From Ignavibacteria bacterium UBA2360 (GTDB lineage: Bacteria > Bacteroidota > Ignavibacteria > Tepidaquicellales > OLB5): a DNA stretch of 64,000 bases. A program made the position numbers and the translations under genes. Positions 1 to 64,000 of this stretch are shown here, one piece after another; within the stretch, counting starts at the first letter, position 1, and the number at the start of each line of letters is the position of its first letter. The stretch lies in assembly GCA_002344125.1 (NCBI GenBank), contig DDTQ01000004.1, positions 4,717-68,716 of the forward strand. The letters are read 5' to 3'. The notes beneath the pieces were generated by a model, which saw only the letters and a list, made by a program, of their open reading frames with translations, did no database searches and was not told where the DNA came from.

Positions 1-2
1 AA

Positions 3-1040
3 TTTCCGTGGGAAATTGCAAAAGAACTTGGTGAAATGGGTTTCCTTGGGATCATGTTCCCCGAAGAATACGAAGGTTCAAATCTTACTATTTTAGATTA
101 CGCTATTATAGTAGAAGAAATCTCCAAAGCCGATCCTTCAATGGGATTAACTGTAGCCTCGCATAATGGACTGTGTACAAACCATATTTACACGTTTTCC
201 AATGACGAGTTAAAGAAAAAATATGTCCCCGATCTCGCTTCAGGCAGAAAACTTGGAGCATGGGGTTTGACTGAAAATGTTTCAGGCAGCGATGCTGCCG
301 GAATGGCAACAACTGCCGTTAAAGATGGTGACTATTATATCTTAAATGGAAGCAAAAGTTTCATTACTCAGGGCGGAGTAGGGCAGACGGCAGTTGTTAC
401 TGCCGTTACTGATAAATCTAAAGGCTCCAGGGGAATTTCTGCTTTTGTAGTTGAAAAAGGCTTTGAAGGCTTTTCTGTCGGCAAAAAAGAGAACAAACTC
501 GGCATGCGTTCAAGCGATACATGCGAACTGATTTTTGATAATTGTAAGGTGCCCGCTGAAAACCTGATAGGTAAGGAAGGCGAAGGCTTTAAGCAATGCA
601 TGCAGATACTCGATGGCGGAAGGATCTCGATTGCCGCTTTATCAGTTGGTATTGCACAGGCCGCACTTGATCATTCCATAAAATATGCTAAACAGCGCAA
701 GCAGTTTGGCAAATCACTGGCTGAATTCCAGGGAATTCAGTTTAAAATTGCAGATATGGCAACAGAAGTTGAAGCCGCAAGACTGCTCACTTACAAAGCT
801 GCCGTTATGAGAGATGAAGGCAAGGATTTTAAATTCGCGGCCTCGCTTGCAAAATACTTTGCCAGCGAAATTGCATGCAAAGCTACCAATGAGGCAATAC
901 AGATTCATGGCGGTTACGGGTTCATTAAAGAATTTCCTGTTGAAAAGCTGTACCGTGATGTAAAACTCACTACAATAGGTGAAGGTACAAGCGAAGTTCA
1001 GAAGATGATCATGGCAAGAGCCTTGGTCGAAATGTATTAA
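3..1040 (+). CDS. acyl-CoA dehydrogenase (5' end cut by window edge)
   Basis: The frame is open from nt 3 ([17 protein letters not shown]...), so the start lies upstream of the window. ACAD-type motifs are present: [26 protein letters not shown] and the C-terminal [17 protein letters not shown]. Confidence 0.85.
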
Positions 1041-1045
1041 GGCGA

Positions 1046-2887
1046 TTAGTTTAGAGGTATATTATTCTTTGCGCAGAAATCAATTGCTCCTGGATTGCCA
1101 AGTCTGGCTGCTATTTTCATTTGTTCTATTCCGGATTTATTGTTGCCTGATTTAAGATAAGCAACAGCCAGATTGAATCGCGCAGTTGAATATTCAGGAT
1201 CAATTTCCACTGCTTTGCTGAAATTAAATATTGCTTCTGCGTTCTGTTCCCTCATCCCGTACGCTTTGCCCAAATTGTTGTAGGCAATCGCAAAATTTGG
1301 ATCAACTGAAATTGCTTTTTTGTAGAACTCAATCGCTTTCTCAATCTCATTTTTATTGTAGAAAGCAAAACCCTCGTTGAAATAGGCCTCGGCATAATTG
1401 CCGTTTAATTCAGTGGCCTTTTTGAAATATTCAATTGCCTTATCATACTGTGTTCTGCTGCTTAGAACCATCCCCATATTATTGTATGCAGCAGCATACC
1501 TACTGTTGCATTTGATCGCACTCAAAAAATCTCTCTCAGCTTCTGCGATTTTCTTATCATTCAAATACAAAGTACCCCTGTTGTTATACCCGATGGGGTT
1601 ATCAGGAGACTGTTTTATCATTTCAGTGTATAATGTCATGCTGTTTTCCCACACCATGTTTTGAAGTCTGCTTAGATAAGCCAGTGTTATCAATAAAAGG
1701 GATAGAACAGCAATAACTGCTTTCCTGTAGAAGGCAATTTTAATGTACTTATCGTACAACATGAAGATCAAAAAAGAAAAGATCAATAGCAGCCCTATCA
1801 GCGGTATGTAAGCAAAACGGTCAGCTGTAATAGCTCTGCCAACAGGTACAATCTGTAAAACCGGCAATATTGTAATTGTATAAAACAGTATTCCAAACAC
1901 AAAAACCGTATTTAACTTCCTGCTCAGATAAACTACATACGCTATTAAACCTGTAATGAACGGAGCCAGCCAGAAAACAACCGGTAAACTCATTGTTTCA
2001 GTATTTGGAAAGGGGTAAAACGGTGAAAGGTTAACCGGTACGAGTGTTTTGTAGATATAGAAACAATAATCATAGAAAACGATAAGTATCTTATCGAAGA
2101 TCCCCAATTGTGGTATCTCTAATACAGAGCCGGGCACCGCTTGTTGATATTGCGCCATTATGTTTATAATACCGAAGATAATGGATATCATAATCAAAGG
2201 TGCTTTTTGTTTAATGTCATCAAAAGTGATCTTACTGTTCTGTACATAATCAACCAATACCAATACAACAGGGAACACGACTGCCGGGGCTTTTGATAAA
2301 CATGCTAGAATAAAAAATAGATATATATAAAGATCAGATCTTTTGCTTTTTGACTGTTTGTTCTTTAAGTAGAATAATAGTGCTAACAGAAAGAAAAAAG
2401 AATAAAGCATATCTTTTCTCTCAGTTATCCAGGCTACCGATTCAACATGTAAAGGATGAACAACAAATAACAATGCCGCCAACGCAGCCACGAAGTTATT
2501 CCTGAACAATTTTAACAGAACAAAATAAACCAGGATGGTATTCAATATGTGAAATAACAGATTTGTAAAGTGATAAACAAATGGCTTCAAACCAAAGAAG
2601 TGATATTCTATTGCATAAGAAATATTGACAAGAGGATGATAATGGCTATGATGGTAATTTGTAAATATATTATAGATATTCCCGGGTGATAGTGATCTTA
2701 CATCTTGATTGTTTACCAGCATTTCTTCGTCATCCCAGTTGGTAAATGAGTTATTCAGATTTGATGAATACGAAAACACCCCTAAAATGATAATAGTCAG
2801 TAATATAAGATAACTGCGTTTTTTTTGATAAGAGGAAAATCTTGAATGTGTTTTATTCTTACTGGTTTTGGTATTTTTTGTGTTCAT
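1046..2887 (-). CDS. multi-pass membrane glycosyltransferase-like protein (PMT/TMTC-type) with C-terminal TPR repeats
   Basis: 613-aa ORF. The first ~400 aa are highly hydrophobic with many predicted TM helices. The last ~200 aa contain tandem 34-aa TPR-like units (e.g. AEAYFNEGFAFYNKNEIEKAIEFYKKAISVDPNFAIAYNNLGKAY). Confidence 0.6.
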   Translation of the reverse strand: MNTKNTKTSKNKTHSRFSSYQKKRSYLILLTIIILGVFSYSSNLNNSFTNWDDEEMLVNNQDVRSLSPGNIYNIFTNYHHSHYHPLVNISYAIEYHFFGLKPFVYHFTNLLFHILNTILVYFVLLKLFRNNFVAALAALLFVVHPLHVESVAWITERKDMLYSFFFLLALLFYLKNKQSKSKRSDLYIYLFFILACLSKAPAVVFPVVLVLVDYVQNSKITFDDIKQKAPLIMISIIFGIINIMAQYQQAVPGSVLEIPQLGIFDKILIVFYDYCFYIYKTLVPVNLSPFYPFPNTETMSLPVVFWLAPFITGLIAYVVYLSRKLNTVFVFGILFYTITILPVLQIVPVGRAITADRFAYIPLIGLLLIFSFLIFMLYDKYIKIAFYRKAVIAVLSLLLITLAYLSRLQNMVWENSMTLYTEMIKQSPDNPIGYNNRGTLYLNDKKIAEAERDFLSAIKCNSRYAAAYNNMGMVLSSRTQYDKAIEYFKKATELNGNYAEAYFNEGFAFYNKNEIEKAIEFYKKAISVDPNFAIAYNNLGKAYGMREQNAEAIFNFSKAVEIDPEYSTARFNLAVAYLKSGNNKSGIEQMKIAARLGNPGAIDFCAKNNIPLN

Positions 2888-2932
2888 ATCAGTTTTGTTT
2901 GCTCAAAAAGGTTAACTAAAACGCAAAGTAAA

Positions 2933-3715
2933 CTATCCGAAAATGGTTGTCCAGAGGACGTAATCAAGAATAAGTGTCATTGATGCTGCCAGAACAAATG
3001 CGCGAATTGTAGCGTTACCCACACCCAGAGCCCCGCCTTTTGCATGAAGTCCGACATGGCAGCCAAGTATCGAAATTGAAGCGCCGAAGAAGAACGCTTT
3101 TATCAGGCCGCCGGCTATATCTTTGATCTCAAAAACTCTTTTTGCGCTGGTAAAGAAGACCTGGAAGGATACATCCATAAAAAAATATGAAACTCCAAAT
3201 GCTCCTAATATAGCAATTGTATTTGCTATAATTGTTAATACCGGGAGCATGATAATGCTCGCAAGAAATCTTGGCATAACGAGATAACGCACCGGATTTA
3301 TTGCGAGCGATTCAAGAGCGTCTATCTGCTCGGTAACTTTCATGGTACCAAGCTCAGCCGCAATTGAAGCCCCTATTCTGCCGGCGAGAACTATCGCAGT
3401 CAATACAGGACCAAGTTCAATGAAAATTGCTTTTGTTACCGCGGAACCAAGGTATGAAAGTGAGATGAATCCCTGGAACTGGTAAGCTGCCTGCCATGCG
3501 GAAACGGCGCCGGTAAAAAAGCCAATTATTATCACAAGAGGAATAGAGCCGACTCCTATATGCTCCATCTGGTCTAAAATCAGTCTTCTATCTCTGAAAA
3601 TGCGGGGAAAGCTTAGGATTATACCCCAAATTAGCACAGCAATTCTGCCTGCTTCAAGGAAAAAGAACTCAAATCTATCTATAAACCAATCAAAAATTCT
3701 TAACATATAAAGCAA
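2933..3715 (-). CDS. mlaE: MlaE-family ABC transporter permease
   Basis: 260-aa polytopic protein carrying the conserved MlaE/Ttg2B stretch GPVLTAIVLAGRIGASIAAELGTMKVTEQIDALESLAINPVRYLVMPR. Confidence 0.8.
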   Translation of the reverse strand: MLYMLRIFDWFIDRFEFFFLEAGRIAVLIWGIILSFPRIFRDRRLILDQMEHIGVGSIPLVIIIGFFTGAVSAWQAAYQFQGFISLSYLGSAVTKAIFIELGPVLTAIVLAGRIGASIAAELGTMKVTEQIDALESLAINPVRYLVMPRFLASIIMLPVLTIIANTIAILGAFGVSYFFMDVSFQVFFTSAKRVFEIKDIAGGLIKAFFFGASISILGCHVGLHAKGGALGVGNATIRAFVLAASMTLILDYVLWTTIFG

Positions 3716-3892
3716 ATATGTCTATAATAGAGTAGTTTATCAATTCATAAAGTACTGCAAAGCAAAAGAAATAAAATCACATTTGATCTCAAATACTGCC
3801 GAAAATTGTAAAAATTAAGCATTGAAAGAATGAAAATTTATATTTAGATTAAATTAAAATTCTATATAAAAATTAATAATAATACGCATACA

Positions 3893-6727
3893 ATGAGAAA
3901 ATTTTTAATATTTTTTCTATGCCCTCTTTGTATATCTTTCTTTAGTTTCAATGACAACCCGGAAATAAAGTACAAACGAGTCAATGAACGGATGATCTTA
4001 AGAGTCTCTGATGGCGCTAAGTATCAGCCCGGAATTATTAACATAAAATTCAAAAATTCCAACGATAAAGTTTCATTACTTTCAACAGGCAATGAAAAAA
4101 TAGATAATGCTGTTACACAATACAATGTCACTAAAATCTACAAACCATTTCCTCTTAAGTCAAATGTTAGCAAAAGACTTCCCGGGGATGAAGATCTCGA
4201 TAAATTTGTAACTATTAAATATGATGGTAATATAGATCCAACTGATCTTTCAAACGAGATATTCAGCCAGAATAAAGATATTCTGGAATGGGCTGAACCG
4301 GAATTCATCTATGATGCTTTGTTCGTTCCTAATGATCCTATAATTAGTCAGCAGTACCATATTGGCAAAATAAACTGTTACCAGGCGTGGGATATTACGC
4401 AGGGTGATACAAATGTAATTATTGGTATAGTTGATAGCGGAAGTGACCTTGATCACCCGGATCTTGGTGCGAATATCAAATATAATTACGCTGATCCTGA
4501 AGACGGAATTGATAATGACGGTAACGGTTATATAGATGACTTCAAAGGCTGGGATTTTTTCAATGGTGATAATGACCCCAATATAATGGGCGGCAGCGAT
4601 CATGGTTCACATGTATCCGGCTGTGCTTCACAGGTTGCTAACAATAATGTACATGGAGCAGGACCGGGTTTTAAATGTAAATTGAGAATCACTAAACATG
4701 CCCCTGATTATCCTGATAACAGTATCTATAATTCAAATGCTGGTATCATTTTTCTTTATCAAAACGGCGCTAAGGTAATCAATTGCAGCTTTGGCAGTGC
4801 AACTTACAGCGCTGCTACACAGAACATAATTAACAATGCATGGTCTGCCGGCGTAGTTATCTGCGCATCTGCCGGTAATGATGGTCTCAATACCCCTCGT
4901 TACCCCGGTTCATATGATAATGTTGTTAATGTGGCCGCTTCAAACTCGGGTGATGTTAAAGCCGGTTTTTCTAACTTCCATACCACGGTAGATATTATAG
5001 CGCCGGGTGATAATATCCTGAGCACTCTCTATGATAATGGTTATGGTAATAACAGCGGAACTTCAATGTCCACTCCCGTAACTTCCGGGGTTGTTGGCCT
5101 GATCAGATCCAAATATCCGTCATGGACAAACGCACAGGTAGTTGACAGGTTGAAACTTGGTGTTGATAGTATCTATCACCTGAATCCTTCATATGTTGGA
5201 TTGTTAGGTACTGGCAGAGTTAATGCATTTAAATGTGTTACCGATCTTCCTATTGTTTCATTGATATCGAATGTGGCCGGTGATTCACTTTATGGAAATA
5301 ATGATAAAGTGTTTGATGTTAATGAAGAAATAACTTTCAGAATAACTTATAAGAATATATGGCAGGCTGGAAGCAATATTTCATTACGGCTTTCAACTTC
5401 TGATCCAAATGTTGAGATAGTACAGGATTCTGTTTACGTTGGTAGCCTTGCTGCATATACCACATACACAACAGAGTTAACTAACACTTTCAAAGTTAAG
5501 GCAAAGAATACATGCCCATTTGATAAGGTGGTAGCTTTCAATCTAAGGACCTCAAACAATGCTTATCATGACGGAAATGCTTCAACATTCAGCGTAACGT
5601 TCAGGCAGGGATGGGCAACGCATACTATTAATAACCTGAAACTTTCTCTAACTAAAGATGGGGCTGTCGGTAAAAAAACCCAGGCTTACGGCAGCGGGCT
5701 AAACATTACCGGCTATACAGGACAGCAAATGCTGGAATCAGGTTTAATGATTGGCACAAGTAATACCAAAGTATCTGATGTTTCAAGGAGAGGCAATTCC
5801 CCCGCAAATGTTTCAGATACTGACTTCACAGCAATAAATGCTTATAACATACAGACACCCGGTATCATTTCTCATGAAGATGGTAAAGGATATTTTAATG
5901 ATGACGGTGCCGGTTCTAACAAGATCGGGGTTACTGTAAGAGCAGAGAGTTTTGCATGGAATAGCGCGCCCGATGCTAACTATATTATTCTGAAGTATAC
6001 TATTAAAAATACCAGCGGTGCGAATATATCAAACCTGTTCGCAGGGATCTATATGTACTATACACCTACAGGTATTAACAGTAATAATACAACTGCTCTT
6101 GATACTGCGAATAAGCTGGGTTATTCTTTTAATAACACTAATACAAACCCGTATCTTGGCGTAAGGCTGCTGACTGACCAGAATGTAAATTATAAAGGTA
6201 TTCTTGCTACAGAGGTTCTTACAGGATTCACAACCCAGGAAAAATGGGACGCTATGAGTGGTGGTATAGTTAATGGCGGTATCGGACCCGGTTTAAATTG
6301 CTTTGTCGTTTCTGCCGGTCCGGTTAGTATAAATAACAATGACTCAGTTGTTGTCGGGTTTGCTGTTGTAAAAGGAAATGATAAAGCGGACCTCGTGAAT
6401 AACTCCAATACTGCGAAGAATAAATTCAGTACTATCGGTATTCAACAGATATCCGGCTCAGTTCCTGTGAAATATAGTCTGTATCAAAATTATCCAAACC
6501 CGTTTAATCCTTCAACAACTATTAAGTTTGATATACCCAAAATGGATAATGTAAAGATCAGGGTATTTGATATTGTTGGCAGAGAAGTTTCTTCTTTCAG
6601 CCAGTTGCTTTCACCCGGTATATACAGCTATTCTTTTGATGGATCTAAACTTTCAAGCGGAGTATATTTCTATTCACTGGAAAGTTCCGGGTATAATGAT
6701 GTTAAAAAAATGATGTTAATTAAATAG
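3893..6727 (+). CDS. S8 subtilisin-family serine peptidase with T9SS C-terminal sorting domain
   Basis: Signal peptide. Catalytic triad contexts are GIVDSGSDLDHPDL (Asp), HGSHVSG (His) and GTSMSTP (Ser). The C-terminal ~80 aa (NYPNPFNPSTTIKFDIP...SGVYFYSL...KKMMLIK) is a T9SS type-A sorting-domain signature. Confidence 0.85.
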   Translation: MRKFLIFFLCPLCISFFSFNDNPEIKYKRVNERMILRVSDGAKYQPGIINIKFKNSNDKVSLLSTGNEKIDNAVTQYNVTKIYKPFPLKSNVSKRLPGDEDLDKFVTIKYDGNIDPTDLSNEIFSQNKDILEWAEPEFIYDALFVPNDPIISQQYHIGKINCYQAWDITQGDTNVIIGIVDSGSDLDHPDLGANIKYNYADPEDGIDNDGNGYIDDFKGWDFFNGDNDPNIMGGSDHGSHVSGCASQVANNNVHGAGPGFKCKLRITKHAPDYPDNSIYNSNAGIIFLYQNGAKVINCSFGSATYSAATQNIINNAWSAGVVICASAGNDGLNTPRYPGSYDNVVNVAASNSGDVKAGFSNFHTTVDIIAPGDNILSTLYDNGYGNNSGTSMSTPVTSGVVGLIRSKYPSWTNAQVVDRLKLGVDSIYHLNPSYVGLLGTGRVNAFKCVTDLPIVSLISNVAGDSLYGNNDKVFDVNEEITFRITYKNIWQAGSNISLRLSTSDPNVEIVQDSVYVGSLAAYTTYTTELTNTFKVKAKNTCPFDKVVAFNLRTSNNAYHDGNASTFSVTFRQGWATHTINNLKLSLTKDGAVGKKTQAYGSGLNITGYTGQQMLESGLMIGTSNTKVSDVSRRGNSPANVSDTDFTAINAYNIQTPGIISHEDGKGYFNDDGAGSNKIGVTVRAESFAWNSAPDANYIILKYTIKNTSGANISNLFAGIYMYYTPTGINSNNTTALDTANKLGYSFNNTNTNPYLGVRLLTDQNVNYKGILATEVLTGFTTQEKWDAMSGGIVNGGIGPGLNCFVVSAGPVSINNNDSVVVGFAVVKGNDKADLVNNSNTAKNKFSTIGIQQISGSVPVKYSLYQNYPNPFNPSTTIKFDIPKMDNVKIRVFDIVGREVSSFSQLLSPGIYSYSFDGSKLSSGVYFYSLESSGYNDVKKMMLIK

Positions 6728-6839
6728 TTACATATATTTTAGTTGTAGATTGCAAAATATACTTGAAATATATTAATTATCTGTTATATTGTAATAAAAT
6801 TTAAGGATATTCTTAAATAACTTAACGAAAGGGAATAAA

Positions 6840-8675
6840 ATGATTAAAAAGATTTCCGTGGCATTTCTGTTCTTGGTGGCAGTTGGTCTGTTGATGAACT
6901 TTACATTCAGGAATAACAACGATAGGAAAACCGCAGTATATCCTAATGTTGTTATCTCCGGTTCAGAAACACCGGTTGTTCACAGTACAGCTCCGGTAAT
7001 AAGAACAACAAATGATTTGAACCCGATTTATTTTTCGGATTCAGTTATGAGTTATGTTGATGTAAGGACAGGTCCTGAAACGATCTATGACTTACAGTCA
7101 AACGGTGTTCCGCAGCAAATTTGGCAGGATCCAAACACACCTTCAAATATACACTGTGTTTACACTGTTAATTTAACAACGGGATGGCCCGCAGCTGATA
7201 GAAGAGTGTATTATTGCTTCAGTTCAGATTACGGCGCTACCTGGAATGATTTAGGTGCTAATCCTCCGACAGGAAGCAATGGTTTTGGCTTCTGCAGCGG
7301 ATTATCAAATGGATCTGCTATCATTGGCGGTCACACAGATTTTGGAAGTGCCCCTGTAAGACTTCAGGTATTCGCTGATGTTGCTCCGGGTGCAGGTACT
7401 TTCACTCAGCTTGATCCGGGTCAAAACATAATTGGCGGTTTACAGACTATCTGGGGCAGAATTCAGCCTACCTCAAGTGTAACAAATGCTACAAAGTTTG
7501 TTGTAATGGGTTCAGTTAACTCAACAGCTTTGGATACAGTTACTGCTTATAACCGTGGATTAAGTGTTGAAACTCCTTCATATTCTGGCTGGGTAAAAGA
7601 TATGAACATTGGCAATGCTGAAGTTTACAGCTTCTCAAGAGGCAGTGACGGCAGGATTGGTCTGGCTTACGTTGCTAACGATAACGTTGTATTGTCAAAT
7701 TCAGGAAAAGCATATTACATGTATTCAACAGATGATGGCGTTACATGGTCAACACCTGTGCAAGTTTGGGAACCAACACCATATTTAGATGGTATCTATG
7801 GCGTAATGAGAGGTATTACTTTAACATATGTTGGTACAACACCTAAAGTTGCTTTTGAATTAGTTGGTCTTACAGCTACCGGTTACTATCCAAGCGGAAA
7901 AGCAGGTATCGGATTCTGGTCACCTGACGTAAACGGCGGTGTTGGCTTCGAGACCCAGTTCGATTCAACATGGAGCAACAATGGTAACGGCGGCGCAACA
8001 GACGTTATGGCTTCAATAACAAGACCTTCTATCGCAAGATCACAGGACGGTCAATTGTTAATGATGGCTTTCGGCGTATCAAGAGCTGATACAGATGCAA
8101 TTGGTTCACATTACTATGATGTATACTTAACAACCTCAACAAATGGCGGTGCAAACTGGAAATTCCCTCCAACAAGACTGACAAACAATTCAGGTCCGTT
8201 AAGAGATAACAGGTTCGCTAACTTATCACCTACAAATGATGTAACAGGCGGATTCTATTATGCAAATATTGTTTACCAGTCAGATTCTGTGGCAGGCAGC
8301 GTTACACAAACACCTCCTGCAGCTGAATCATTGGCAAAACAGAGATTCATTAGAGTTCAGTTTGATCCTACAACAATCGGTATCAATACAATCAGCAATC
8401 AGATACCTTCAAGGTTCAATTTAGAGCAGAATTATCCGAATCCGTTCAACCCGGTTACAAAGATCAGGTTCTCGGTTCCTAAATCTGCAAATGTTACACT
8501 TGAAGTATTTGACGTGACAGGAAAATTAATAGCTACATTAGCTAAGAATGAAGCTGTTACTGCTGGATTGAAAGAAGTAGAATTTAACGCATCAAGCTTA
8601 CCAAGCGGCGTTTATTTCTATTCACTGAAATCAGGTGACTATTCTGAAACTAAAAAAATGGTTCTTGTAAAATAA
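6840..8675 (+). CDS. BNR/Asp-box repeat (sialidase-like beta-propeller) protein with T9SS C-terminal sorting domain
   Basis: Signal peptide. Asp-box motifs SSDYGATW, STDDGVTW and STNGGANW. C-terminus NYPNPFNPVTKIRFSVP...SGVYFYSL...KKMVLVK. A GGAAT-type RBS (gaaagggaataaaATG) precedes the start. Confidence 0.75.
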   Translation: MIKKISVAFLFLVAVGLLMNFTFRNNNDRKTAVYPNVVISGSETPVVHSTAPVIRTTNDLNPIYFSDSVMSYVDVRTGPETIYDLQSNGVPQQIWQDPNTPSNIHCVYTVNLTTGWPAADRRVYYCFSSDYGATWNDLGANPPTGSNGFGFCSGLSNGSAIIGGHTDFGSAPVRLQVFADVAPGAGTFTQLDPGQNIIGGLQTIWGRIQPTSSVTNATKFVVMGSVNSTALDTVTAYNRGLSVETPSYSGWVKDMNIGNAEVYSFSRGSDGRIGLAYVANDNVVLSNSGKAYYMYSTDDGVTWSTPVQVWEPTPYLDGIYGVMRGITLTYVGTTPKVAFELVGLTATGYYPSGKAGIGFWSPDVNGGVGFETQFDSTWSNNGNGGATDVMASITRPSIARSQDGQLLMMAFGVSRADTDAIGSHYYDVYLTTSTNGGANWKFPPTRLTNNSGPLRDNRFANLSPTNDVTGGFYYANIVYQSDSVAGSVTQTPPAAESLAKQRFIRVQFDPTTIGINTISNQIPSRFNLEQNYPNPFNPVTKIRFSVPKSANVTLEVFDVTGKLIATLAKNEAVTAGLKEVEFNASSLPSGVYFYSLKSGDYSETKKMVLVK

Positions 8676-8694
8676 TTTGTAATTACCATGAATT

Positions 8695-8728
8695 AAAAGG
8701 GGCATATAGAATATATGCCCCTTTTTTT
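8695..8728 (+). terminator. rho-independent terminator after the BNR/T9SS gene
   Basis: Perfect 10-bp stem ggggcatata / tatatgcccc with loop gaa, flanked by an A4 run and followed by T7, 20 nt after the stop codon. Confidence 0.8.
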
Positions 8729-8793
8729 ATTAATTCCGCTATTTAAAAGTCAATGCTTTAATTTTAGTAAATTAATAATTTCTTAATTTATAC

Positions 8794-8822
8794 TTGACTT
8801 CATTTTTTAATTATATTATATT
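8794..8822 (+). promoter_or_regulatory. candidate sigma70-type promoter for the TonB-receptor operon
   Basis: TTGACT (8794-8799), a 17-nt spacer, then TATATT (8817-8822). This would give a ~290-nt leader before the ATG at 9115. The region is AT-rich, so a chance match is possible. Confidence 0.3.
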
Positions 8823-9114
8823 TATTTCGAAAATATTAAAATAAATACAAAAACGCCGTTTAGAATTTCGGGGGATTCAATGCTGAGTTTGGCGTTGTTT
8901 GCATTTCATGTTGTAAATAGCGGAAGTATTTTAGTATTAGGTAGTAATATGTAAACTTCAATGTAGCGAAACTTTTTGCCGGAGGTATTTATGTATTTGT
9001 TCAATCGGTAAAGGGTTATTAAACGTAAAGAAGAATTATAGTAAAATAATATTTCACAAAAGGGTTCGGGAAAATTGATCCCGGAAACTTTCAAACAAAT
9101 CGGAGGTAATATAA

Positions 9115-12057
9115 ATGAGGCTATTTAACCATTTCTTTTTAGCCCTTCTTTTAATTTTCACAGTTGCCACAGTTGACCTCATATCTCAGACTACCGGAAA
9201 GATCTCCGGCGTAGTGAGAGATGATAAAGGTGAACTTCTTATCGGCGCCAGGGTCGAAGTTGAGGGTACTCAATTGCGAAGCGGTACTGATGAGAACGGT
9301 CAGTATGCTATATTGAACGTTCCTGTAGGCACATATTCTGTTAAGGTTACTTATGTAGGATATGATGCCCAGGTTCAAAACAATATCGGCGTAAGTGTCG
9401 GTATAACTTCTACTGTTGATTTTACATTGTCATCAGGAACCGGAGTTACAATTGATACACTTCAAATTATTGCAAAAAGGAAGACACTTGATAACAGCGG
9501 AAAGATCATTAATAAAGAATTTATTGATAATACCGGTATCAGGGGCATCGAAAATATCGTCGCAAAGACAAGCGGCGTTGTTCAGGATGAAAAAGGACAG
9601 AACATCAATATCAGGGGCGGAAGAACCGGTGAAACCCAGATAATCATTGATGGTGTCGTAACAAATAATCCACTGGATAGAACCTCAACTGCTAACGTAT
9701 CGAATGGTGCGCTGCAGGAGTTAGCGGTTTTAACAGGCGGTTTCAGCGCGGAATACGGTAACGTACTAAGCGGTGTGATCAATGTAACAACCAGGTCAGC
9801 TCAGGAGAACTATACCGGATCAATTGATATTGTTACGGATGTGATCGCCGGTGATCATATTGGTACGAAGTCACAGGGCTATAATATTTACAGCGTAAGC
9901 ATAGGCGGACCTGTTATTCCAACCAAAAAATTAAGTAAATACTGGTCAATATTCGGAAGTTACGAGAAAACCTATAACCTGGTTGATCAACCGGTTACTA
10001 CAAGTGTAGCTGAATTGTGGGCAGATGACGGTATCCTTCCTAACTTCTCAAGAGCAGGTCAGTCATACACAGGTAAAACAATAATCAGCATCAGCGAAAT
10101 GACCAAAGGTAAAGTCAGCATGACTTTAACCGGCGGGTTCTTTGGTAATGAAGAGACATCAAGGCTTTGGACAGGCTCATTCGGTAAGTTCAATTCTTAC
10201 CATAATCCGCTTGTGAAAGATGATAATAAACAGGGCTATTTAAAAATTAACCAGTCATTTGGCTCAAAGACATTTTATGACCTGCAGGCTTCATACCTGC
10301 AATCAACATATAAAAGAGGCGATGGTATCTTCTTTGTTGATGAGTTAATTCCTAGCTTGCCCGGAAAAGACGGTTACATGTATCCTTCTATATTAGCATA
10401 CGGTGATACCAATACTGTACCCGGAATCTCCAGTATGGGAGGAACAGTAAATTCATCTGCTAATTTCAGGGTGTTCAGAGCACCGGGAACTGTAAGCGGA
10501 CAGTATGACAAACAGAAAACACAGGCTTTATCTTTTAACCTGAATTTCACACATCAGTTGTTAACAAAGAAATTTGGTAATCATGAATTGAAATTCGGCG
10601 GTGAGTTCAAACAGTTTAAGGTTAGAAACTATTCAGCTAATGTAATTGGCTTTGGTTCGCTTCCTAACCCCAATAAGTATGGATCGGGTAATGTTGTAAA
10701 CTATCCGGTAATAGACGAAAATGGTGCTAATTCAAACTTCATGAGTGCTTATGGATACGATGTTTATGGCAATGAAGTCGAAGAAGATTATATCGTAAAC
10801 GGATTGAATGTTACCGAAGCTCCCAAAAAACCAAGGATTGGTGGTTTCTACTTACTTGATAAAATGGAGTTTGATTACTTCAATACAAATCTTGGTATCA
10901 GGATAGACTATATGGATCCTAACACATTAGTCCCAATTTCATATGAAAACCTGAAAGGCGCTGATGGTGTATTAAATGAAGCTGATTATACAACTGTTGA
11001 AAAAACAATCGAAATCAGCCCAAGACTTGGTTTCTCATTCCCTATTACTGATAAAACGGTGTTCCACGCTCAGTATGGTAAATTCATTCAGCTTCCTGCA
11101 TTGGAAAACCTGTATGAAAACCAGAGAGTTATAAGAGATCTGGCTGATGGTGGCGTAGGTTATTTTACAGTGTTCAATAACCCGTTATTAAAACCCGAAA
11201 GAACAACGGCTTATGAGCTTGGAATAAAGCACACAGCCGGTGATTACGTTACTGTAGGTCTTACCGCTTTCTACAAAGAAACATCAGATCTTATCCAGGC
11301 CAGAAATATTAAAGCACAGGATAATTCTTATAGTTTCGCGTTGTATGATAACGGTGACTTTGGTATAGTAAGAGGTTTGGATTTCAGTCTTGACCTGAGA
11401 AGAATTAACCGTTTAAGAGCATCAATTTCTTATAGTTTATCATTTGCATCAGGAACCGGATCGGATATCAATAGCCAGAGCAATATTGCTTACAACGGCG
11501 ATGAACAGCCCAAGATTCCAAGCGCATTAGATTACGATCAGAGACACACCGGTTCAGTTGAGCTCGACTACAGATGGGGCACATCTGATGTACCCAAAGG
11601 CTTCTGGGGCGGAGTATTTTCAAGGTTAGGTTTCAACGCTTTATTCAGCTTTAACAGCGGAAGGCCATATACACCTTCATTGAATTCGTACGACGTCCTT
11701 CAGGTAGTTACATCACCGGGTGGAAATACTCCTGTAGCTCCATTAAATTCAGCATATTCACCTTGGAACATGAGACTTGATCTCAAGATAGATAAGTCAT
11801 TCAAGATATTTGATAAATTGAGTGCAAACTTGTACATTCTTGCAATCAATGTTCTTGATCAGGAATTAATAAACGATGTATTCCCAACTTCAGGAGAAGC
11901 CGGATATACAGGCTTTCTTGATAGCTTCACCGGCAAACAATGGGCAAATTCAGTTGGTCAAGCAGCAGTTGATCTTTATAATATCAGATCACATGCAATT
12001 AATAACTACGGTCCTCCAAGGCAGGTAAGGCTCGGATTCAGATTATTCTTTAATTAA
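9115..12057 (+). CDS. TonB-dependent receptor-like outer membrane protein with N-terminal carboxypeptidase-regulatory-like domain
   Basis: Signal peptide. CarbopepD_reg-like segment GKISGVVRDDKGELLIGARVEVEGT...GQYAILNVPVGTYSVKVTYVGY. Plug-like segment NINIRGGRTGETQIIIDGV. A long beta-rich C-terminal barrel follows. GGAGG RBS 8 nt upstream. Confidence 0.8.
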   Translation: MRLFNHFFLALLLIFTVATVDLISQTTGKISGVVRDDKGELLIGARVEVEGTQLRSGTDENGQYAILNVPVGTYSVKVTYVGYDAQVQNNIGVSVGITSTVDFTLSSGTGVTIDTLQIIAKRKTLDNSGKIINKEFIDNTGIRGIENIVAKTSGVVQDEKGQNINIRGGRTGETQIIIDGVVTNNPLDRTSTANVSNGALQELAVLTGGFSAEYGNVLSGVINVTTRSAQENYTGSIDIVTDVIAGDHIGTKSQGYNIYSVSIGGPVIPTKKLSKYWSIFGSYEKTYNLVDQPVTTSVAELWADDGILPNFSRAGQSYTGKTIISISEMTKGKVSMTLTGGFFGNEETSRLWTGSFGKFNSYHNPLVKDDNKQGYLKINQSFGSKTFYDLQASYLQSTYKRGDGIFFVDELIPSLPGKDGYMYPSILAYGDTNTVPGISSMGGTVNSSANFRVFRAPGTVSGQYDKQKTQALSFNLNFTHQLLTKKFGNHELKFGGEFKQFKVRNYSANVIGFGSLPNPNKYGSGNVVNYPVIDENGANSNFMSAYGYDVYGNEVEEDYIVNGLNVTEAPKKPRIGGFYLLDKMEFDYFNTNLGIRIDYMDPNTLVPISYENLKGADGVLNEADYTTVEKTIEISPRLGFSFPITDKTVFHAQYGKFIQLPALENLYENQRVIRDLADGGVGYFTVFNNPLLKPERTTAYELGIKHTAGDYVTVGLTAFYKETSDLIQARNIKAQDNSYSFALYDNGDFGIVRGLDFSLDLRRINRLRASISYSLSFASGTGSDINSQSNIAYNGDEQPKIPSALDYDQRHTGSVELDYRWGTSDVPKGFWGGVFSRLGFNALFSFNSGRPYTPSLNSYDVLQVVTSPGGNTPVAPLNSAYSPWNMRLDLKIDKSFKIFDKLSANLYILAINVLDQELINDVFPTSGEAGYTGFLDSFTGKQWANSVGQAAVDLYNIRSHAINNYGPPRQVRLGFRLFFN

Positions 12058-12077
12058 CTATCGGAGTGTTAATAAAT

Positions 12078-15000
12078 ATGAAAAAAGTAAATTTAAAATT
12101 AATGTTGATATTGCTCATTGGGCTGATTTTTCTGGCTCCGGTGAACGATCTTTTTGCCAAAGAAAGGAAAGGGTACTCTCCCGTAAGAATGAATGCGGGA
12201 GTTACGAATAACTTTCTTCAGGTGAATAATATAAATGCCGTTTTCAGAAGCGATGGTTATTTTAACTATGATAAGATCAACTTTCTGAATGGCGAAGCAG
12301 GAATGATCTGGCCGGTATCGGCCGGTTCAAGGCAAACAGCTATCTTTACAACCGGTATCTATATCGGAGCTAAAGTAAATGGCGAGCTTAGGCTTGCTGC
12401 TTCAATGTTTAATACACATTTTTCACCCGGTAATATTCCGGTCGTTGGGCAGGTTCCGGGATCTTCTGTTTGCGCTGATCCCAGAATAAGGAACTACCAG
12501 GTTAATTTAAATGATCCTTCTTTGGTTAACGGCGGTACAAGAGTTAAAAACGCCGGCGGAAGAGATTACACCATAGTTTACGATTCATGGGCTAGCTGGC
12601 CGATTGATCTGGGTGCGCCGTATGTTGAAGTGAACGGTATCCCCGGTTATCAGCCTGAATTTGATGGTGACAGACCCGGAATCGGTAACAGCTCAGCTCG
12701 TCCAGACGAAATTATCTGGTGCGTATTCATGGATTATACAAATTGTACCAATAATCAGCACGTGGCTGAAATATCACTGCCCGGCGGAACACTGCCGATG
12801 GGTGTAGAAGTACAACAGACATCCTTTGCATTTCTTGCTCCGGGTTTAACAAATATGTATTTTGTTAAATGGAAAATTATTAACAAAAGCAATGATACTT
12901 GGGATAGTACTTTTACAGCGATTGCCTGCGATCCAGATCTTGGTGATGCCGGTGATGACGCCGTGGGCTGCGATTCTTTACAAAATATTGCATACTGCTA
13001 TAACCAGGATAACGTTGACGTAATTTATGGCGCAGCGCCGCCAGCTGTGGGCTTTAAATATTTGCAGAGCCCAATCGTTTTCACTGGTGATCCTAACGAT
13101 ACTGCTCATTTACCATACGGTAATCTGGTAGGTTATAAATCTGTTGGTTTATCCTTGTTTACAACATTTGCAAATAGCGGTAATGAATGTTTTGGTGACC
13201 CCGACCAGGCAATAAATGCTTGGAATTTTATGAGATATGGTGAAGGCTGTGCTAATCCGTTGATAAACTATACAACGGGCGGACCTTCTAACTATAAATA
13301 TAACGGTGATGTATGCACAACTCCTCCTCAAGGCTGGTATGATAGTCTTCCCGGAGATAAAAGGTTCTTACAGGTAAGCGGTCCTTTTGTAATGAACTCG
13401 CAGGACACGCAGATAATTGTTATTGGCGCCTTTATTGAAAGAGGTGCAAGTAATTATCAGAGCGTTTGCGCATTACTTGAATCCGGTGACAGAGTACAGA
13501 AATTCTATAGCTCCAACTTCGCTGCTACACCATTACCTCCTGCTCCGCAGGTTAATGTTGTTGCAAACGGCGATGGAAAGATCACACTCTATTGGGGGTC
13601 AAGGTCAGAAGCCTATAATGTGTATGACTCACTGGGTCAGACTGGTTCATGGGTTTTCCAGGGCTATAACCTGTACCAGATAAAACCCGGTACTTCCGGT
13701 GATAATCTCGAAGATAGGGTGCTTCTGGGTGTTTATGACAGAATTGATGGAATTAAAATTGTAAATGATACGGTAAGAGTCGCACAGCCAAACGGTACCA
13801 CACAGGATATCTATCAGCCTGTCGCTTTTGGTAATGATAATGGAGTTAGAAGGCTTGTTACTTTAACTGCAAATCAGTTCCCATCAGGCGTTAACAACTT
13901 CTTCATCAACGGTACTTCTTACAGATTTGCGGTAACTGCTTATGGTGTAAACCTGAATGCAGGTAAACCTTTCAAAGTCCTTGAAAATCCTGTATCATCA
14001 CAGATCATCAATGTAGTACCAAATGCTCCAATGATTGGAACTAACTTTATTAACCGTTCTCTTGATACTATTCCTATTGATAGGCCGGACAGGGTTTTTG
14101 CGGCCGTAGTTGTTGATCCTGCGAAAGTCTTGACGGCTCAATACAGGATGGTATGGACAAGCAACACAACATGGAAAGTTGTAAGGATCCAGAATGCCCA
14201 GACAGATACAATTCTTGGCAACATGAATTCCAGATCATTTAATGATAATGATGCTTATGTTGCTGACGGACTTTTGTTCAAAGTTGATACAATTGCTAAA
14301 GCGCTTTACGGCGTTATCAAAGATCCGGGTCCCGGAACCCAATCAGTTAACCGCGGCTGGAATTATACCGGAGGTAACCTGAACTTGGCCGGTGCAGATA
14401 CAGCTGCTTTACGGACATTATTTACAACCAATTATTTACCGCCCCAGAGTTTATCAATGGGTCTATCGTGGCCTAATGGTATTACTTCATACAGGGCTAA
14501 CTATAACACAAGAATTGATACCAATTTCTTGAGTGTTTCAGCATTGAAAAATGTGAAGATCACTTTCGGAACAACCCAAAAAGCATATAGGTACAGGGGA
14601 ATAGTTACCAACTCACCATACCAGGATTATGTTGATGTTCCGTTTAAAGTAGAAATAGATGATCCATTGGATACAAACTCATCAGTTCCAAGACAGCTGA
14701 ATATTGCATTCTATGACGGTGACTCAAGCGGTACATGGAATCCAAATACTTCAGGCAGTGGTGGAGCTGAATTTGTTTATATTATGTATTCAACATACGA
14801 TCCAAATCCAAATACATTCTATACAACAAAGAATCTCAGCTTCCTGGCTCAATTCAGGGCAATGGATATAATGTATGTTTGGCAGCCAAGGCTTCTAAAT
14901 AACGGTCCTGCATTCAGCAACGGTGATGTTCTTGAGATCATTCCTTACACAAGATTGCAGTATCAGCAGTCACCGGGCACTGTTACAACAGCCACAACAA

Positions 15001-15371
15001 TAAGCACAACGGCTCCTGTAATTGGAAATACTGAATTAGCATCTACAAGAGGTGAATTATCATCAGTCAGAGTTGTCCCGAATCCGTATTATGGCGGACA
15101 TGCTCAGGAATCAAGTCCGTTTGACAGATTTGTTAAGTTCATGAATATGCCGAAGCAGGCTACAATCTTCATATATACATTGAACGGAAATCTTGTAAGA
15201 CAGATTAACAAAGATGATAATACAACAACGATCAATTGGGATTTGTTAAATACTGATAGAGTTCCTGTAGCAAGCGGAATTTATATCGCGTTTATCGATG
15301 CCCCGGGTATAGGTACAAAAACAATAAAACTTGCGATCTTCACTCCGCAGGAAAGAATTGATTCGTTCTAA
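12078..15371 (+). CDS. large secreted protein of unknown function with divergent T9SS/FlgD-Ig-like C-terminal domain
   Basis: I prefer the ATG at 12078 (MKKVNLKLMLILLIGLIFLAP signal peptide) over the GTG at 12066. I cannot name any domain in ~1000 aa. The last ~90 aa (VRVVPNPYYGG...ATIFIYTLNGNLV...SGIYIAFIDAPG...) resemble a sorting or Ig-like tail. Confidence 0.75.
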   Translation: MKKVNLKLMLILLIGLIFLAPVNDLFAKERKGYSPVRMNAGVTNNFLQVNNINAVFRSDGYFNYDKINFLNGEAGMIWPVSAGSRQTAIFTTGIYIGAKVNGELRLAASMFNTHFSPGNIPVVGQVPGSSVCADPRIRNYQVNLNDPSLVNGGTRVKNAGGRDYTIVYDSWASWPIDLGAPYVEVNGIPGYQPEFDGDRPGIGNSSARPDEIIWCVFMDYTNCTNNQHVAEISLPGGTLPMGVEVQQTSFAFLAPGLTNMYFVKWKIINKSNDTWDSTFTAIACDPDLGDAGDDAVGCDSLQNIAYCYNQDNVDVIYGAAPPAVGFKYLQSPIVFTGDPNDTAHLPYGNLVGYKSVGLSLFTTFANSGNECFGDPDQAINAWNFMRYGEGCANPLINYTTGGPSNYKYNGDVCTTPPQGWYDSLPGDKRFLQVSGPFVMNSQDTQIIVIGAFIERGASNYQSVCALLESGDRVQKFYSSNFAATPLPPAPQVNVVANGDGKITLYWGSRSEAYNVYDSLGQTGSWVFQGYNLYQIKPGTSGDNLEDRVLLGVYDRIDGIKIVNDTVRVAQPNGTTQDIYQPVAFGNDNGVRRLVTLTANQFPSGVNNFFINGTSYRFAVTAYGVNLNAGKPFKVLENPVSSQIINVVPNAPMIGTNFINRSLDTIPIDRPDRVFAAVVVDPAKVLTAQYRMVWTSNTTWKVVRIQNAQTDTILGNMNSRSFNDNDAYVADGLLFKVDTIAKALYGVIKDPGPGTQSVNRGWNYTGGNLNLAGADTAALRTLFTTNYLPPQSLSMGLSWPNGITSYRANYNTRIDTNFLSVSALKNVKITFGTTQKAYRYRGIVTNSPYQDYVDVPFKVEIDDPLDTNSSVPRQLNIAFYDGDSSGTWNPNTSGSGGAEFVYIMYSTYDPNPNTFYTTKNLSFLAQFRAMDIMYVWQPRLLNNGPAFSNGDVLEIIPYTRLQYQQSPGTVTTATTISTTAPVIGNTELASTRGELSSVRVVPNPYYGGHAQESSPFDRFVKFMNMPKQATIFIYTLNGNLVRQINKDDNTTTINWDLLNTDRVPVASGIYIAFIDAPGIGTKTIKLAIFTPQERIDSF

Positions 15372-15409
15372 ACAGTAATGTAAATAAATCAATAAGGAGC
15401 TTAAAAAAA

Positions 15410-16474
15410 ATGAAATTATATCATAAAATAAAAACAGCTGCTAAATCAGCATTGATATTTACATTGCTGATAGGCAGTATTAGTTTTGCAGGAGACCGTA
15501 GCAAATACGGTACTTCTGCAGCGCCGGAATTACTCATTCCGGTTGGATCGAGAGGAACTTCTTTAAGCGGCTCTATGATCTCTTCAACTTCAGGTATTGA
15601 TGCTATGTATTGGAACCCGGCTGGTCTTTCACTTATGAACAGTAAGACAGAAGTTCTTGCTTCACATATGAAGTACATTGCCGATATCAATATTAACTAT
15701 GTTGCCGGCGCAGTCGATATGGGCAATCTTGGTGTTATTGGTGCAAGCTTGAAATCACTCAGCTTTGGTGATGAACTTGTTACTACACTGGAAAGTCCTA
15801 ACGGAACCGGTGAAGTTTGGTCTCCAACTTATCTTACCACATCACTTTCTTATGCCAGAAAGATGTCCGATAAGATATTATTCGGCGCAACCGTGAAAGT
15901 CATTTACGAGCAGATACTTACCGTTTCATCAACAGGATTCGCTGTGGATTTCGGTTTGCAGTATCTTGCTGGTAAATCAGGTCTGAAGTTCGGTGTAGCT
16001 TTAAAGAACTTCGGTCCTTCAATGACATTTGACGGCAGCGGATTAGATCAGTACTACTCTCCGGCAGGTACACCTGTTGGTTCTACACCTGAACCAAGGA
16101 GAGTTACACTGAATGACTTCTCGCTTCCTACTACGCTTGAGATCGGCATTTCTTATGATCTGCCAATGGGCAAAAAGAACAATGTTCAGTTATCAACAAC
16201 ATTCCAGAATAATAACTTTTCAAGCGACGAATACAGAGTTGGTTTGGAGTACAATTACAGCAACTACGTATTCTTAAGAGGTGCTTATGCTTTTACACCG
16301 GATTACAAAGTTGAAGATGGTCTTACAAGAAAAGATCAGAATCTCTTTGGACCCACATTTGGTGTAGGGTTGCAGTATCCTTTTGGCACAGTAAAGCTTG
16401 GACTTGATTATTCATACAGAATGACTGAGAAGTTCCAGCCTAATCAATGGTTCTCATTCACAATGGGCTTCTAG
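15410..16474 (+). CDS. PorV/PorQ-family outer membrane beta-barrel protein
   Basis: Signal peptide. The N-terminal segment GTSAAPELLIPVGSRGTSLSGSMISSTSGIDAMYWNPAGLS matches the characteristic PorV-family opening motif. The rest has alternating beta-strand-like sequence and ends in ...WFSFTMGF. AAGGAG RBS. Confidence 0.6.
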   Translation: MKLYHKIKTAAKSALIFTLLIGSISFAGDRSKYGTSAAPELLIPVGSRGTSLSGSMISSTSGIDAMYWNPAGLSLMNSKTEVLASHMKYIADININYVAGAVDMGNLGVIGASLKSLSFGDELVTTLESPNGTGEVWSPTYLTTSLSYARKMSDKILFGATVKVIYEQILTVSSTGFAVDFGLQYLAGKSGLKFGVALKNFGPSMTFDGSGLDQYYSPAGTPVGSTPEPRRVTLNDFSLPTTLEIGISYDLPMGKKNNVQLSTTFQNNNFSSDEYRVGLEYNYSNYVFLRGAYAFTPDYKVEDGLTRKDQNLFGPTFGVGLQYPFGTVKLGLDYSYRMTEKFQPNQWFSFTMGF

Positions 16475-16502
16475 TTCATTGATAGAATAAATTTCTAATC
16501 TT

Positions 16503-16540
16503 GAAAATGCCATTTACTTCTGTAAATGGCATTTTCTGTT
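16503..16540 (+). terminator. hairpin / possible terminator or attenuator between the PorV-like and GWxTD genes
   Basis: Perfect 14-bp stem gaaaatgccattta / taaatggcattttc with loop cttctg. It is followed by only a short T-rich tail (tgtt). Confidence 0.5.
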
Positions 16541-16559
16541 ACTAAAATTAATAATACTT

Positions 16560-17927
16560 ATGTTTAAAAGAATTAATCAAATCATCATCCTTATCACTCT
16601 TTTTAGCACAGCCATTTTCTCACAGAACGAACTTTCATTTGATTATGACTATGCAATTTTCAGGGACGAAGGCTCAAAGGTTTTCCTTGAACTCTATTAT
16701 TCTTTTTCACCGCAAGAAATGAAGTTTGTGCAGGTCGCCGGCGGATTTGAAGCCAGCGGTAAATTGCAGCTCGATGTGCTAAATAAAGGTACAGGCCAAA
16801 CGATCGTCGCTAAGGATTTCAGGATCCCGGTGACGCTAGCTGACACATCAGGAAGTACCAAAGACTTCAAATTAACAGGACAGCTGAACCTTTTGCTTGA
16901 TTCAGGTACCTACGCGGTCAAAATGAATGCTTCGGATTTCAATAACCCATCGAAAACAAGTTTTGTGGAAGAAGAGATAGTACTTAAGCCCTTTCCCTTA
17001 AACAAAGTTATTATGAGTACTATTGAGCTTGGAACAAGCATTGTTAAGAGTACCGATGAAAACAATATCTTCTACAAGAATACGCTTGAGGTTACCCCGA
17101 ACCCATCAAACCTGTTTGGTAACAACATCTCAAAACTCTATTACTATCTTGAATTGTACAATCTGAATAATGCTGAACTCGGTGAAAAGTATTCAATAGT
17201 AACTTCTGTAAACAGCAAAGATGGTACTGAGTTGAGCTCCAGTGTTAAAAAATATGACCTGAAGTCTGAATCTAAAGTTGAATATGGATCTGTAGATATC
17301 AGCGGTTTACCTTCCAACAGCTACCAGTTGTTTGTAAAACTGCTCGATAGCGGAGATAGTGAAATTCTCAGAGCGTACAAATATTTCTATGTTTTCAGTA
17401 GTGATACCGGTACTGGCAGCCAGAATTTAACAGATCTTGAAAATCAGTACTTGCTTAGCGAGTATCCCAAACTCACAGAAAAACAGGTAGATGATGAATT
17501 TAATAAGGCTATCTATTTAATGAGTGACCAGCAAAAGAATAAATATGAAACTCTCAAGAGCACCGATGAAAAGAGAATGTATATGTTCAATTACTGGAGA
17601 GGAATCGCTGCTTATATTACTAAAAAGGAATATTTAGCCCGAATTGATTTTGCTAATAAAAATTTCAAGAGCGATTTGCGCGAAGGATGGAAAACAGATA
17701 GAGGAAGAATTACTGCAATTTACGGAAAGTATGATGAGATTGAAAGATTTCCGTATGAAGGATCAACACGCGCATATGAAATATGGACATACAATAAACT
17801 GCAGGGCGGCGCTGTTTTCGTTTTCATTGATAACAGCTCCGGATTTGGAGATTACATACTTGCGCACTCCACAGCGCAAAATGAGATAAGAGACGATAAT
17901 TGGCGTGATAGGATCAATATCAGGTAA
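16560..17927 (+). CDS. GWxTD domain-containing protein
   Basis: Signal peptide. The C-terminal region contains the eponymous motif (REGWKTDRGRITAIYGKYDEIERFPYEG...YEIWTY). Confidence 0.7.
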   Translation: MFKRINQIIILITLFSTAIFSQNELSFDYDYAIFRDEGSKVFLELYYSFSPQEMKFVQVAGGFEASGKLQLDVLNKGTGQTIVAKDFRIPVTLADTSGSTKDFKLTGQLNLLLDSGTYAVKMNASDFNNPSKTSFVEEEIVLKPFPLNKVIMSTIELGTSIVKSTDENNIFYKNTLEVTPNPSNLFGNNISKLYYYLELYNLNNAELGEKYSIVTSVNSKDGTELSSSVKKYDLKSESKVEYGSVDISGLPSNSYQLFVKLLDSGDSEILRAYKYFYVFSSDTGTGSQNLTDLENQYLLSEYPKLTEKQVDDEFNKAIYLMSDQQKNKYETLKSTDEKRMYMFNYWRGIAAYITKKEYLARIDFANKNFKSDLREGWKTDRGRITAIYGKYDEIERFPYEGSTRAYEIWTYNKLQGGAVFVFIDNSSGFGDYILAHSTAQNEIRDDNWRDRINIR

Positions 17928-17934
17928 ACTCTTA

Positions 17935-17957
17935 AGCCCCGCTTGCGGGGCTTTTTT
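17935..17957 (+). terminator. rho-independent terminator
   Basis: gccccg cttg cggggc hairpin followed by T6, 8 nt after the stop codon. The same 28-nt sequence recurs at 43877-43904. Confidence 0.8.
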
Positions 17958-18030
17958 ATGAGGTAATTTTAGGATTTAAACAAATAAATATAATACTGAT
18001 ATTTGCTGAATCGCAAAATTAATAAAAATA

Positions 18031-18954
18031 GTGTTTAAATTCAGATATCATATAGTATTAGCCTCTTTTTTGCTCTCCGCAGTTTTGTGGATTAGCCTGA
18101 ATTTGAACCAAACTTACGAGATCGAAAAAACTGTTCCCGTTAAATTTAATGTTAATAAACCATACGCTGTTTCAGGTAACATTCCGCTCAATCTCGATGT
18201 CAAATTCAGAGGAGTTGGCTGGAACCTTATAAGATTGTTTACTTCATTTAATCTTGAATTTACTTATGACGTTAATGCAAAGAAGAAAGACCAGTTTATT
18301 GTAGTAACAAAAGAATTTCTGGATAATAACCTTGGGTTAAGTCAGAATCTGCAGATCACTGCTGTTTATCCTGAAACTCTCTTTGTAAAGATAGATAGTT
18401 ACGAAGAGAAGTATGTAAAACTTCATCCAAATATTCAAATTGACTGCATGGAAGGCTACCAGGTTGTGGGTAAGCCGGTATTGGTACCCGACAGTATAAA
18501 AATTGGCGGTGCATTTGAAATACTCAAAACCCTTGATTACTTTAACACAAGAAGTATAAAGTTTGAAAATGTAAACGCAGGCATTAACCGCAGGATCAAT
18601 GTTTCTGACAGCCTTTCAAATATACTGTGGTTTTCGCAAAATGAGATTGATCTGAAAATTGAAATTGAGCCCACAGCTGAAAAGGAGTTTAGTAATATTG
18701 AGATATTTGTAACCGAACTGCCCGATGATAAAGAAGTTCTTCTGATCCCGCAAGCCGTAACCATACAATTAAAGGGCGGGGTAAACCAGCTTGCAAAGAT
18801 TGAACCCGCAGGTATCAAAGCGAGTATTGACTTCAGGAAAATTCTTTCTGATTCAACAGGTTCACTCACCCCGGTATTTGATATACCTCCGGGCAGCACA
18901 GTAATTTCAGTGAAACCGGAAACCATCCAATATGTTATTAAACGGAAATATTAA
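18031..18954 (+). CDS. YbbR-like domain protein (tentative)
   Basis: GTG start and one N-terminal TM helix. It is followed by repeated ~80-aa beta-rich modules with the typical YbbR/CdaR layout. The assignment rests on architecture only. Confidence 0.4.
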   Translation: MFKFRYHIVLASFLLSAVLWISLNLNQTYEIEKTVPVKFNVNKPYAVSGNIPLNLDVKFRGVGWNLIRLFTSFNLEFTYDVNAKKKDQFIVVTKEFLDNNLGLSQNLQITAVYPETLFVKIDSYEEKYVKLHPNIQIDCMEGYQVVGKPVLVPDSIKIGGAFEILKTLDYFNTRSIKFENVNAGINRRINVSDSLSNILWFSQNEIDLKIEIEPTAEKEFSNIEIFVTELPDDKEVLLIPQAVTIQLKGGVNQLAKIEPAGIKASIDFRKILSDSTGSLTPVFDIPPGSTVISVKPETIQYVIKRKY

Positions 18955-18969
18955 TCTATAAGAGTATAA

Positions 18970-19737
18970 TTGAATTCATTTAAGATCGAATTGAAGTCGC
19001 TTTTTGACGCGATAAAAACGCTGAGTTTCAAGGAAACGTTTATTTTCCTTTCTGTTGCGGTGATAACTTTCCTTTCTATGCATTACGCTTCACCGAATTT
19101 CTTCAGGAAAGTTTTTGATACCTCTGATGACAAGTTTTACTCATTCCTTTATTGGTGCTCGGCTGATGGACTGCTGATGTTTATCATTCCCATGATCCTG
19201 ATACCATTGGTTTTAAAGGGTAAGCCGTCTGATTACGGATTCAGGCTGGGCGACTATAAATTCGGATTGAAGTCTTCACTACTATTTGTTGTGGTTATGC
19301 TTCCGTTCCTATGGATTGTCTCCGGAAATCAAAGCTTCGCTAAAACCTATCCCCAGGGCGGACCCTTTGTGAGGGAGAACATTTCAGTCTTGCTGTATTA
19401 CGAACTTTTTGTAGGCTTTTACATGCTTGCCTGGGAGTTTTTCTGGCGGGGGTATATGCTGTTTGGTCTGAAACAAAAATTCGGGTATTATGCAATTTTT
19501 ATTCAAATGATACCGTTCTTTATATTACACCGCGGAAAACCTGATATAGAAACTTTTGCTTCTATTTTTGCGGGATTGATCCTCGGCATACAGGCATGGA
19601 GAGCGAATTCATTCATCTACTGCTTTCTTGTACATTGGGCTGTTATGATATTTGTTGATGTGATTTCTGTCTTAAGGTACAAATCACAATCCTACGGTAT
19701 TGGCATCGACGATTTTTTAAAACTTTTTACAAACTAA
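18970..19737 (+). CDS. CPBP-family intramembrane glutamic endopeptidase (CAAX protease-like)
   Basis: Polytopic protein. Motif 1-like AWEFFWRGY, motif 2-like FFILHRG and a later FLVHW. TTG start. Confidence 0.6.
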   Translation: MNSFKIELKSLFDAIKTLSFKETFIFLSVAVITFLSMHYASPNFFRKVFDTSDDKFYSFLYWCSADGLLMFIIPMILIPLVLKGKPSDYGFRLGDYKFGLKSSLLFVVVMLPFLWIVSGNQSFAKTYPQGGPFVRENISVLLYYELFVGFYMLAWEFFWRGYMLFGLKQKFGYYAIFIQMIPFFILHRGKPDIETFASIFAGLILGIQAWRANSFIYCFLVHWAVMIFVDVISVLRYKSQSYGIGIDDFLKLFTN

Positions 19738-19749
19738 AATGTTACTAAA

Positions 19750-20472
19750 ATGAGACTCTGCATTAATATTGACCATATTGCCACCTTACGCCAGGCGAGG
19801 CTTGAAAAAGAGCCTGACCCCGTTTTTGCTGCTTCAATTTGTGAACTTGCGGGAGCCGACGGTATTGTTTGCCACTTGCGCGAGGATCGCAGGCATATGG
19901 TAGATAGAGACGTTTACATACTTAAAGATACAGTTCAGACCAAACTTGATCTGGAGATGGCCGCAACTGATGAAATGGTAAAAATAGCATGCGAAATCAA
20001 ACCCTACATGGTAACTCTTGTTCCCGAAAAGCGGCAAGAGCTTACTACTGAAGGCGGCTTGGATTTGACAGCAGCGGAATTCAGGCTTACACCGGCAATC
20101 GAAAAACTCAAAGATATCGGGATCAAAACCAGCCTGTTCATTGAACCTAATCCGGATAATGTTGACCAATCGCTGGAGTTTGGAGCGGATATGATCGAGA
20201 TCCATACGGGAAAATACGCCAGATTAACCGAACCTTCGGAGGTATTGGCGGAGCTTGAAAGGATTAGGCAAACGGCAAGCATTGCCAAAGAGCTTGGTAT
20301 TGGGGTAAACGCAGGGCATGGATTAAATTATCATAACATCACAGCAATTGCAAATATGCAGGATATTGATGAGGTTAGTATCGGACACTCTGTTATTGCC
20401 AGGGCAGTTTTTACCGGGTTGGATACAGCAGTTAAAGATATGCTGAATATAATCCGGAGGATACGGCAGTAG
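19750..20472 (+). CDS. pdxJ: pyridoxine 5'-phosphate synthase
   Basis: N-terminus MRLCINIDHIATLRQARLEKEPDP...IVCHLREDRRH and the later NAGHGLNY are classic PdxJ motifs. Confidence 0.9.
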   Translation: MRLCINIDHIATLRQARLEKEPDPVFAASICELAGADGIVCHLREDRRHMVDRDVYILKDTVQTKLDLEMAATDEMVKIACEIKPYMVTLVPEKRQELTTEGGLDLTAAEFRLTPAIEKLKDIGIKTSLFIEPNPDNVDQSLEFGADMIEIHTGKYARLTEPSEVLAELERIRQTASIAKELGIGVNAGHGLNYHNITAIANMQDIDEVSIGHSVIARAVFTGLDTAVKDMLNIIRRIRQ

Positions 20473-21212
20473 TGAATTTTTCTGAAAGCTTTATAAGAAG
20501 GTTAAAGGCTGCCGAAAATGTCACTGTTTTAACTGGCGCGGGAGTTTCAGCCGAAAGTGGAGTGCCAACTTTTCGGGATCCCGGCGGAATATGGGAAAAA
20601 TTCAAACCTGAACAGCTCGCAAACTTTGAGGCTTTTATGCGTGACCCCGATTTTGTGTGGAACTGGTATCAGCACAGAAGGGAAATAATGCGGGATGTTA
20701 AACCTAACGCCGGGCATTTTGCCCTCGCTGAAATGGAAAGTATATTCAGGAATTTCAATCTCATTACTCAGAATATCGATAACCTTCATTTCAGGGCCGG
20801 AAGCAAAAAGGTCACGGAGTTACACGGAAACATTGAAAGAAATTTTTGCATTTCATGCAGGAAGTTTGCTGAAGAAATTGATATAACTGAAAAAAAAGTA
20901 TTGAAATGTGAAAGCTGCGGCGGACTCATCAGGCCAGATGTTGTGTGGTTCGGTGAAATGCTGCCTATGCAGGCGCTTCAATTTTCAGAACAATGCGCAT
21001 CCAATTCCGATGTCTTTCTTTCTGTAGGGACATCTGCAGAGGTTTACCCGGCAGCTATGCTGCCTATTATTGCAAAAAAAGCGGGTGCTTATGTTGCAGA
21101 AATAAATCTGAACCCCACTGCAATTTCATGGGAATTGAATGAAACAATTTGCGGAAAAAGCGGGGAAGTACTTAGTGAACTTGTTAATTACTTAAAAGAA
21201 AACAAAAACTAA
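20472..21212 (+). CDS. cobB: NAD-dependent protein deacylase (Sir2 family)
   Basis: GAGVSAESGVPTFR, QNIDNLH and a CxxC...CxxC zinc ribbon (CISC...CESCGG). The GTG start overlaps the pdxJ stop by 1 nt. Confidence 0.85.
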   Translation: MNFSESFIRRLKAAENVTVLTGAGVSAESGVPTFRDPGGIWEKFKPEQLANFEAFMRDPDFVWNWYQHRREIMRDVKPNAGHFALAEMESIFRNFNLITQNIDNLHFRAGSKKVTELHGNIERNFCISCRKFAEEIDITEKKVLKCESCGGLIRPDVVWFGEMLPMQALQFSEQCASNSDVFLSVGTSAEVYPAAMLPIIAKKAGAYVAEINLNPTAISWELNETICGKSGEVLSELVNYLKENKN

Positions 21213-21953
21213 ATGCCATCAATATTAAAGGCGAATAATCTGGTGAAGCAATACAGCAAAAGAGCTGTTGTTGATGGCGTTAGTGTATCTGTTAAACAGG
21301 GAGAGATCGTTGGATTACTTGGTCCTAACGGGGCAGGCAAAACTACAACCTTTTACATGATCACCGGAATGATTAAGCCGAACTCAGGTGAAATAATGCT
21401 TGATGGAAGTGATATTTCAACTGAACCAATGTACAAACGGGCACGTTTGGGAATTGGATATCTTCCCCAGGAAGCCTCGATATTCAGAAAGATGAGCGTT
21501 TACCAGAATATTTATTCAGTGTTGGAATTTATGGCAATGGATAAATCCGAACGGGAAGATAAGGCTAATGAATTGATGAAAGAATTTGGCATTACTCATA
21601 TCGCTTCCAGCAAAGGTTTTGTCCTCTCAGGCGGCGAACGCCGCCGTACAGAAATTGCCAGAGCTATTGCTTCTGATCCCAAGTTCATTCTGCTTGATGA
21701 ACCCTTTGCAGGTATCGATCCTATAGCTGTTGAAGAGATCATGAAAATTGTAGCCAAACTCAGAAACAAAGGAATTGGAGTGTTGATCACTGACCATAAC
21801 GTGCATGAAACACTTTCTATTGTTGATAGAGGGTACATCCTCATAGAAGGCAAGATCTTCCGGCAGGGTTCCTCTGAATCTCTGGCAGGTGATGAAATGG
21901 TCAGAAAGCTCTATCTCGGTGAAACCTTTAAACTTGATAGGTACAAATTATGA
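21213..21953 (+). CDS. lptB: LPS export ABC transporter ATP-binding protein
   Basis: Near-colinear with E. coli LptB as I recall it: GEIVGLLGPNGAGKTTTFYMITG, GIGYLPQEASIFRKMSVYQNI, LSGGERRRTEIARA. Confidence 0.85.
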   Translation: MPSILKANNLVKQYSKRAVVDGVSVSVKQGEIVGLLGPNGAGKTTTFYMITGMIKPNSGEIMLDGSDISTEPMYKRARLGIGYLPQEASIFRKMSVYQNIYSVLEFMAMDKSEREDKANELMKEFGITHIASSKGFVLSGGERRRTEIARAIASDPKFILLDEPFAGIDPIAVEEIMKIVAKLRNKGIGVLITDHNVHETLSIVDRGYILIEGKIFRQGSSESLAGDEMVRKLYLGETFKLDRYKL

Positions 21954-22651
21954 ACAAAGTGCTTCTTGCGGTTTCTGCGCACCCGGATGATATAGAGTTT
22001 TCAAGCGGCGGTACGATGTTCAAGTTCAAAGAGCTTGGCTACGATATTTACTTTATTGTTGCAACCAACGGAGAAAACGGTTTTAAAATAGACCATAAAC
22101 CTAAAACCCAGCGTATAAAAACCAGGCATAAAGAACAATTAAGGGCGGCGGAAATACTTGGAGTAAAGAAAGTCTTTTTCCTTAATTATAAGGATTGCCT
22201 TCTTAAAAATGATGATAAACTAAGAAAGCAAATTGCGTTAATTATCAAGAAAGTAAAGCCTGAAATAATATTTTCGTTTGATCCTGCAAACAGATCATTT
22301 GAAAGCGTAAACCTGCTGCATAGAGATCACCGTGTTATTTCTGAGGCTGTGTTTGATGCAGTGTTCGCGGCGCGTAACAGGTATTTGATACCGGGTAAAC
22401 CCTTTGCTGTTAAAACTTTTTGGTTCTTTGGCTGCAATAAGCCCAACCACTATGAAAATATCACTAAATATATAAATGATAAGATCAAACTCATTTCTGC
22501 TCACAGATCGCAGTTCAGTGAGCATGAATCCATGAGCGAGTGGGTTAAAACACACCTTTCAAGTTACACCGGGAAATATAAATATAGTGAAAAATTCAGG
22601 ATTGTTACTATTACGCAGCCATTCGTTAAGGAAGGAATAGGTACAGTTTGA
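21950..22651 (+). CDS. PIG-L/LmbE-family deacetylase
   Basis: N-terminal AHPDDIEF motif and a later HRDH. ATGA overlap with lptB. Confidence 0.7.
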   Translation: MNKVLLAVSAHPDDIEFSSGGTMFKFKELGYDIYFIVATNGENGFKIDHKPKTQRIKTRHKEQLRAAEILGVKKVFFLNYKDCLLKNDDKLRKQIALIIKKVKPEIIFSFDPANRSFESVNLLHRDHRVISEAVFDAVFAARNRYLIPGKPFAVKTFWFFGCNKPNHYENITKYINDKIKLISAHRSQFSEHESMSEWVKTHLSSYTGKYKYSEKFRIVTITQPFVKEGIGTV

Positions 22652-23022
22652 TCTCAGTTAGTGAAGAGAAATTCGGTGAAATGATGGAAAATGCCCTCCA
22701 CAATATACCTGAGCCGTTTAAAGATAAGATCGAAAATCTTGTTTTTATGGTCGAACCGCTTCCCAGCCAGGCTGATCTTGGTAGAGTTGGCTTGACAGAT
22801 AAATACTCTCTGCTTGGAATATATTCGGGTGTGCCCTATACTCACAGGAACACATATTATATGAATACTACGCCGGACCGGATAATACTTTTCCAGAAGA
22901 ATATTGAGAGATTTTGTGATAACGAATCTGAATTAAAGGAAAAGATCCGGGAAGTGCTGGTGCATGAAATTGCTCACTATTTCGGAATGGATGAAGACCA
23001 GGTGAGGGCCGCGGGCTATTAG
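22648..23022 (+). CDS. small zinc metallopeptidase-like protein (zinicin/DUF1025-type)
   Basis: 124 aa with a C-terminal HEIAHYFG (HExxH) motif. 4-nt overlap with the upstream gene. Confidence 0.6.
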   Translation: MISVSEEKFGEMMENALHNIPEPFKDKIENLVFMVEPLPSQADLGRVGLTDKYSLLGIYSGVPYTHRNTYYMNTTPDRIILFQKNIERFCDNESELKEKIREVLVHEIAHYFGMDEDQVRAAGY

Positions 23023-23042
23023 TTTTACATGTTGTTTTAATG

Positions 23043-24746
23043 CTAAATTTCTATTTGTGACCCCACTTCAAAAACCCTGTCTGTTGGTATATCAAAGAAT
23101 TCAGTAGCCCGCTGTGAGTTGCGGGATAGCAGCGCGAATATTTTCTTTCTGAACCTGTTAAACCCGACTTTATCCTTTACAATCAGCAGCTCTCTGCCAA
23201 GGAAGAATGTGGTTTTTTCCATTTTGATATTAAGACCATTCTTGTTAAGTATTTCTAAGATCTGGGAAATGTTCGCTTTATCCATAAATCCGTAATACGC
23301 TACCACCCTGTAAAAACCTTCTGTCGGATTTACTATTTCTATGGTTTCTGCCGTGTTCACACGCGGAATTTTTTGATAAATAATGCTTAATACAATTATC
23401 TGTTTGTGAAGTATCCTGTTATGTTTAAGATTCTTTACCAGCGCAGGCGGTGTACCCTTAGGATTGCTTGACATGTATATCGCCGTACCCGGAGTAGTTA
23501 CAACCCTGGTGCTCATCACTTCATCAATAAAACGTTCAATTGGCTGAGTTTGCTCTTCTATTTTCTGAAGCAGGTTTTTCCTTCCCCAGTTCCAGGTCGT
23601 CATTATAAAATATACAGCTATTCCAAGTACCAAAGGAACCCAGCCGCCATGAAGAAGCTTAAGTGAGTTCGCAATGAAGAATGAAAGGTCAAACGAGATA
23701 AAAATTGATGTTAAAACTATTGCTGCAATAACGGGCCATCTCCACTTTCTCATTGCGAAAAACGCCAGGAATGAAGTTATAACCATAGTTAATGTGACCG
23801 CAATGCCGTATGCCGCCGCAAGATTGCTCGAATTTCTGAATTGAAGAACAAGTATAACTGTGGCAATAAACAGCAGCCAGTTAAGCTGCGGAATGTATAT
23901 CTGACCTCTTTCATCCTTTGAGGTATGTATGATCCTCAAACGAGGAAGGTAACCCAATTGAAGTGCTTGTTGTGTCAATGAAAACGCTCCTGAAATTACA
24001 GCCTGTGATGCGATCACAGTTGCAAGAGTTGCCAAGATTACCATCGGATACAACGCCCACTCCGGGGCCAGATGATAAAACGGATTTGAGATAGATTCCG
24101 GTTCTCTTAACAGTAATGCCCCTTGCCCAAAGTAGTTAAGCAGTAAACACGGCAGCACATAAACATACCAAACAAACCTTATGGGTTTCCGGCCAAAATG
24201 ACCCATATCTGCGTACAATGCTTCGCCTCCCGTCACAACCAGGAACACCGAACCCAGGATCACAAATCCATGAAATCCATTGTTAATAAAAAAGTTTACG
24301 GCATAAATCGGATTCATTGCGGCGAAGATATGCGGATTTTCAACTACAGAAATTGCTCCCAACAGCGCCAGTGTGAAAAACCATACCAGAGTTATAGGAC
24401 CAAAAACAATTCCAACTTTTGCGGTACCTTTTTTCTGCAGAAAAAACAGAATGAAGAGAATTCCGATTGTAAGGGGAATCACCAGATGTTCAAAAAACGG
24501 GGAGGCTATAGTTAATCCTTCCATGGCACTAAGTACCGAAATTGCCGGAGTAATAATACCATCACCATAAAGCAATGATGCGCCAAACAGACCAACAGTA
24601 ATTACCAGAAAGTACACAAATTTCTTTTTTGCCGGCTTTACAAGTTCCATTAAAGCCAGTATCCCGCCTTCGCCTTCATTATCGGCTCTCATAACAATTA
24701 GCAGGTACCAAACTGAAATGAGAAGTACCAATGACCAGAATATCAA
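23043..24746 (-). CDS. kup: KUP/HAK/KT potassium transporter (minimum extent; the true N-terminus probably lies upstream, see findings)
   Basis: MRADNEGEGGILAL and the long polytopic body are typical Kup. The conserved GALGVVYGDIGTSPLYALRECF motif is encoded in frame upstream of 24746, with no ATG/GTG/TTG before it. Confidence 0.85.
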   Translation of the reverse strand: MIFWSLVLLISVWYLLIVMRADNEGEGGILALMELVKPAKKKFVYFLVITVGLFGASLLYGDGIITPAISVLSAMEGLTIASPFFEHLVIPLTIGILFILFFLQKKGTAKVGIVFGPITLVWFFTLALLGAISVVENPHIFAAMNPIYAVNFFINNGFHGFVILGSVFLVVTGGEALYADMGHFGRKPIRFVWYVYVLPCLLLNYFGQGALLLREPESISNPFYHLAPEWALYPMVILATLATVIASQAVISGAFSLTQQALQLGYLPRLRIIHTSKDERGQIYIPQLNWLLFIATVILVLQFRNSSNLAAAYGIAVTLTMVITSFLAFFAMRKWRWPVIAAIVLTSIFISFDLSFFIANSLKLLHGGWVPLVLGIAVYFIMTTWNWGRKNLLQKIEEQTQPIERFIDEVMSTRVVTTPGTAIYMSSNPKGTPPALVKNLKHNRILHKQIIVLSIIYQKIPRVNTAETIEIVNPTEGFYRVVAYYGFMDKANISQILEILNKNGLNIKMEKTTFFLGRELLIVKDKVGFNRFRKKIFALLSRNSQRATEFFDIPTDRVFEVGSQIEI

Positions 24747-25145
24747 AGATAGAACTCCTAATATATTGGCCTCAGTTGGTGCAACTCCGTGATGCGGATT
24801 AAAACATTCTCTAAGTGCGTATAAAGGACTGGTACCAATATCTCCGTATACTACTCCCAGTGCTCCCAGGGATAGAAAGAGAAAATACTTCAGATTTCTT
24901 TGAGCGCCATGCTCTTCGGGTGAATTACTATTTGCGGTTTCGGTACTTATTACAATTGTATTTAGTTTAACATCATATTTGATCCTTCAATTTCAGGATC
25001 AAACTGAAAACAAATTTAACAAATTCAAAATCATTAAAAAACTTATAATTCAATACTTATTTTGAACTAATATTTTTTTCATTTTGTTGAAATAACTGAA
25101 AATTGCACTTTCAATTAAAAAATCATAAAATTATATTGCGTAATC

Positions 25146-25448
25146 ATGAGCAGAATATTATTTCAGATAAATTACGATGTTCATCCCGAAAAAAGGGATG
25201 ATTACCTGGCTGCTGCCAAAGAACTTGAAGCTTACATTAGATCAAAAACTGACCATAACTACATGGTTGTTGAAGATAAGAACAAAGCTAACAGTTTTAC
25301 CGAAGTTTACATACTTAAGGATGAAGCGGAATTTGAAGGACTTGAAGATGAAATGGATGATACCATCTACGGCCTTACTACAAAGATCTTAAGCCAGTAT
25401 GTTGTTGACGGGAAAACACGGTATTATACTCATTACGAGATAGACTGA
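25146..25448 (+). CDS. hypothetical 100-aa acidic protein
   Basis: An intact ORF in an otherwise non-coding gap. I recognise no motif. Confidence 0.5.
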   Translation: MSRILFQINYDVHPEKRDDYLAAAKELEAYIRSKTDHNYMVVEDKNKANSFTEVYILKDEAEFEGLEDEMDDTIYGLTTKILSQYVVDGKTRYYTHYEID

Positions 25449-25566
25449 TAGTTTGTTTTTTTCCCGGGGTTATTTGCAGAATTGGCTTTAATTCCTGCTA
25501 TACCTTTATATCTGGACACTTAAGAAGCAATTTTATTGTTAATTTAGTCCGGAACATAAGAAAAAA

Positions 25567-27792
25567 TTGGCAAAACTCAGTAAAAATAAAAGAGAGTTTA
25601 AAACCGATAAGACGGTGAAGTTCTTTATTGCCTTTATTACAGTTATTCTCATAACTGCCATGTTTCCAAGTACTGAAACTATCGAAACTGACTACATGAC
25701 CGGAATGGTCTGGAGCAAAGAGGACCTTATTGCCCCGTTCAGTTTTCCCGTATATAAGAGTGAATCGGTTTATTCTAAAGAAGTTGGTGAAGCCCGAAGC
25801 AAAGTTTACCCTGTATTTGATGTGAATATTCAAAAAGCCGGCGAAAACAACTGGCTTGATTCAGTGAACAGTCAGTTTGCCCGCCTGACAAAAGTTTCTG
25901 ATTATGAAACCGAGCTTGAAAAAGAGAAATCGCTTCCTGAACAAAGACGCACTACAAGCGAACAGACTCTTAACAAACTCAAATCTGAACTCAGTTTCAC
26001 GCTTACTGAAGCTGAGTGGAATAGTCTCAAAACTACTCTTGGGAATCCCCAAACCTCAGACGCATTCAAAAAAAAGATCATACAGTCAATTAACCAGGTT
26101 TACGATAAAAAGATAATTGATTTACCGAAATCCGGAATTACTTCCGGTAAGATCTCTTTCATAAAGAATAAAGTTGAAGAAAGTGTGGATCTTTCCGAAG
26201 TGCGTGACCTCAACGAAGTTGATAAGATACTTAATAATGACTTTACAAGCTATTTTAAGAATGAAGAGCTTGCCGCAATTTCACTTAAAATAGCAAAACT
26301 CTATATCTACCCTGACTATATCTACAACGAAGCGGAAACTCAGAAGATACTTTCATCAGTAACCGATGCAGTACCCAAAACATTCGGGTTGGTGCGCGAA
26401 AATGAAAGGATCATAAGCAAACATGAACCGATAAATGAAGTTGCGAAGCTGAAACTTGAATCTTACAAAAAGATACGCAATGAACAAATGGGCTCAAGTG
26501 ATTACTACCTGCAGCAGGTGGGACGTTTTCTTTTTGTTCTGCTGATGATTTTTTTACTCGGTATTTTCCTCTATAAAATGAGAGCATCCATTTTTGATGA
26601 CAATTTAAAGCTTATACTGATATCAACAATACTGCTGCTTCAATGCCTGCTCTCTTATCTTAGCCTCCAGCTGCAGATCAATTACCCAATCGAATATATC
26701 ATCTTCGTTCCCGTAGCAGCTATGCTGCTTACAATTATCTTTGACTCAAGGGTTGCCGTGTATGCTATTATGATAATATGCATCCTGGTTTCAGCGGTTC
26801 GCGGGGGTGATTATGATATACTTATTCCTAATTTTGCCGCTTCTGTGCTTGTGGTCTATTCTGTACGTGATATTAAAAAGCGGTCGCAGATATTCATTTC
26901 AATGATCTATATACTCCTGGGGTATTTTGCGGCTATCATAGCCATCGGGCTTGAACGTTATGAAGATATTAATGTGATAAAAAATCAGCTTATCGGTGCC
27001 GGGCTAAACGCTATACTTTCACCAATTTTAGCTTACGGCTTGCTTATATTTTATGAGAAAGTTTTCAGAGTGGCAACTGATCTGGTTTTTCTGGAGCTTA
27101 GTGACTTTAATAATCCGCTGCTTCGCGATCTCTCTTCCAAAGCGCCCGGTACATTCCATCATTCAATAATTATGGGTAACCTCTCCGAACAGGCTGCCAA
27201 GGAAATTGGAGCGAACCAGATCCTTGCAAGAGTAGGATGCTATTACCATGATATTGGAAAGATGATGAACCCTGATTATTTTGTTGAAAACCAAATGGAT
27301 TCTAATAAGCATGAAGAGCTGAATCCATCGCTTAGCGCAAAAATGATCATAGCGCATGTTAAAAATGGCATAAAAATGGCGGAAAGATTCAGATTGCCAA
27401 AAGAAATTATCGATTTCATACCAATGCACCATGGGACAAACCTGGTTTCTTATTTTTATGCGAAGGCGCGTACTGATGAAGGTGAAATAGATACTTCGCA
27501 TGAATATATTTACAGGTACCCGGGGCCAAAACCGCAAACCAAAGAAACCGGGATAGTAATGCTTGCCGATTCTGTTGAAGCCGCCACCCGCTCAATAGAA
27601 GATCCGACACCGGCTAAACTTGAAACGCAGATAAGCGAAATTATAAGGGCTAGATTTCTTGACGGCGAGCTTGATGAATGCGATCTCACTTTAAAAGACC
27701 TGATAAAGATAAAACAAAGTTTCCTTAAAACTGTTGTTGGAATTCATCACCACAGAATTAAGTATCCTGAAAATGCTGAAGAAGAAGATTGA
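25567..27792 (+). CDS. pgpH: 7TM-HD membrane phosphohydrolase (PgpH/YqfF-type HDIG protein, putative c-di-AMP phosphodiesterase)
   Basis: Extracellular N-terminal domain, a 7-TM block, then an HD domain (HHSIIMGNLSE...GCYYHDIGK...HHGT). TTG start. Confidence 0.75.
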   Translation: MAKLSKNKREFKTDKTVKFFIAFITVILITAMFPSTETIETDYMTGMVWSKEDLIAPFSFPVYKSESVYSKEVGEARSKVYPVFDVNIQKAGENNWLDSVNSQFARLTKVSDYETELEKEKSLPEQRRTTSEQTLNKLKSELSFTLTEAEWNSLKTTLGNPQTSDAFKKKIIQSINQVYDKKIIDLPKSGITSGKISFIKNKVEESVDLSEVRDLNEVDKILNNDFTSYFKNEELAAISLKIAKLYIYPDYIYNEAETQKILSSVTDAVPKTFGLVRENERIISKHEPINEVAKLKLESYKKIRNEQMGSSDYYLQQVGRFLFVLLMIFLLGIFLYKMRASIFDDNLKLILISTILLLQCLLSYLSLQLQINYPIEYIIFVPVAAMLLTIIFDSRVAVYAIMIICILVSAVRGGDYDILIPNFAASVLVVYSVRDIKKRSQIFISMIYILLGYFAAIIAIGLERYEDINVIKNQLIGAGLNAILSPILAYGLLIFYEKVFRVATDLVFLELSDFNNPLLRDLSSKAPGTFHHSIIMGNLSEQAAKEIGANQILARVGCYYHDIGKMMNPDYFVENQMDSNKHEELNPSLSAKMIIAHVKNGIKMAERFRLPKEIIDFIPMHHGTNLVSYFYAKARTDEGEIDTSHEYIYRYPGPKPQTKETGIVMLADSVEAATRSIEDPTPAKLETQISEIIRARFLDGELDECDLTLKDLIKIKQSFLKTVVGIHHHRIKYPENAEEED

Positions 27793-28705
27793 AAGATCAG
27801 TTTCAGTTGATACCAAAAAACACCAGATGCAAAGCTTCCTGCTTTACCTGGAGCTTGAAAGATCCCTTTCGCCAAACACAATCCATTCTTATTCATTTGA
27901 TCTGGATAAATTCAGGTTGTTCCTGGATGAGCTGAATGTTCGTGGATTTGAGGATGTTGAAGAATCACACATAGAAAAATTCCTTGCGGTACTTAAAAAA
28001 GATCTTAAAGCCGCGTCAACTGCCAGAATGCTCTCTGCACTCAGGCAATTTTATGATCATTTGATAGATTCTAAATCCTGTGATATAAAACTAAATCCAC
28101 TGGAATTTTTCGACTCACCAAAACTCGTCAGAAAATTGCCGGATGTACTTACCATCGAAGAAATTGAAAAGCTGCTCGCGCAGCCTGATGTGAATACGCC
28201 TCTCGGTTTGCGGGATAAAACCATACTCGAAATTATGTATGCCTGCGGATTAAGAGTAAGCGAAGTTCTGACTCTAAAAACCTCAAATATCCTGTATTCT
28301 GATGAAGTTGTTCGTGTTATTGGGAAAGGCTCAAAGGAAAGAATTGTGCCGATTGCCGCTTCAACTCTTGAATGGATAAAGTTGTACATAGAAAAGTCCA
28401 GAACCGTGATTTCCGGACCGCATTCTGAAGAAGATCTGTTCCTGAACTGGCGGGGGAGGAAGCTTTCCAGAATGGCAATTTGGGATATCATCAACAAATA
28501 TACCAAACTAACAGGGATCCAAAAGCAGATACACCCGCACATCCTTCGGCACTCATTTGCTACGCATCTGCTTGAAGGCGGAGCCGACCTGCGGTCAATC
28601 CAGGAAATGCTGGGTCACGCCGATATAAGCACCACTCAAATTTACACTCATGTAGATATTACTTATCTTAAACAGGTTCATAAGGAATTCCATCCGCGGG
28701 GGTAA
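27773..28705 (+). CDS. xerD: tyrosine site-specific recombinase XerD/XerC
   Basis: N-terminal SAM-like FLLYLELERSLSPNTIHSYSFDL. C-terminal catalytic region ARMLSALR...GLRVSE...HILRHSFATHLLEGGADLRSIQEMLGHADISTTQIYTHV. I prefer the ATG at 27773 over the TTG at 27734. Confidence 0.8.
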   Translation: MLKKKIERSVSVDTKKHQMQSFLLYLELERSLSPNTIHSYSFDLDKFRLFLDELNVRGFEDVEESHIEKFLAVLKKDLKAASTARMLSALRQFYDHLIDSKSCDIKLNPLEFFDSPKLVRKLPDVLTIEEIEKLLAQPDVNTPLGLRDKTILEIMYACGLRVSEVLTLKTSNILYSDEVVRVIGKGSKERIVPIAASTLEWIKLYIEKSRTVISGPHSEEDLFLNWRGRKLSRMAIWDIINKYTKLTGIQKQIHPHILRHSFATHLLEGGADLRSIQEMLGHADISTTQIYTHVDITYLKQVHKEFHPRG

Positions 28706-28775
28706 TTTTTAAATCCTGATCGAAGTGCTTAAATTTCAATGCCCGGTACAATAAAGAAGGTCATAAAAAACAGAT

Positions 28776-30194
28776 TTACTTCTTGCTAAGCACGTCATCC
28801 TTTATCTCATGTAAGTACTTCAAAGCTGCTTCATATTCATTCGGGATTATACCATCCAGTATAGCTTCTTCAATTGCTGTCTTCAGCATTCCAACCTCTC
28901 TTGAAGGCTGTAAATTACAGATTTTCATGATTTCTTCCCCGCGTACAGGTGACTGGAAATTGCGGATATTATCACGTTCTTCAACTTCGGCAACTTTTCT
29001 TTCAACGCTGTCGAAGTTTTCCAGGTATTTTTTAACTTTACCCGGGTCCTTAGATGTAATATCTGCTCTGCAAAGTGTAAATAGGTCCTCAATATCGTCA
29101 CCGGCATCAAAAATAAGCCTGCGAATTGCGGAATCAGTCACATTCTCATTCGCTAATGCGATAGGTCTTAAGTGCAGTCTTACAAGTTTTTCCACATACG
29201 GCAGTTTATCAAAAGGCAGCTTAAGCTTTGTAAATATCTTTCTCTGCCAGCGCGCGCCAAGCTCTTCATGACCGTGGAAGGTCCAGCCCGTACCCTCCAC
29301 AAATCTCTTCGTAGGGGGTTTAGCTATATCATGCATCAAAGCTGCGAAGCGCAGCCATAGGTTATCCGTCTTTTCTGAGATGTTATCCACAACCTGCAGT
29401 GTGTGCCAAAATACATCCTTATGGTGAAAATCTTTGCGCTGGTCAATGCCTTCAAGGTTATGAACTTCCGGAAAAATTATCTCCATTAATCCTGATTTGA
29501 ATAATAATTTCAATCCAATAGAAGGTTTTTTGGATGTAAGAATTTTCAGGAATTCATCAGTTATTCTTTCCTGTGATACAACAGTATCACTGCCTTTTAC
29601 TATCCTTATCCTCTCACGCATCAGCTTGATAGCGTGGAAAGTATCACCTGCAATTTCAAAGCCAAGCTGTGATGCGAAACGGCATGCGCGCATCATTCTA
29701 AGAGGGTCATCGCTGAATGTTTTTTCCGGTTCAAGCGGGGTGCGAAGCACCCTCTCCTTAAGGTCAACCAATCCTTCAAAAAGATCAATGATCTCATTTT
29801 TATCGTTATTCAGCGAAACCGCAAGCGCGTTTACCGTGAAATCCCGCCGTGAAAGGTCTTCCTGCAGGTCAGCAAATTCAATTTCGGGCTTTCGGGAATT
29901 GCTGCTGTAACTTTCCTTCCTTGCTGAGGCAAATTCTACTTTTGTTTCATCTATTTCAAGCAGGGCAGTGCCGAATTTTTTATATATCGCTGAAAGCGGT
30001 TTGCCGAATTCTGAGCTTACAGTTTCAGCAAAAGCGATACCATCACCTATAACTGTAATATCAATATCTGTCTTGTTAAGGTTCAGCAATTTATCGCGCA
30101 CGTATCCGCCGACAACGTATGCCTGAACATTGTTTTTTACAGCTATTCGTGATATCTTTTTTAAAGTAATATTTGAACCGATGAAGTCTGTCAA
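28776..30194 (-). CDS. cca: CCA-adding tRNA nucleotidyltransferase / poly(A) polymerase family protein with HD domain
   Basis: Head-domain motif VVGGYVRDKLL...DIDI, RRDFTVNA, then an HD region (HHKDVFWHTLQVVD...LMHDIAKP). Confidence 0.75.
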   Translation of the reverse strand: MTDFIGSNITLKKISRIAVKNNVQAYVVGGYVRDKLLNLNKTDIDITVIGDGIAFAETVSSEFGKPLSAIYKKFGTALLEIDETKVEFASARKESYSSNSRKPEIEFADLQEDLSRRDFTVNALAVSLNNDKNEIIDLFEGLVDLKERVLRTPLEPEKTFSDDPLRMMRACRFASQLGFEIAGDTFHAIKLMRERIRIVKGSDTVVSQERITDEFLKILTSKKPSIGLKLLFKSGLMEIIFPEVHNLEGIDQRKDFHHKDVFWHTLQVVDNISEKTDNLWLRFAALMHDIAKPPTKRFVEGTGWTFHGHEELGARWQRKIFTKLKLPFDKLPYVEKLVRLHLRPIALANENVTDSAIRRLIFDAGDDIEDLFTLCRADITSKDPGKVKKYLENFDSVERKVAEVEERDNIRNFQSPVRGEEIMKICNLQPSREVGMLKTAIEEAILDGIIPNEYEAALKYLHEIKDDVLSKK

Positions 30195-31192
30195 TTCCCC
30201 TGATTCCCGTTCTTAATTATCTGTATTATCTTATCAGCAACTTCAACTGCTTCTTTCCCTGCTGTCAGTGTTACTTTTACCGGCTTATTTGTGAGCACGC
30301 TTTCAAAAAATGATTCAAGCTCATTTTTGATCGGATTTATGTTTTCCGGATTTTCCGGTTTGGGCTCATCGTAAACTATTTTTTTCGTATCATTCAGGTC
30401 AAATGTCATACCCGTTGCTTCGGTCTCTTTATCTGTAAGCCTGAAAACTTCTGATTTGTTGTTAAGAAAATCAACTGAAATATACGCGTTGTTCTGAAAT
30501 ATCCTCATCTTACGCATTTTTTTCAGTGATATCCTGCTGGATGTTAAGTTGGCTACACAGCCGCTTTCCAGTGTAAGCCTAGCATTGGCAATATCAATTT
30601 CATCTGAAATAACGGCTACGCCGTTTGCGTCAATTTTTTTCACTTTTGATTTTGCCAGGTGAAGTATTATGTCAATATCATGTATCATCAGGTCCTGTAT
30701 TACAGATACATCCGTGCCCCTTGGGTTAAACTGCGCAAGCCTGTGTGATTCAATGAACATCGGTTTCATTTCAAACCTTTCAAGCGCTACAAGGGCGGGA
30801 TTGAACCTTTCAACATGACCAACCTGTATCTTAACAGGCTTACCTTCAGCCTGTTTTATCAATGCCTCTGCTTCGCTCAACGAACCGGTAACCGGTTTTT
30901 CTATGAACACATTAATATCTTTGTTCAGCGCTTTTGATGCGATTTCAAAATGCGTTGATGTAGGCGTAACTATGATCAGTGTATCTGTTTCCCTCAGCAG
31001 CTCATCAATGGAATTGTACGCTTTTACTTTATATTCGCCGCTTACGGCGGCGGCTGTTTCTGTATCTGGATCAAATATACCTTTGAACTTTATACGCGGA
31101 TCAGTTTTCGCTATTTCGCTTATCAGTCTTGTATGGATCTTACCTAAATGTCCGCAGCCTGCCAGACCTATATTTAAAATTTTATCTGCCAA
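30191..31192 (-). CDS. Gfo/Idh/MocA-family NAD(P)-dependent oxidoreductase
   Basis: N-terminal Rossmann IGLAGCGHLGKIH, an EKP motif (FIEKPV) and a C-terminal alpha/beta domain. 4-nt overlap with cca. Confidence 0.7.
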   Translation of the reverse strand: MADKILNIGLAGCGHLGKIHTRLISEIAKTDPRIKFKGIFDPDTETAAAVSGEYKVKAYNSIDELLRETDTLIIVTPTSTHFEIASKALNKDINVFIEKPVTGSLSEAEALIKQAEGKPVKIQVGHVERFNPALVALERFEMKPMFIESHRLAQFNPRGTDVSVIQDLMIHDIDIILHLAKSKVKKIDANGVAVISDEIDIANARLTLESGCVANLTSSRISLKKMRKMRIFQNNAYISVDFLNNKSEVFRLTDKETEATGMTFDLNDTKKIVYDEPKPENPENINPIKNELESFFESVLTNKPVKVTLTAGKEAVEVADKIIQIIKNGNQGN

Positions 31193-31211
31193 TTGTTATA
31201 AAATTTATTGG

Positions 31212-32093
31212 TTAAGAAATATCTATGCTTACGCGGTGCATTACGAACACACCAAGCAAAGTGATTGCGGAGCCGATTATGAAGTAAACAGAAATATGCT
31301 CCGATAGAAATATAATTGAAAATAATACAGTAAGCAGTGGAGAAATATTTGAAAGCGTTGTCAGCTTGCTTACGGCTATATTTTTAAGCGCGTAATACCA
31401 CACAAAATACGCCAGGTAGGCCACAACCACCGAAAGATAGAAGAAACCTATGATTCCCTTATATGTTAAATGCGCCAGAGTGAAGTTAGGCAGGTCATAA
31501 ATGAACAGTGGAATGTAAAACACACTGCCGGCCAGGAAAACAAACGTTGAGGTCTTAAGTGCGCCGTATTTTTCAATGGTGCGTTTGCCAAGCGTTAAAT
31601 ACATTGAAAATGTTAAAACAGCGAACAGAAGCAGAACGTCTCCCCTTATAACATTGCTATCAACATTAACCTGAGTTAAGCCTTCGTAAAAAATGAAAAA
31701 AATGCCAACAACGGTAAGGAGAATTGAAAACAGTTTTGAGTAATTGAATTTTTCGTAGTTGAACAAAACAGCTACAATATAGGCGTAAACTGGGTTAAGT
31801 GAATAAATTATCCCGCTGTGCGAAGCGTATGATAGTTTTATTCCCGTCAGGAAGAAGAATTGGTTAAGCGGAATGCAAAGCAGCGCAAGTAAAATAAGCC
31901 GCGGGTAATCTTTTTTATCAAATTTCAGATCAAGCTTCCGGAATTTCAGTGTGATATAAAACAATATGGCTGCGAAGCCGAAACGGAAAAACCCGAATGA
32001 AAGCGGTGATATTTCCGCTACTGAAAGCTTGGCGAATATGGGTGTAAAAGTTGCTGCCAGTGTTATGAACACCAGCAGCATAACATTTTTCAT
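31212..32093 (-). CDS. DMT-superfamily (EamA-like) transporter
   Basis: 293 aa with ~10 predicted TM helices arranged as two EamA-like halves. Confidence 0.7.
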   Translation of the reverse strand: MKNVMLLVFITLAATFTPIFAKLSVAEISPLSFGFFRFGFAAILFYITLKFRKLDLKFDKKDYPRLILLALLCIPLNQFFFLTGIKLSYASHSGIIYSLNPVYAYIVAVLFNYEKFNYSKLFSILLTVVGIFFIFYEGLTQVNVDSNVIRGDVLLLFAVLTFSMYLTLGKRTIEKYGALKTSTFVFLAGSVFYIPLFIYDLPNFTLAHLTYKGIIGFFYLSVVVAYLAYFVWYYALKNIAVSKLTTLSNISPLLTVLFSIIFLSEHISVYFIIGSAITLLGVFVMHRVSIDIS

Positions 32094-32194
32094 TATTTCT
32101 TTGTAGCCTTAGCTTTTGATTCTTTTAATTTTGCTTTTGCCTTTGACTGCTTTTTTCTGTGTTTGCCTGCTACTTTTTTTAATTTTTTGTTCAT
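32093..32194 (-). CDS. candidate 33-aa lysine-rich small protein (not in ORF track)
   Basis: Minus-strand ATG at 32194 reads MNKKLKKVAGKHRKKQSKAKAKLKESKAKATKK. Its TAA overlaps the EamA ATG as TAATG, which suggests translational coupling. Coding status is unproven. Confidence 0.3.
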   Translation of the reverse strand: MNKKLKKVAGKHRKKQSKAKAKLKESKAKATKK

Positions 32195-32227
32195 TTTGTT
32201 TTTATGGTTTATAAAAAATTATTTATT

Positions 32228-33289
32228 TTAAGCTATGGTTACATCTTTATCAATATAAACATCCTGTATTGCATGAAGCAGTTCTACGCCTTCTTTCATC
32301 GGTTTCTGGAACGCTTTTCTTCCGGAGATCAGACCCATACCGCCTGCGCGTTTGTTGATAACTGCGGTTTTAACCGCTTCTTTTAAGTCTGAATCTCCCT
32401 TACCTGTCGAAGCTCCGCCTGAATTGATAAGTCCGCACCTGCCCATGTAGCAGTTTGCAACCTGGTAGCGTGTCAGGTCTATCGGGTTATCACTTGAAAG
32501 CTTTTCGTAAACAAGCTTGCTTGTTTTGCCGAACTTAATCGCGTTATAGCCGCCGTTGTTTTCGGGCAATTTCTGTTTGATAATATCCGCGCCAATTGTT
32601 ACGCCCAGATGATTCGCCTGGCCGGTCAGATCTGCCGATACATGGTAATCTTTGTCGCCCTTCACGTTAAAAGCTGAATTCCTTAAGTAACACCATAATA
32701 TAGTTGTCATACCAAATTCATGAGCATACTGAAATGCCGCGGAAATTTCCTGAATCTGCCTTGCTGATTCATCACTGCCGAAATAAATCGTCGCGCCAAT
32801 TGCCGCTGCGCCCATGTTATATGCCTGCTCTACACTGGCAAAAAGTATCTGGTCGTATTTATTGGGGTATGAGAGGAACTCATTGTGATTGATCTTAAGC
32901 ACAAAGGGGATCTTATGCGCATACTTCCTCGAAACCGCGCCAAGTACACCAAGCGTGGAAGCAACTGCGTTGCACTCGCCTTCAATTGCAAGTTTAACTA
33001 TGTTTTCTGGGTCAAAATAGATCGGGTTGGGTGAAAATGATGCGCCCGCAGAATGCTCAATACCCTGGTCAACAGGTAATATTGATAAATAGCCCGTTCC
33101 TTTCAGTCTGCCTGCGTTGAAAATTGCCTGCATATTCCGCAACACCTGCGGTGAGCGGTCAGAATCTTTCCACACCCTGTCAACAAAATCCGGTCCGGGT
33201 AAATGTAGCTGATCTTTCGAAATTGTTTCACATTTATGTTCTAACAGGGAAACGTCGTTTCCCAGTAATTCTTTTATATTTACTGCCAT
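32228..33289 (-). CDS. fbaB: class I fructose-bisphosphate aldolase (FbaB/DhnA type)
   Basis: Colinear with E. coli FbaB as I recall it: [11 protein letters not shown]..., [54 protein letters not shown]. Confidence 0.85.
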
Positions 33290-33329
33290 AATAGTATCTC
33301 TCCTGCTGTTATTGTATTTGCTTTATTAT

Positions 33330-34283
33330 TTACTGTGTGAAAGGAAGTCTTGTAATTGTACACTCAAGTCCGCTTTCATTATTTTTGATTATATAGTTTT
33401 TATCGTAATCCAGAAATATTGTTTTAACAAATCCCAATGCTATGCTGCCGAATGCATCTGAATATGCCGCGCTTGTTACAAATCCGCATTCTTTACTGTC
33501 AACTGTTATTTTGCCCGCACTGCTCAGGTCAATCTTGTTGGGCGATTTGATCTTCAGTCCAACCAAATGCTTGCTTATCTTATCATAAGCATCTAGCCTG
33601 GCAATTACTTCCTGGCCAATGTAACATCCTTTGGTGAAGCTTACGTACTTATTCATACCGCACTCCAGCGGATTTGTAAGCTCAGACATTTCGGCACCGA
33701 ATTTTGGAATACCAAGCTCGATTCGTTTTGTTTCAAACTCGCTTGCGCTAAGTTCTTTCAAGCCGAATTCACTTGAATTTTCATCTGCGAAAAGCTTTTC
33801 ACTCCAGTATTCTTTATCGCTAACTGCGAAAATAAACTTAACGCCGCCAAAAGCATCATCATTTAACTGAATGATCGCATCGTGATCAGAAGTGACCGTG
33901 AAACTATTCTCTGTTAATGCTGCAATATCAACGCCGGTGATCTTGTTTATAAAAGCAGAAGCATCATCGCCAAAAAATAAAATGGTTTCATGGGTGCCGC
34001 TTAAATCTTCTGCGGTGAAATCATCCATGATAGTATATTTTTCCAGGTGCGAGAGCACGTTTGCGGAATTTTGAAAAGAACAGGTGCAAAAAACCGTTTC
34101 ACCGAGTGAGTACAATTGAAGCAGATCAATGAACCTTCCCTTATCGGATGTTAAAACAGTTTTTACACTGTGAAATTTTTCCAAAGTATTGACCCCGTTT
34201 GTGGAGAGCCTGTTTATCAGATCAAGTCTTTCACTTCCCGAGAACTTCAAAAAATCCTGTGGTAATCTATAGAAATTAAGCAT
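33330..34283 (-). CDS. ygfZ: folate-binding YgfZ/GcvT-like protein
   Basis: GcvT-like fold length plus the YgfZ signature KGCYIGQE (FTKGCYIGQEVIARL). Confidence 0.7.
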   Translation of the reverse strand: MLNFYRLPQDFLKFSGSERLDLINRLSTNGVNTLEKFHSVKTVLTSDKGRFIDLLQLYSLGETVFCTCSFQNSANVLSHLEKYTIMDDFTAEDLSGTHETILFFGDDASAFINKITGVDIAALTENSFTVTSDHDAIIQLNDDAFGGVKFIFAVSDKEYWSEKLFADENSSEFGLKELSASEFETKRIELGIPKFGAEMSELTNPLECGMNKYVSFTKGCYIGQEVIARLDAYDKISKHLVGLKIKSPNKIDLSSAGKITVDSKECGFVTSAAYSDAFGSIALGFVKTIFLDYDKNYIIKNNESGLECTITRLPFTQ

Positions 34284-34530
34284 TAATCAACAAATATACC
34301 CTTTTTTCAAATGTTATTCAATTTAAAAAGTAGTATTAAATCATGCATGAATGTCTCTTATCTTATTTACATTTCAGTTAATGCTGCACTTCATTTTATT
34401 CTGTTGATACCAAACCCCGTTGCATATTTCTGAAAAAAGTTTCGATTTTATCAATAAATCAATTGAAATTAAAATAAAGTTGCGTTATTTTTACAAAATT
34501 GATATTTTGTAATTTCCATCAAAATAATGA

Positions 34531-35460
34531 ATGCTTAAGGAATTTGGCCAGGACTTAAAAAAGCTGCGCGAACTTAAAGGGATTTCTATCGCTGAAATTT
34601 CCGCGGAATCGAGGATCAATACAAAGTTCCTGCAGCTCCTTGAAAGCGGCAACTTCGAATTCCAGCCTGAAACATACATCCGCTCATTCATTAAAGCATA
34701 CGCGCGGGCCCTTAACGAAAATGAAAACCAGATACTCAACGATTACGATAAAGCAAAAGCCGGTTTCTACGCCCGCAGAAAATTTGCAGGTGATGACGCC
34801 AAAGATATCAGCGCACCCGATGCGAAGCTGCGCATTTCTGTGCTCGATCACCCCATTAAAAAAGATGAAGAAGCTGATGAGCCTGTTTATACCAAGAGTA
34901 TTGAACAGGATAAACCCGACTACATGAAACCTAAGCCTGAAAAGTCTTACGAAGACAGTGCTCCGGAATTTTCAGGCCGTTCTGTAACCCAGAAAGTTTT
35001 GCTCGTTATACTGATCCTTGCCGTCTGCGCCGGAATATATTTCCTTATCGATTATCTGAATAACAGCAGTGATAAAAAGAGCGATGTCAAGCCTAAATCG
35101 TTCAACGAAATTTCAAGCGAGTACGAAAATAAAATAAACGGCAATCAGATAGATTCTGCCCGCATAAGGGATTCACTTAAAACACTGGCGGCTATGGATT
35201 CGTTAACGCTTGTTATAAAAGCTATAAAGGATATCAAAATAAAACTTTATGTTGATGACGGCGCTGAGCCATATGACGAAAACATCTCTGCCAAAGATTC
35301 AATTGTGTTCACCGCAAAAGATAAATTCCGTTTCAGCGCGAATACAAGCCAAAATGTTGAATTGTACCTGAACGGCAATTACCTCAAAAAATCGGGTTTA
35401 ACTCCCGGTTCATCTATCAAAAATCTCATTATAACCAAAGAAGGCATTCAGAAGCAGTAA
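34531..35460 (+). CDS. RodZ-like helix-turn-helix membrane protein
   Basis: N-terminal HTH (LKKLRELKGISIAEISAESRINTKFLQLLESGNF), a charged linker, a single TM helix (VLLVILILAVCAGIYFLI) and a C-terminal beta domain (DUF4115-like). Confidence 0.6.
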   Translation: MLKEFGQDLKKLRELKGISIAEISAESRINTKFLQLLESGNFEFQPETYIRSFIKAYARALNENENQILNDYDKAKAGFYARRKFAGDDAKDISAPDAKLRISVLDHPIKKDEEADEPVYTKSIEQDKPDYMKPKPEKSYEDSAPEFSGRSVTQKVLLVILILAVCAGIYFLIDYLNNSSDKKSDVKPKSFNEISSEYENKINGNQIDSARIRDSLKTLAAMDSLTLVIKAIKDIKIKLYVDDGAEPYDENISAKDSIVFTAKDKFRFSANTSQNVELYLNGNYLKKSGLTPGSSIKNLIITKEGIQKQ

Positions 35461-35493
35461 GCTCATTGGGAATGCTTTGAATTAAACTCCTAA

Positions 35494-37512
<2,019 letters not shown>

Positions 37513-37651
37513 TGAAATCTTTTTAAAACTGGCTTAGCAGATTAATTAAGCAAGCAAAGTATATTTATTCAATGACTTCAAATCATCGTATGACTACCTG
37601 TAGTTTGCCAATTAAAAAAATTGGCTGCTGCAGACATTCCCACAATTAGTT

Positions 37652-37675
37652 AACCCCGGCTTTTAAGCCGGGGTT
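37652..37675. terminator. GC-rich hairpin between convergent ligA and the OMP gene (possible bidirectional terminator)
   Basis: Perfect 9-bp stem aaccccggc / gccggggtt with loop ttttaa. There is no clear U-tract on either strand. Confidence 0.3.
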
Positions 37676-37734
37676 ATTGCGATTCTAAACAATATGCGGG
37701 CTTTAGCCCCTTTTTATTTAAACTTAAATTTCTC

Positions 37735-38382
37735 TTACTTCACAAAATTATAGCTGAAAATAAAATATATCCCGCCGAAGTTTTTGATCTCTGCTGTTGA
37801 GATACTCTGAATACCCTCGCCGAATAATTTCAGATAATAATACCGCAGGTTAAAACTCAGTCCGGATGTACGGCTTGTCATATAATCCAATCCCACGCCG
37901 GCGTATCCGCCTAAAGTATATTTAGCTTTCGCGTATTTGAAACTGGAAAAGAACGATTCATTGTAGGGAGTGTAAACTATCGCTGCCGGCGATACGCCAA
38001 AGTTTATGAATGGCCTCATATCGGAGGTCACATCATCCCTGAATAACCTGTATTGCATCCCGATATTAAGTATCGGGAACATAAACAGCCTGTTCACCTT
38101 AAACGGTGTTACAGAATTACCGAAGAAATCATATTGTTCAAATTCCCTGTCATCCTTAGCTCCGGAAAATAATATGCCCGTCTGAATAGAAATATCCCTG
38201 GAAACATTAAAATATTTCGTGGCGCCAAGTCCAAAACCGTTATCTGAAAATGTCAGATTCATTGACCAGTTGTTCTGAGGTTCTTTGACCCTTTTCAGTT
38301 TTGGTTTTAACGTATCATCTGTTTGTGAGTATGCGCTTACTGCGAGGGCTAAAAACAGTGTTAATATAATGAGTTTTTTCAT
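37735..38382 (-). CDS. small outer-membrane beta-barrel protein (porin-family, hypothetical)
   Basis: Signal peptide MKKLIILTLFLALAVSAYS, alternating beta-strand pattern, aromatic-rich C-terminus ...IYFIFSYNFVK. Confidence 0.55.
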   Translation of the reverse strand: MKKLIILTLFLALAVSAYSQTDDTLKPKLKRVKEPQNNWSMNLTFSDNGFGLGATKYFNVSRDISIQTGILFSGAKDDREFEQYDFFGNSVTPFKVNRLFMFPILNIGMQYRLFRDDVTSDMRPFINFGVSPAAIVYTPYNESFFSSFKYAKAKYTLGGYAGVGLDYMTSRTSGLSFNLRYYYLKLFGEGIQSISTAEIKNFGGIYFIFSYNFVK

Positions 38383-38480
38383 ATTATCTGCTGAAATTAT
38401 GTGATGTATGAATGTTATTTTAATGAACTATGTTTGTAAAATCAATCCCTATATGAGGGTGAAAATAATCTTGTTTTTGC

Positions 38481-38580
38481 CCTCACCCCCAGCCCCTCTC
38501 CCGGAGGGAGAGGGGAGAGCAAACCTGATATCTCGAGTATATATCCCCCTCTCCTTTCAGGAGAGGGGTAAGGGGTGAGG
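38481..38580. repeat. family-A GC-rich palindromic element, full copy
   Basis: Outer inverted arms are cctcacccccag... and ...taaggggtgagg. They enclose two hairpins: cccctctccc gga gggagagggg and cccctctcc tttca ggagagggg. Related copies lie at 41010 and 45505. Confidence 0.8.
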
Positions 38581-38731
38581 TCATTCATAATTTTAATAAC
38601 TAAAAATACAATAATCAATTAAGAATACTGATGAATTGCCCAACCCAACTTTTGGACAATATGATGTTACTCTAAAATGCGTTGTTAAAATAGCGAATAA
38701 TCTTTAATTTTGGGTCAAAATTAAGCTCACA

Positions 38732-39610
38732 TTGAATACAAAATCCAAAAGCCGGGCGGTTAAACCGCTGTTTAAAAAGCAGGATATCAAGATCACCAAC
38801 GGAAACAAAACCTTTACTCTAAACAACACCAAAGATCTTTTTTTAATTGCAGGCCCATGCGTAGTTGAAACGCAGAAAATCACATTTGAAATTGCCAAAC
38901 GGCTCAAAGATATTTCACAAAAGCTCGAAATGCCCTTTATCTTCAAGGCATCATACAAAAAAGCTAACCGCACCAGCGGCTCATCGTTCAGGTCAATTGG
39001 AGTGATGGAATCACTTGATATTCTAGGTAATATCAGGCAGAAGTTTAATATCCCGGTACTTACAGATGTTCACTCAGAAATTGAAGCGGAAATTGCTGCT
39101 GAATATGTTGATGTGCTGCAGATTCCCGCGTTTCTTTGCAGGCAAACGGAACTGCTGGAAGCGGCTGCGGAAACAGGTAAGATAGTAAATATTAAAAAAG
39201 GGCAGTTCCTTGCGCCTGAAGATATGCAGCATCAATGTAATAAAGTAATCGCAGCCGGTAATAGTAAAGTAATGGTAACTGAACGCGGTTCGACCTTCGG
39301 TTATAACAACCTCGTGGTAGATATGCGCTCACTTGAAATAATGAAGAGATTCGGCTGCCCGGTAATATTTGACGCGACGCACTCCGTGCAGATGCCTTCC
39401 AAAGAAGGCGGCGTATCGGGCGGCAGCCCGGAATTCATTGAACCCCTTGCAAAAGCGGCGGTTGCTGTTGGCATCAATGGTCTGTTCATAGAAACTCACC
39501 CCAATCCCGCAAAAGCGCTGAGCGATGCAAGCAGTATGCTGAAACTTGATAAAATTTCCGCGCTGCTCAAAAAACTGATTGCTATACACAAACTTACACG
39601 CGGAGCTTAA
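38732..39610 (+). CDS. kdsA: 3-deoxy-8-phosphooctulonate synthase
   Basis: LIAGPCVVE, KASYKKANRTS and VLTDVHSEIEAEIAAEYVDVLQIPAFLCRQTELL are classic KdsA blocks. The TTG start is uncertain. Confidence 0.88.
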   Translation: MNTKSKSRAVKPLFKKQDIKITNGNKTFTLNNTKDLFLIAGPCVVETQKITFEIAKRLKDISQKLEMPFIFKASYKKANRTSGSSFRSIGVMESLDILGNIRQKFNIPVLTDVHSEIEAEIAAEYVDVLQIPAFLCRQTELLEAAAETGKIVNIKKGQFLAPEDMQHQCNKVIAAGNSKVMVTERGSTFGYNNLVVDMRSLEIMKRFGCPVIFDATHSVQMPSKEGGVSGGSPEFIEPLAKAAVAVGINGLFIETHPNPAKALSDASSMLKLDKISALLKKLIAIHKLTRGA

Positions 39611-41002
39611 ATGTACAATAAAATAACCCCCGCCATAATAGAAAAGCTTGCGGCAATTGTTGGCAGTGAAAATATACTAAGTGATACTGAATCCCTGCAT
39701 CTGCATTCCAAAGATGAAACCGAAGATCTCAGTTTTTCCCCTGAAATTATCGTAAAGCCGGCAACAGCCGAAGAAGTATCCGCAATATTTAAGTTAGCCA
39801 ACGGCTTTAATATCCCCGTTACTCCCCGCGGTGGTGGCACTGGACTCTCCGGCGGAGCATTGCCAATACACGGCGGTATTTGCCTCAGCATGGCGCGCTT
39901 CAATAGAATAATTGATATCGATACACAGAATTTTCAGGCAACTGTGCAGCCGGGAGTTATTACGCAGGTATTCCAGGAAGAAGTGGAAAAACTCGGATTA
40001 TTCTATCCCCCCGATCCCGCTTCGCGGGGATCATGTCATTTAGGCGGTAATCTTGCGGAATGTTCCGGGGGTCCAAGAGCCGTTAAGTACGGCGTTACCA
40101 AGGATTATGTCCTCGGACTCGAAGCCGTACTCCCCACAGGTGAGATAATCAACACAGGCGGCAGGGTGTTAAAGAATGTTACAGGTTACAATTTAACTCA
40201 GCTCATAGTTGGCAGCGAAGGCACACTTGCCGTTATCACAAAAATAAATTTCAGGCTTATTCCGCTGCCTAAGTTCAAAAAAGTAATACTTGCTGCATTC
40301 GGCACCCTCGAAGATGCGACAGACGCGGTTGCGAAGATATTCCAAAGGGGAATTACCCCTTCGGCAATTGAGTTCATGGAAAAAGCCGCGGTTCGCGCGG
40401 CAGAAGAGCGGCAAAATAAAAAATTCCCCAACAGCGATGCCGAAGCGCAGCTATTTATTGAAGTTGACGGCAACTACCCGGAACTGCTTGATAAAGATAT
40501 TGAACAAATCGCCGAGGTAGTTGAAGAATTCAACCCGCTTGATATGGTGCTTGCCGAAGATGAACAGAAGGTACAGGATGTATGGTCGCTCAGGCGCGGT
40601 ATCGGCGAAGCGGTGAAATCGATTTCAGCTTATAAAGAAGAAGATACTGTTGTACCCAGGGCTAATATGACGAAACTTATCCGTGGTGTAAAAGAAATAT
40701 CCGCGCGTTACGGCATAACTACAATTTGTTACGGTCACTCTGGTGATGGAAACATTCACGTGAATATATTAAAAGATAAGCTGGATGCAAAAAGCTGGGA
40801 GGAGAATCTTGATAAAGCCATACGCGAAATTTTTGAGTTAACCGTATCGCTGGGCGGAATGATATCAGGTGAGCATGGCATTGGTTACTCCCAGAAGCCA
40901 TATCTGCCGATTGCAATAGCCGAAGCGGAGCTTCAATTGATGCGCAATATCAAAAAAACTTTTGACCCGAATAATATTCTGAACCCGGGTAAAATATTTT
41001 GA
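39611..41002 (+). CDS. FAD-binding oxidoreductase (GlcD / D-lactate dehydrogenase-like)
   Basis: PCMH-type FAD-binding domain (IIVKPATAEEVSAIFKLANGFNIPVTPRGGGTGLSGGALP) and a C-terminal GEHGIG motif. The start abuts the kdsA stop. Confidence 0.8.
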   Translation: MYNKITPAIIEKLAAIVGSENILSDTESLHLHSKDETEDLSFSPEIIVKPATAEEVSAIFKLANGFNIPVTPRGGGTGLSGGALPIHGGICLSMARFNRIIDIDTQNFQATVQPGVITQVFQEEVEKLGLFYPPDPASRGSCHLGGNLAECSGGPRAVKYGVTKDYVLGLEAVLPTGEIINTGGRVLKNVTGYNLTQLIVGSEGTLAVITKINFRLIPLPKFKKVILAAFGTLEDATDAVAKIFQRGITPSAIEFMEKAAVRAAEERQNKKFPNSDAEAQLFIEVDGNYPELLDKDIEQIAEVVEEFNPLDMVLAEDEQKVQDVWSLRRGIGEAVKSISAYKEEDTVVPRANMTKLIRGVKEISARYGITTICYGHSGDGNIHVNILKDKLDAKSWEENLDKAIREIFELTVSLGGMISGEHGIGYSQKPYLPIAIAEAELQLMRNIKKTFDPNNILNPGKIF

Positions 41003-41009
41003 GTGTTGA

Positions 41010-41058
41010 CCTCACCCCCAGCCCCTCTCCTTTCAGGAGAGGGAGACGGAGGGAGAGG
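41010..41058. repeat. family-A palindromic element, half copy
   Basis: cctcacccccagcccctctcc tttca ggagaggg agacggagggagagg. It starts 8 nt after the stop of the FAD oxidoreductase gene and lacks the right ggggtgagg arm. Confidence 0.75.
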
Positions 41059-41074
41059 TTTAATAAGAAACTAA

Positions 41075-41476
41075 ATGATCAAATCTGAAATAAATATCAG
41101 GGTCCTGTACGCGCATACCGATAATATGGGTATTGTGAATAACGGGCGTTACTTAGAGTACTTCGAAGCGGGCAGGAATACACTCCTGCGCGAGTTCGGC
41201 TATCCGTACACAGAGCTTGAAAAGCTCAATTACGGGTTGCCCGTAATTGAAGCGCACGCTAACTACATATCAACCGCAAAATATGACGATATTGTTACTG
41301 TAAAAGCGCTGCTGCGCACAAAACCCGGCGTGCGCGTTAAGATTGATTACGAGCTTCATGTAAATGAACGACTGATCGTCACAGGATACACCGTGCATTC
41401 ATTTATCAGCCTTGAAACCATGAAACCGGTTCGCCCCCCAAAGGATTTTCTGGAAATTGTATCACCCCATTTTTAA
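41075..41476 (+). CDS. acyl-CoA thioesterase (YbgC/4HBT hotdog family)
   Basis: 133 aa. VLYAHTDNMGIVNNGRYLEYFEAGR is the typical 4HBT catalytic Asp context. Confidence 0.75.
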   Translation: MIKSEINIRVLYAHTDNMGIVNNGRYLEYFEAGRNTLLREFGYPYTELEKLNYGLPVIEAHANYISTAKYDDIVTVKALLRTKPGVRVKIDYELHVNERLIVTGYTVHSFISLETMKPVRPPKDFLEIVSPHF

Positions 41477-41483
41477 TAATAGC

Positions 41484-41684
41484 ATGAGTGAAATAGAATA
41501 TACCGGAGAACTTGTTTGCCCACTGGGGAAATATCCCCTAAATCAAACCGGTGAGTATCTTGAATGCACAAACTGCGGCGCTAAATTTCCTGTAGCTGAA
41601 GGAATCCCGCTATTATTGATAGATGACGCCGTATTGCCCAAAGGCGTAAACAACATAGAAGAACTTAAATGTTTTAAAAAATAG
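41484..41684 (+). CDS. Trm112/YcaR-family small zinc-ribbon-like protein
   Basis: I prefer the ATG at 41484. LVCPLGKYPL...LECTNCGAKFPVAEGIPLLLIDDA matches the Trm112p-like pattern. Confidence 0.6.
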   Translation: MSEIEYTGELVCPLGKYPLNQTGEYLECTNCGAKFPVAEGIPLLLIDDAVLPKGVNNIEELKCFKK

Positions 41685-41690
41685 TATCGT

Positions 41691-42572
41691 ATGGAATTAA
41701 AAGAGTATTACAAAATATACGCCCGTGAAATTGATTCAAAAATAAAACAGGCAATCACTGAAGATAAAATTACCTCAGATGTTACTACAAATCTGGTGCT
41801 TGCAGGCAAAGCCGGCAGCCAAAAGCTGAAAGCGGTATTGCTCTGCAAACAGGAGTGTATTCTGGCGGGAATCGAAATATTCAAAAAGACATACAGGCTC
41901 ATAGATAAAAATGCAAAGTTCAAACAATATGCCATCGATGGGCAGCGGGTTAAAAAGGGCAGCAAGGTTCTGGAAGTTACCGCATCAAGAAGTGTGCTGC
42001 TAAGGGGTGAAAGAACCGCGCTGAATTTCCTGCAGCGTATGAGCGGTATTGCCACAATGACAAACAGCTTTGTAAAGCAGCTTAAAGATAAGAACGCAAA
42101 GATACTTCACACCCGGAAAACTACCCCTAACTTCAGGGTATTTGAAGCCGCTGCGGTTAAAACCGGCGGCGGTGATTTCCACCGGCTCAATCTAAGCTCA
42201 GCGGTTATGATAAAAGATAACCACATAGAAGCCCTTGGGGGAATGTCAAACACAATGGACCTGCTGCTGAGGAAAAATATTCCCTACAGGCTGAAACAAA
42301 AATTTGAGATAGAAGTAAAATCATTTAGAGAGCTTGATGAAGTGATAAAATTCGGCAGGGGACTGGTTGAGATCGTAATGCTCGATAATTTCAAACCGGC
42401 GCAGCTTAAAAAGGCTATTGCTCTGCTTAAGTCCGGTAAGTTCAAAATTGAGCTCTCCGGAGGCATAAATGACTCGAATTTTGCCAAATATCAGCAAAAA
42501 GGGGTCGATTTCTATTCAATCGGCGCGTTAACGCATTCCTACAAAAGCTCCGATTTTTCGCTGGAATTTTAA
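41691..42572 (+). CDS. nadC: nicotinate-nucleotide diphosphorylase (carboxylating) / quinolinate phosphoribosyltransferase
   Basis: ERTALNFLQRMSGIAT, TRKTTPNFR, AVKTGGGDFHRLNLSSAVMIKDNHI. Confidence 0.88.
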   Translation: MELKEYYKIYAREIDSKIKQAITEDKITSDVTTNLVLAGKAGSQKLKAVLLCKQECILAGIEIFKKTYRLIDKNAKFKQYAIDGQRVKKGSKVLEVTASRSVLLRGERTALNFLQRMSGIATMTNSFVKQLKDKNAKILHTRKTTPNFRVFEAAAVKTGGGDFHRLNLSSAVMIKDNHIEALGGMSNTMDLLLRKNIPYRLKQKFEIEVKSFRELDEVIKFGRGLVEIVMLDNFKPAQLKKAIALLKSGKFKIELSGGINDSNFAKYQQKGVDFYSIGALTHSYKSSDFSLEF

Positions 42573-42795
42573 ATCTTTGGAAAATTACTAATTGTTACAA
42601 TTCATTATTGATTTTTTTCCAAAAAATGCATAATTTTGACCTGAATTACTAACAATATCTGTTCAAACAGAAGCATTTCATATAACAGCATTTTATAGCT
42701 TTCTATAGATCTGCAATAATTTTCGGGGTAAACACAATTTTTAAACACATCTATTCAAATCAAAACAAACTAACTTTTCTAAAGGAGAAAACAAA

Positions 42796-43335
42796 ATGTT
42801 AAACAACCACAAATTAAAGTTCTTAATTGCTTTAATGGTTATGTTTGCAGTTGGCTATGTATGCAGCTCAGATAAAGATGATAAAAAGGAAGATAAGAAA
42901 GAAGATACAAAGAAAGAGGACACCAAGAAAGAAGATACAAAGTCTGACGAAAGAAAGACCGATGAAAGAAAAACCGATGAAACTTCATCAAGTGATATAA
43001 AGCTGTATTTCGTTGAAGAATATACAGGAGGCAAAGAAATAGGCAAATCTGATGAATTCATTATCGGCAAAAATGGCGGATACTTCACATGTATGATCGA
43101 TATGAGAGGCACCGGCAAAAAAATCGGAGTTGGTAAGCTTGAGCTCAGAATTACAAAGCTTGGACCCAGTGAAAAAATTATCGCTACAGAAAAATTTGAC
43201 GTACAGCCTGACTGGGATTATATCTTCTTCGATAAGTTCCATACTTTCTATTCAGCCGGCGATTACAAAGTTACAGCCATGAAACCTGACGGAACCCCGG
43301 TTGCAACAGGCGAAGTGAAAATTTCAATGAGATAA
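42796..43335 (+). CDS. secreted (possibly lipo-)protein with KED-rich repeat linker and a ~105-aa C-terminal domain of unknown function
   Basis: Signal peptide with Cys23. Linker DKDDKKEDKKEDTKKEDTKKEDTKSDERKTDERKTDE. AAGGAG RBS. The C-terminal domain is paralogous to the next gene. Confidence 0.7.
   Translation: MLNNHKLKFLIALMVMFAVGYVCSSDKDDKKEDKKEDTKKEDTKKEDTKSDERKTDERKTDETSSSDIKLYFVEEYTGGKEIGKSDEFIIGKNGGYFTCMIDMRGTGKKIGVGKLELRITKLGPSEKIIATEKFDVQPDWDYIFFDKFHTFYSAGDYKVTAMKPDGTPVATGEVKISMR
42871..42982 (+). repeat. in-frame tandem coding repeats (15-nt units encoding KKEDT and DERKT)
   Basis: aagaaagaagataca-type units are repeated ~3x, then gacgaaagaaagacc / gatgaaagaaaaacc 2x. This is a low-complexity charged linker. 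Confidence 0.7.
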
Positions 43336-43464
43336 ATAGTTTTGTATTTCCATGCAGGCATCTTTTGTTAAAAAGGTGCCTGTAATGGTTTTAAAAGGGT
43401 ATAACATTCAAGAGTCATTTACAAGAAGGAAAAATAAATCAGAAGGAAAGGATCATTTAATAAA

Positions 43465-43854
43465 ATGATTAAAAAAATACTCACAGCTTCATTTTTCGCG
43501 CTGGCGCTTATGCTTGTTGGGCAGAGCTCAAACGCGCAGTCAATTTATTTCTGTGAAGGCGTTACCGATGACGGTTACCCGATAACAGAAAGCTCCACAT
43601 TCAATATCGGCTCAGGCGGCGGTTATGTTTACGTGCTTGTAAGGCTTCCGTATGAAGTTGCATGCCGCTCAGTAAGATTTGAAATTTACAAAGGCGGAAG
43701 CTACGATAACACAGTTTACGTTGATACAGAAAAGAACTGGGTTTGGTTCTGGAAGAAGATCACATTTTATGATGCAGGCACATATTCATTTGATGTTTAT
43801 GACTGCTTTGATTACAGATTGACTTCAGGCAGCGTAAGGATTAACTGGAGATAG
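43465..43854 (+). CDS. secreted protein, paralog of the C-terminal domain of the preceding gene
   Basis: Signal peptide ...SSNAQS. Shared pattern with the 42796 product: YF.E...G..I..S..F.IG..GGY ... W..F.K..F..AG.Y ... G.V.I..R. Confidence 0.65.
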   Translation: MIKKILTASFFALALMLVGQSSNAQSIYFCEGVTDDGYPITESSTFNIGSGGGYVYVLVRLPYEVACRSVRFEIYKGGSYDNTVYVDTEKNWVWFWKKITFYDAGTYSFDVYDCFDYRLTSGSVRINWR

Positions 43855-43879
43855 TATTCAAGTTTAAATCCACATTTAA

Positions 43880-43901
43880 GCCCCGCTTGCGGGGCTTTTT
43901 T
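43880..43901 (+). terminator. rho-independent terminator
   Basis: gccccg cttg cggggc plus T6. It lies within a 28-nt stretch identical to 17932-17959. Confidence 0.8.
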
Positions 43902-44066
43902 ATTGGCAAAAAAAGGCAAATAGAACACTGACAAGGCAGATTGTGCAGATAAAACACTGATTAAATCCGCGCAAATCCGCCTCATCAGTTCTATCCGTGT
44001 TCCAAAATTCTCCCCACAAACCGGCAACTTATAAAAAACCATAATTTTAGCTATATTTGTAGCTGA

Positions 44067-45500
44067 ATGCTCGATAAAATTAAAAGTCTTTCTAAGCAGA
44101 CCCTGATATACGGCACAAGCACCATAGTTGGCCGTTTCCTGAATTTTATACTCGTACCGTTCTACACAAATGTTTTTCCGCCGGCGGAATACGGCGTGGT
44201 TGCCGTGGTTTTTGCCTACATTGCATTCCTTAATATCGTGTATTCATTCGGATTTGAAGCCGGCTATTTCCGCTTCGCCTCCGCCAAAGAAGTTGGTGAT
44301 GAAAAACAAAATTTCACACACCCGTTTTTCCTCATTACAATAAACAGTCTCGTAATATCGGGTCTTATACTTACCTTCCACAGCAGCATAGCTGCATTGA
44401 TAGGGGTTAAGGATGAATCCATTGTAATATACTCAGCGTTCATCTTATTCTTTGATGCGCTTGCGCTTATTCCTTTTGCTTACTTAAGACTCAAAAATAA
44501 AGCAAAGGTATTCGCTTCGATCAAGCTTGTTAATATAGTTGTGAATGTTACGCTTAATCTGTTGCTGATACTTGTGTTTAAACTCGGACTCGAAGCCGTA
44601 TTCATAAGTAATCTCGCGGCATCGCTGGTAACTCTGCTTCTGCTTGCGCCCAATATTCTGAAAAATATTTCATTCAGCTACCACAAACAATTGTTCAATG
44701 AGCTGTGGAAGTTCTCAATCCCATATCTTCCCGCTGCGCTGGCTTCAATGGTGGTGCAGACCCTGAACATTATAATCCTGCGGTTTCTGGTTGATGTTAA
44801 AACTGTCGGTATCTACAACGCCAATTATAAGCTTGGCATATTTATGATGCTCATAGTATCAATGTTTGAATACGCCTGGCGCCCGTTCTTCTTAAATAAC
44901 GCCAAAGATCCCAATGCCAAAGCACTATTTGCTAAAATACTTACACTCTTTACAGGCGGCGCTTCTGTTGTGCTGCTAATACTCACGTTCACAATACAGG
45001 ATATCATAAAAATCCCGCTGCCATACAAAGGGTATATTATCGGACCCGGTTACTGGAGCGGTGTTGTTATAGTGCCGATCGTTCTGTTCGCGTATTTGTT
45101 CCTGGGGATTTATACCAATCTAATAGCGGGTATTTACATAGAAAAGAAAACCAAATACCTACCGCTCATTACGGGGCTCGGCGCAGTACTCAACATCGCA
45201 TCAGCTTTTCTGTTGATTCCGCTCTGGGGTATAACCGGCGCGGCGATCTCCACGCTTGTAAGCTATGTTGCTATGGCGGTTTACATATATGCAGTATCAC
45301 AAAAATTCTACCCCGTAAAATATGAAGTAAGCAAGCTGTTGATGATACTTCTTATTGACTCAGCGGCAATTGCAATATTCTTCTATACTTTCGGCGGATT
45401 AGATCTCATTTACAGGATAATCTTCGCGGTAGTGCTCTCAGGTGTGATAATTTCAATAGCGGAATTGTATAAGGTGAAAAGATTGTTGAAGACAAAATGA
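44067..45500 (+). CDS. oligosaccharide/polysaccharide flippase (MOP superfamily, Wzx/MurJ-like)
   Basis: 477 aa, ~14 TM helices, N-terminus LSKQTLIYGTSTIVGRFLNFILVPFYT typical of polysaccharide biosynthesis flippases. Confidence 0.7.
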   Translation: MLDKIKSLSKQTLIYGTSTIVGRFLNFILVPFYTNVFPPAEYGVVAVVFAYIAFLNIVYSFGFEAGYFRFASAKEVGDEKQNFTHPFFLITINSLVISGLILTFHSSIAALIGVKDESIVIYSAFILFFDALALIPFAYLRLKNKAKVFASIKLVNIVVNVTLNLLLILVFKLGLEAVFISNLAASLVTLLLLAPNILKNISFSYHKQLFNELWKFSIPYLPAALASMVVQTLNIIILRFLVDVKTVGIYNANYKLGIFMMLIVSMFEYAWRPFFLNNAKDPNAKALFAKILTLFTGGASVVLLILTFTIQDIIKIPLPYKGYIIGPGYWSGVVIVPIVLFAYLFLGIYTNLIAGIYIEKKTKYLPLITGLGAVLNIASAFLLIPLWGITGAAISTLVSYVAMAVYIYAVSQKFYPVKYEVSKLLMILLIDSAAIAIFFYTFGGLDLIYRIIFAVVLSGVIISIAELYKVKRLLKTK

Positions 45501-45504
45501 TTTC

Positions 45505-45604
45505 CCTCACCCCCAGTTCCCTCTCCCAAAGGAAGAGGGGGAGATATCCTAAAGACTTTCGGATTTAGTTCCCCTCTCCTTGCAGGAGAGGGTTAGGGGT
45601 GAGG
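45505..45604. repeat. family-A GC-rich palindromic element, full copy
   Basis: cctcacccccag ttccctctccc aaa ggaagaggggga ... tcccctctcc ttgca ggagaggg ttaggggtgagg. It begins 5 nt after the flippase stop codon. Confidence 0.8.
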
Positions 45605-45620
45605 TGTTACAAGTACTAAA

Positions 45621-45653
45621 CTCACCAACTCAACCACTCAACTACTCCACCAA
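45621..45653. repeat. 4 x 8-nt direct repeat (CTCAACCA-like)
   Basis: ctcaccaa ctcaacca ctcaacta ctccacca, directly abutting the stop codon (45654-45656) of the minus-strand His-tailed membrane protein gene. Confidence 0.6.
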
Positions 45654-46343
45654 TCAATGGTGATGATCATGATGCTCATGATGTATTTCATCAAGCAGCT
45701 CGCGTTTGTTGGCTTTTGAGCCGGCATTCATTGATACAATATAGCTCGGCACTCCGATATCATTCAATACACATGGCACAAGCACCGATATTACAAGTAT
45801 CGGCAGGAAGATGAGCGCTTTTAGTGATATCACTTCAACACCGTAAGTTATCAGGTACATGCCCGCTGCTGTTGAGCTGAGGAAAATATGCAGTCCGTGA
45901 GTGTACCTTGAGAGTCTGCGTACAAAGCGTGAGAGCAGAAATCCCAGCAGCGCGCCGCCTATTATAAAGCTCCACGATGTCAGCGGCTCTTCAATAATGC
46001 AGATATGAAAATGCATATCATACCCTAAACCAAGTCCACCCAGATACGGCAGCACAATATCGCTCAGCGTACATGTGATTGACGCAGTAAGTATCGCTAC
46101 GAACACTCCAAGCCATAGGGCTTTGTTATACTTTGCAAGCAGTGATGCAGGGGTGAGCGAAGCGAAAAATAAATGCGCTATGAAAAATCCTTCGAACAGG
46201 TGCTCGGTTTCCGGCGCAGCCTCAGGGAAAATTGTGATCTTAAGCAGGGCAATGATGATACCCGATACCAATACGGCCCCCGCTGTGAATTTCCAGTGGG
46301 TGCTTAGTTCGTCTATAAATATGTTTTTGTGTGAATGTTCCAT
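45654..46343 (-). CDS. polytopic membrane protein with C-terminal poly-His tail (putative metal-related, unknown family)
   Basis: 229 aa, ~6 TM helices, N-terminus MEHSHK, C-terminus EIHHEHHDHHH. I recognise no family. Confidence 0.6.
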   Translation of the reverse strand: MEHSHKNIFIDELSTHWKFTAGAVLVSGIIIALLKITIFPEAAPETEHLFEGFFIAHLFFASLTPASLLAKYNKALWLGVFVAILTASITCTLSDIVLPYLGGLGLGYDMHFHICIIEEPLTSWSFIIGGALLGFLLSRFVRRLSRYTHGLHIFLSSTAAGMYLITYGVEVISLKALIFLPILVISVLVPCVLNDIGVPSYIVSMNAGSKANKRELLDEIHHEHHDHHH

Positions 46344-46344
46344 T

Positions 46345-46413
46345 GGTTGCAGGTCAAAAGTTGCAGGTTGCAGGTTAAATGAATCAGGTTACAGGTTAAA
46401 ACGAACCAACCTG
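46345..46413. repeat. array of GTTGCAGGT / CAGGTT short repeats immediately upstream of the His-tailed membrane protein gene
   Basis: CAGGT(T/C) at 46350, 46364, 46371, 46385 and 46392, plus an inverted AACCTG at 46408. The array starts 2 nt from the start codon (46343). Confidence 0.65.
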
Positions 46414-46523
46414 TTTAACTGCCCGGATTGGTTATAAACTAATTGATAAGATCCAAAGATAGGGTGTACAAATCAGTTAAAAGAACTTCACACCTCAAAA
46501 CCTGTAGCATGTAACTTGTAACT

Positions 46524-46799
46524 CTACGGAGTATACTCTTTCAGCTTATCTTTAATAGCCGCTTTTTCAACTGTATTGCCTTCGTTGAGCTGTTTAACTA
46601 TATCATCAATAATCTGTTTGGCTTCTTCTTTTTTATAATCCTTAATAAAGCCATCGAAGTAGCTTTCGCCCGCTAGCGCGCGGTTAATTTCAACGTGCTT
46701 ATTGTGCTCGTTTAGTTCTGTATAATATACCACGTGGAATTTTTCATTATACTGCTTATCGCGGTAAATTTCGAACATTATTTTATCTGACTCGTACAT
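46524..46799 (-). CDS. hypothetical 91-aa protein
   Basis: An intact ORF in an accessory-looking region. No recognised motif. Confidence 0.5.
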   Translation of the reverse strand: MYESDKIMFEIYRDKQYNEKFHVVYYTELNEHNKHVEINRALAGESYFDGFIKDYKKEEAKQIIDDIVKQLNEGNTVEKAAIKDKLKEYTP

Positions 46800-46948
46800 T
46801 GGTATTGATGGATGAGAAAATTAGTGATTTTTAGCTGTTTTTTATGATTTAGCTACAAATTTAGCGTAAAGTATGGATTTAGACAAGGCATTTACTTTAG
46901 AGCGTTTGAATGCCGTTTTTTTATCAAAAGTAATATTTATATTAGTAC

Positions 46949-47134
46949 ATGGAAAGCACTAAACTAAAAGAATCACTTCTAAAGATCGCTGAAGGGGTTG
47001 AGCCTGAAACTACCCTTGAAGATATTTACAAACAGCTTGCATATCTTTCAGATATTGAAGAATCCGAAGAGCAGGAAGCCCGCGGTGAAGTAGTTACACA
47101 GGAAGAAGTTGAGAAGATGCTCAATAAATTCTAA
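46949..47134 (+). CDS. hypothetical 61-aa acidic protein
   Basis: ATG-initiated ORF. The C-terminal EARGEVVTQEEVEKML loosely recalls antitoxin-type tails, but there is no partner gene. Confidence 0.4.
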   Translation: MESTKLKESLLKIAEGVEPETTLEDIYKQLAYLSDIEESEEQEARGEVVTQEEVEKMLNKF

Positions 47135-47221
47135 GTACACATGATACCTTTACTTATTACTTGTTTTAATTTAAATTAATAATTATTGTTGCTTTACACG
47201 CAAGGGGGTTGACGAGACTAA

Positions 47222-49639
47222 ATGTCTTGTTGGCTTCCTATTTTTGTTAGTAAAGAAATTAATAAATTTATGGATAATGATTTCAATAAGATTAATTCTC
47301 TAATAGAAAAAGCAATTAATTTACAAAGTAGAGAACTTATTATAAGAGGATACAATTGTAAAAGACTACCGGAGAATATTGGTAATGCAGTACATTTAAG
47401 TGAATTATTTATTGAAGGAATCAATCTTGAAGAGTTGCCTGCTTCAATAGGGAACCTTCATAATTTAGATTCACTCTATTTAAGTGAAAATAAAATAAGA
47501 ATTTTACCTAATTCTATTGCAAAATTAAAGTCTATTAGGACATTAGGGCTAAGTAATAATAGGTTTAATAAAATACCACCACAAGTTTTTAAACTAAGAT
47601 ATTTGCATAATTTGTATTTGAACGGTAATGAAATTGCTGTTTTAGATCCCAAAATCAGTGAATTACATTATTTAGAATATTTGGATTTTAGTTTCAACAA
47701 AATCTCACAAATACCGGAAAATTTTTCGAAATTGAAAAATTTGAAATTTCTTGATTTGATGTATAATAAGATTAGGCAGTTTCCAAAAGAGTTAGTAAAT
47801 AACAGTAATTTAGTAGACTTGAATTTAGGTTCTAATTTGATCGATTCGATAGATCATTTGAGCAGTATGGAGTATTTGCAAAGCATAACGTTAGAGTCTA
47901 ATAGGATTTATTCTATACCGTTAGACATTTCGAAAATGCAAAATTTAAAAAGTTTGAATTTGAGTTACAATAATATTAGAGTCTTGCCACGAGAGTTATC
48001 CCAAATTGGGACATTGAAAGAACTAAATGTGGAAAACAATCCTCTTGTTGTACCCCCAATAGAGATCCTTTATGATGGTATTAAAGCAATCGAAAACTAC
48101 TATGATTCAATAGGGGAACAAGAAACATTTTACTTATATGAAGCGAAGTTACTGATTGTGGGCTCTGGCGGTGTGGGTAAAACTACTATCTTAAATTGTT
48201 TGGTTGATTCTGAAATTGGAGATTTAAAAAGTATCAAGACAACGGAAGGAATAAAAGTAGAAAATTGGTATTTAAAAACTGATAAAAACATCAATTTCCG
48301 TGTCAATATTTGGGATTTTGGCGGTCAGGAGATTTATCATGCAACTCATCAGTTTTTTCTTACCAAAAGATCATTGTATGTTTTTGTTTGGGATGCAAGA
48401 ACAGATGATAATCTATTAAGTTTTGATTATTGGCTAAACATAATTGATTTATTAAGTGATTCAAGTCCAGTTATTGTTATTATGAATAAGCTAGATGAAA
48501 GAAATAGAATGCTTGATGAAGAATCATTAAAAAGAAAATTCCCAAATATTAAATCATTTCATAAAGTGAGTGCTTTAAATGGTGTAGGTTTAGACTATCT
48601 AAAAACCTTAATTAGAGAACAGGTTGTAACATTACCGCATGTCGGTGATACACTTCCAATTGTGTGGAAGGAAATTCGTGAACATTTAGAGAAGTTGAAT
48701 GATAATTACATATCTTATAAAGAATATTTAAAATTATGTCATAAATTTAATCTATCAAAACCAAGGGCAGTTTATCTTAGCAGATATTTCCACATTTTAG
48801 GGGTTTTTTTACATTTTGAAGATAATCCATTGCTAAAGAATACTCTTATTCTAAAGCCAGAATGGGCCACACAAGCTGTTTATAAAATTGTTGATAATAT
48901 CGAAGTTCAAAAAAAATACGGTGTTTTGGAATATACTCAATTGTCTGAAATATGGGAGTTGTACCCACATGACAAATATGAGGTACTTATTGAATTAATG
49001 AAAAAATTTGAATTGTGTTTTGAGATTGCTAATAGTAAAGTCTATATAATTCCTGAACTCTTAAATCCTGTAAAGCCCAGTTTTGGTTGGGATGAAGATA
49101 ATAACTTGCGATTTGAATACAGCTATAAGTTTATGCCTGCAGGTTTAATAACGAGATTAATAGTAAGGATACATGATCTAATCAAAAATGATTTCTATTG
49201 GAAGAACGGATTTATTTTGACTTTTGAAAATACTGAAGCGTTAGTTATAGCGGAGGGTTTAGATAGGAAAATAAGAATATGGTTGAATGGTAGTAAAAAA
49301 AGGGAACTACTTGCTATAATAAGAAGAGAAATTTACGCAATACATAAATCATTAAATAATTTATTTGTTGAAGAAAGAATTCAATGTATTTGCTCTGAAT
49401 GTAAGAAATCATTTTCTCCATATTTCCATATTTTTGATGATTTATATATAGCTAGGCAAAAGAACAGAAAATCTACTGAATGTAAAAAGAGTTTTCAAAA
49501 CGTTAATATTGAAGAATTGTTAGGTTCAGCAATTGGCCCAAATTCAGAAGAGGGTATTAGTACTCCTACTAATCCAACTATTAATATCGATAACAGTCTT
49601 GTCAATTTTGCAGATTCTATAGGTGATATAATCAAGTAA
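47222..49639 (+). CDS. ROCO protein: leucine-rich repeats + Roc (Ras-of-complex) GTPase + COR domain
   Basis: About 11 LRRs (LxxLxLxxNxIxxIP, aa ~35-290). Roc motifs are G1 GSGGVGKT (48161-48184), G3 DFGGQ (48314-48328), G4 NKLD (48484-48495) and G5 SAL. A COR-like region follows (WKEIREHL...ILKPEWATQAVYKIV), then the tail CICSECKK...TECKKS. An alternative start is the ATG at 47270. Confidence 0.85.
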   Translation: MSCWLPIFVSKEINKFMDNDFNKINSLIEKAINLQSRELIIRGYNCKRLPENIGNAVHLSELFIEGINLEELPASIGNLHNLDSLYLSENKIRILPNSIAKLKSIRTLGLSNNRFNKIPPQVFKLRYLHNLYLNGNEIAVLDPKISELHYLEYLDFSFNKISQIPENFSKLKNLKFLDLMYNKIRQFPKELVNNSNLVDLNLGSNLIDSIDHLSSMEYLQSITLESNRIYSIPLDISKMQNLKSLNLSYNNIRVLPRELSQIGTLKELNVENNPLVVPPIEILYDGIKAIENYYDSIGEQETFYLYEAKLLIVGSGGVGKTTILNCLVDSEIGDLKSIKTTEGIKVENWYLKTDKNINFRVNIWDFGGQEIYHATHQFFLTKRSLYVFVWDARTDDNLLSFDYWLNIIDLLSDSSPVIVIMNKLDERNRMLDEESLKRKFPNIKSFHKVSALNGVGLDYLKTLIREQVVTLPHVGDTLPIVWKEIREHLEKLNDNYISYKEYLKLCHKFNLSKPRAVYLSRYFHILGVFLHFEDNPLLKNTLILKPEWATQAVYKIVDNIEVQKKYGVLEYTQLSEIWELYPHDKYEVLIELMKKFELCFEIANSKVYIIPELLNPVKPSFGWDEDNNLRFEYSYKFMPAGLITRLIVRIHDLIKNDFYWKNGFILTFENTEALVIAEGLDRKIRIWLNGSKKRELLAIIRREIYAIHKSLNNLFVEERIQCICSECKKSFSPYFHIFDDLYIARQKNRKSTECKKSFQNVNIEELLGSAIGPNSEEGISTPTNPTINIDNSLVNFADSIGDIIK

Positions 49640-49670
49640 TAATAAATTCTAAAAAATAAATAGTTAAATT

Positions 49671-49988
49671 ATGAAAATAAAGAATATTAATATTAAAGAT
49701 AGTCAAGTTAATTTTGCGGACAAAATTGATTCGATAAATTACAATCAGAATACTAGTGTTAATGAAAGTCAATTTGAAGATATTAAGAAAACAATTCTTA
49801 GTCTATCAAATGAAGAGAAAGCAGTTTTGTTGAGCCACCATAAAGAAATTGTAAATGATGCAAACATTGATTCTAAGATGTCTAAAATGGAAAGTGTAAA
49901 GGCTTTTTTGATTAGGAATGGTTCATCAATGATAACTTCTGTTTCTGCAAATGCAATTTATGAAGTTTTAAAAACGTTTTTAGTATAG
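49671..49988 (+). CDS. hypothetical 105-aa protein sharing an N-terminal motif with the ROCO C-terminus
   Basis: It starts 31 nt downstream of the ROCO gene, on the same strand and with the same low GC. The N-terminal INIKDSQVNFADKIDSI compares with the ROCO tail INIDNSLVNFADSIGDI. Confidence 0.6.
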   Translation: MKIKNINIKDSQVNFADKIDSINYNQNTSVNESQFEDIKKTILSLSNEEKAVLLSHHKEIVNDANIDSKMSKMESVKAFLIRNGSSMITSVSANAIYEVLKTFLV

Positions 49989-50603
49989 TCGTGTTCCCGC
50001 TATCGCCTCCACAATTGTCGTTCCTTTGACCCCCTCTTTGTCTCCCCCTGTTAGGGGGAGAGAATTGATAAACCCCTCCTTCAACTCATCCCACTTCATT
50101 CCTATTTCCGTCTGATTAGGTACAAGCAATTCATCCGTTATCTCATCGCCATCGGCAAAGTTCAGCTCGCAAGCGTGAACGTTTTGGGGATTCTTATAGT
50201 CATATATCGGCATACCGAACCTGCGGCAAATTACCGGGCGCGCTTCGTAGATGGTGCATTCGCCTTCGGTGCCAAGGGCGGGGCAGGGGACCTCCTCTGT
50301 TACAACACTGACCCCCTCTGCGAACATACCTGCGGTATGTTCTTTTTCTCCCCCTGTCAGGGGGAGATTCGTTAAATAATCCCTCGCCTTTTGCTGCAGC
50401 TCCTCACGCCGCTCCCGCGGCAATGCCCGGATATGATCCTGTATAATATACGCATCTATCAAAGTAATTTTAAATATCTGTGAGCAGCACTTACTGCAGC
50501 CCTTCCGGCACTGTATCTTATCGCCATATATCTCAAGGTTGCGGTCAAATTCCACCTGTATAAGCGAGGTAATATCGTAAAATTTTTGTTTGATTTCAGT
50601 CAT
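49980..50603 (-). CDS. YkgJ-family Cys-cluster (zinc/iron-chelating) protein carrying two in-frame palindromic-element insertions
   Basis: CRKGCSKCCSQ (CxxxCxxCC) near the N-terminus, with later Cys residues (CPALG..C..., CRRFG). Two LPLTGG(E/D)KE segments are encoded by 21-nt palindromes at 50041 and 50347. Confidence 0.65.
   Translation of the reverse strand: MTEIKQKFYDITSLIQVEFDRNLEIYGDKIQCRKGCSKCCSQIFKITLIDAYIIQDHIRALPRERREELQQKARDYLTNLPLTGGEKEHTAGMFAEGVSVVTEEVPCPALGTEGECTIYEARPVICRRFGMPIYDYKNPQNVHACELNFADGDEITDELLVPNQTEIGMKWDELKEGFINSLPLTGGDKEGVKGTTIVEAIAGTRLY
50041..50061. repeat. family-B palindrome tctccccct-gtt-agggggaga (inside CDS)
   Basis: Perfect 9-bp stem with a 3-nt loop. It encodes LPLTGGD on the minus strand. 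Confidence 0.8.
50347..50367. repeat. family-B palindrome tctccccct-gtc-agggggaga (inside CDS)
   Basis: Identical to the 50041 copy except for one loop base. It lies 306 nt (102 codons) away, so it is in the same frame, and encodes LPLTGGE. Confidence 0.8.
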
Positions 50604-50680
50604 ATTGTACGGAACAAATATAAGTATTATTGATATAATGATATATTCTAAGTTTTACGGGTAGTCACCAAAATTGCTGA

Positions 50681-50810
50681 AAACACACCCCTTCGCAATT
50701 GCATAAATGCAATTGCTCTTCCCCTCTCAAGAGGGGAATCTGAATCTTAATTCCCCTCTCAAGAGGGGTGGCTTCATCCCGAGCATTCGGGATAAAGACG
50801 GGGTGTGTTT
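50681..50810. repeat. 130-bp composite nested-hairpin element (MITE-like or structured RNA)
   Basis: Outer 11-bp inverted arms aaacacacccc / ggggtgtgttt enclose four structures. These are the 22-bp perfect palindrome gcaattgcat-aa-atgcaattgc, two ttcccctc-tcaa-gagggg(aa) hairpins, and atcccga-gcat-tcgggat. Confidence 0.7.
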
Positions 50811-50920
50811 CGTCAGGTTTTAAGATCAATATCGAGGCTTGATCAGGAATTTTCTATCCCCTGAATATGGTTTGAAATAGTGAGGAATTTAAAGTAAATT
50901 TACGGTTCTAATTTAAAAAT

Positions 50921-52084
50921 ATGATAAAAAAGTCTTCAAAATTTAAGCTTTTCGGCATTTTAACCGTCATTTTGGTTAGCGGTTTAGTCTATACACAGGC
51001 AGATTACTCACAGGAAGCCAACAAATCAACTAAAATTGTTGAAACTGAGAGTGTTACAAACAATACAAGCCCAACTAACTTAAAAGGGTACAAAAAGGTA
51101 ACACTGCCATTTGAAAACGCAGAAACAATTGATGCCCAAATTGAAGACTATTTGTTTGACCTGTGGCCAATTATGAACGATGATGAGATACAGGCCATCA
51201 TTGGCAGCAAGGATATATCCAAAAAGCTGGTGAATGATACTCTTGGTCACGTTGAGTTCAGCCTCACAATTAACGTACCTGAGCACTACCTTGACCCAAC
51301 CCCAACAATGCTGTGGGAGCTTAACATACCTGAGTTCACTTCACGTATTTACCAGATATATAACAACGATACTATTCTAATAACTGTATGGCCTAACGTT
51401 GTTGGCGCGCCATCAACCAAAACCTATACAGGTTACTATAATATTTTCAGGCTTCGCAACTGGCCTACTTGGAAAGATCCCGAAAGCGACCCGCTTGAAC
51501 CCGCAACACCGCCCGGACCGGGCAACCCGCTGGGTTTATTTGCCGCGCATTATGATGAGAACTCACTGCGATATTTCCATGGTACCAATAAGAACGGTTT
51601 GCTTAAAAATGAATACCGTGCGCTTTCGCACGGCTGCGTAAGGAATGATAACGGCAACATCGATAAGATGAAGAAATTCATAGTGAAACGAATGGTTACC
51701 AGCCAGGATATCAGCTTCTGGGCTAACAGCAAGAAATCAATGATGTATAACTTCACCGAAGAGGAAAAGCAGAAATTCCCGGTGAGAATTAAATACAAAA
51801 CTTTTGAAATTGGCAATGATTCCTACGGCGACTATATTGTGTTCTTCAAAGATGTGTACGGCTACGCCCGCGGAAACCGCTGGAGCAAGTTTGACAGGGA
51901 AGAGCTCATGACATTTTCAACCGTCGAAAATATTGTTGCTGAATATAAAGCAGAACATAAACCAAACCAATTCCAGCTAAGTGATGATAAACTAATACCA
52001 ATTGTTGAAAGCCTGATCTCAGATCACAAAGATTATCAAAAGTATTATTTTGATGATCTCCATCAGGGTTCACAGACCAAGTAA
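50921..52084 (+). CDS. L,D-transpeptidase (YkuD) family protein
   Basis: Signal/TM N-terminus. Catalytic motif context YFHGTNKNGLLKNEYRALSHGCVRN (H...S-x-G-C-x-R). Confidence 0.7.
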   Translation: MIKKSSKFKLFGILTVILVSGLVYTQADYSQEANKSTKIVETESVTNNTSPTNLKGYKKVTLPFENAETIDAQIEDYLFDLWPIMNDDEIQAIIGSKDISKKLVNDTLGHVEFSLTINVPEHYLDPTPTMLWELNIPEFTSRIYQIYNNDTILITVWPNVVGAPSTKTYTGYYNIFRLRNWPTWKDPESDPLEPATPPGPGNPLGLFAAHYDENSLRYFHGTNKNGLLKNEYRALSHGCVRNDNGNIDKMKKFIVKRMVTSQDISFWANSKKSMMYNFTEEEKQKFPVRIKYKTFEIGNDSYGDYIVFFKDVYGYARGNRWSKFDREELMTFSTVENIVAEYKAEHKPNQFQLSDDKLIPIVESLISDHKDYQKYYFDDLHQGSQTK

Positions 52085-52133
52085 ACAGGTAATTTAACAA
52101 AACGGAATTACCTCAATTATCCTCTGGTATTAT

Positions 52134-55100
52134 TTGAAGCAAATTCCCAAAATTGCGGTCTTTTTCTCTTTATTGCTAACTGGAATACTCTATTCGCAGC
52201 CCAATACCTTTGGCGATATTAATTATAAAAAATTCATAACAACCGTTGCCGGTGAAGATTCACTGATATCTTTGCCCGATAAATTCATTAAGTTCGGAAG
52301 CCTCACTGTCTATTCAGATTCCGCTGAAGTTAGCCCCGCTGACTATTACGTTGACTACCGTTTTGGTAAGATCAGGTTGTATAGATCCTTCATCGATGAT
52401 ATTATAAACAGCGGGCAGCCTGAAAGGCTGCAATTGATAGTCACATATCAAAACTACCCATTTGATATTGCCGATACTTATTCACGCTTCGAGGTGCTGA
52501 ACAAACTTGATACTGCCGCAGGCGATAGCGTCAAAGTGGTTGAAATAAGATCCGATTTCGTTGAAGATATTTTCGCCGGCACCGATCTTCAAAAATCTGG
52601 CAGCATATTCCGCGGCTTTACTCTTGGCAATAACCGCGATCTTTCACTTCAGTCAGGCTTCCGCCTGCAGTTAAATGGCAAGCTTTCAAGCGATATTGAT
52701 ATTACCGCCGCACTGACGGATGAAAATACACCCATCCAGCCCGAAGGCAATACCCAGAAGCTGCAGGAAATTGACAAGGTGTTTGTTGAACTTCGTTCAA
52801 GCAATATCACAACAACGCTGGGTGATATTGAAGTGAATTTTTCGGGCAGTGAATTTTTCAATTTTAACAAAAAACTCCAGGGCGCAAAAGGATTCGCCAA
52901 TTTTGATAAGACCGATCTGTTCTTAACAGGCGCCATTAGCCGGGGCAGATTCAACAGTAATTCTTTCAACGGACAGGATGGAGTACAGGGACCGTACCGC
53001 CTGATTGGCGCGGATAATGAAGTTAATATTGTTGTAATTGCGGGCAGTGAAAAGGTTTATTTAGATGGTATTTTAATGACGCGCGGTGAAAGCAATGATT
53101 ATACCATAGATTACTCCAACGGGCAGATAAAATTCACAAACAACAGGCTAATAACTAATGCTTCTAGGATCGTTGTTGATTTTGAATACTCCGATAAGAA
53201 ATATTCACGCAGCTTCATAGCGGGTCAAACCCGCACTGCCGTGATAAATGACAGGCTCAAGCTTTCCTTTTCCTATATCCGTGAGCGCGATGACCCGGAT
53301 AAACCTATTGACTTTGTTCTCTCTGATACTGACAAAACAATTATCTCAAACGCCGGTGATAGTAAATTTCTGGCTTCAAAGAGCGGGGTCGTGTTCGTAG
53401 GAAGGGATACTGCCGGCAATTCACTTGGGCTGTATATTCAGCGTGATACCCTTATAAATTCCCAAACATTCACCAAATACATCTACGCACCGGGTGATAC
53501 TAACGCTCTGTATCAGGTTACATTTTCATTTGTGGGTTTAGGCAAGGGTGACTATAACAGCCTAAGCAGCAATGCATTTGTTTTTGCCGGCATTGGTGCC
53601 GGCAGTTACCTGCCTCTGGTATTTTTTCCGCTGCCTGTTGCATATCAATCCGCTGATGTGGGTCTGAATTTCAAGATCGCGAAGGATCTTTCTTTGTTGA
53701 TGGAAGGCACAGCCAGCGATTTTGACGCCAACCTGCTGAGCGATGCCGATGACACTGAAAACAAAGGCGGCGCATTCACATCCTCGCTGATCTTCAATCC
53801 TAAAAATTTCAGGCTTGGCAAATTATCACTGGGTGAAGTTCAGTTCAATATAAGGCAGCGAGTTGTCAATAAGCTGTACAATGCTGTGGATAGGCTCAAC
53901 AGGGTTGAGTATGACAGGATCTGGGATATCCAGGATTCCAGTAAACTCACCGAGGTTACCACTGAAGCGGGTTTAAGCATTAACCCCGGAAAATATATCC
54001 GCGTGGTTACTTCTGCGGGCAGAATAAAAAGGGGCGACTCCTTTAACTCAATGCGCGGATCAATTGATCTTAAGTTCGCCGGCGATAGCCTGCTGGCGCC
54101 ATCTGTTACATATTACGCTGATTATATTTCAAGCAAAGATAACACCATAGATTACGGTGGAAAGTGGCTGCGCCAGTTCGGAAGTATCGACTATAAGCTG
54201 AAGCCCTTCAAAGATGAAAAATTTGGAAAGTATAATCTGATAGTGGAATTTAATGGTGAAGATAAACAAACCCGCTCGCTTAACTTTGATACAACCAATA
54301 CCGGCAGTTTCAGGTTTTACGAGTTCAAGCCGAAATTTATCATTACCGATCTGCTGAATCTCGATCTTGCATACCAGTTCAATTACAGGTTTGATGACCA
54401 GTTCTCTGCCGGAACACTTGCAAGACAGTCAAATTCATACACCAGCACAGTTGGGGTGAGGGTAAAGAACCTGAACTTTCTTTCTGCTTCGGGAGATGTA
54501 ATTGTGTATGATAAAAAATATACTCCTGAGTTCCAAAGCAAAGGCTTTACTGATAGCCGAACTATACTTGTTACTTCGCAAAGCAATGTATGGTTCCTTA
54601 ACCGCGGATTTAATACGAACCTGTTCTATAAAGTATCCAGTGAGCGTACCGCAAAACAGGAAGTTGTGTTTATTTCAGTTCCATTGGGACAGGGAAACTA
54701 CAAGTATATCGGCGATCTTAACAACAACGGTCTGCAGGATGAAAATGAATTTGTGCTGACAAGCTTTGATGGCGACTACATTAAAATTCTGCGGCCCACC
54801 GATCAGCTTTTCCCTACCACCGATCTGCAAAGCTCCGCTTCGCTTAACCTGGTTCCTTCAAGGTTTATAGCCTCAATGAAAAGCGGAGCTGTTAAGACCG
54901 CGCTTAACAATATAACTTCTGATACTTACGTAAGCGTTTCAGAAAAAAGCAAAGATCCTTTGCAGCGGAATATTTACCTGCTTAAATTCAGCACATTCCA
55001 GAACGACGAAAATACAATTACTGGGGCAACAACCGTACAGCAGGATCTTGGCATTTTTGAAAATTATGAGTATTTCGGTGTGAAGCTGCGCTTTGTACAG

Positions 55101-55667
55101 CGAAAAGGTTTTACGCAGTATTTTTCAGGCAATGAAAGACTGCTTAATGTTGAAAGAACCGGAAGGCTGCGGCTTTCCTTCACACCTGATCTAGCGCTGG
55201 TGACCGACTATGTAACGCAGATAGAGCGTAATTCCGCCCCCGCCGTTGAAATTCGCAACTGGAATATCAATACCGAAGGGGTAACATCCGAAATTATTTA
55301 TAAACCAACTCAGTTTATCGAAACAGGCTTTAAGGTGCAGATAAAACGGGCAAACGACTTTTACCCCGCTGCGCCAACACAGGCTGATATAAATGTCCAG
55401 ACCTTCAGGTTAACATATTCGCTCTCTGGCAAAGGCACCCTGCGAAGCGAAATTTCACGCAATGAAGTTATTCTGAATGCAAACCCGGCATTTTTGCCGT
55501 TTGATCTAACCAAAGGACTCGTCGCAGGCAAAAGTTATTTCTGGTCAATAAACTTTGAATACAGGATTAGCAATTTCATCCAGGCAACAATAAATTACTT
55601 CGGCAGGGCCGAAGATAAGTCCAAGGTAATTCACACGGGCACCGCGGAAATAAGAGCGTATTTTTGA
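52134..55667 (+). CDS. 1177-aa outer-membrane beta-barrel-like protein of unknown function
   Basis: TTG start, signal peptide (IAVFFSLLLTGILYSQ), beta-rich sequence throughout, and a C-terminal aromatic beta-signal (...AEIRAYF). I cannot assign a family. Confidence 0.6.
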   Translation: MKQIPKIAVFFSLLLTGILYSQPNTFGDINYKKFITTVAGEDSLISLPDKFIKFGSLTVYSDSAEVSPADYYVDYRFGKIRLYRSFIDDIINSGQPERLQLIVTYQNYPFDIADTYSRFEVLNKLDTAAGDSVKVVEIRSDFVEDIFAGTDLQKSGSIFRGFTLGNNRDLSLQSGFRLQLNGKLSSDIDITAALTDENTPIQPEGNTQKLQEIDKVFVELRSSNITTTLGDIEVNFSGSEFFNFNKKLQGAKGFANFDKTDLFLTGAISRGRFNSNSFNGQDGVQGPYRLIGADNEVNIVVIAGSEKVYLDGILMTRGESNDYTIDYSNGQIKFTNNRLITNASRIVVDFEYSDKKYSRSFIAGQTRTAVINDRLKLSFSYIRERDDPDKPIDFVLSDTDKTIISNAGDSKFLASKSGVVFVGRDTAGNSLGLYIQRDTLINSQTFTKYIYAPGDTNALYQVTFSFVGLGKGDYNSLSSNAFVFAGIGAGSYLPLVFFPLPVAYQSADVGLNFKIAKDLSLLMEGTASDFDANLLSDADDTENKGGAFTSSLIFNPKNFRLGKLSLGEVQFNIRQRVVNKLYNAVDRLNRVEYDRIWDIQDSSKLTEVTTEAGLSINPGKYIRVVTSAGRIKRGDSFNSMRGSIDLKFAGDSLLAPSVTYYADYISSKDNTIDYGGKWLRQFGSIDYKLKPFKDEKFGKYNLIVEFNGEDKQTRSLNFDTTNTGSFRFYEFKPKFIITDLLNLDLAYQFNYRFDDQFSAGTLARQSNSYTSTVGVRVKNLNFLSASGDVIVYDKKYTPEFQSKGFTDSRTILVTSQSNVWFLNRGFNTNLFYKVSSERTAKQEVVFISVPLGQGNYKYIGDLNNNGLQDENEFVLTSFDGDYIKILRPTDQLFPTTDLQSSASLNLVPSRFIASMKSGAVKTALNNITSDTYVSVSEKSKDPLQRNIYLLKFSTFQNDENTITGATTVQQDLGIFENYEYFGVKLRFVQRKGFTQYFSGNERLLNVERTGRLRLSFTPDLALVTDYVTQIERNSAPAVEIRNWNINTEGVTSEIIYKPTQFIETGFKVQIKRANDFYPAAPTQADINVQTFRLTYSLSGKGTLRSEISRNEVILNANPAFLPFDLTKGLVAGKSYFWSINFEYRISNFIQATINYFGRAEDKSKVIHTGTAEIRAYF

Positions 55668-55804
55668 TTTCGGATTTAGCAATTCAAACTGCTGATTACG
55701 GTAGCCTTTGCTTTTCTTGGAGTGCATTGACTGTGTCAATTCATACTTCGTATTTCATTTCGCAGGGTTTCACAAATTGATTTTAGCTTCTTAAATTTAA
55801 ACAT

Positions 55805-56356
55805 ATGAGAAAACTTACACACGAAGAAGTCGGGAAGAAACGAATCTCGCTTGAAGAAACCGGAAAAATAAAACGCCATCCTGTTTATGCATTGGCGGAT
55901 AATATCCGCAGCATTTATAATGTTGGCTCAATATTCCGCACAAGTGATGCCGCGCTGATTGAAAAGCTGTACTTAACGGGCTACACACCATATCCGCCCA
56001 GACCCGAAATAGAAAAAGTTGCGCTTGGCGCAACCGATGCCGTGCCATGGGAATATATTAAAGATCCCATTGAAGCGGTTAAGAAATTCAAAGCTCAGGG
56101 TATAAAGATCGTTCCACTGGAAATAACCGAAAACAGCAGGAATTATACCGATATAGAACCCAGTGATTTTCCGCTGTGCCTGGTATTAGGGAATGAACTT
56201 ACCGGTGTATCAAATGAAATTATTGAAATCGCGGATTTTTCGATCGAAATACCGCAATACGGATTCAAACACTCAATTAATGTTTCAGTAGCATACGGTG
56301 TGGCAGTGATGGAATTGGTAAGGAAGTATAATCATCATTCGCTGGGCTCAGAATGA
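55805..56356 (+). CDS. SpoU/TrmH-family RNA 2'-O-methyltransferase
   Basis: SPOUT motifs NVGSIFRTSDA, LVLGNELTGVS and IEIPQYGFKHSINVSVAYGVAVMEL. Confidence 0.8.
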   Translation: MRKLTHEEVGKKRISLEETGKIKRHPVYALADNIRSIYNVGSIFRTSDAALIEKLYLTGYTPYPPRPEIEKVALGATDAVPWEYIKDPIEAVKKFKAQGIKIVPLEITENSRNYTDIEPSDFPLCLVLGNELTGVSNEIIEIADFSIEIPQYGFKHSINVSVAYGVAVMELVRKYNHHSLGSE

Positions 56357-57925
56357 CAGTTTATTTTTGTATTCGAGATTACCGCCCAGGTGTGTTTCAA
56401 AAATTGTAACTTCATTTAAACTTTCTTCATCCATTTCGAAAATATCTTCATCCATAATCACAAAATCCGCAACTTTACCATTTGTTATACTTCCAACGGC
56501 ATTCTCGTTATGAGAGGCATAAGCGTTATTTATACAATATGCCTTCAGGCATTCATGCAATGGAATTTTATGCTCCGGCGTAAACTCACCATACTTTGTA
56601 TCTCGGGTTACAGCAAGCCGAATGTTTTCAAACGGATCAGCTTCCACTATCGGAAAATCTGTGCCGAAATTCATGATGCCGCCCGCTTTGGTGATATGGT
56701 AATAATTATGTGTATGCGGTATTAGCCTGGCGGGGAGCTTTTCAAACACGGTGCGCGCATCATATTTAAGGTGCAGAGGCTGCACCGATGCGATCACTCC
56801 GTACTCACCGAATTTGTCTATATCAGCGGGCTGAATATGCTGCGCATGCTCAATCCTGTGGCGAAGCCGGTTGGTATTTGGCAGCCCGGCATATAGCTCG
56901 AGTACCTCGCTGACCGCTTTATCGCCGATAGCGTGAATTATCATCTGCTTCCCTGCAGCATCTATTTTTTCTGCAAGCTCATATATTCTGCCTGATCTCA
57001 CAATTTCCGTTGTATAGCCGTTATGTTTTCGCCTTTTATAGTTCTGTGAAAACAGCGCTGTTTCAGAGCCCAACGCGCCATCCCAAAAAGCTTTGAATCC
57101 AACAATAGAATAATGATCTTTATCAATCTCTGTGGTTCTATCAAGGTGGTATTGCAGATTTTCAAATTCATCAAAGGGTATGTATGAGTTGATCCGTATG
57201 TTTAGCTTATCTTGCCTGTACAATTCCAAATATACATCAATATCCCCGGGCAGAGTAATATCTCCCACTGAGGTAATTCCATAGGAGTGCAGCATCTTAA
57301 TGCACTCATAAACTGCGTCACATTTTTCTTTGAGAGAGGGTGGGGGAATTGTATCGTAAACTCTGTACATAACTCTTTCTGCAGCAAAGCCGGTCAATTT
57401 TCCCGCTGATGAAATTTCAATTTCATCTTTCGGCAAATTTGTTTCGTTTACATCAATACCCGCCAAAGCTAAAGCTTTGCTGTTGCATATTGCGGAATGG
57501 TAATCGTAATTAGTTATGTATAAAGGCAGTTCGCTGAAAATGTCATCAATAATATTGCCTCGGGTTGTATCGTGGTTTTCAAATACTTTGTTCAGATCTA
57601 AATTGCCGCCAATTACCCAGTTTACTTTATTATTACTAACGTAAGCTTCAATTGCAGATTTAAGCTCCGCAACTGAATCTATCCTGGAACAATCCAGCCG
57701 CTTCATCATCACACCGCCATTTACCAAATGCAGGTGGCCATCAATTAAACCGGGCAGTACTAATTTACCCTTTAGATCCGTTATTTTGGGATATTTATCT
57801 TTAAGGGTAGCTGCTTCTGCGTTTGAACCTGAAAAATCGAAGTGACCGTTATTTACCCCGAAGCTTTCTGTGTAGCTTCCATCAGGCTGCCATACTTTGG
57901 CATTTATGTATAATGTTGAAGACAC
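56348..57925 (-). CDS. amidohydrolase-family metal-dependent hydrolase
   Basis: LPGLIDGHLHL (HxH metal site) with later HAIGD and EHAQH motifs. Convergent 9-nt overlap with the trmH-like gene. Confidence 0.75.
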   Translation of the reverse strand: MSSTLYINAKVWQPDGSYTESFGVNNGHFDFSGSNAEAATLKDKYPKITDLKGKLVLPGLIDGHLHLVNGGVMMKRLDCSRIDSVAELKSAIEAYVSNNKVNWVIGGNLDLNKVFENHDTTRGNIIDDIFSELPLYITNYDYHSAICNSKALALAGIDVNETNLPKDEIEISSAGKLTGFAAERVMYRVYDTIPPPSLKEKCDAVYECIKMLHSYGITSVGDITLPGDIDVYLELYRQDKLNIRINSYIPFDEFENLQYHLDRTTEIDKDHYSIVGFKAFWDGALGSETALFSQNYKRRKHNGYTTEIVRSGRIYELAEKIDAAGKQMIIHAIGDKAVSEVLELYAGLPNTNRLRHRIEHAQHIQPADIDKFGEYGVIASVQPLHLKYDARTVFEKLPARLIPHTHNYYHITKAGGIMNFGTDFPIVEADPFENIRLAVTRDTKYGEFTPEHKIPLHECLKAYCINNAYASHNENAVGSITNGKVADFVIMDEDIFEMDEESLNEVTIFETHLGGNLEYKNKLSF

Positions 57926-57933
57926 TTTGTAAA

Positions 57934-58932
57934 TTACTTTTCATCCTTTAGATTTCGTGTCATAAGTTTTTCTGTTGCATGGTGCGGGTCTTTACCCAAA
58001 AACAGAACTTTATACACCTGTTCAATTATTGGCAGTTCTACGCCAAGTTTATGGGCAAGTTCATGGGTTGATTCAGTTGTTGCTACACCCTCGGCTACCA
58101 TTTTCATTTCCGCAAGAACCTGTTTCAGCTTCTTACCTTTACCGATCTCTTCGCCAACAAAACGGTTGCGGGAGTGTTTGCTCATACATGTAACAATTAA
58201 ATCGCCAATGCCTGAAAGTCCCATAAAAGTATGCTCCTCCGCGCCAAACCTCATGCCAAATCTGGTTATCTCTCTTAAACCTCTTGTCATAATGGCAGCC
58301 TTCGTGTTATCACCAAATCCTGCACCGTCTGCAATGCCTGCGGCAATTGCTATAACGTTCTTTAACGCTCCGCCGAGCTCAACTCCGGCAACATCGCCGC
58401 TTTTGTAAACCCTGAAGTACCTGTTAGAAAACGCCTTCTGAATTTTCTCTGTGTTTTTTTCGTCAAAGCCGGCTGCGGCTACTGCTGTTGGAATGTGTTT
58501 TGCCACTTCTTCGGCATGTGAGGGTCCGGAAAGTACCGTGATATTGCGTTTTTCTATATTATTAAATACATTCTGAAATATCTGAGATACGGTCATCAGG
58601 GTATGATTTTCAATACCTTTTGATACACTCAATATTACCCTGTTTGTAAAATCTATATCTTTGATATGCTCAATAACTCCCCTGATATACTGGGTAGGTG
58701 TAGCTACCACAATCAGATCTTTGCCTTCAACGGCCTCATGTATATCGCTTGAGATCGTGATCTTTTCGGGGATCTTTATCTTGGGAAGGTAATAAAAATT
58801 TTCGCGGAATTCGCTTAATGTATGGGCATATTCTTTGTCATACTCCCACAGGGTAACCTTATGCCTGTTATTGTGAAGTATTATTCCTAATGCTGTACCC
58901 CAGCCGCCGGAACCTAAAATGCATATATTCAT
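57934..58932 (-). CDS. gpsA: NAD(P)H-dependent glycerol-3-phosphate dehydrogenase
   Basis: MNICILGSGGWGTALG Rossmann fold, GALKNVIAIAAGI, RNRFVGEEIGKG. Confidence 0.9.
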   Translation of the reverse strand: MNICILGSGGWGTALGIILHNNRHKVTLWEYDKEYAHTLSEFRENFYYLPKIKIPEKITISSDIHEAVEGKDLIVVATPTQYIRGVIEHIKDIDFTNRVILSVSKGIENHTLMTVSQIFQNVFNNIEKRNITVLSGPSHAEEVAKHIPTAVAAAGFDEKNTEKIQKAFSNRYFRVYKSGDVAGVELGGALKNVIAIAAGIADGAGFGDNTKAAIMTRGLREITRFGMRFGAEEHTFMGLSGIGDLIVTCMSKHSRNRFVGEEIGKGKKLKQVLAEMKMVAEGVATTESTHELAHKLGVELPIIEQVYKVLFLGKDPHHATEKLMTRNLKDEK

Positions 58933-59002
58933 ATAGCAAATTTATCTATAAAAATTTACTTATAAAATGTTATTTTACGGTTCAATGAACGGTGCCGCGA
59001 AG

Positions 59003-60508
59003 CTAAACAGCTTTTCTTATTGAACGCTCAAAGTGTTCAACTTTCTCTGTTAGCCAGCTTCTGGATGTTATGTTCCTGCACTTCTTAAGCTGAACTGCAA
59101 GTGAAGATATATCGGTCTTGCTGTTTGAGCCCTGGTAGTTTACCAGTTTGGTAACAAACTTACAAAGATTTTCGTAGGAAGTTTTTTTATCTTCACTTAC
59201 CATTGTATTTTCGTTGAGGTATTTTTTAAATGCCTTTACTGCTGCCAGAGCAGATTCGTACTCCTCGAGCTCAAAATAGATCATAATGTACAGGCTGCGG
59301 ATATCCAGGTGGTACGAAAACTCTTCCATCCTTATCCTGCTCAGCCAGCTGAGCGAGTCATTGAAATTGCCCCGGGCGAAGTTCAGGTATGCGTAACTGA
59401 AATTCAGTATATCGGCTTTTCTTGCTGGGTGAAGCTCCCGGCCGTAATCTTCAATGAAATCTTCCAGCCATCTTAATTCCTTCATCTTCACCGACTGGAT
59501 AAGGATATTGCGGTACAGATCCACTGGCATGAATTTGCTTGCTTCAGTGGTGTAATATTTGTTTTCCAGAAGTATCTTGTAGAGTTCAAAAAGCTCTCTT
59601 TCGTATTTCATTGCATCCGGCGGCAGCTGATCGCGTTTTAGGATACAATAGCCGCTGAGCTTTGAAAACAGGAAGTGTTTATCGGTTTGGCTGAATTGAT
59701 CCAGGTGGTTTACCACGGATTCCTTAAGCTCAGTGTAGAATTCATCATTTTCAAAATACAGGTACGCCTTCAGTGAATTTATGTATGCTCTTACTATTTC
59801 AGAGCCTGCCATTGCGTGAGATTTCATGAATATTTCGAGCCGCTGAAAATCGAACAGGTTCAGGAATTGTGAAATGAATTTTTTGTTGCGCTGAATGTTG
59901 AAAGAACGTGAGTAATTCAGAAGGGTATCGTTATGTTTAATTGCTTCGAGCATAAAGTAACTTATAAAATAAGTTATTCCTTTAATAAGCTTGCCCGCTT
60001 CAGTATCAACAAAGCTCTTTTTGGTTATTTTATCATTTATCATGCCGAAATAAAATTTTTCGGTCTCAAGCTTAAAATTATTCAAACACGCGTCCGCGTC
60101 TATCATTTGGGCGGAGCCCATTATCTTTTCTGCTTCGCGTATGGTAATTGCATGCATCCGCTCTGAGCCTCTTACTGCCAGCTCTTCTATAGTAAACAAT
60201 GCGGATTCCGCGTCCTTGCGTTCAATATACTGCTGGCGGATAAACTTTGAAACCAGCTGCTGAAGGTCATATAAAAGCCTGCGCATGGTCAGCTCGTTGT
60301 AAGGCAGCTCAGGTGTAATTTTTTTATGCAGTTCTTCCTTTGCAAGCTTCGGGCTTTCAAAGTTAGGATGATATTTAATAATAATATCAAACAATTTCAC
60401 CACTTTAGCGCTTTTGTTAAAGTACGGCGAAACTATGAACTTTCTGAGTGATCTTATTTCATCTCTGGTAAGGGATTCCAGCAATTCTATAAACGCGTAA
60501 TCAAGCAT
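59003..60508 (-). CDS. hypothetical 501-aa all-helical protein
   Basis: A long intact ORF with helical/TPR-like composition. No catalytic or binding motif recognised. Confidence 0.6.
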   Translation of the reverse strand: MLDYAFIELLESLTRDEIRSLRKFIVSPYFNKSAKVVKLFDIIIKYHPNFESPKLAKEELHKKITPELPYNELTMRRLLYDLQQLVSKFIRQQYIERKDAESALFTIEELAVRGSERMHAITIREAEKIMGSAQMIDADACLNNFKLETEKFYFGMINDKITKKSFVDTEAGKLIKGITYFISYFMLEAIKHNDTLLNYSRSFNIQRNKKFISQFLNLFDFQRLEIFMKSHAMAGSEIVRAYINSLKAYLYFENDEFYTELKESVVNHLDQFSQTDKHFLFSKLSGYCILKRDQLPPDAMKYERELFELYKILLENKYYTTEASKFMPVDLYRNILIQSVKMKELRWLEDFIEDYGRELHPARKADILNFSYAYLNFARGNFNDSLSWLSRIRMEEFSYHLDIRSLYIMIYFELEEYESALAAVKAFKKYLNENTMVSEDKKTSYENLCKFVTKLVNYQGSNSKTDISSLAVQLKKCRNITSRSWLTEKVEHFERSIRKAV

Positions 60509-60738
60509 TTTTATATTTATTTATATGTAAATATAAGCAACTCAAAATCCTTAAGCAATAGTAAAATATGTTAAAATATATGCAATTTAAAGCATATTTT
60601 TACCGCTTTGTCATCCGGAAGGCGAAGAAATAAGCAACTTTATGCCAAAAAAGTGGTGGCAGACTCCCTTTTTAACAGTTATGTTTGAACAGATAAGAAA
60701 ATAAACAAACAACAAATAATTAAATCCCTATAAAAAAA

Positions 60739-60951
60739 ATGAAAAAGACATTATTAACACTCGCTTTAACCCTTAGCCTCGTAACCGGTTTCACAACAGT
60801 ATCAACCTTTGCAGCAGTTAACACGGCAAATACTACACAAAATAACGGATCAAGAGTTTTCATAAAAGTTTATGAAGATGGAGCAATTTGGGTTTACGTT
60901 TACACCGAAGACGGTACATTTGTAACCAAGTACGTTGAAGAGAACTTATAA
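60739..60951 (+). CDS. 70-aa secreted mini-protein (signal peptide plus ~45 aa)
   Basis: MKKTLLTLALTLSLVTGFTTVSTFA signal peptide. It ends with tandem TAA TAA. Confidence 0.45.
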   Translation: MKKTLLTLALTLSLVTGFTTVSTFAAVNTANTTQNNGSRVFIKVYEDGAIWVYVYTEDGTFVTKYVEENL

Positions 60952-60969
60952 TAAATTTTTTAAACAAAA

Positions 60970-61191
60970 TTGTCTAAGATAAAATTCAGCATAGAAAAGC
61001 CCGGAAATGTTACCCTTGAAATTTACAACCTGATAGGCTTGAAAATTGATGAACTTCCGGCCGGACATCTTGAAGTGGGGGATCACACGGTGTTCTGGAA
61101 GCCGAAATATAATCTTTCGGGCAGCGTGCTGAACTACAGGATTGAACTGAATAAACAGGTAATAAAAGAAAATATGTTTATCGTGAGATAA
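60970..61191 (+). CDS. stand-alone T9SS C-terminal-sorting-domain-like ORF (possible gene remnant)
   Basis: TTG start. IKFSIEKPGNVTLEIYNLIGLKIDEL...GDHTVFWKP...SGSVLNYRIEL resembles a T9SS tail. It is in the same reading frame as the 60739 ORF, separated by three stop codons. Confidence 0.35.
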   Translation: MSKIKFSIEKPGNVTLEIYNLIGLKIDELPAGHLEVGDHTVFWKPKYNLSGSVLNYRIELNKQVIKENMFIVR

Positions 61192-61311
61192 CCCTGAAAA
61201 AAGATCTCAGGCTTTTGAATATAAATTATTAGATGTGATAATTCCGATTATATCGGATGCACCCGAAAAAAAGGCCTAGCAGAAAAAGAGTCTCTTATGT
61301 GATAATTGACC

Positions 61312-61352
61312 AAACAGAGCAATAAATGAAAGTTTATTGCTCTGTTTTTTTT
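61312..61352 (+). terminator. strong rho-independent terminator in a long intergenic region
   Basis: Perfect 15-bp stem aaacagagcaataaa / tttattgctctgttt with loop tgaaag. The T-rich 3' arm runs on as a T-tract to 61352. It lies 120 nt past the nearest stop codon. Confidence 0.75.
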
Positions 61353-61408
61353 GTAGCGGATCGAGTTGAAAGCTTTAATTAAAGGGAAGCAACTTTTAGA
61401 ATTGGTAC

Positions 61409-61437
61409 TTGACAAAGCAAAGTTGTTTTATTATTTT
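61409..61437 (+). promoter_or_regulatory. near-consensus sigma70-type promoter
   Basis: TTGACA (61409-61414), a 17-nt spacer, then TATTTT (61432-61437). Confidence 0.4.
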
Positions 61438-61450
61438 ACAATATAACTTT

Positions 61451-61507
61451 AGGGGGGTTAAGCAGGAGTGGTTTCCTGCTCGACCTCCTTTTTTATTTTT
61501 TTGAATA
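61451..61507 (+). terminator. two-tier hairpin plus long T-tract ~15 nt downstream of the candidate promoter (tiny sRNA or attenuator)
   Basis: Inner stem agcagga / tcctgct with loop gtggtt. Outer stem aggggggt / cgacctcct is partly paired. It is followed by ttttttatttttttt. Confidence 0.55.
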
Positions 61508-61572
61508 ATTTTGATAAAAGCTTGAGTTATGTTAAATAAATTATTAATTTACACAAACCTAAAATTTATATT

Positions 61573-63195
61573 TTGAACCTGAGACTAAAAATATACTTAA
61601 TTTTTACTTTTACGATAATACTTCAGTATTTTTCCGGTGTTGTTTTTGCTCAACTGCCAACGCAGCAATGGGTTGCCCGTTATAATGGTGTTAATAATGG
61701 AGATGAGACGGCAGTGGATATGGCCTTGGATTCATCCGGCAATATTTACGTAACAGGCAGGGATGGCGATGTGCCCGAGGGCTTCGTAACAATTAAATAT
61801 AACTCAGCCGGTGTGCAGCAATGGACTGCCCGCTATACGTTAATTTCAACTATTATCCCCATACCGGTTAAAATTGCGGTTGATAGAAACGGAAATGTAT
61901 ATGTTATTGCCTACGATTATGAGTGCATATTGGTTAAATATAATAATAATGGAATACAGCAATGGGTGAGAAGATATCATGGTCCTATGGGGACAGGCGG
62001 GGATAACGCTTTCAAGGATATTGCAATAGACTCTGCAAATAATATATATGTAACAGGTAAGTCAAGGGTTACAAATCTCGTAGGAGATCTGGTAACGTTA
62101 AAATATGACCCGGCAGGTGTTCTTATCTGGGTCAAAAGCTACAATAGAGTTTCAGGGGATACAGGAGGTGCAGGCGGAAAATCGATTGTTATAGATAAGC
62201 AGCATAACATAATTGTAACAGGTAATCAGGAAACTTCAAATGGTTCAAATGTTCTCACTATAAAATATAATATAAATGGCGATTCGTTATGGAACAGAGA
62301 ATATAGAAGTGTATATAACCGGAATGACGAAGGTTATATTGTAAGAACAGATTCACAAAATAATATTTATGTAGCAGGACACACTGAAAGAACTATTTCA
62401 GATAATCTTATATTAACTTTAAAGTATAACTCTTCCGGAGTTTTTCAATGGAATAGTTTTTATCATGGTCCCGCACCGGATTCAGTAACCGGAACCACAA
62501 TTAATATCCCACATGATATGATTGTGGACGGGCTTGGTAATGTTATCGTTACAGGCGAAAGCACTACACCAGAGACTGATTATGATTACGCAACAATAAA
62601 ATATAATACTAATGGTATAGAGCAGTGGTCAAGAAGATATACACGACCTGGCTGGGAAATAGATATTCCTAATTCATTAACATTAGATAGTTCAGGAAAT
62701 GTTTATGTAACAGGTTACGTCCATACGCTTAAGTATGATCCTTTGGGCAGTGTAGTTTGGGAATTTGATAATTTTTACAGTGGAAGATATTATTCAGGAA
62801 TAAAAATTTTATTGGCAAACAATAACGATATGTTACTATTTGGCACATACTTTTCAATACCATATTGGGATTTAATAACGTTTAGATTTTCACAGGTAAC
62901 TGGTATTAATCAAATTATTAATAGCGTACCCGAAAGCTACTTTTTAGGTCAAAACTATCCAAACCCATTTAATCCTGATACTAAAATATCTTTTGGGATT
63001 CCAGGATCAGGTGTTGTTAAAATAAAAGTTTTTGATGTTTCAGGAAGAATTATCTCTGTTATATTAGATAAATATTTAACTGCAGGCTCTTATGTTGTTG
63101 ATTTTGACGGAGGAAACTATTCAAGCGGCATTTATTTTTATAAAATTGAAAATGATAATTTTATAGAAACCAAGAAAATGATATTATTAAAGTAA
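61573..63195 (+). CDS. SBBP beta-propeller repeat protein with T9SS C-terminal sorting domain
   Basis: TTG start and signal peptide. Repeated units D..GN(I/V)YVTG ... (T/L)(I/L)KY(N/D)..G...W. C-terminus NYPNPFNPDTKISFGIP...SGIYFYKI...KKMILLK. Confidence 0.75.
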   Translation: MNLRLKIYLIFTFTIILQYFSGVVFAQLPTQQWVARYNGVNNGDETAVDMALDSSGNIYVTGRDGDVPEGFVTIKYNSAGVQQWTARYTLISTIIPIPVKIAVDRNGNVYVIAYDYECILVKYNNNGIQQWVRRYHGPMGTGGDNAFKDIAIDSANNIYVTGKSRVTNLVGDLVTLKYDPAGVLIWVKSYNRVSGDTGGAGGKSIVIDKQHNIIVTGNQETSNGSNVLTIKYNINGDSLWNREYRSVYNRNDEGYIVRTDSQNNIYVAGHTERTISDNLILTLKYNSSGVFQWNSFYHGPAPDSVTGTTINIPHDMIVDGLGNVIVTGESTTPETDYDYATIKYNTNGIEQWSRRYTRPGWEIDIPNSLTLDSSGNVYVTGYVHTLKYDPLGSVVWEFDNFYSGRYYSGIKILLANNNDMLLFGTYFSIPYWDLITFRFSQVTGINQIINSVPESYFLGQNYPNPFNPDTKISFGIPGSGVVKIKVFDVSGRIISVILDKYLTAGSYVVDFDGGNYSSGIYFYKIENDNFIETKKMILLK

Positions 63196-63218
63196 TACCG
63201 ATTTATATTCAACAAAAC

Positions 63219-63244
63219 AAAAGGCGGGATAAACCCGCCTTTTC
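63219..63244. terminator. bidirectional terminator between convergent genes
   Basis: aaggcggg ataaa cccgcctt hairpin, flanked by an A-run on the left and a T-run on the right. Confidence 0.7.
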
Positions 63245-63246
63245 AA

Positions 63247-63963
63247 TTATAAATCCTTAACTTTTTTCTTTCGCTTAAACGGCGCGTCTATTTGTATCCA
63301 GCGGACCTTCCACCATTTTTCAAACCTGTTCTCTTCGCCATACAGCAGCCTTTTTATATTTGCCCTGTGATTGTAAGTCAAAAATATACATACGGCAAGA
63401 CTGAAGTATATCAGCGTATGGTAGCCGTCAATATCAACCCCGAAAACATTTTCCCTTATAAACATAGCGCTGGGGAAGGAATAAGCGGCTACTATTGAAC
63501 CAAGCGATACATATCCTGAAAACATAAGCACCACTATGAACATTCCAATTGCAATTGTAGCGTCAACCGGGGCCAGACTTAGCAGCATTCCGGCTGTAGT
63601 ATTGATACCCTTGCCGCCTTTAAAGCCTGCAAATACCGTCCACACATGGCCTATTATCGCGGATATTCCGGCAATAAGCTGTACTATTGTAAAATCCGTG
63701 AACGGCGTGCGGTTTTCAAACGGCAGGCTGCCGAAAAATAATTTTGATATCAAAAGTGTTGCTATAAATCCTTTGGCAATATCAACTAACTGAACCAGCA
63801 CGCCGATCTTCCAGCCAAGCACACGGAAAGCGTTGGTACTGCCCATATTTTTGCTGCCAAGCTGCCTGATATCGACCCCTTTAAAAAGTTTGCCGAATAC
63901 CAGCGCCGTTGGGAATGAACCCACAAGGTAACTTAATGCAATTATTATAATTAAATATAACAT
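63247..63963 (-). CDS. plsY: glycerol-3-phosphate acyltransferase PlsY (with ~40-aa basic C-terminal extension)
   Basis: YLVGSFPTALVFGKLFKGVDIRQLGSKNMGSTNAFRVLG and GFKGGKG motifs. 238 aa is longer than the ~200 aa I recall as usual. Confidence 0.88.
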   Translation of the reverse strand: MLYLIIIIALSYLVGSFPTALVFGKLFKGVDIRQLGSKNMGSTNAFRVLGWKIGVLVQLVDIAKGFIATLLISKLFFGSLPFENRTPFTDFTIVQLIAGISAIIGHVWTVFAGFKGGKGINTTAGMLLSLAPVDATIAIGMFIVVLMFSGYVSLGSIVAAYSFPSAMFIRENVFGVDIDGYHTLIYFSLAVCIFLTYNHRANIKRLLYGEENRFEKWWKVRWIQIDAPFKRKKKVKDL

Positions 63964-64000
63964 GATTATAATATACTATACTCTTTCATTAATTAACAGT

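Follow-up and report, generated by a model that had tools for sequence, protein, structure and literature searches.

The window analysed here, 64,000 nucleotides of contig DDTQ01000004.1 from Ignavibacteria bacterium UBA2360, carries four consecutive genes that a preliminary description had proposed to be one operon: a TonB-dependent transporter (TBDT, 980 aa, 9115..12057, +), a secreted protein of 1097 aa, hereafter the giant (12078..15371, +), a PorV/PorQ-family outer-membrane barrel (354 aa, 15410..16474, +) and a GWxTD protein (455 aa, 16560..17927, +). Re-calling the open reading frames placed all four on the plus strand, the giant frame being open from either GTG 12066 or ATG 12078. The ATG is the most likely start, with GGAG 8-11 nt upstream, and the GTG lies inside this ribosome-binding site; the ATG gives the length of 1097 aa and the 20-nt gap to the TBDT gene that were reported before, and the following gaps of 38 and 85 nt were also reproduced. 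Ribosome-binding sites are present within the module. The flanking terminators are the two best scorers of a terminator scan, one ending the preceding gene (8695..8725, +; a 14-pair stem then a T-run) and one downstream (17934..17953, +; an 8-pair stem, 6 GC, then a T-run). The region's best promoter match (10/12) is of sigma-70 type, TTGACT-17 nt-TATATT (8794..8822, +), in a sequence block kept in loci L002, L005, L006 and L009; this conserved promoter, 3' of the upstream terminator, adds to the short gaps and the terminators in support of a single operon. The leader of ~285 nt (8830..9114, +; folding z = -3.2 against shuffles) contains a conserved hairpin at ~9058-9090 just 5' of the ribosome-binding site GGAGG (9102-9106). 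In L001, L005 and L006 its pairing is kept with differing stem sequences, and a T-run follows the hairpin there; comparison of the leader with Rfam gave no family match and no riboswitch.

The TBDT passes the Pfam cut-offs of PF00593, PF07715, PF13620 and PF25183, among them TonB_dep_Rec_b-barrel, Plug and CarboxypepD_reg. It is composed of a signal peptide, a CarboxypepD_reg N-terminal extension (NTE, residues 30-106), a TonB-box-like DTLQIIAKR, a plug and a 22-strand-type barrel, and the motifs V.I.A.R, IRGGR and TGGFSAEYG..SGVINV are conserved together with a C-terminal aromatic residue. Judged by sequence, it carries all the canonical features of an importer, namely the TonB-box-like segment, the plug motifs and the barrel. 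Profile matches were obtained to PhuR, Cir, PirA and XusA, of which XusA, a transporter that works with a lipoprotein helper (bioRxiv 10.1101/2024.04.15.589501), is the best solved relative covering the NTE, the plug and part of the barrel. The SusC/RagA model was rejected at 29.9 bits against a cut-off of 368.

The giant has an SPI-type signal peptide without a lipobox and is modelled as an almost all-beta, multidomain protein (AF2, pLDDT 80.2). It belongs to a large uncharacterised family of 6,004 representative clusters at 50% identity (E <= 1e-30), and the earlier observation that it has no nameable domain was borne out, as neither Pfam nor NCBIfam models matched its body. Foldseek of the model, which had been recommended for placing the protein, returned weak beta-sandwich and CTD matches and nothing stronger; the N-terminal part weakly resembles beta-sandwiches of GH94/GH116 enzymes (TM 0.16-0.19), AF2 and Foldseek disclosed no catalytic fold, and no recognisable ligand-binding domain was found in the giant. 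Across the family no Cys is conserved, the sole conserved residue of that kind being His232 (87%).

At its C-terminus the giant bears a specialised T9SS C-terminal domain (CTD, ~ residues 995-1091 in GTG numbering) and a terminal extension, AIFTPQERIDSF, conserved in A1 (together 15048..15368, +). This tail had been described as unlike those of the three other T9SS cargo proteins in the window (3893-6727, 6840-8675 and 61573-63195), and indeed it scores 16 bits on TIGR04183 (cut-off 23) compared with 38-50 for the others. Scoring against sorting and Ig-like models nevertheless identified it as a sorting domain: HHalign matched it to a type A CTD profile with 96.7% probability, the CTD of PorZ was the best single match (E = 8.8e-8), and 10/31 and 8/31 giant family members matched PF18962 and FlgD_ig, respectively. 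Among the type B models TIGR04131 gave no match and CHU_C matched 1/31 members. The median score of giant tails is 145 bits with their own HMM, compared with 21 bits with that for type A; by these profile comparisons the tail shares ancestry with type A CTDs yet forms a subfamily of its own. It is kept in every giant, orphan and tandem paralogs included, and in a locus with five tandem giants (L023) it is the most conserved part, with 85-92% of columns identical in all five versus 20-75% elsewhere. Conservation alone does not support retention of the CTD, since in the family of the ordinary type A cargo protein encoded upstream of the module (6840..8675) the CTD is likewise more conserved than the body (0.68 vs 0.43).

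The third gene product, a 14-strand-type barrel, passes the PorV/PorQ family model NF033709 (173.6 bits, cut-off 90); as a PorQ, PorV2 or PorV equivalog it was rejected, with 84, 84 and 61 bits, all under the cut-offs. In the PDB, a profile of module-linked barrels matched PorV and TodX-type chains and no others, Flavobacterium johnsoniae PorV (6h3i_F) at E = 7.8e-22 and FadL-type TodX at ~4e-5. In these profile comparisons with PorV, PorQ and FadL, against which its placement had been proposed, the protein falls inside the PorV/PorQ family and much nearer PorV than FadL. Module-linked barrels match one another at E = 1e-64 to 1e-110 and other PorV/PorQ genes of the same loci at ~1e-12, and constitute a module-specific subfamily. 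PorV is a carrier that binds CTDs (PMC10994853), and PorP-like barrels anchor type B CTD proteins (PMC9143113). Loci L034, L050 and L059 hold further pairs of a CTD protein and a PorV/PorQ-family barrel, so the pairing principle recurs, and in Zixibacteria, Latescibacteria and Gemmatimonas loci extra PorV/PorQ genes lie beside other CTD proteins.

The order TBDT-giant-PorV-like was kept in 50 of the 57 giant family members whose loci extend far enough to either side; the seven exceptions are all extra paralog copies or orphans. It was reproduced in independent gene calls and is found in Ignavibacteria, Zixibacteria, Eisenbacteria, Latescibacteria, Kryptonia and Gemmatimonas; recurrence at this frequency in several phyla is far from chance. 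The TBDT and giant genes are almost contiguous in nearly all loci. Of the four-gene unit first proposed, these three genes are the core, whereas a GWxTD gene lies within 8 kb downstream in 28/64 loci. One full triad was seen per genome, with tandem and orphan giants in some loci (up to five in L023), the orphans having no TBDT of their own. Divergence of the three proteins is correlated, with r = 0.83-0.92, a value confounded by species phylogeny. A census of 78 neighbour clusters contained varied housekeeping genes only, with no module-linked enzymes, regulators (ECF sigma/anti-sigma, HTCS) or inner-membrane transporters; in Melioribacteraceae-type loci, as a lineage-specific feature, the module adjoins genes for a lipid A acyltransferase and a GT9 heptosyltransferase. 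Loss of synteny, a barrel outside PorV/PorQ and a tail without any match, each of which had been named as grounds for abandoning the original proposal, were not what we found. The preliminary description had also known of no characterised counterpart, and our search of the full-text literature found no publication describing this arrangement; the module is a conserved three-gene unit spanning many related phyla, hitherto undescribed.

As in SusCD, RagAB, BtuBG and XusAB, the gene of a surface partner lies directly 3' of a TBDT gene and the TBDT has a CarboxypepD_reg NTE. The giant had been noted to hold the position of a SusD-like partner, a likeness of position only, because the protein is built of beta structure and lacks a lipobox; at 1,097 aa and with a T9SS CTD it is unlike the partners in these systems, being unrelated to alpha-helical SusD and to the beta-propeller lids BtuG and XusB, and the third gene, a PorV-like barrel that is always present, also sets the module apart. 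The absence of enzymes and regulators beside it is unlike PULs, weakens a PUL-like reading and offers no hint of a substrate. Pairing of a CTD surface protein with a PorV/PorQ-family barrel is shared with PorU-PorV and PorZ-PorQ of Porphyromonas gingivalis, the giant gene preceding the barrel gene as in porU-porV and its tail best fitting that of PorZ. However, the C25 peptidase fold and conserved Cys/His dyad of PorU are absent from the giant, as are the propellers of PorZ; none of the equivalog models for PorU, PorZ, PorV and PorQ is passed, and here a TBDT is part of the unit. In SprB-SprF (type B CTD cargo with PorP/SprF) the carrier or anchor gene is also directly 3' of its cargo and several cargo paralogs are possible (PMC9143113), but the module barrel is of the PorV/PorQ and not the PorP/SprF family and the CTD is derived from type A and not type B. 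BamG-BamH similarly places a large extracellular protein on the loops of a 14-strand FadL-superfamily barrel and is conserved as a pair across FCB phyla (PMC12611786, PMC12578637), although BamH is a lipoprotein and BamG falls outside the PorV/PorQ family.

We infer a surface complex for uptake or anchoring, probably formed by the three core proteins at the outer membrane. Our tentative joint reading, which we hold at somewhat less than an even chance, is that the giant leaves the cell via the T9SS, stays at the surface with its CTD held by the dedicated barrel, and assists the TBDT in the way the surface lipoproteins of SusCD, RagAB, BtuBG and XusAB assist theirs, a T9SS/PorV-like anchor replacing the lipid anchor. 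Based on its signal peptide and CTD homology, the giant would reach the periplasm via Sec and cross the outer membrane via the T9SS, directed by the CTD. The CTD would be neither cleaved nor linked to LPS, unlike that of ordinary type A cargo, and would stay on the barrel encoded directly 3', a private carrier and anchor, with PorU-PorV, PorZ-PorQ and type B CTD-PorP/SprF pairs as parallels. Beside or over the co-encoded TBDT, the anchored all-beta protein may capture or pass on a ligand, which the TBDT would import using TonB energy; one barrel and one transporter would also serve any extra giant paralogs, which have this tail too. Weak hints that the substrate is a scarce small nutrient and not a bulk polymer come from the single-copy context, which resembles that of housekeeping genes, and from the closest solved relatives of the TBDT, namely receptors for heme and siderophores and XusA.

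The lack of catabolic and regulatory genes around the module makes a role in T9SS or envelope biogenesis a serious rival, albeit one we consider rather unlikely. The trio would then be a housekeeping accessory for secretion or attachment in non-Bacteroidia FCB phyla, with the TBDT as a TonB-receptor-type barrel resembling PorF, the giant as a surface protein that retains its CTD like PorZ and the third protein as an anchor akin to PorQ, and might handle glycan or LPS used for cargo attachment. The single full triad, the conserved housekeeping neighbourhoods and the LPS genes abutting the module would all fit such a role, although the latter are limited to one lineage type and the tandem and orphan giants suggest a diversification unusual for a core machine part. 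P. gingivalis PorF (PG0534), a plug-bearing TonB-receptor-like barrel functionally linked to the T9SS (PMC5445135, PMC12704123), may offer a precedent for the TBDT, but PorF has not been reported to be encoded beside a PorV/PorQ gene or a giant CTD protein. The tail's best match to PorZ is confined to the CTD of a protein whose propellers the giant does not have, and the barrel's top equivalog score, PorQ tied with PorV2, is like all the others far under its cut-off.

We regard it as less probable still that the barrel is a general T9SS carrier and the giant an abundant cargo such as an adhesin or surface coat, with an unrelated nutrient TBDT kept nearby through co-expression or chance and no functional complex. 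The giant has the multidomain, beta-rich build with FN3/Ig-like parts of many adhesins, type A cargo genes cluster near the module and no separate general PorV was identified; against this, order and tight spacing are kept in at least 6 phylum-level lineages while all other neighbours change, which would be difficult to account for if the three genes were not functionally coupled, the giant CTD is a distinct subfamily and not a general type A tail, and the Zixibacteria, Latescibacteria and Gemmatimonas loci have extra PorV/PorQ genes by other CTD proteins. Finally, the TBDT shares with Oar of Myxococcus xanthus, a TBDT linked to the secreted protease PopC (PMC6434023), the architecture of CarboxypepD_reg NTE, plug and barrel, and passes PF25183; together with the nearly touching TBDT and giant genes, this would suit a TBDT that works outward, like Oar on PopC, to help secrete or release the giant, the PorV-like barrel being the receiver. 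This we consider very unlikely: the architecture is also the commonest among Bacteroidetes importer TBDTs (PMC6434023), the T9SS CTD already explains export of the giant, it is implausible that a folded protein of 1,097 aa should pass through a 22-strand barrel, and orphan giants occur without their own TBDT. PopC has neither a T9SS CTD nor a PorV-like partner.

The lineage-restricted GWxTD protein passes PF20094 and TIGR04514 (64.2 bits, cut-off 28 for the latter) and has a signal peptide, two Ig/FN3-like beta-sandwiches and a C-terminal alpha+beta GWxTD domain (AF2, pLDDT 83.3). Foldseek matched the tandem beta-sandwiches alone (e.g. RbmA and transglutaminase C-domains), and neither a CTD nor a lipobox is present; we propose that it may be a secreted accessory factor of Ignavibacteria-type lineages. 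Between its gene and that of the barrel, a perfect 11-bp hairpin read from the sequence (AAATGCCATTT, 8 nt, AAATGGCATTT, then TCTGTT; 16505..16534, +) is a possible partial terminator. On the other side of the module, the gene for the type A cargo protein mentioned above (6840..8675, +), a 611-aa BNR-like protein whose canonical CTD passes PF18962/TIGR04183, is only loosely associated and probably forms a separate transcript, given the terminator between it and the module. Its homologues are immediately 5' of the TBDT gene in 19 loci, 3' of the PorV-like or GWxTD gene in L060, L061 and L076, and likewise present as neighbours in L081-L083.

The genes of the TonB-dependent transporter (TBDT; 9115-12057, 980 aa), the giant protein, the PorV-like barrel (15410-16474, 354 aa) and the GWxTD protein (16560-17927, 455 aa) all lie on the forward strand, and our ORF calls agree with the four positions given in the preliminary description. 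The giant gene was called as 12066/12078-15371; a GGAG is found 8-11 nt upstream of ATG 12078, and the alternative GTG at 12066 falls within this ribosome-binding site, therefore the reading of 1,097 aa from ATG 12078, with a gap of 20 nt, is correct, as are the other two gaps previously reported, of 38 and 85 nt. The terminators that had been placed on both sides of the genes are the two best hits of a terminator scan. A sigma-70-type promoter (TTGACT-17 nt-TATATT, 8794-8822), which is kept in related loci, comes after the first terminator and precedes a ~285-nt leader (promoter and leader, 8794-9114), whose predicted fold is more stable than that of shuffled sequences (z = -3.2). Given a promoter after the first terminator and this leader, the four genes look like one transcription unit, and the conserved promoter of their own, the flanking terminators and the short gaps support the single operon suggested earlier. 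Directly before the ribosome-binding site the leader forms a hairpin that looks like an attenuator, because its pairing is kept with changed stem sequences in three related loci (L001, L005 and L006), where it is followed by a T-run; a search of the leader against Rfam, as a clue to the substrate, gave no significant match to a known RNA or riboswitch. At 16505-16534, between the PorV-like and GWxTD genes, two perfectly complementary 11-nt arms enclose a loop of 8 nt, and this hairpin could be a partial terminator dividing the accessory gene from the core or could attenuate expression of the last gene.

By its domains and motifs, the first gene is a canonical, bona fide TonB-dependent transporter. 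Its product passes the Pfam cut-offs for PF00593 (84.1 bits, cut-off 27) and the PF07715 plug (36.8 bits, cut-off 23.9), and also those for the CarboxypepD_reg N-terminal extension (NTE) and for an outer-membrane beta-barrel domain (PF25183). Conserved in 57 orthologues are the plug motifs (IRGGR; TGGFSAEYG...GVINV), the C-terminal aromatic residue and, between the NTE and the plug, a TonB-box-like V.I.A.R segment (DTLQIIAKR). The SusC/RagA model TIGR04056 scores only 29.9 bits against a cut-off of 368, with the match confined to N-terminal positions 29-233, and no full-length SusC or RagA chain was found among the PDB matches of the family profile. The profile does match the classical receptors PhuR, Cir and PirA. 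XusA (9GBC), which acts as the transporter in the lipoprotein-assisted siderophore system XusAB (bioRxiv 10.1101/2024.04.15.589501), is the only solved chain whose coverage by the profile runs from the NTE into the barrel.

The preliminary description had held that the tail of the giant differs from that of the other cargo proteins, and indeed the three canonical cargo proteins of the window pass TIGR04183, whereas the giant fails it (16 bits, cut-off 23) and PF18962 does not match the window protein. The comparison of the tail with sorting and Ig-like models that had been proposed was run: the C-terminal domain (CTD) of the giant aligns with a type A CTD profile drawn from the same genomes with a probability of 96.7% and E = 3.3e-10 (HHalign), PF18962 matches 10 of 31 giant family members (best E = 7e-11) and FlgD_ig matches eight of them; the best named match is the CTD of PorZ. 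On an HMM of their own, the giant tails reach a median of 145 bits, against 21 on that of type A, while ordinary CTDs do the reverse. Type B models gave no TIGR04131 match at E <= 0.1, and CHU_C was found in a single member of the 31 (E = 0.005). A conserved extension, AIFxPEERxxxF, follows the last strand of the tail, and the C-terminal peptide of the giant is ...AIFTPQERIDSF. On these profile comparisons, the tail is a T9SS sorting domain homologous to type A CTDs, yet forms a subfamily of its own. It is retained in all giant paralogs and is the most conserved segment among the tandem copies of one related locus (L023); an argument for CTD retention from this conservation was dropped, since the CTD of c1, an ordinary type A cargo family, is also more conserved than its body.

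The body of the giant proved as featureless to domain models as had been claimed: neither Pfam nor NCBIfam gave a match, whether for the window protein or for 30 diverse relatives. An SPI-type signal peptide is present, with no lipobox and no cysteine in the signal region. The AlphaFold2 model, built on a 31-sequence alignment (pLDDT 80.2), consists almost wholly of beta structure: residues ~48-480 form a large N-terminal domain, and after it come an FN3-like region with the family motif YxFQGYNxYQ, more beta domains and a C-terminal beta-sandwich. Foldseek searches of the model against the PDB returned weak partial matches only, the best being PorZ, through its CTD; for the N-terminal region, the likeness is to non-catalytic beta-sandwiches in GH94/GH116 enzymes (TM 0.16-0.19), and the match to PorU (6za2) has a probability of 0.35 and a TM of 0.08. 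Invariant residues of the family are mostly Asp, Gly and Pro and include the Asp-rich motif DPDLGDAGDDAVGCD; no Cys reaches 60% conservation, and of the Cys and His residues only His232 does, at 87%. No enzyme fold is apparent in the predicted structure.

Several identities were considered for the giant and rejected. It does follow the TBDT gene, the position that had been compared with that of a SusD-like partner, but the protein is not SusD-like: its signal is SPI-type without a lipobox cysteine, no SusD Pfam model matches it and its model is nearly all beta. A PorU-like cysteine-peptidase role is excluded by the lack of a conserved Cys and the weak PorU match, and a divergent PorU sortase was set aside as neither NF033707 nor Peptidase_C25 matches, the model is nearly all beta and no conserved Cys/His dyad is found. 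The PorZ model NF052228 scores 31 bits (cut-off 260) and matches only CTD positions 667-755, and the model has no propellers, so that the giant is not PorZ. It is a Sec-exported, non-lipoprotein, nearly all-beta protein with a specialised T9SS CTD.

The third gene had been described as PorV-like, and its product passes the PorV/PorQ family model NF033709 (173.6 bits, cut-off 90). It fails the equivalog (curated single-function) models for PorV (NF033710, 61 against 250), PorQ (NF033711, 84.1 against 220) and PorV2 (NF052325, 84 against 325). In a PDB search, a profile of module-linked barrels places the PorV of F. johnsoniae, 6h3i_F (E = 7.8e-22), far ahead of the FadL-type TodX (3.7e-5). Judged by these scores and its gene linkage, the barrel is a PorV-type subfamily that travels with the TBDT and the giant. 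The GWxTD protein passes TIGR04514 (64.2 bits, cut-off 28) and PF20094 (48.4 bits, cut-off 26.9); in its AlphaFold2 model (pLDDT 83.3), a pair of Ig/FN3-like sandwiches is accompanied by a C-terminal domain of alpha+beta type, and Foldseek matched generic tandem beta-sandwiches alone, giving no useful lead on the GWxTD domain.

In an exhaustive profile search, the giant family took in 6,004 representative clusters (50% identity) at E <= 1e-30, rising to 12,063 at E <= 1e-10, and at least 594 relatives were found in species-representative genomes. The relatives are labelled as Ignavibacteria and their relatives, Zixibacteria, Eisenbacteria, Latescibacteria, Kryptoniota, Gemmatimonas and Calditrichota, and the proteins themselves as hypothetical or 'T9SS sorting domain-containing' only. 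Synteny was counted in 80 fetched loci, each test being limited to loci with the needed flank: the TBDT is present in 56 of the 64 loci with an upstream flank, the PorV-like gene in 64 of the 74 with a downstream flank and the full triad in 50 of the 57 with both. The seven triad exceptions are extra or orphan giant copies and one locus without a transporter, and the identical gene order was found in independent gene calls on other contigs. Of the four-gene synteny that the preliminary description had proposed to check, the TBDT-giant-PorV-like part stands as an outer-membrane unit that is tightly conserved in the loci compared, but the GWxTD gene lies within 8 kb downstream in only 28 of 64 loci; it is sometimes found upstream of the module or further off, and an NHL-repeat protein takes its place in other lineages. 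Mirror-tree correlations among the triad proteins (r = 0.83-0.92) are confounded by species phylogeny and for this reason were not counted as evidence. In L023 (2699-20091) five tandem giant copies, 74-86% identical, stand without a transporter or PorV-like gene of their own; tandem arrays or orphan giants, likewise lacking both partner genes, also occur in L019, L020, L022 and L064, with the N-terminal and middle regions most variable and the tail near-identical.

The module joins features of SusCD, of PorU/PorV and PorZ/PorQ, and of type B/PorP pairs, and it can be told apart from each of them. Unlike in SusCD, the TBDT fails the SusC model and its partner is not SusD-like; compared with PorU/PorV and PorZ/PorQ, the equivalogs fail and the giant has no peptidase or propellers; and the type B/PorP pair differs in barrel family and CTD type. 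BamG/BamH was ruled out, since BamH is a lipoprotein (PMC12611786) whereas the giant lacks a lipobox, and in the PDB the profile of the barrels recovered no chain of BamG at E <= 1. Full-text literature searches on GWxTD, PorV-like/PorV2, PorV with TonB and Ignavibacteria, and T9SS with Ignavibacteria yielded no description of the module, in agreement with the earlier view that the arrangement is uncharacterised, and for the central giant of ~1,100 aa no Pfam, NCBIfam or literature description was found.

We propose that the PorV-like barrel would serve as the private carrier and anchor of the giant, by analogy with PorV, a carrier that binds type A CTDs (PMC10994853), with PorP-like barrels, which anchor type B CTD proteins encoded beside them (PMC9143113), and with PorU/PorV and PorZ/PorQ, which build surface attachment complexes (PMC12704123, PMC5445135). 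The anchored giant would in turn assist the TBDT, as suggested by the gene order and by the class of lipoprotein-assisted transporters (SusCD, BtuBG, XusAB). This combined model, in line with the dedicated surface complex for uptake or anchoring first suggested, is the one we tentatively put forward, holding it at a little under an even chance. A T9SS or envelope accessory analogous to PorF, PorZ and PorQ seems unlikely: the housekeeping context, the PorZ-like tail of the giant, a barrel score leaning to PorQ and the unexplained TonB-receptor-like PorF of P. gingivalis all speak for such a role, but the giant has no propellers, the equivalog models failed and giant paralogs occur in arrays. 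It is still less probable that the triad genes are adjacent without forming a complex, as their conservation across phyla, while all other neighbours vary, is hard to reconcile with adjacency alone. An Oar-like export role for the TBDT, although it has precedent (PMC6434023), we regard as very improbable, the CTD of the giant already explaining its export.

The case for the module rests on strong comparative genomics. A broader reading, which we consider possible and hold with more doubt, is that the module would represent a third class of T9SS carrier/anchor pair, beside PorV with type A cargo and PorP/SprF with type B cargo, in which a dedicated PorV-like barrel would permanently dock a specialised CTD and so turn a T9SS-exported giant into a working TBDT subunit. 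The FCB phyla outside Bacteroidia would then, throughout, rely on the T9SS where Bacteroidia use lipoproteins to assist their transporters, and giant paralogs could be exchanged on a shared platform of one transporter and one anchor. Surface-protein-assisted TBDTs and PorV-type handling of T9SS cargo, both well-studied outer-membrane themes of the FCB superphylum, have so far been treated separately; the module links them genetically, across 6,004 clusters at 50% identity and at least six phylum-level lineages. A complex of the three proteins, if formed, would provide a non-lipid route for placing a transporter partner at the cell surface, widen the carrier/anchor logic known for the T9SS and offer a first way into the function of a family widespread in Ignavibacteria, Zixibacteria, Latescibacteria, Eisenbacteria and relatives, whereas an accessory role could clarify that of PorF. 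The single-copy housekeeping context and the nearest solved relatives of the TBDT weakly point to a scarce small nutrient as the substrate.

A census of 78 neighbour clusters, with scans of single neighbour genes, found assorted housekeeping genes only, and no TonB/ExbBD, ECF-sigma or HTCS regulators or consistent enzyme set. Neighbours beyond the module vary freely, apart from two lineage-limited associations. The c1 family, a ~610-aa BNR-like protein with a canonical type A CTD (6840-8675 in the window), lies directly upstream of the TBDT in 19 loci; L002, L005, L006, L009, L013 and L081 are among the loci that carry it. In L060, L061 and L076 it instead follows the PorV-like or GWxTD gene. 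The module may thus have in c1 a fifth partner restricted to some lineages. In Melioribacteraceae-type loci, LPS-core genes for a lipid A biosynthesis acyltransferase and a GT9 heptosyltransferase directly follow the module (L056 15820-17787; also L051, L054, L057 and L066).

Peptidases or amidohydrolases lie within a few genes of the module in some loci (L081 1-4611, window 3893-6727, L028 14472-17270, L039 14153-14911, L078 13949-15001) and comprise large Amidohydro_1 proteins, S8 and M6 peptidases with a CTD, NlpC/P60 and C39-like peptidases; because the set is inconsistent across loci, they hint only weakly, if at all, at a peptide-related substrate. Zixibacteria, Gemmatimonas and Latescibacteria have further pairings of a CTD protein with a PorV/PorQ barrel at a distance of a few kb from the module (L034 15519-21429, L050 1284-4774, L059 16024-19776); one of these CTD proteins is a propeller whose CTD resembles that of PorZ. 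As no member of the pairs passes an equivalog model for PorU or PorV, they are not a second canonical porU-porV; their presence suggests several private cargo-barrel pairs per genome. A few genes downstream of the module, L013 encodes a ~1,140-aa Tubulin_2 (PF13809) protein (19373-22795, reverse strand), with counterparts in the Ignavibacteria loci L011, L017, L018, L021 and L024. Within the window, the 1,177-aa ORF at 52134-55667 and the 501-aa ORF at 59003-60508 (reverse strand) have no Pfam or NCBIfam match, and the former was rejected as a giant paralog as it bears no similarity to the giant; the 805-aa protein at 47222-49639 combines leucine-rich repeats with a small-GTPase domain in a Roco-like architecture.

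Follow-up and report, generated by a model that had tools for sequence, protein, structure and literature searches.

Within the window, by which we mean the whole 64,000-nt stretch of DNA that was analysed, an AT-rich island carries the gene for an LRRK2-like Roco GTPase and that for a 105-aa partner, hereafter ORF105. The island and the features of the Roco gene are as follows.

47135..49990, no strand: AT-rich compositional island, only two genes inside (GC; GC3 about 3.5 sd under the 41 other genes)
47222..49639, + strand: Roco GTPase gene, 805 aa from ATG 47222 (Pfam; phmmer against the Chlorobium tepidum Roco)
47339..48091, + strand: leucine-rich repeats (LRRs), aa ~40-290 (Pfam LRR_8 E 6.5e-30, LRR_14 E 1.6e-27, LRR_4)
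48146..48601, + strand: Roc G domain, aa 309-460 (Pfam Roc over aa 309-425, E 4.8e-25; Ras E 8.3e-13)
48161-48184, 48314-48328, 48485-48496 and 48566-48577, + strand: motifs G1, G3, G4 and G5 in Roc
48656..49063, + strand: COR-A, aa 479-614 (Pfam PF16095 E 4e-39, full model length)
49100..49522, + strand: COR-B, aa 627-767 (Pfam PF25497 E 1.1e-37)
49385-49402 and 49481-49483, + strand: Cys cluster within the COR-B model, CICSEC (aa 722) and C754

The GC content of the island (0.285) is lower than in any other sliding window of 2856 nt, about 4 sd under the mean of 0.396 (sd 0.027), and that of 46450-49990 is 0.298, compared with 0.401 for the rest of the window. GC3 is 0.231 in the Roco gene (z -3.5) and 0.217 in ORF105 (z -3.8), against a mean of 0.413 (sd 0.051) for the 41 other genes, and the codon-usage distance of the Roco gene deviates as well (z +2.7). 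These values verified the sharp compositional break claimed in the preliminary description, and its outline of an island holding only an 805-aa and a 105-aa ORF, 31 nt apart, was reproduced. Two small ORFs left of the island (46524-46799 and 46949-47134) have a composition closer to host values, so the left boundary given there is about right. Because of its deviating GC, GC3 and codon usage, the gene pair was probably imported horizontally into this Ignavibacteriaceae genome. No mobility gene or tRNA was found at the island edges, and the flanking genes are housekeeping- or envelope-like, including a polysaccharide flippase-type protein and a YkuD transpeptidase. An assembly artefact was ruled out, since at least eight contigs that were assembled independently, from several samples, show the same arrangement and have 0-1 differences over 4.2 kb.

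Pfam searches established the complete LRR-Roc-COR-A-COR-B order in the 805-aa Roco, with the G motifs GSGGVGKT at residue 314, DFGGQ at 365, NKLD at 422 and VSAL at 449, as the preliminary description had read them. The LRRs number about 11, as estimated from a ~23-aa period and not by direct count. The C. tepidum Roco (6hlu_A) matches the window protein over aa 76-720 (phmmer E 2.2e-79), and an AF2 model of a fused homolog, P0066, matches 6hlu at E 5e-42. The Cys-containing C-terminal region noted previously falls inside the COR-B model, and the cysteines of CICSEC together with C754 are invariant among 41 homologs (alignment A6). No enzymatic output domain was recognised in the Roco by Pfam, again in agreement with the preliminary description. 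ATG 47270, which yields a 789-aa form used by some gene calls, is a likelier start than ATG 47222. A hairpin at 47203-47239 spans the first ATG, AAGGGGG lies 13 nt ahead of it, and no SD-like sequence precedes the alternative start.

The end of the Roco gene and ORF105 contain the following features.

49577..49636, + strand: sensor-side motif, aa 786-805, extreme C-terminus of the Roco, TINIDNSLVNFADSIGDIIK (alignment to partner, DNA repeat D3)
49579-49614 and 49685-49720 (span 49579..49720), + strand: imperfect 36-nt direct DNA repeat D3, 75% identity, encoding both motif copies
49640..49670, + strand: AT-rich intergenic spacer of 31 nt between the Roco gene and ORF105
49671..49988, + strand: 105-aa partner gene, ORF105 (homology to the Roco C-terminal module)
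49671..49745, + strand: partner-side motif, aa 1-25, MKIKNINIKDSQVNFADKIDSINY (family conservation)
49764..49985, + strand: partner helical domain, aa 32-105, five predicted helices (AF2)

The ORF105 stop overlaps a convergent 207-aa gene by 9 nt. No SD-like sequence was found in the spacer ahead of ORF105, in agreement with the missing RBS reported earlier, and no terminator either. A word-indexed search with ORF105 returned only ORF105 itself. A profile search, by which the earlier proposal that homologs be sought was answered, demonstrated 115 clusters at 50% identity, of which about 46 stand alone and about 65 form the extreme C-terminal end of a larger protein. ORF105 aligns to the last ~105 aa of P0007, P0014, P0047, P0066, P0075, P0078, P0079, P0082, P0091 and P0105, and MKIKKIVNKEGSQANFADKIDKVVF is internal to P0066. 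In every case the module forms the extreme C-terminus, behind repeats of sensor type (LRR-Roc-COR, pentapeptide repeats or LRR only), and an enzyme downstream of it in the same protein was never seen among the homologs examined. Close Roco relatives hold TM helices, TIR or Mrr where the module otherwise sits. The homology of the second gene to the fused tails is established, and by this homology ORF105 is the split-off form of a Roco C-terminal module that is fused after COR-B in many relatives, making the window locus a split version.

The helical domain of the module is modelled with pLDDT 84-95 in P0066, and its last helix is moderately hydrophobic with many small residues. It has no Pfam family, no PDB fold match with E <1 and no TM segment (best 19-residue Kyte-Doolittle mean 1.17), so any activity proposed for it is a guess. 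PADLOC recognised neither the Roco nor ORF105.

The two motif copies of the window are identical at 11 of 17 residues, and their Smith-Waterman score of 49 (shuffles 19 +/- 4) was reached by none of 20,000 shuffles. The motif spans ~24 residues and is strand-like; the Roco copy, of ~20 residues, is N/I-rich and follows COR-B after a linker of ~18 residues. No segment of the family is better conserved (2.52 bits/column versus 1.59 and 2.10), yet the motif is predicted to be disordered: AF2 pLDDT is <50 for ORF105 aa 1-14 in the free context and likewise for residues 704-753 of P0066 in the fused context. With a profile made only of the partner-side motifs of other loci, the sensor tails score weakly, at E 0.001-3 in a set of 2592 fragments. 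Fused relatives retain the motif, which is therefore not purely an adaptor.

The split recurs, with the motif on both partners, in seven further diverged loci. In L001, L002, L004, L015 and L021, a Roco with the motif at its end precedes an ORF of 104-105 aa with the motif at its start, and the junctions range between an overlap of 11 nt and a gap of 33 nt. Among the 120 listed homologs, all four motif-ending Rocos have a motif-starting partner. Both partners carry the motif in eight of the nine distinct loci examined; in the ninth, L016, the contig ends 87 nt upstream of a stand-alone partner and the upstream fragment is without motif. At L013, 4 nt separate the Roco gene, with the motif on its tail, from a motif joined to a class III nucleotide cyclase (PF00211, E 8.6e-12), and at L019 a 231-aa non-Roco protein that ends in the motif precedes a small partner. 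The motif is thus used with another effector and with another sensor, and from these two arrangements we judge that it can be detached from the helical domain. On the Roc-COR tree the split Rocos lie dispersed, with non-split proteins as their nearest relatives; identity is 77.8% between P0057 and the TM-tailed P0090, and 61.9% between the window Roco and the fused P0007. Taken together, the ORF105 homologs and the linkage of Roco and module, by fusion in many Rocos and by adjacency in these seven loci, answer the earlier question of co-conservation and leave well founded the suggestion that output must come from the partner. Two points were absent from the preliminary description, namely that the partner is a part of the Roco itself that has been split off and that a short motif is common to both halves at the break.

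We favour, with a probability of roughly 0.6, the reading that these two genes form a Roco (AP-GTPase) conflict module that was acquired horizontally and whose output is delivered in trans by way of a homotypic beta-motif. The LRRs would form the presumed ligand-sensing surface, and Roc with COR-A/COR-B would act as a nucleotide-driven conformational and dimer switch, by analogy with the C. tepidum Roco. The motif, unfolded in the isolated proteins, would serve as a homotypic coupling element and pair strand to strand or as a stacked cross-beta. In the way that short motifs held in common couple NLR immune sensors to their effectors, the shared motif probably lets the Roco recruit or switch on its partner: the activated Roco might recruit the ORF105 protein, nucleate its assembly, or both. 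The helical domain of ORF105 would then be the terminal output, its likeliest action being to stop the infected cell through a toxic activity, either membrane-directed or self-assembling. The C. tepidum Roco becomes monomeric on GTP binding (PMC11052575), so an oligomeric nucleation platform is not obviously provided. We infer the defence role from two sources. LRR-AP-GTPase-COR proteins with variable C-terminal effectors have been predicted to be counter-invader systems (Kaur et al., 2021; PMC8195603), and three homologous loci have defence-like neighbours, namely PADLOC PDC-S26 (7e-60) at L001, a caspase and PDC-S31 at L002, and Lit (1e-21) and PDC-S48 at L019. The window's own flanks contribute nothing to this reading.

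The copy on the Roco tail could instead be a functionless vestige of a small tandem duplication of the motif that split a fused gene, the two proteins being independent or joined via other surfaces. Such a duplication would leave direct repeats like the 36-nt copies of D3, 106 nt apart, and Met already stands at motif position 1 in 33 of 38 fused forms, so that a single stop codon would be enough for the split. Partner-side motifs are also more conserved than sensor-side tails, and tail and partner motifs match locus by locus with weak support for co-variation (exact permutation P = 0.032, n = 8). However, a useless tail of ~20 residues should vanish fast, whereas this one is kept at the extreme C-terminus in eight loci with 39-62% identity between their diverged Roc-COR cores, which lie dispersed among relatives without the split. 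The window copies differ mostly at synonymous positions, the two copies at L021 share the same one-residue-longer loop, and the motif also connects a Roco with a cyclase at L013 and, at L019, the small module with a non-Roco protein. We consider a vestige unlikely.

A similarly low probability is given to a housekeeping signalling pair without a conflict role, for example a Roco that controls a membrane or envelope process via its small helical partner. While the envelope- and housekeeping-like neighbours in the window, the absence of a matching PADLOC model and the lack of an experimentally shown function for any bacterial Roco in the literature searched are in keeping with this, the composition of the gene pair is strongly foreign and its distribution patchy. 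Close Roc-COR relatives moreover exchange their C-terminal modules, TIR, nuclease and EAD outputs included, and the neighbours at the three loci named above are defence-like.

Somewhat less probable still is that ORF105 regulates the Roco as an inhibitor, antitoxin-like partner or chaperone, with the motif docking the small protein so that the sensor is held off. Small neighbouring proteins are often regulators, and this one has no TM segment and no recognisable toxic or enzymatic domain. In sister Rocos, though, the C-terminal position of the module is taken by TIR, an Mrr-type nuclease, TM helices or EADs (see also Kaur et al., 2021; PMC8195603), and the motif-tagged partner at L013 is a nucleotide cyclase, an output-type enzyme. 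The occurrence of the module on several unrelated repeat sensors would be expected of a portable output more than of a dedicated inhibitor. A decaying Roco gene, with ORF105 as a remnant frame no longer expressed or useful, is very improbable: the locus does resemble an interrupted version of its fused relatives, ORF105 lacks an SD-like sequence and the word-indexed search gave no homolog, but the ~46 stand-alone clusters comprise full-length proteins that begin right at the conserved Met, ORF105 has kept the module's conserved positions, the junctions are operon-like with some ATGA-type overlaps, the Roco gene ends cleanly in the triple stop TAA TAA TAA, and the other small-ORF starts examined are also SD-less.

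The conflict module proposed here shares its core, rapidly evolving LRRs followed by Roc and COR, with the AP-GTPase systems of Kaur, Iyer, Burroughs & Aravind (2021; eLife 10:e70394, PMC8195603). Those systems have a variable C-terminal effector position with at least 24 domain types, and their source data sometimes place the effector in the next gene, e.g., 'LRR+AP-GTPase+COR-> GT4'. The sampled rows of their table list 627-944-aa proteins as 'LRR-repeats+AP-GTPase+COR' with an empty output position, and the portion of that source covered here holds no description of the ~24-residue motif, the small helical module or a split with the motif on both partners. The C. tepidum Roco (PDB 6HLU, 3DPU, 8R4B), which serves as structural model for the bacterial homologs of LRRK2, likewise has its domains in the order LRR-Roc-COR-A-COR-B, but a different C-terminal region and no known partner, whereas the window locus has a C-terminal tail and a second gene.

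The EAD principle (Kaur et al., 2020, 2021) follows the same logic, in which a small non-catalytic element on the core and on an effector encoded nearby couples the two homotypically. EADs are folded domains, for the most part alpha-helical and Death-like, with tens of residues or more, whereas the element here is a ~24-residue strand-type peptide predicted to be disordered alone; Pfam EAD models match neither the Roco nor ORF105. The BASS1-10/Bell pairs (Dyrka et al., 2020; bioRxiv 10.1101/2020.01.06.895854) and fungal NWD2/HET-S likewise have adjacent sensor and effector genes with a ~25-residue motif on facing termini. The BASS/Bell and window motifs both have a conserved N, a G-type turn, a hydrophobic pattern and few P and L, and both systems have a small helical effector with a hydrophobic terminal helix. 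BASS motifs are also reused on other effectors, including a guanylate-cyclase-type domain (10.1101/2020.01.06.895854), as at L013. The window family differs in that its motif is K-rich, without G/Q/V enrichment, and is kept in fused 'all-in-one' forms. Hosts also differ, being filamentous Actinobacteria and Cyanobacteria for BASS and unicellular-type Ignavibacteriaceae or Bacteroidota here. By this comparison, the proposed coupling resembles that of amyloid-motif (NLR/Bell) or EAD systems, and departs from BASS/Bell in its sensor class, a Roco GTPase (or a pentapeptide-repeat or other protein) in place of a STAND NLR, in its reversed polarity, with the motif on the sensor C-terminus and the effector N-terminus, and in its undescribed helical output domain.

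ORF105, the 105-aa product of the gene that follows the Roco GTPase gene, is a trans-encoded version of a module that relatives of the Roco hold in output position. Although a word-indexed homolog search with ORF105 matched nothing except ORF105 itself, and one with a 14-sequence alignment (A1) returned 3 proteins only, an exhaustive profile search of 1.84 billion representatives found 115 clusters homologous to the ORF105 module (a motif of ~24 residues followed by a helical domain). The ORF, proposed in the preliminary description as a small partner of the GTPase, thus has homologs. About 46 of the 115 clusters are stand-alone proteins of 96-119 aa, nearly all of which start MKIxK(I/V)NIxGGQVNFAD(K/R)IxKIxY. 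Larger proteins make up ~65 clusters, always with the module at the extreme C-terminus, and include Rocos, pentapeptide-repeat proteins (~500-620 aa), one LRR-only protein and others. Many Roco homologs (~790-930 aa) end in an ORF105-like sequence of the form ...K.FL..NGIP.AQSLSASAIFELLK.., and an internal MKIKKIVNKEGSQANFADKIDKVVF in P0066, a homolog with the module fused to the Roco, matches the ORF105 N-terminus. The module has no Pfam family and no PDB fold match, and comparison of 33 members with Pfam gave scattered chance matches. The preliminary interpretation of the pair as an NTPase sensor whose output would come from its neighbor is supported; not seen at that stage was that the partner is a split-off output module, and that a motif is duplicated on either side of the split, recurrently and with different partners. 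By implication, some small "orphan" ORFs beside NTPases are fragments split from a larger protein, recognizable only by profile search. Expression of the Roco and ORF105 as a readthrough or frameshift fusion is ruled out, as the genes lie in different frames with a triple stop and more stops between them.

The pair and its surroundings are laid out as follows (window positions, or residues of the Roco).

Features of the Roco-ORF105 locus
46524-46799, minus strand: 91-aa ORF (ORF91), GC3 0.42, nearer host than island
46949-47134, plus strand: 61-aa ORF (ORF61), GC3 0.32, nearer host than island
47222..49639, plus strand: Roco ORF, 805 aa
Roco aa ~40-290, plus strand: LRRs; like Roc, COR-A and COR-B far above curated Pfam thresholds
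Roco aa 309-425, plus strand: Roc G domain, Pfam E 4.8e-25
Roco aa 479-614, plus strand: COR-A, PF16095 E 4e-39, nearly full model length
Roco aa 627-767, plus strand: COR-B, PF25497 E 1.1e-37, nearly full model length
49671..49988, plus strand: ORF105, 105 aa, 31 nt after the Roco ORF
49980..50603, minus strand: 207-aa CxxCxxCC gene with two GC-rich palindromes inside

The window protein is a ROCO of the LRR-Roc-COR type, in agreement with the family in every feature that could be tested. COR-A and COR-B lie directly C-terminal of Roc, as ROCO membership requires, and the G motifs (GSGGVGKT at 314, DFGGQ at 365, NKLD at 422 and VSAL at 449) and the Cys cluster were found where the preliminary description had placed them; the cluster belongs to COR-B, and its cysteines are invariant in 41 homologs. 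By sequence, the closest solved structure is the Chlorobium tepidum Roco (6hlu_A, E 2.2e-79), then Methanosarcina Roco2 (4wnr, E 1.5e-70) and LRRK2 (~1e-43). An AF2 model of the fused homolog P0066 (43% identical) likewise has 6hlu as its best PDB match (E 5e-42). In CtRoco, GTP binding and hydrolysis are tied to a dimer-monomer cycle (PMC11052575); for the window Roco the analysis covered the G motifs. Its 90% cluster includes a member labelled Ignavibacteriaceae bacterium at NCBI. The first ATG of the Roco ORF (47222) falls within a 16-bp hairpin with a T-run (47203-47249). Translation from ATG 47270 would yield 789 aa, with an N-terminus that aligns to where P0066 begins; several public gene calls use this start, which is probably the true one.

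The shared motif lies at both ends of the gene junction: the window Roco ends in ...NPTINIDNSLVNFADSIGDIIK, and ORF105 begins with MKIKNINIKDSQVNFADKIDSINY. Within the motif core, 11 of 17 residues are identical, and the Smith-Waterman score of the pair (49) was equalled in 0 of 20,000 shuffles (19 +/- 4). In DNA the copies form a 36-nt direct repeat of 75% identity, and they differ largely at synonymous sites. When the window and nine loci were searched in six frames with a motif profile, the eight loci that have the motif on both partners each gave two matches, precisely at those termini, and no others. A leave-out profile built from the partner side of other loci only found the sensor tails weakly (E 0.001-3 among 2592 fragments), which indicates that the sensor-side copy is more divergent; each weak match lies at the extreme C-terminus, and given their weakness we claim no strong profile-level significance for individual tails. 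Cognate tail-partner pairs are only slightly more alike than non-cognate ones (exact permutation P = 0.032, n = 8).

Seven loci beyond the window show the motif on both sensor and partner termini. Behind each of the other three motif-ending Rocos in the top-120 list (P0080, P0097 and P0057) comes a gene for 104-105 aa with the motif at its start, and further loci (L015, L016, L019 and L021/L022) were reached by working back from stand-alone partners. L015 and L021/L022 encode Rocos with the motif at the end, and in L021 an extra loop residue is common to both copies. At L016 the contig ends 87 nt upstream of the partner, and the remaining 29 upstream residues contain no motif. At L019 (468-5748, GCA_035299025.1) a 231-aa non-Roco protein ending FRIENIHVSGGQANIAGEIKDIKY... 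precedes a partner beginning MKIENLNVSGGQVNIADKIEKIIY. This 231-aa protein is without known family, and beside the pair lie a Lit-like peptidase U49 and a DEDDh/BRCT protein (PDC-S48); here the putative coupling motif is used outside Rocos, among defence-like neighbors. Locus scans, limited by a tblastn confirmation step, yielded one locus from genomes and one from metagenomes, and the viral scan yielded zero. The genome locus, L013 (Ignavibacteria MAG JAUYAB010000081.1, 615-4323), encodes a 1023-aa Roco ending ...MAINNLNLHGGQANFGNEIGAINRD, and 4 nt later a 210-aa gene whose product opens with MKINNIVIKGGQVNYAEKIENIYF, followed by a class III nucleotide cyclase (PF00211, E 8.6e-12). This motif-tagged cyclase suggests that some systems signal through, or deplete, nucleotides. 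The motif is thereby shown to be portable to another effector (the L013 cyclase) and another sensor (L019). The paired genes overlap by up to 11 nt or lie up to 33 nt apart, which is operon-like. The motif, the helical module and the motif-tagged cyclase are three families absent from current domain libraries.

Split Rocos are scattered on the Roc-COR alignment, and the nearest relative of each is a non-split protein, which indicates that the split-with-motif layout arose or was transferred repeatedly. The tree is a neighbor-joining tree without bootstrap, and percent identities carry more weight: the window Roco shares 61.9% identity with the fused P0007, P0057 shares 77.8% with P0090 (its tail position is taken by a TM helix), and the L021 Roco shares 71.5% with P0004. 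Tails of close Roco relatives are TIR, Mrr-type nuclease, EAD, nSTAND or TM, and this variety indicates that output modules are swapped on a conserved chassis. Among other tail classes (C-terminal ~120 aa of P0011, P0016, P0020, P0040, P0043, P0063, P0090, P0094 and P0121), a short repeated strand-like element of their own (e.g., EISPHIEVSPTIEQKxVIEQ) stands before a true TM helix or a "AAGKWAFDFATSVGSSLVAEAIKK" helix, and the clade as a whole may share this layout of a short beta element followed by a hydrophobic helix. A profile comparison of the ORF105 module with the "AAGKWAFDFATSVGSSLVAEAIKK" tail class was not significant: hhalign aligned the last helix only (P 0.018, probability 2.6%), which was rejected as a sign of homology. 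Among fused proteins, 33 of 38 (P0127-P0232) keep Met at motif position 1, and in the sole fused locus with DNA (L014:3780-3812) a purine-rich GAGAAAGGAAG lies 4-14 nt upstream of the internal ATG. From this one DNA example, it is speculative that fused genes also yield the free module by internal initiation.

AF2 modelling of ORF105 (3-sequence alignment) predicted five helices from residue 32 (pLDDT ~85-90), with residues 1-14 below 50. The model of fused P0066 (41 sequences) has a confident LRR-Roc-COR and a confident helical domain (pLDDT 84-95), and its residues 704-753, the linker and motif, are at pLDDT 25-30 with no secondary structure. The motif is the most conserved segment of the family (2.52 bits/column, versus 1.59 and 2.10 for the other two segments). 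Such strong conservation of a segment that AF2 leaves disordered in the monomer suggests that association may be what makes it fold. In composition the motif is enriched in N (3.6x), I (3.3x) and K (2.1x), with L at 0.2x, P at 0.08x, G at 0.6x, Q at 1.0x and V at 0.9x, and it has alternating hydrophobic positions and a GG/NS turn. Its profile also matches 16 rungs or repeats ("NANTGAINFANTIDS...") of P0125, a 4001-aa beta-helix or adhesin-like repeat protein, most likely by convergent similarity to beta-helix rungs and not homology. The composition pattern and the P0125 rungs point to a putative strand-turn-strand element.

The Roco gene and ORF105 are set apart from the host by composition. 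GC is 0.285 at 47135-49990 and 0.401 in the rest of the window, which makes this the lowest stretch of the 64 kb, ~4 sd under the mean of equal-length sliding windows. GC3 of the Roco ORF (0.231, z -3.5) and ORF105 (0.217, z -3.8) is below that of the other 41 genes (0.413 +/- 0.051), and synonymous codon usage of the Roco ORF is an outlier (z +2.7). ORF91 and ORF61 are closer to host values, and the compositional island therefore consists essentially of the Roco and ORF105. The AT-rich two-gene island of the preliminary description, with its 805-aa and 105-aa ORFs spaced by 31 nt, is borne out by these values and by the ORF positions. The 63% GC sample that the same description took at 50221 is accounted for by GC-rich palindromes, CTCCCCCTGTTAGGGGGAG and TTCCCCTCTCAAGAGGGG, at 50035-50061, 50341-50367, 50719-50736, 50751-50768 and 45565-45578. 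Two of these (50035-50061 and 50341-50367) are in frame in the 207-aa gene, encoding PLTGGEKE and PLTGGDKEG, and the others lie between genes; the palindromes resemble small REP/MITE-type elements. The identical locus occurs in 8 or more contigs that were assembled independently of one another, from several bioreactor-sludge samples, a recurrence that rules out an assembly artefact. With 0-1 differences between contigs, strain polymorphism gave no selection signal.

At the right edge of the AT-rich island, the stops of ORF105 and the convergent 207-aa gene overlap by 9 nt (49980-49988), so that the island has its limit within the 3' end of a gene of host composition; the two genes have no terminator-like hairpin between them. 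ORF61 and ORF91 sit between host genes and the island. The ORF61 protein is acidic and by eye resembles small antitoxin-type proteins; ORF61, ORF91 and ORF105 have nothing significant in Pfam, NCBIfam or PADLOC. Nothing at the island shows how it inserted: tRNA, integrase and flanking direct repeats are all absent. The product of a second gene with unusually low GC3 (0.26), at 61720-63195 on the plus strand, has repeats of beta-propeller type (NIYVTG...TIKYN motifs); this gene, too, may have been acquired.

We class the pair as a putative Roco/AP-GTPase conflict system that would be wired by a shared terminal motif. Within the window, support for a defence role is its foreign composition and nothing else direct. 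PADLOC-DB v2 returned no significant match, the best being weak and partial (Roco E 0.009; ORF105 E 0.0014 to PDC-M14B), and the window flanks contain no defence or conflict genes, no mobility gene and no tRNA, the neighbors being housekeeping-like. PADLOC matches were found among neighbors at three other loci: PDC-S26 at L001 (7e-60), caspase and PDC-S31 at L002, and Lit (1e-21) and PDC-S48/DEDDh at L019. In this small sample of three loci, the neighbors fit a defence-island habitat.

Bacterial Rocos are the standard structural models of LRRK2, and we know of no output or biological role for them. From this locus and related ones a concrete output can be proposed: a portable C-terminal module that is either part of the sensor chain or encoded separately, and that a short shared motif would join to the sensor. 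We infer that the motif would couple sensor to partner homotypically, that LRR-dependent sensing and the GTPase cycle would govern this coupling, and that the helical domain would be the terminal output. The output favored, tentatively, is a self-assembling or membrane-directed activity, because sister Rocos bear true TM helices in the same position, because the last helix combines moderate hydrophobicity with many small residues, and because no enzyme ever follows the helical domain; this step is weak because the domain itself is without TM segment, family or fold match. Coupling could take two forms: strands might dock stably on each other, so that the two proteins reproduce the fused one without a covalent bond, or cross-beta assembly might be nucleated, in the manner of NWD2/HET-S or NLR/Bell pairs. 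That fused forms keep the motif speaks for a role beyond that of an adaptor, and assembly of the output itself may depend on it. By analogy, the motif might constitute a new prion-like amyloid signalling motif family, in which the activated Roco's exposed or clustered copy would template cross-beta structure in the partner and trigger the helical or cyclase effector; its support is indirect, from the conservation of the motif and its predicted disorder in monomers, and we regard this extension as possible and rather doubtful. If true, such signalling would reach beyond STAND/NLR to Roco GTPases and pentapeptide-repeat sensors, would include the opposite terminal polarity and non-filamentous Bacteroidota and Ignavibacteria, and would give bacterial LRRK2 relatives their first defined output mechanism. 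To our knowledge, wiring by a shared short motif has so far been described for NLR-type proteins of fungi and filamentous bacteria, and homotypic beta-assembly here would add a new sensor class and new phyla to this form of immune wiring. An EAD-like adaptor role of the helical domain was considered and rejected, since in all 115 matches the domain is at the terminus and in none is an enzymatic effector attached to it.

Compared with known systems, EADs (EAD1-12, bDLD) are folded, mostly alpha-helical adaptors, whereas the element shared here is a short strand-type peptide; the Roco tail, ORF105 and 33 family members have no Pfam EAD match. Closer are the BASS, HRAM and PP/RHIM-like pairs, sensor-effector pairs with shared amyloid motifs of ~25 residues (Dyrka et al. 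2020, bioRxiv 10.1101/2020.01.06.895854), which likewise carry a ~20-25-residue motif at the termini of a sensor and effector from adjacent genes. One motif serves different effectors in both, here the helical module mostly and the class III cyclase in L013; guanylate cyclase is also among the BASS effectors (Dyrka et al. 2020). Published amyloid motifs are enriched in N/Q/G/V/I, depleted in K/P/L and beta-prone. In our motif N, I, L and P fit this profile and K, G, Q and V do not, and the alternating hydrophobic pattern and the likeness to the P0125 beta-helix fit the beta propensity. The amyloid-motif pairs have an NLR-type STAND NTPase as sensor, and their motif is at the sensor N-terminus and effector C-terminus, whereas here the sensor is a Roco (or, in L019, the 231-aa protein without family) with the motif at the sensor C-terminus and effector N-terminus. 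The published pairs have NLR-type sensors only, with the polarity opposite to ours, and come from filamentous Actinobacteria and Cyanobacteria, and "Roc" and "GTPase" are both absent from the text (Dyrka et al. 2020). Fused "all-in-one" forms of those systems drop the motif, whereas fused Rocos and other fused sensors keep it between sensor and helical domain. As two defining features differ (sensor type with polarity, and motif loss in fused forms), the amyloid-signalling class is only a working analogy. The literature searched contained no experimental link of Rocos to phage defence and none to amyloid-type signalling, and its CtRoco papers portray bacterial Rocos as bare LRR-Roc-COR cores (PMC11052575). 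In the AP-GTPase conflict systems, which have been proposed to act against invaders, LRR-AP-GTPase-COR proteins have 24 or more alternative effectors in the C-terminal position, and in some of the listed cases the next gene encodes the effector (Kaur et al. 2021, PMC8195603). Sampled rows of its table hold 627-944-aa proteins annotated solely as LRR-repeats+AP-GTPase+COR, and the module and motif appear undescribed in those rows (Kaur et al. 2021, PMC8195603). The window pair has the LRR, AP-GTPase and COR core of these systems, the adjacent ORF105 is homologous to fused C-terminal modules, and the variable C-terminal position is matched by the TIR, Mrr, EAD or TM tails of sister Rocos.

What the first reader, a model, noticed from the sequence alone, without database searches (positions are those of the whole stretch)
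49580..49736. The same 17-aa motif ends the ROCO protein and begins the downstream protein
The ROCO C-terminus reads INIDNSLVNFADSIGDI(IK*). Residues 6-22 of the next ORF read INIKDSQVNFADKIDSI, with 12 of 17 residues identical by my alignment. The underlying DNA differs at many synonymous and other positions (attaatatcgataacagtcttgtcaattttgcagattct versus attaatattaaagatagtcaagttaattttgcggacaaa). The similarity is therefore maintained at the protein level and is not a recent DNA duplication. A short module shared between the end of an NTPase and the start of its neighbour is what a homotypic docking or adaptor peptide would look like. It could alternatively be an ancestral fusion or fission point, or a repeat unit split by a stop codon.
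Basis: seen in the sequence. Interest (0 to 1): 0.65.

Follow-up and report, generated by a model that had tools for sequence, protein, structure and literature searches.

The report
Shared docking motif linking ROCO sensor and effector
A bacterial relative of the LRRK2-type GTPases ends with the same ~20-residue peptide that begins its small neighbour; related genomes show the two genes either fused or split, and the split form nearly always keeps the peptide on both partners, which looks like a mirror image of the amyloid-type motifs that connect immune sensors to cell-killing proteins.

Summary
The ROCO protein (47222-49639) ends in INIDNSLVNFADSIGDI, and the 105-aa ORF (49671-49988) has INIKDSQVNFADKIDSI at residues 6-22. 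Identity is 11/17, not 12/17. DNA identity is 33/51, with only 7/17 third codon positions the same.

The small ORF is a genuine protein family of about 100-108 aa. It has an N-terminal motif (MKIxNhNhxGGQVNFADKIDKIxYN) followed by a confident helical domain. The family occurs free and also fused to the C-terminus of ROCO and pentapeptide-repeat proteins, so the window pair is a split form of a fused architecture.

Eight other split loci carry the motif on both partners: five after a ROCO/COR protein and three after an unrelated 226-248 aa protein. Many are near-duplicates. Counting the window, they collapse to six lineages.

Among related ROCOs, three further motif classes pair a ROCO tail with different downstream proteins. 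One variant motif sits on the same helical family and is matched by its own ROCO. Of nine short-tail ROCOs examined, eight have a matched downstream partner.

Best reading: a homotypic adaptor peptide that couples sensor to effector. This resembles NLR/BASS and HET-s amyloid signalling, but with a ROCO sensor and reversed polarity. Binding, amyloid formation and defence function are all untested.

The parts
46500..50000 (.). Low-GC island (27-34% GC against 40-50% in the flanks) holding two small ORFs, the ROCO gene and the 105-aa gene
   Evidence: composition_profile. GC jumps to 50% in the next 500-nt window, which starts just past the stop of the small ORF.
47222..49639 (+). ROCO sensor gene (805 aa): LRR-Roc-COR-A-COR-B plus a 38-aa tail
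   Evidence: Pfam: LRR_8/LRR_14, Roc 4.8e-25, COR-A 4e-39, COR-B 1.1e-37. P-loop GSGGVGKT, DFGGQ and NKLD are visible in the translation. A cluster member of 789 aa suggests the start may be Met17.
48146..48496 (+). Roc GTPase domain (aa 309-425)
   Evidence: Pfam PF08477
48656..49522 (+). COR-A (aa 479-614) and COR-B (aa 627-767) dimerisation domains
   Evidence: Pfam PF16095, PF25497
49523..49579 (+). Ser/Pro/Gly/Thr-rich linker between COR-B and the tail motif (aa 768-786)
   Evidence: Translation. In diverged orthologues the linker is the least conserved part.
49580..49630 (+). Sensor-side copy of the motif, INIDNSLVNFADSIGDI (aa 787-803), 2 residues from the stop
   Evidence: Motif-profile hit: 9.9 bits in the full protein, 16.4 bits on the 35-aa tail. 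It lies among the top 14 of 2615 ORF tails.
49637..49670 (+). TAA TAA TAA triple stop and a 31-nt AT-rich spacer; no terminator-like hairpin
   Evidence: Sequence; scan.
49671..49988 (+). Small effector-like gene (105 aa). The ATG is the first codon after an in-frame stop.
   Evidence: 36 relatives at E<1e-3 among 1.84 billion representatives. The free proteins and the C-terminal ~105 aa of longer proteins match over nearly the whole query length. Alignment A1.
49671..49751 (+).
   Evidence: 48.8 bits to the motif profile. pLDDT 41-62 in the AlphaFold model, so it is not part of the folded domain.
49764..49982 (+). Helical domain (aa 32-104), ending in the most hydrophobic segment of the protein (aa ~84-105, GSSMITSVSANAIYEVLKTFLV)
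   Evidence: AlphaFold2 with 41-sequence alignment: helices 32-44, 47-62, 66-83, 86-90, 93-104, pLDDT 76-91. The hydropathy maximum lies in the C-terminal quarter in every member printed.

Best explanation
The pair is a two-gene sensor-effector module in which a short peptide serves as a homotypic adaptor. The ROCO protein (LRR sensor, Roc-COR GTPase switch) carries the peptide at its extreme C-terminus. The 105-aa protein carries the same peptide at its extreme N-terminus, ahead of a small helical domain whose last helix is its most hydrophobic part.

Proposed mechanism, all steps inferred. Activation and self-association of the ROCO protein bring its C-terminal peptides together. The clustered peptides pair with, or template, the identical peptide on the small protein by beta-strand association, possibly cross-beta/amyloid-like. 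That switches on or concentrates the helical domain, which probably acts on the membrane. The result would be growth arrest or death of the cell, as in abortive-infection immunity.

In fused relatives the same peptide is the hinge between COR and the helical domain, and the coupling is covalent. Shown here: the architecture, its fused and split forms, conservation of the peptide on both partners, and its portability. Inferred: binding, the beta/amyloid nature, the membrane target and an immune role.
For: (1) Fused forms. Thirteen of the 120 closest ROCO homologues carry the helical module as their C-terminal ~80-105 aa. Five match the profile from its first position, so they include the motif. 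L131 is a further fused example from a metagenome.

(2) Split forms keep the motif on both partners. This holds in L001, L002/L009, L004 and L132 (ROCO/COR sensors) and in L005/L007/L010 (an unrelated 226-248 aa protein with no Pfam hit).

(3) All nine sensor tails rank in the top 14 of 2615 ORF tails against the motif profile.

(4) The ROCOs of L004 and L132 are 28% identical in the body and 5/20 in the linker, but 13/25 in the tail. The tail is therefore under at least as much constraint as the domains.

(5) Class-level matching. L135 has the same helical family (profile positions 28-100, E 2.7e-18) but a different N-terminal peptide (IENANFFKESKPIFIDL), and its ROCO ends INDAYFYPNSNPKFVDL. 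L133, L134 and L138 show three more motif classes shared between a ROCO tail and the head of the next gene, each with a different downstream domain. The L134 effector also occurs fused to ROCO P0042 (E 9e-36), and by eye the L138 type resembles the fused tails of P0070/P0072. Cognate scores are 42, 65, 121 and 68. For L133-L135 the non-cognate scores are at most 36. Shuffles reaching the score: 12/3000, 0/3000, 0/3000 and 0/2000.

(6) Eight of nine short-tail ROCOs examined have a matched downstream partner. P0023 had not been looked at before its locus was fetched and was confirmed. P0015, fetched in the same way, was the single negative.

(7) The motif is low-confidence in AlphaFold monomer models while the helical domain is confident. 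This is the behaviour expected of a segment that folds on association.

(8) Context. The pair lies in a low-GC island in the window. Neighbours elsewhere include Mrr_cat, SIR2_2, NACHT, caspase-like Peptidase_C14, Peptidase_U49 and transposases.

(9) Precedent. Sensor/effector pairs that share a ~20-25 aa amyloid motif in adjacent genes are established for bacterial NLR/Bell proteins and for Bab/Agp (papers 10.1101/2020.01.06.895854 and 10.1101/2024.11.07.622273).
Against: No interaction was tested or modelled. AlphaFold multimer was not available, and the single-chain model of a natural two-copy protein left the motif below pLDDT 50.

Within the NFAD class the cognate partner is not generally the best match. 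For L001, L002, L004 and L132 a non-cognate head scores higher, and the L002 pair alone is not significant (z 0.8). Specificity is therefore visible between classes but not within one.

Sensor-side copies are much weaker matches to the profile (10-28 bits) than effector-side copies (about 40-49 bits).

The C-terminal helix is only moderately hydrophobic: the mean of the best 19-residue Kyte-Doolittle window is 1.18, which to my knowledge is below the value usual for a transmembrane helix. The helical domain has no match in Pfam, PADLOC, PHROGs or PDB, so the effector role is inferred from position only.

One short-tail ROCO (P0015) has no matching neighbour. The number of independent lineages is small: about six in the NFAD class after removing near-duplicates.
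Confidence: 0.6

Rival explanations
1. Scar of gene fission. A fused ROCO-effector gene was split by a short tandem duplication, or by recombination at the conserved hinge. The copy left on the ROCO tail is a functionless remnant.
For: Fused ancestors clearly exist. Sensor-side copies are more degenerate than effector-side ones. The L001 ROCO tail resembles the window's effector head (13/18) more than its own partner (8/18), as expected if tails derive from effector-type sequence. In L001, L005 and L007 the two ORFs differ from a fusion by a single frame shift over an 11-nt overlap.
Against: A neutral remnant should decay or be trimmed by earlier stops. Instead the tail is retained to within 1-7 residues of the stop in every split locus. 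It is more conserved than the linker and, in L004/L132, more conserved than the ROCO body. It recurs on an unrelated sensor and in four other motif classes, each with a matched variant.
Confidence: 0.13
2. The peptide is not a partner-to-partner contact. It is a common handle for a third component, such as a protease, chaperone, membrane or ligand, or an autoinhibitory strand that docks onto COR/LRR. On this view both proteins carry it because both must meet the same third party.
For: In fused forms the peptide is present once and cannot serve to recruit a separate effector, so it must have some role in cis. A hydrophobic residue or Met precedes it, and a Gly-rich turn lies upstream, which could be a processing site. 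AlphaFold gives no confident self-structure.
Against: There are at least five unrelated motif sequences, each matched only between the two adjacent genes. That would require five different third parties encoded elsewhere. No conserved third gene accompanies the pairs.
Confidence: 0.15
3. Chance resemblance of two low-complexity, Asn/Ile/Lys-rich termini in an AT-rich island.
For: Whole-protein comparison is not significant. The core QVNFADKI also occurs by coincidence near the C-terminus of unrelated ~290-aa proteins that have a Rossmann-type N-terminal motif. DNA repeats of similar quality are common in this stretch.
Against: Tail against head: 0/5000 shuffles reach the score. The same arrangement is seen in eight further loci and four further motif classes. 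All sensor tails rank in the top 14 of 2615 tails.
Confidence: 0.02

Closest known systems
Bacterial amyloid signalling sequences (BASS1-11): NLR/Bell pairs (Dyrka et al. 2020, bioRxiv 10.1101/2020.01.06.895854) and Bab/Agp of E. coli (Ibarlosa et al. 2024, bioRxiv 10.1101/2024.11.07.622273); fungal NWD2/HET-S
   Same: A ~20-25 aa peptide is shared between the terminus of a large sensor and the terminus of a small helical protein encoded by the adjacent, collinear gene. There are several unrelated motif families, each matched within its pair. The same effector domains also occur fused directly to sensors. The small effector (about 105 aa here, 109 aa for Bab) has a hydrophobic terminal helix at the end opposite the motif. 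The pairs lie in islands with defence-type neighbours.
   Different: Polarity is reversed: sensor C-terminus and effector N-terminus, against sensor N-terminus and effector C-terminus in all published sets. [quoted passage not shown] The sensors here are a Roc-COR GTPase (or a 230-aa unknown, or a pentapeptide-repeat protein), not a NACHT/NB-ARC STAND ATPase or TPR-PIN protein. The helical domain shows no detectable relation to Bell/HeLo. The motif contains more charged residues (D/K/E) in its second half, and amyloid or prion behaviour is untested. The motif is also present in the fused forms.
Effector-associated domains (EADs) and Death-like adaptor domains of NTP-dependent conflict systems (Kaur, Burroughs, Iyer, Aravind 2020, PMC7159879; 2021, PMC8195603)
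   Same: The logic is a homotypic module present both on the NTPase and on a separately encoded effector. ROCO/COR GTPases are listed among the core NTPases of such systems. Pfam families I recall, without having tested it, as EADs (PF19955, PF19956, PF19960) are precomputed hits on some homologues of this ROCO.
   Different: To my knowledge EADs are folded domains considerably larger than this peptide. Here the shared element is ~20 aa and not confidently folded on its own. No EAD or other Pfam model matches the tail or the small protein.
Prokaryotic Roco proteins such as Chlorobium tepidum Roco (LRR-Roc-COR)
   Same: The LRR-Roc-COR-A-COR-B core and the GTPase motifs are the same.
   Different: I know of no description of a function for sequence beyond COR in bacterial Rocos. 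Here the post-COR position is a variable effector slot holding a helical module, TM helices, TIR or Mrr-type nuclease, or only the short adaptor peptide.
Docking (COM) domains of NRPS/PKS assembly lines
   Same: Short terminal peptides at the C-terminus of the upstream protein and the N-terminus of the downstream protein specify pairing of separately encoded modules. Fused and split versions of the same pathway exist.
   Different: From general knowledge, those docking pairs are complementary rather than similar in sequence, and they are helical. Here the two peptides are homologous to each other.

Membership tests
ROCO (Roc-COR) GTPases | Roc GTPase domain immediately followed by COR-A and COR-B | tested here: met
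   Pfam Roc 4.8e-25 (aa 309-425), COR-A 4e-39 (479-614), COR-B 1.1e-37 (627-767)
ROCO (Roc-COR) GTPases | Intact G motifs (P-loop GxxxxGK[ST], DxxGQ, NKxD) | tested here: met
   GSGGVGKT, DFGGQE and NKLD are read directly in the translation
ROCO (Roc-COR) GTPases | N-terminal repeat domain (LRR) as in bacterial Rocos | tested here: met
   LRR_8 6.5e-30 and LRR_14 1.6e-27 within aa 1-290
Amyloid signalling motif systems (BASS/FASS) | Short motif shared by a sensor and an effector encoded by adjacent collinear genes | tested here: met
   The window plus eight further NFAD-class loci and four other motif classes
Amyloid signalling motif systems (BASS/FASS) | Motif at the N-terminus of the sensor and the C-terminus of the effector | tested here: not met
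   Reversed in every locus examined: sensor C-terminus, effector N-terminus
Amyloid signalling motif systems (BASS/FASS) | Sensor is an NLR-type STAND NTPase (NACHT/NB-ARC) or, for BASS11, a TPR protein | tested here: not met
   The sensor is a Roc-COR GTPase. Other partners are a 226-248 aa protein without Pfam hits and pentapeptide-repeat proteins.
Amyloid signalling motif systems (BASS/FASS) | Motif forms cross-beta fibrils and propagates as a prion; the sensor motif templates the effector motif | not testable with these tools
   Indirect only. The motif is of low confidence with short strands in AlphaFold monomers. Its composition is I 18%, N 13%, K 12%, G 5%, Q 4.5%.
Amyloid signalling motif systems (BASS/FASS) | Sequence belongs to one of the described motif families BASS1-11 | not tested
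   The published profiles were not available in the tools. The papers give the consensus only in figures.
Amyloid signalling motif systems (BASS/FASS) | Effector is a Bell/HeLo-type membrane-targeting helical domain | tested here: inconclusive
   The domain is helical with a hydrophobic terminal helix. There is no Pfam, PADLOC or PHROGs hit, and the best Foldseek PDB hit has E 0.24. The hydrophobic helix is at the C-terminal end, not the N-terminal end.
Effector-associated domains (EAD1-11) | Match to an EAD profile on both the NTPase and the effector | tested here: not met
   No EAD or other Pfam family on the ROCO tail or on any of 41 members of the small-protein family
Known anti-phage defence systems (PADLOC) | Match to a PADLOC model | tested here: not met
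   Only noise-level hits (E 0.001-0.009) for ROCO and the small ORF

The most novel reading that the evidence does not exclude
Bacterial ROCO GTPases, the prokaryotic relatives of LRRK2, together with at least two other sensor types, signal through prion-like cross-beta motifs placed at the sensor C-terminus and the effector N-terminus. This would be a mirror-image, independently evolved counterpart of NLR/HET-s/BASS amyloid signalling. It would have at least five motif classes and a new family of ~105-aa helical executioner proteins. The published motif searches could not have found it, because they looked only at NLR N-termini and effector C-termini.
Probability: 0.3. Interest if true: 0.85.

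Novelty: new variant of a known kind. Interest (0 to 1): 0.72.

Why it matters
If the peptide is a sensor-to-effector coupling device, three things follow.

First, short homotypic (possibly amyloid) signalling motifs would extend from STAND/NLR receptors to ROCO GTPases. A function would be assigned to the post-COR region of bacterial Rocos, which has none at present.

Second, motif-based coupling would be shown to be polarity-independent. Systematic screens should therefore also compare sensor C-termini with the N-termini of downstream genes.

Third, the work supplies a simple, testable set of natural fused/split pairs, a new small effector family and at least five cognate motif classes. These could be used to study or engineer specific sensor-effector wiring.

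Eight of nine short-tail ROCOs examined had a matching downstream gene.

Tried and rejected
- **Word-indexed search with the small ORF:** it returned only the ORF itself. The exhaustive HMMER search was needed to find the family.
- **The search for related loci with a 6-sequence alignment on genome contigs:** 108 pattern matches, none confirmed.
- **DNA pattern for QVNFAD[KR]I on genome contigs:** 119 loci, none a family member. Many hits were ~290-aa proteins with a Rossmann-type N-terminal motif that happen to have DSQVNFADKIA near their C-terminus. These loci are also not an unbiased background, so the pattern-bearing ORFs were excluded.
- **Metagenome scan:** only two further loci, L131 and L132.
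- **Partner-specific covariation within the NFAD class:** not found. Matching is seen only between classes.
- **AlphaFold2 on the small protein and on a natural two-copy fused C-terminus:** the helical domain is confident and the motif is not, so neither model says anything about pairing.
- **Family libraries:** Pfam, NCBIfam, PADLOC and PHROGs have no family for the small protein or the 230-aa sensor.
- **Read-through or frameshift fusion in the window:** rejected. There are three consecutive TAA codons and a further in-frame stop in the spacer.
- **Literature:** five full-text searches found no description of ROCO C-terminal motifs matched to downstream genes. Absence from that library does not prove novelty.
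Full report
**Observation.**
The window encodes an 805-aa protein at 47222..49639 (+) and a 105-aa ORF at 49671..49988 (+). Pfam identifies the large protein as a ROCO GTPase, with LRRs in roughly aa 1-290 (read from the Pfam LRR hits). It has Roc at aa 309-425, COR-A at 479-614 and COR-B at 627-767. P-loop, DxxGQ and NKxD motifs are visible in the translation.

After COR-B there is a 38-residue tail ending ...TNPTINIDNSLVNFADSIGDIIK*. The small ORF begins MKIKNINIKDSQVNFADKIDSINY. DNA identity is 33/51, with only 7/17 third positions the same, so this is not a recent duplication. At the DNA level the repeat is no better than other chance repeats in this AT-rich stretch.

Tail-40 against head-40 scores 49, and 0 of 5000 shuffles reach it. 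The whole-protein comparison is not significant.

**The small ORF is a real gene and a member of a family.**
The word-indexed search found only the ORF itself. An exhaustive HMMER search of 1.84 billion representatives found 36 proteins at E<1e-3. The related ones match nearly the whole query length. They are either free proteins of about 100-108 aa or the C-terminal ~105 aa of longer proteins.

The alignment (A1) gives the consensus MKIxxIxIxGxQVNFADxIxKIxYN...KxFLxxNGIxIAQSLxASxIFExxK. AlphaFold2 with 41 sequences gives a confident helical domain for residues 32-104 (pLDDT 76-91). The first 20 residues are left at pLDDT 41-62.

In the members printed, the most hydrophobic 19-residue window lies in the C-terminal quarter of the protein. 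The mean Kyte-Doolittle value across all 41 members is 1.18. No Pfam, NCBIfam, PADLOC or PHROGs family matches. Foldseek and sequence searches against PDB also found nothing.

**Fused forms exist.**
Thirteen of the 120 best ROCO homologues carry this module at their C-terminus. P0004, P0014, P0048, P0066 and P0079 match the profile from position 1 or 2, so they include the motif. For example, P0066 has ...MKIKKIVNKEGSQANFADKIDKVVF... and P0079 has ...MKIEHLEVKENAQVNIADKIDKIVY.... P0007 (52% identical to the window ROCO) and seven others carry the helical part behind a different linker.

L131 is a further fused ROCO from a metagenome. The module is also fused to pentapeptide-repeat proteins (P0129, P0153, P0154).

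**Split forms keep the motif on both sides.**
Three ROCO homologues that end shortly after a motif-like sequence (P0080, P0097, P0057) were looked up. Each is followed by a 104-105-aa member of the family:
- Draconibacterium L001: ...IKNINIKDSNTNFSDNIKIENNYEN* followed by MKIDNLNIYGGNVNFAEKLKIVTY.
- Bacteroidales L002: ...ISSISINGGQTIISDNIDNINYKR* followed by MRINKIEISNSQVNYVEMVSKIEY.
- L004: ...IEIKEMHIRDSQVVFGDEIGKMETHKK* followed by MKINKINIHGGNVNFADKIDKIIY.

L009 and L132 are two more such pairs.

Starting instead from free family members, three loci (L005, L007, L010) place the small gene after an unrelated 226-248-aa protein with no Pfam hit. That protein nevertheless ends ...IENIHVSGGQANIAGEIKDIKYNKNEN*...IEILNVNGGQVNIAGEIKEIKNNGNEN* or ...IGTLNVFGGQVNIGDVINEIKS*.

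A profile of the motif alone was run against the last 35 residues of 2615 six-frame ORFs of at least 100 aa. All nine sensor tails fell in the top 14. Several of the nine loci are near-duplicates, so they represent about six independent lineages.

**Constraint on the sensor-side copy.**
The ROCOs of L004 and L132 are only 28% identical in the aligned COR region and 5/20 in the linker, yet 13/25 in the tail. In the 230-aa sensors the tail (36-68%) is less conserved than the body (60-80%) but more conserved than the linker (30-55%). Sensor-side copies are nevertheless weaker matches to the profile (10-28 bits) than effector-side copies (about 40-49 bits).

**The rule generalises to other motifs.**
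Further short-tail ROCOs were examined.
- P0009 (L135) ends ...TIMINDAYFYPNSNPKFVDL*. The next gene starts MKIENANFFKESKPIFIDL and then continues as the same helical family (profile positions 28-100, E 2.7e-18). The effector has a different head, and its ROCO has the matching tail.
- P0052 (L133, Pseudanabaena) ends ...NVIMNFNATTFGVAAHVQGDQDVNSH*. The next gene starts MASEPKVNINFNAPVYGAAGNVEGNQIVN.
- P0012 (L134) shares about 50 residues, with two HxGxGDNV repeats and the acidic spacer, with the head of the next gene. That gene continues into a TM domain which is fused in ROCO P0042 (E 9e-36).
- P0023 (L138) had not been looked at before its locus was fetched. It ends ...GDQINNYGQAGVLGKGGRAEGNAFER..., and the next gene starts MGDKYVNQGQVGAMGDGAKAVGNTFKQ. 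The score is 68, reached by 0/2000 shuffles.
- P0015 (L137) is the one negative. Its neighbour is a NACHT protein without the motif.

In the matrix of tails against heads, the L135, L133 and L134 cognates are best in their rows by wide margins: 42 against at most 27, 65 against at most 36, and 121 against at most 34. Within the NFAD class, partner-specific matching is not seen. The window and L005/L010 pairs are best in their rows, while L001, L002, L004 and L132 are not.

**What it most likely is.**
The data fit a sensor-effector module with a short homotypic adaptor. The post-COR position of this ROCO clade is a variable effector slot. It holds helical modules, TM helices and, by their precomputed Pfam hits (identified from memory), TIR and Mrr-type nuclease domains. 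The effector can be covalently attached, or encoded separately and tethered through a peptide present on both partners.

The closest precedent is amyloid signalling between NLRs and Bell/HeLo-type effectors, and the E. coli Bab/Agp anti-phage system. In those, a ~20-25-aa motif at the sensor N-terminus templates the same motif at the effector C-terminus.

Here the polarity is reversed, the sensor is a Roc-COR GTPase or one of other non-STAND proteins, and the helical domain is unrelated by every test available. Whether the peptide forms cross-beta fibrils or a finite beta-sheet cannot be decided. AlphaFold monomer models, including one of a natural protein that carries both copies in tandem, leave it at low confidence with only short strands.

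An immune or abortive-infection role is inferred from several things. The pair sits in a low-GC island (46.5-50.0 kb, 27-34% GC against 40-50% in the flanks). Elsewhere it has defence-type neighbours: Mrr_cat, SIR2_2, NACHT, caspase-like peptidase, Peptidase_U49 and transposases. ROCO GTPases have also been assigned to NTP-dependent conflict systems (PMC7159879).

**Rivals.**
- A functionless fission scar explains the origin but not the retention, the constraint, the recurrence on an unrelated sensor or the class matching.
- A shared handle for a third component is not excluded. It would, however, need a different unlinked partner for each of five motif classes.
- Chance is excluded by the comparative data.

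**Novelty.**
Five full-text searches found no description of ROCO C-terminal motifs matched to the N-terminus of a downstream gene. [quoted passage not shown] I rate it a new variant of a known kind, with the caveat that the library searched is incomplete.

**Organism.**
A near-identical partial protein in the same 90% cluster is annotated as coming from an Ignavibacteriaceae MAG (HRI48240.1).

Noticed in passing
P0122, P0127, P0129, P0132, P0133, P0135, P0138, P0140, P0141, P0144, P0146, P0153-P0155, P0004, P0066, P0079, L131:3501; also P0070, P0072: In fused proteins, the residue aligned with the start codon of the free small proteins is Met in about 20 of 22 cases and Val in the other two. 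Sensor-side copies have F/L/I there instead. The same internal Met is seen in another motif class (P0070 ...SMGDTYINEGQ, P0072 ...TMGDNYMISGQ, against free MGDKYVNQGQ). In L131 the Met is preceded by gagaaaggaagtgga. The pattern suggests either an internal second start or frequent toggling between fusion and fission. It is unexplained.
   Followed up: partly
L001:6222-6232, L005:4001-4011, L007:4001-4011: The sensor stop and the small-gene start overlap by 11 nt (ATGAAAATTGA read in two frames, giving ...YEN*/...NEN* and MKI[DE]). A single-nucleotide frame change would fuse the two ORFs into a two-copy protein of the kind P0133, P0140 and P0154 appear to be. Programmed frameshifting was not tested.
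   Followed up: partly
window 46500-50000: A low-GC island (27-34% against 40-50%). Its right edge coincides with the stop of the small ORF, which overlaps by 9 nt the end of a convergent CxxCxxCC-domain gene (49980-50603, minus strand). No flanking direct repeats were found.
   Followed up: partly
window 46524-46799 (-) and 46949-47134 (+): Two small ORFs (91 aa and 61 aa, the latter very acidic) lie inside the same low-GC island, upstream of the ROCO gene. Neither has a Pfam hit. The 91-aa ORF has only a weak PHROG hit (phrog_17972, E 0.0036).
   Followed up: partly
L005:3316-4011, L007:3265-4011, L010:2138-2818: A 226-248-aa protein family with no Pfam, PADLOC or PHROGs match takes the place of ROCO as the motif-bearing upstream partner of the small protein. 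In L005, neighbours include an RNase_T/DEDDh-BRCT protein (PADLOC PDC-S48) and a Peptidase_U49 protein.
   Followed up: partly
P0129, P0153, P0154 (about 610-620 aa): Pentapeptide-repeat proteins carry the same helical module fused at their C-terminus. They are a third type of partner for the module.
   Followed up: partly
L012, L015, L026, L031, L035, L048, L063, L072, L080 and others: About 290-aa proteins with a Rossmann-type N-terminal motif (VVLTGAAGY), probably NAD-dependent epimerase/dehydratase-like by eye, carry DSQVNFADKIA about 9 residues from their C-terminus. They come from Rokubacteria, Methylomirabilota and other groups. This is a coincidental match to the motif core, and it is a warning against pattern-only searches.
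   Followed up: yes
window 47203-47239; cluster member P0162 (789 aa): A terminator-like hairpin overlaps the annotated ROCO start, and a near-identical protein is called 16 residues shorter. The true start may be Met17 (MDNDFNK..., about 47270).
   Followed up: no
L137 (P0015, Xenococcus MAG): This ROCO ends in a cyanobacterial HSGSGDNVGGDKKMGDK tail but has no matching downstream gene. The neighbour is an NNH3-NACHT-pentapeptide protein. A partner elsewhere was not sought.
   Followed up: no
P0011, P0016, P0024, P0027, P0040, P0090; P0020, P0043, P0063, P0094, P0121; P0031, P0046, P0059, P0106, P0117: Other homologues of this ROCO carry different short C-terminal modules. These are a single TM helix, a ...AGKWAFDFATSVGSSLVAEAIKK tail, or a ...LQPNFMGIGINLN tail. 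This suggests a broad repertoire of small, possibly membrane-directed effectors in the post-COR slot.
   Followed up: no
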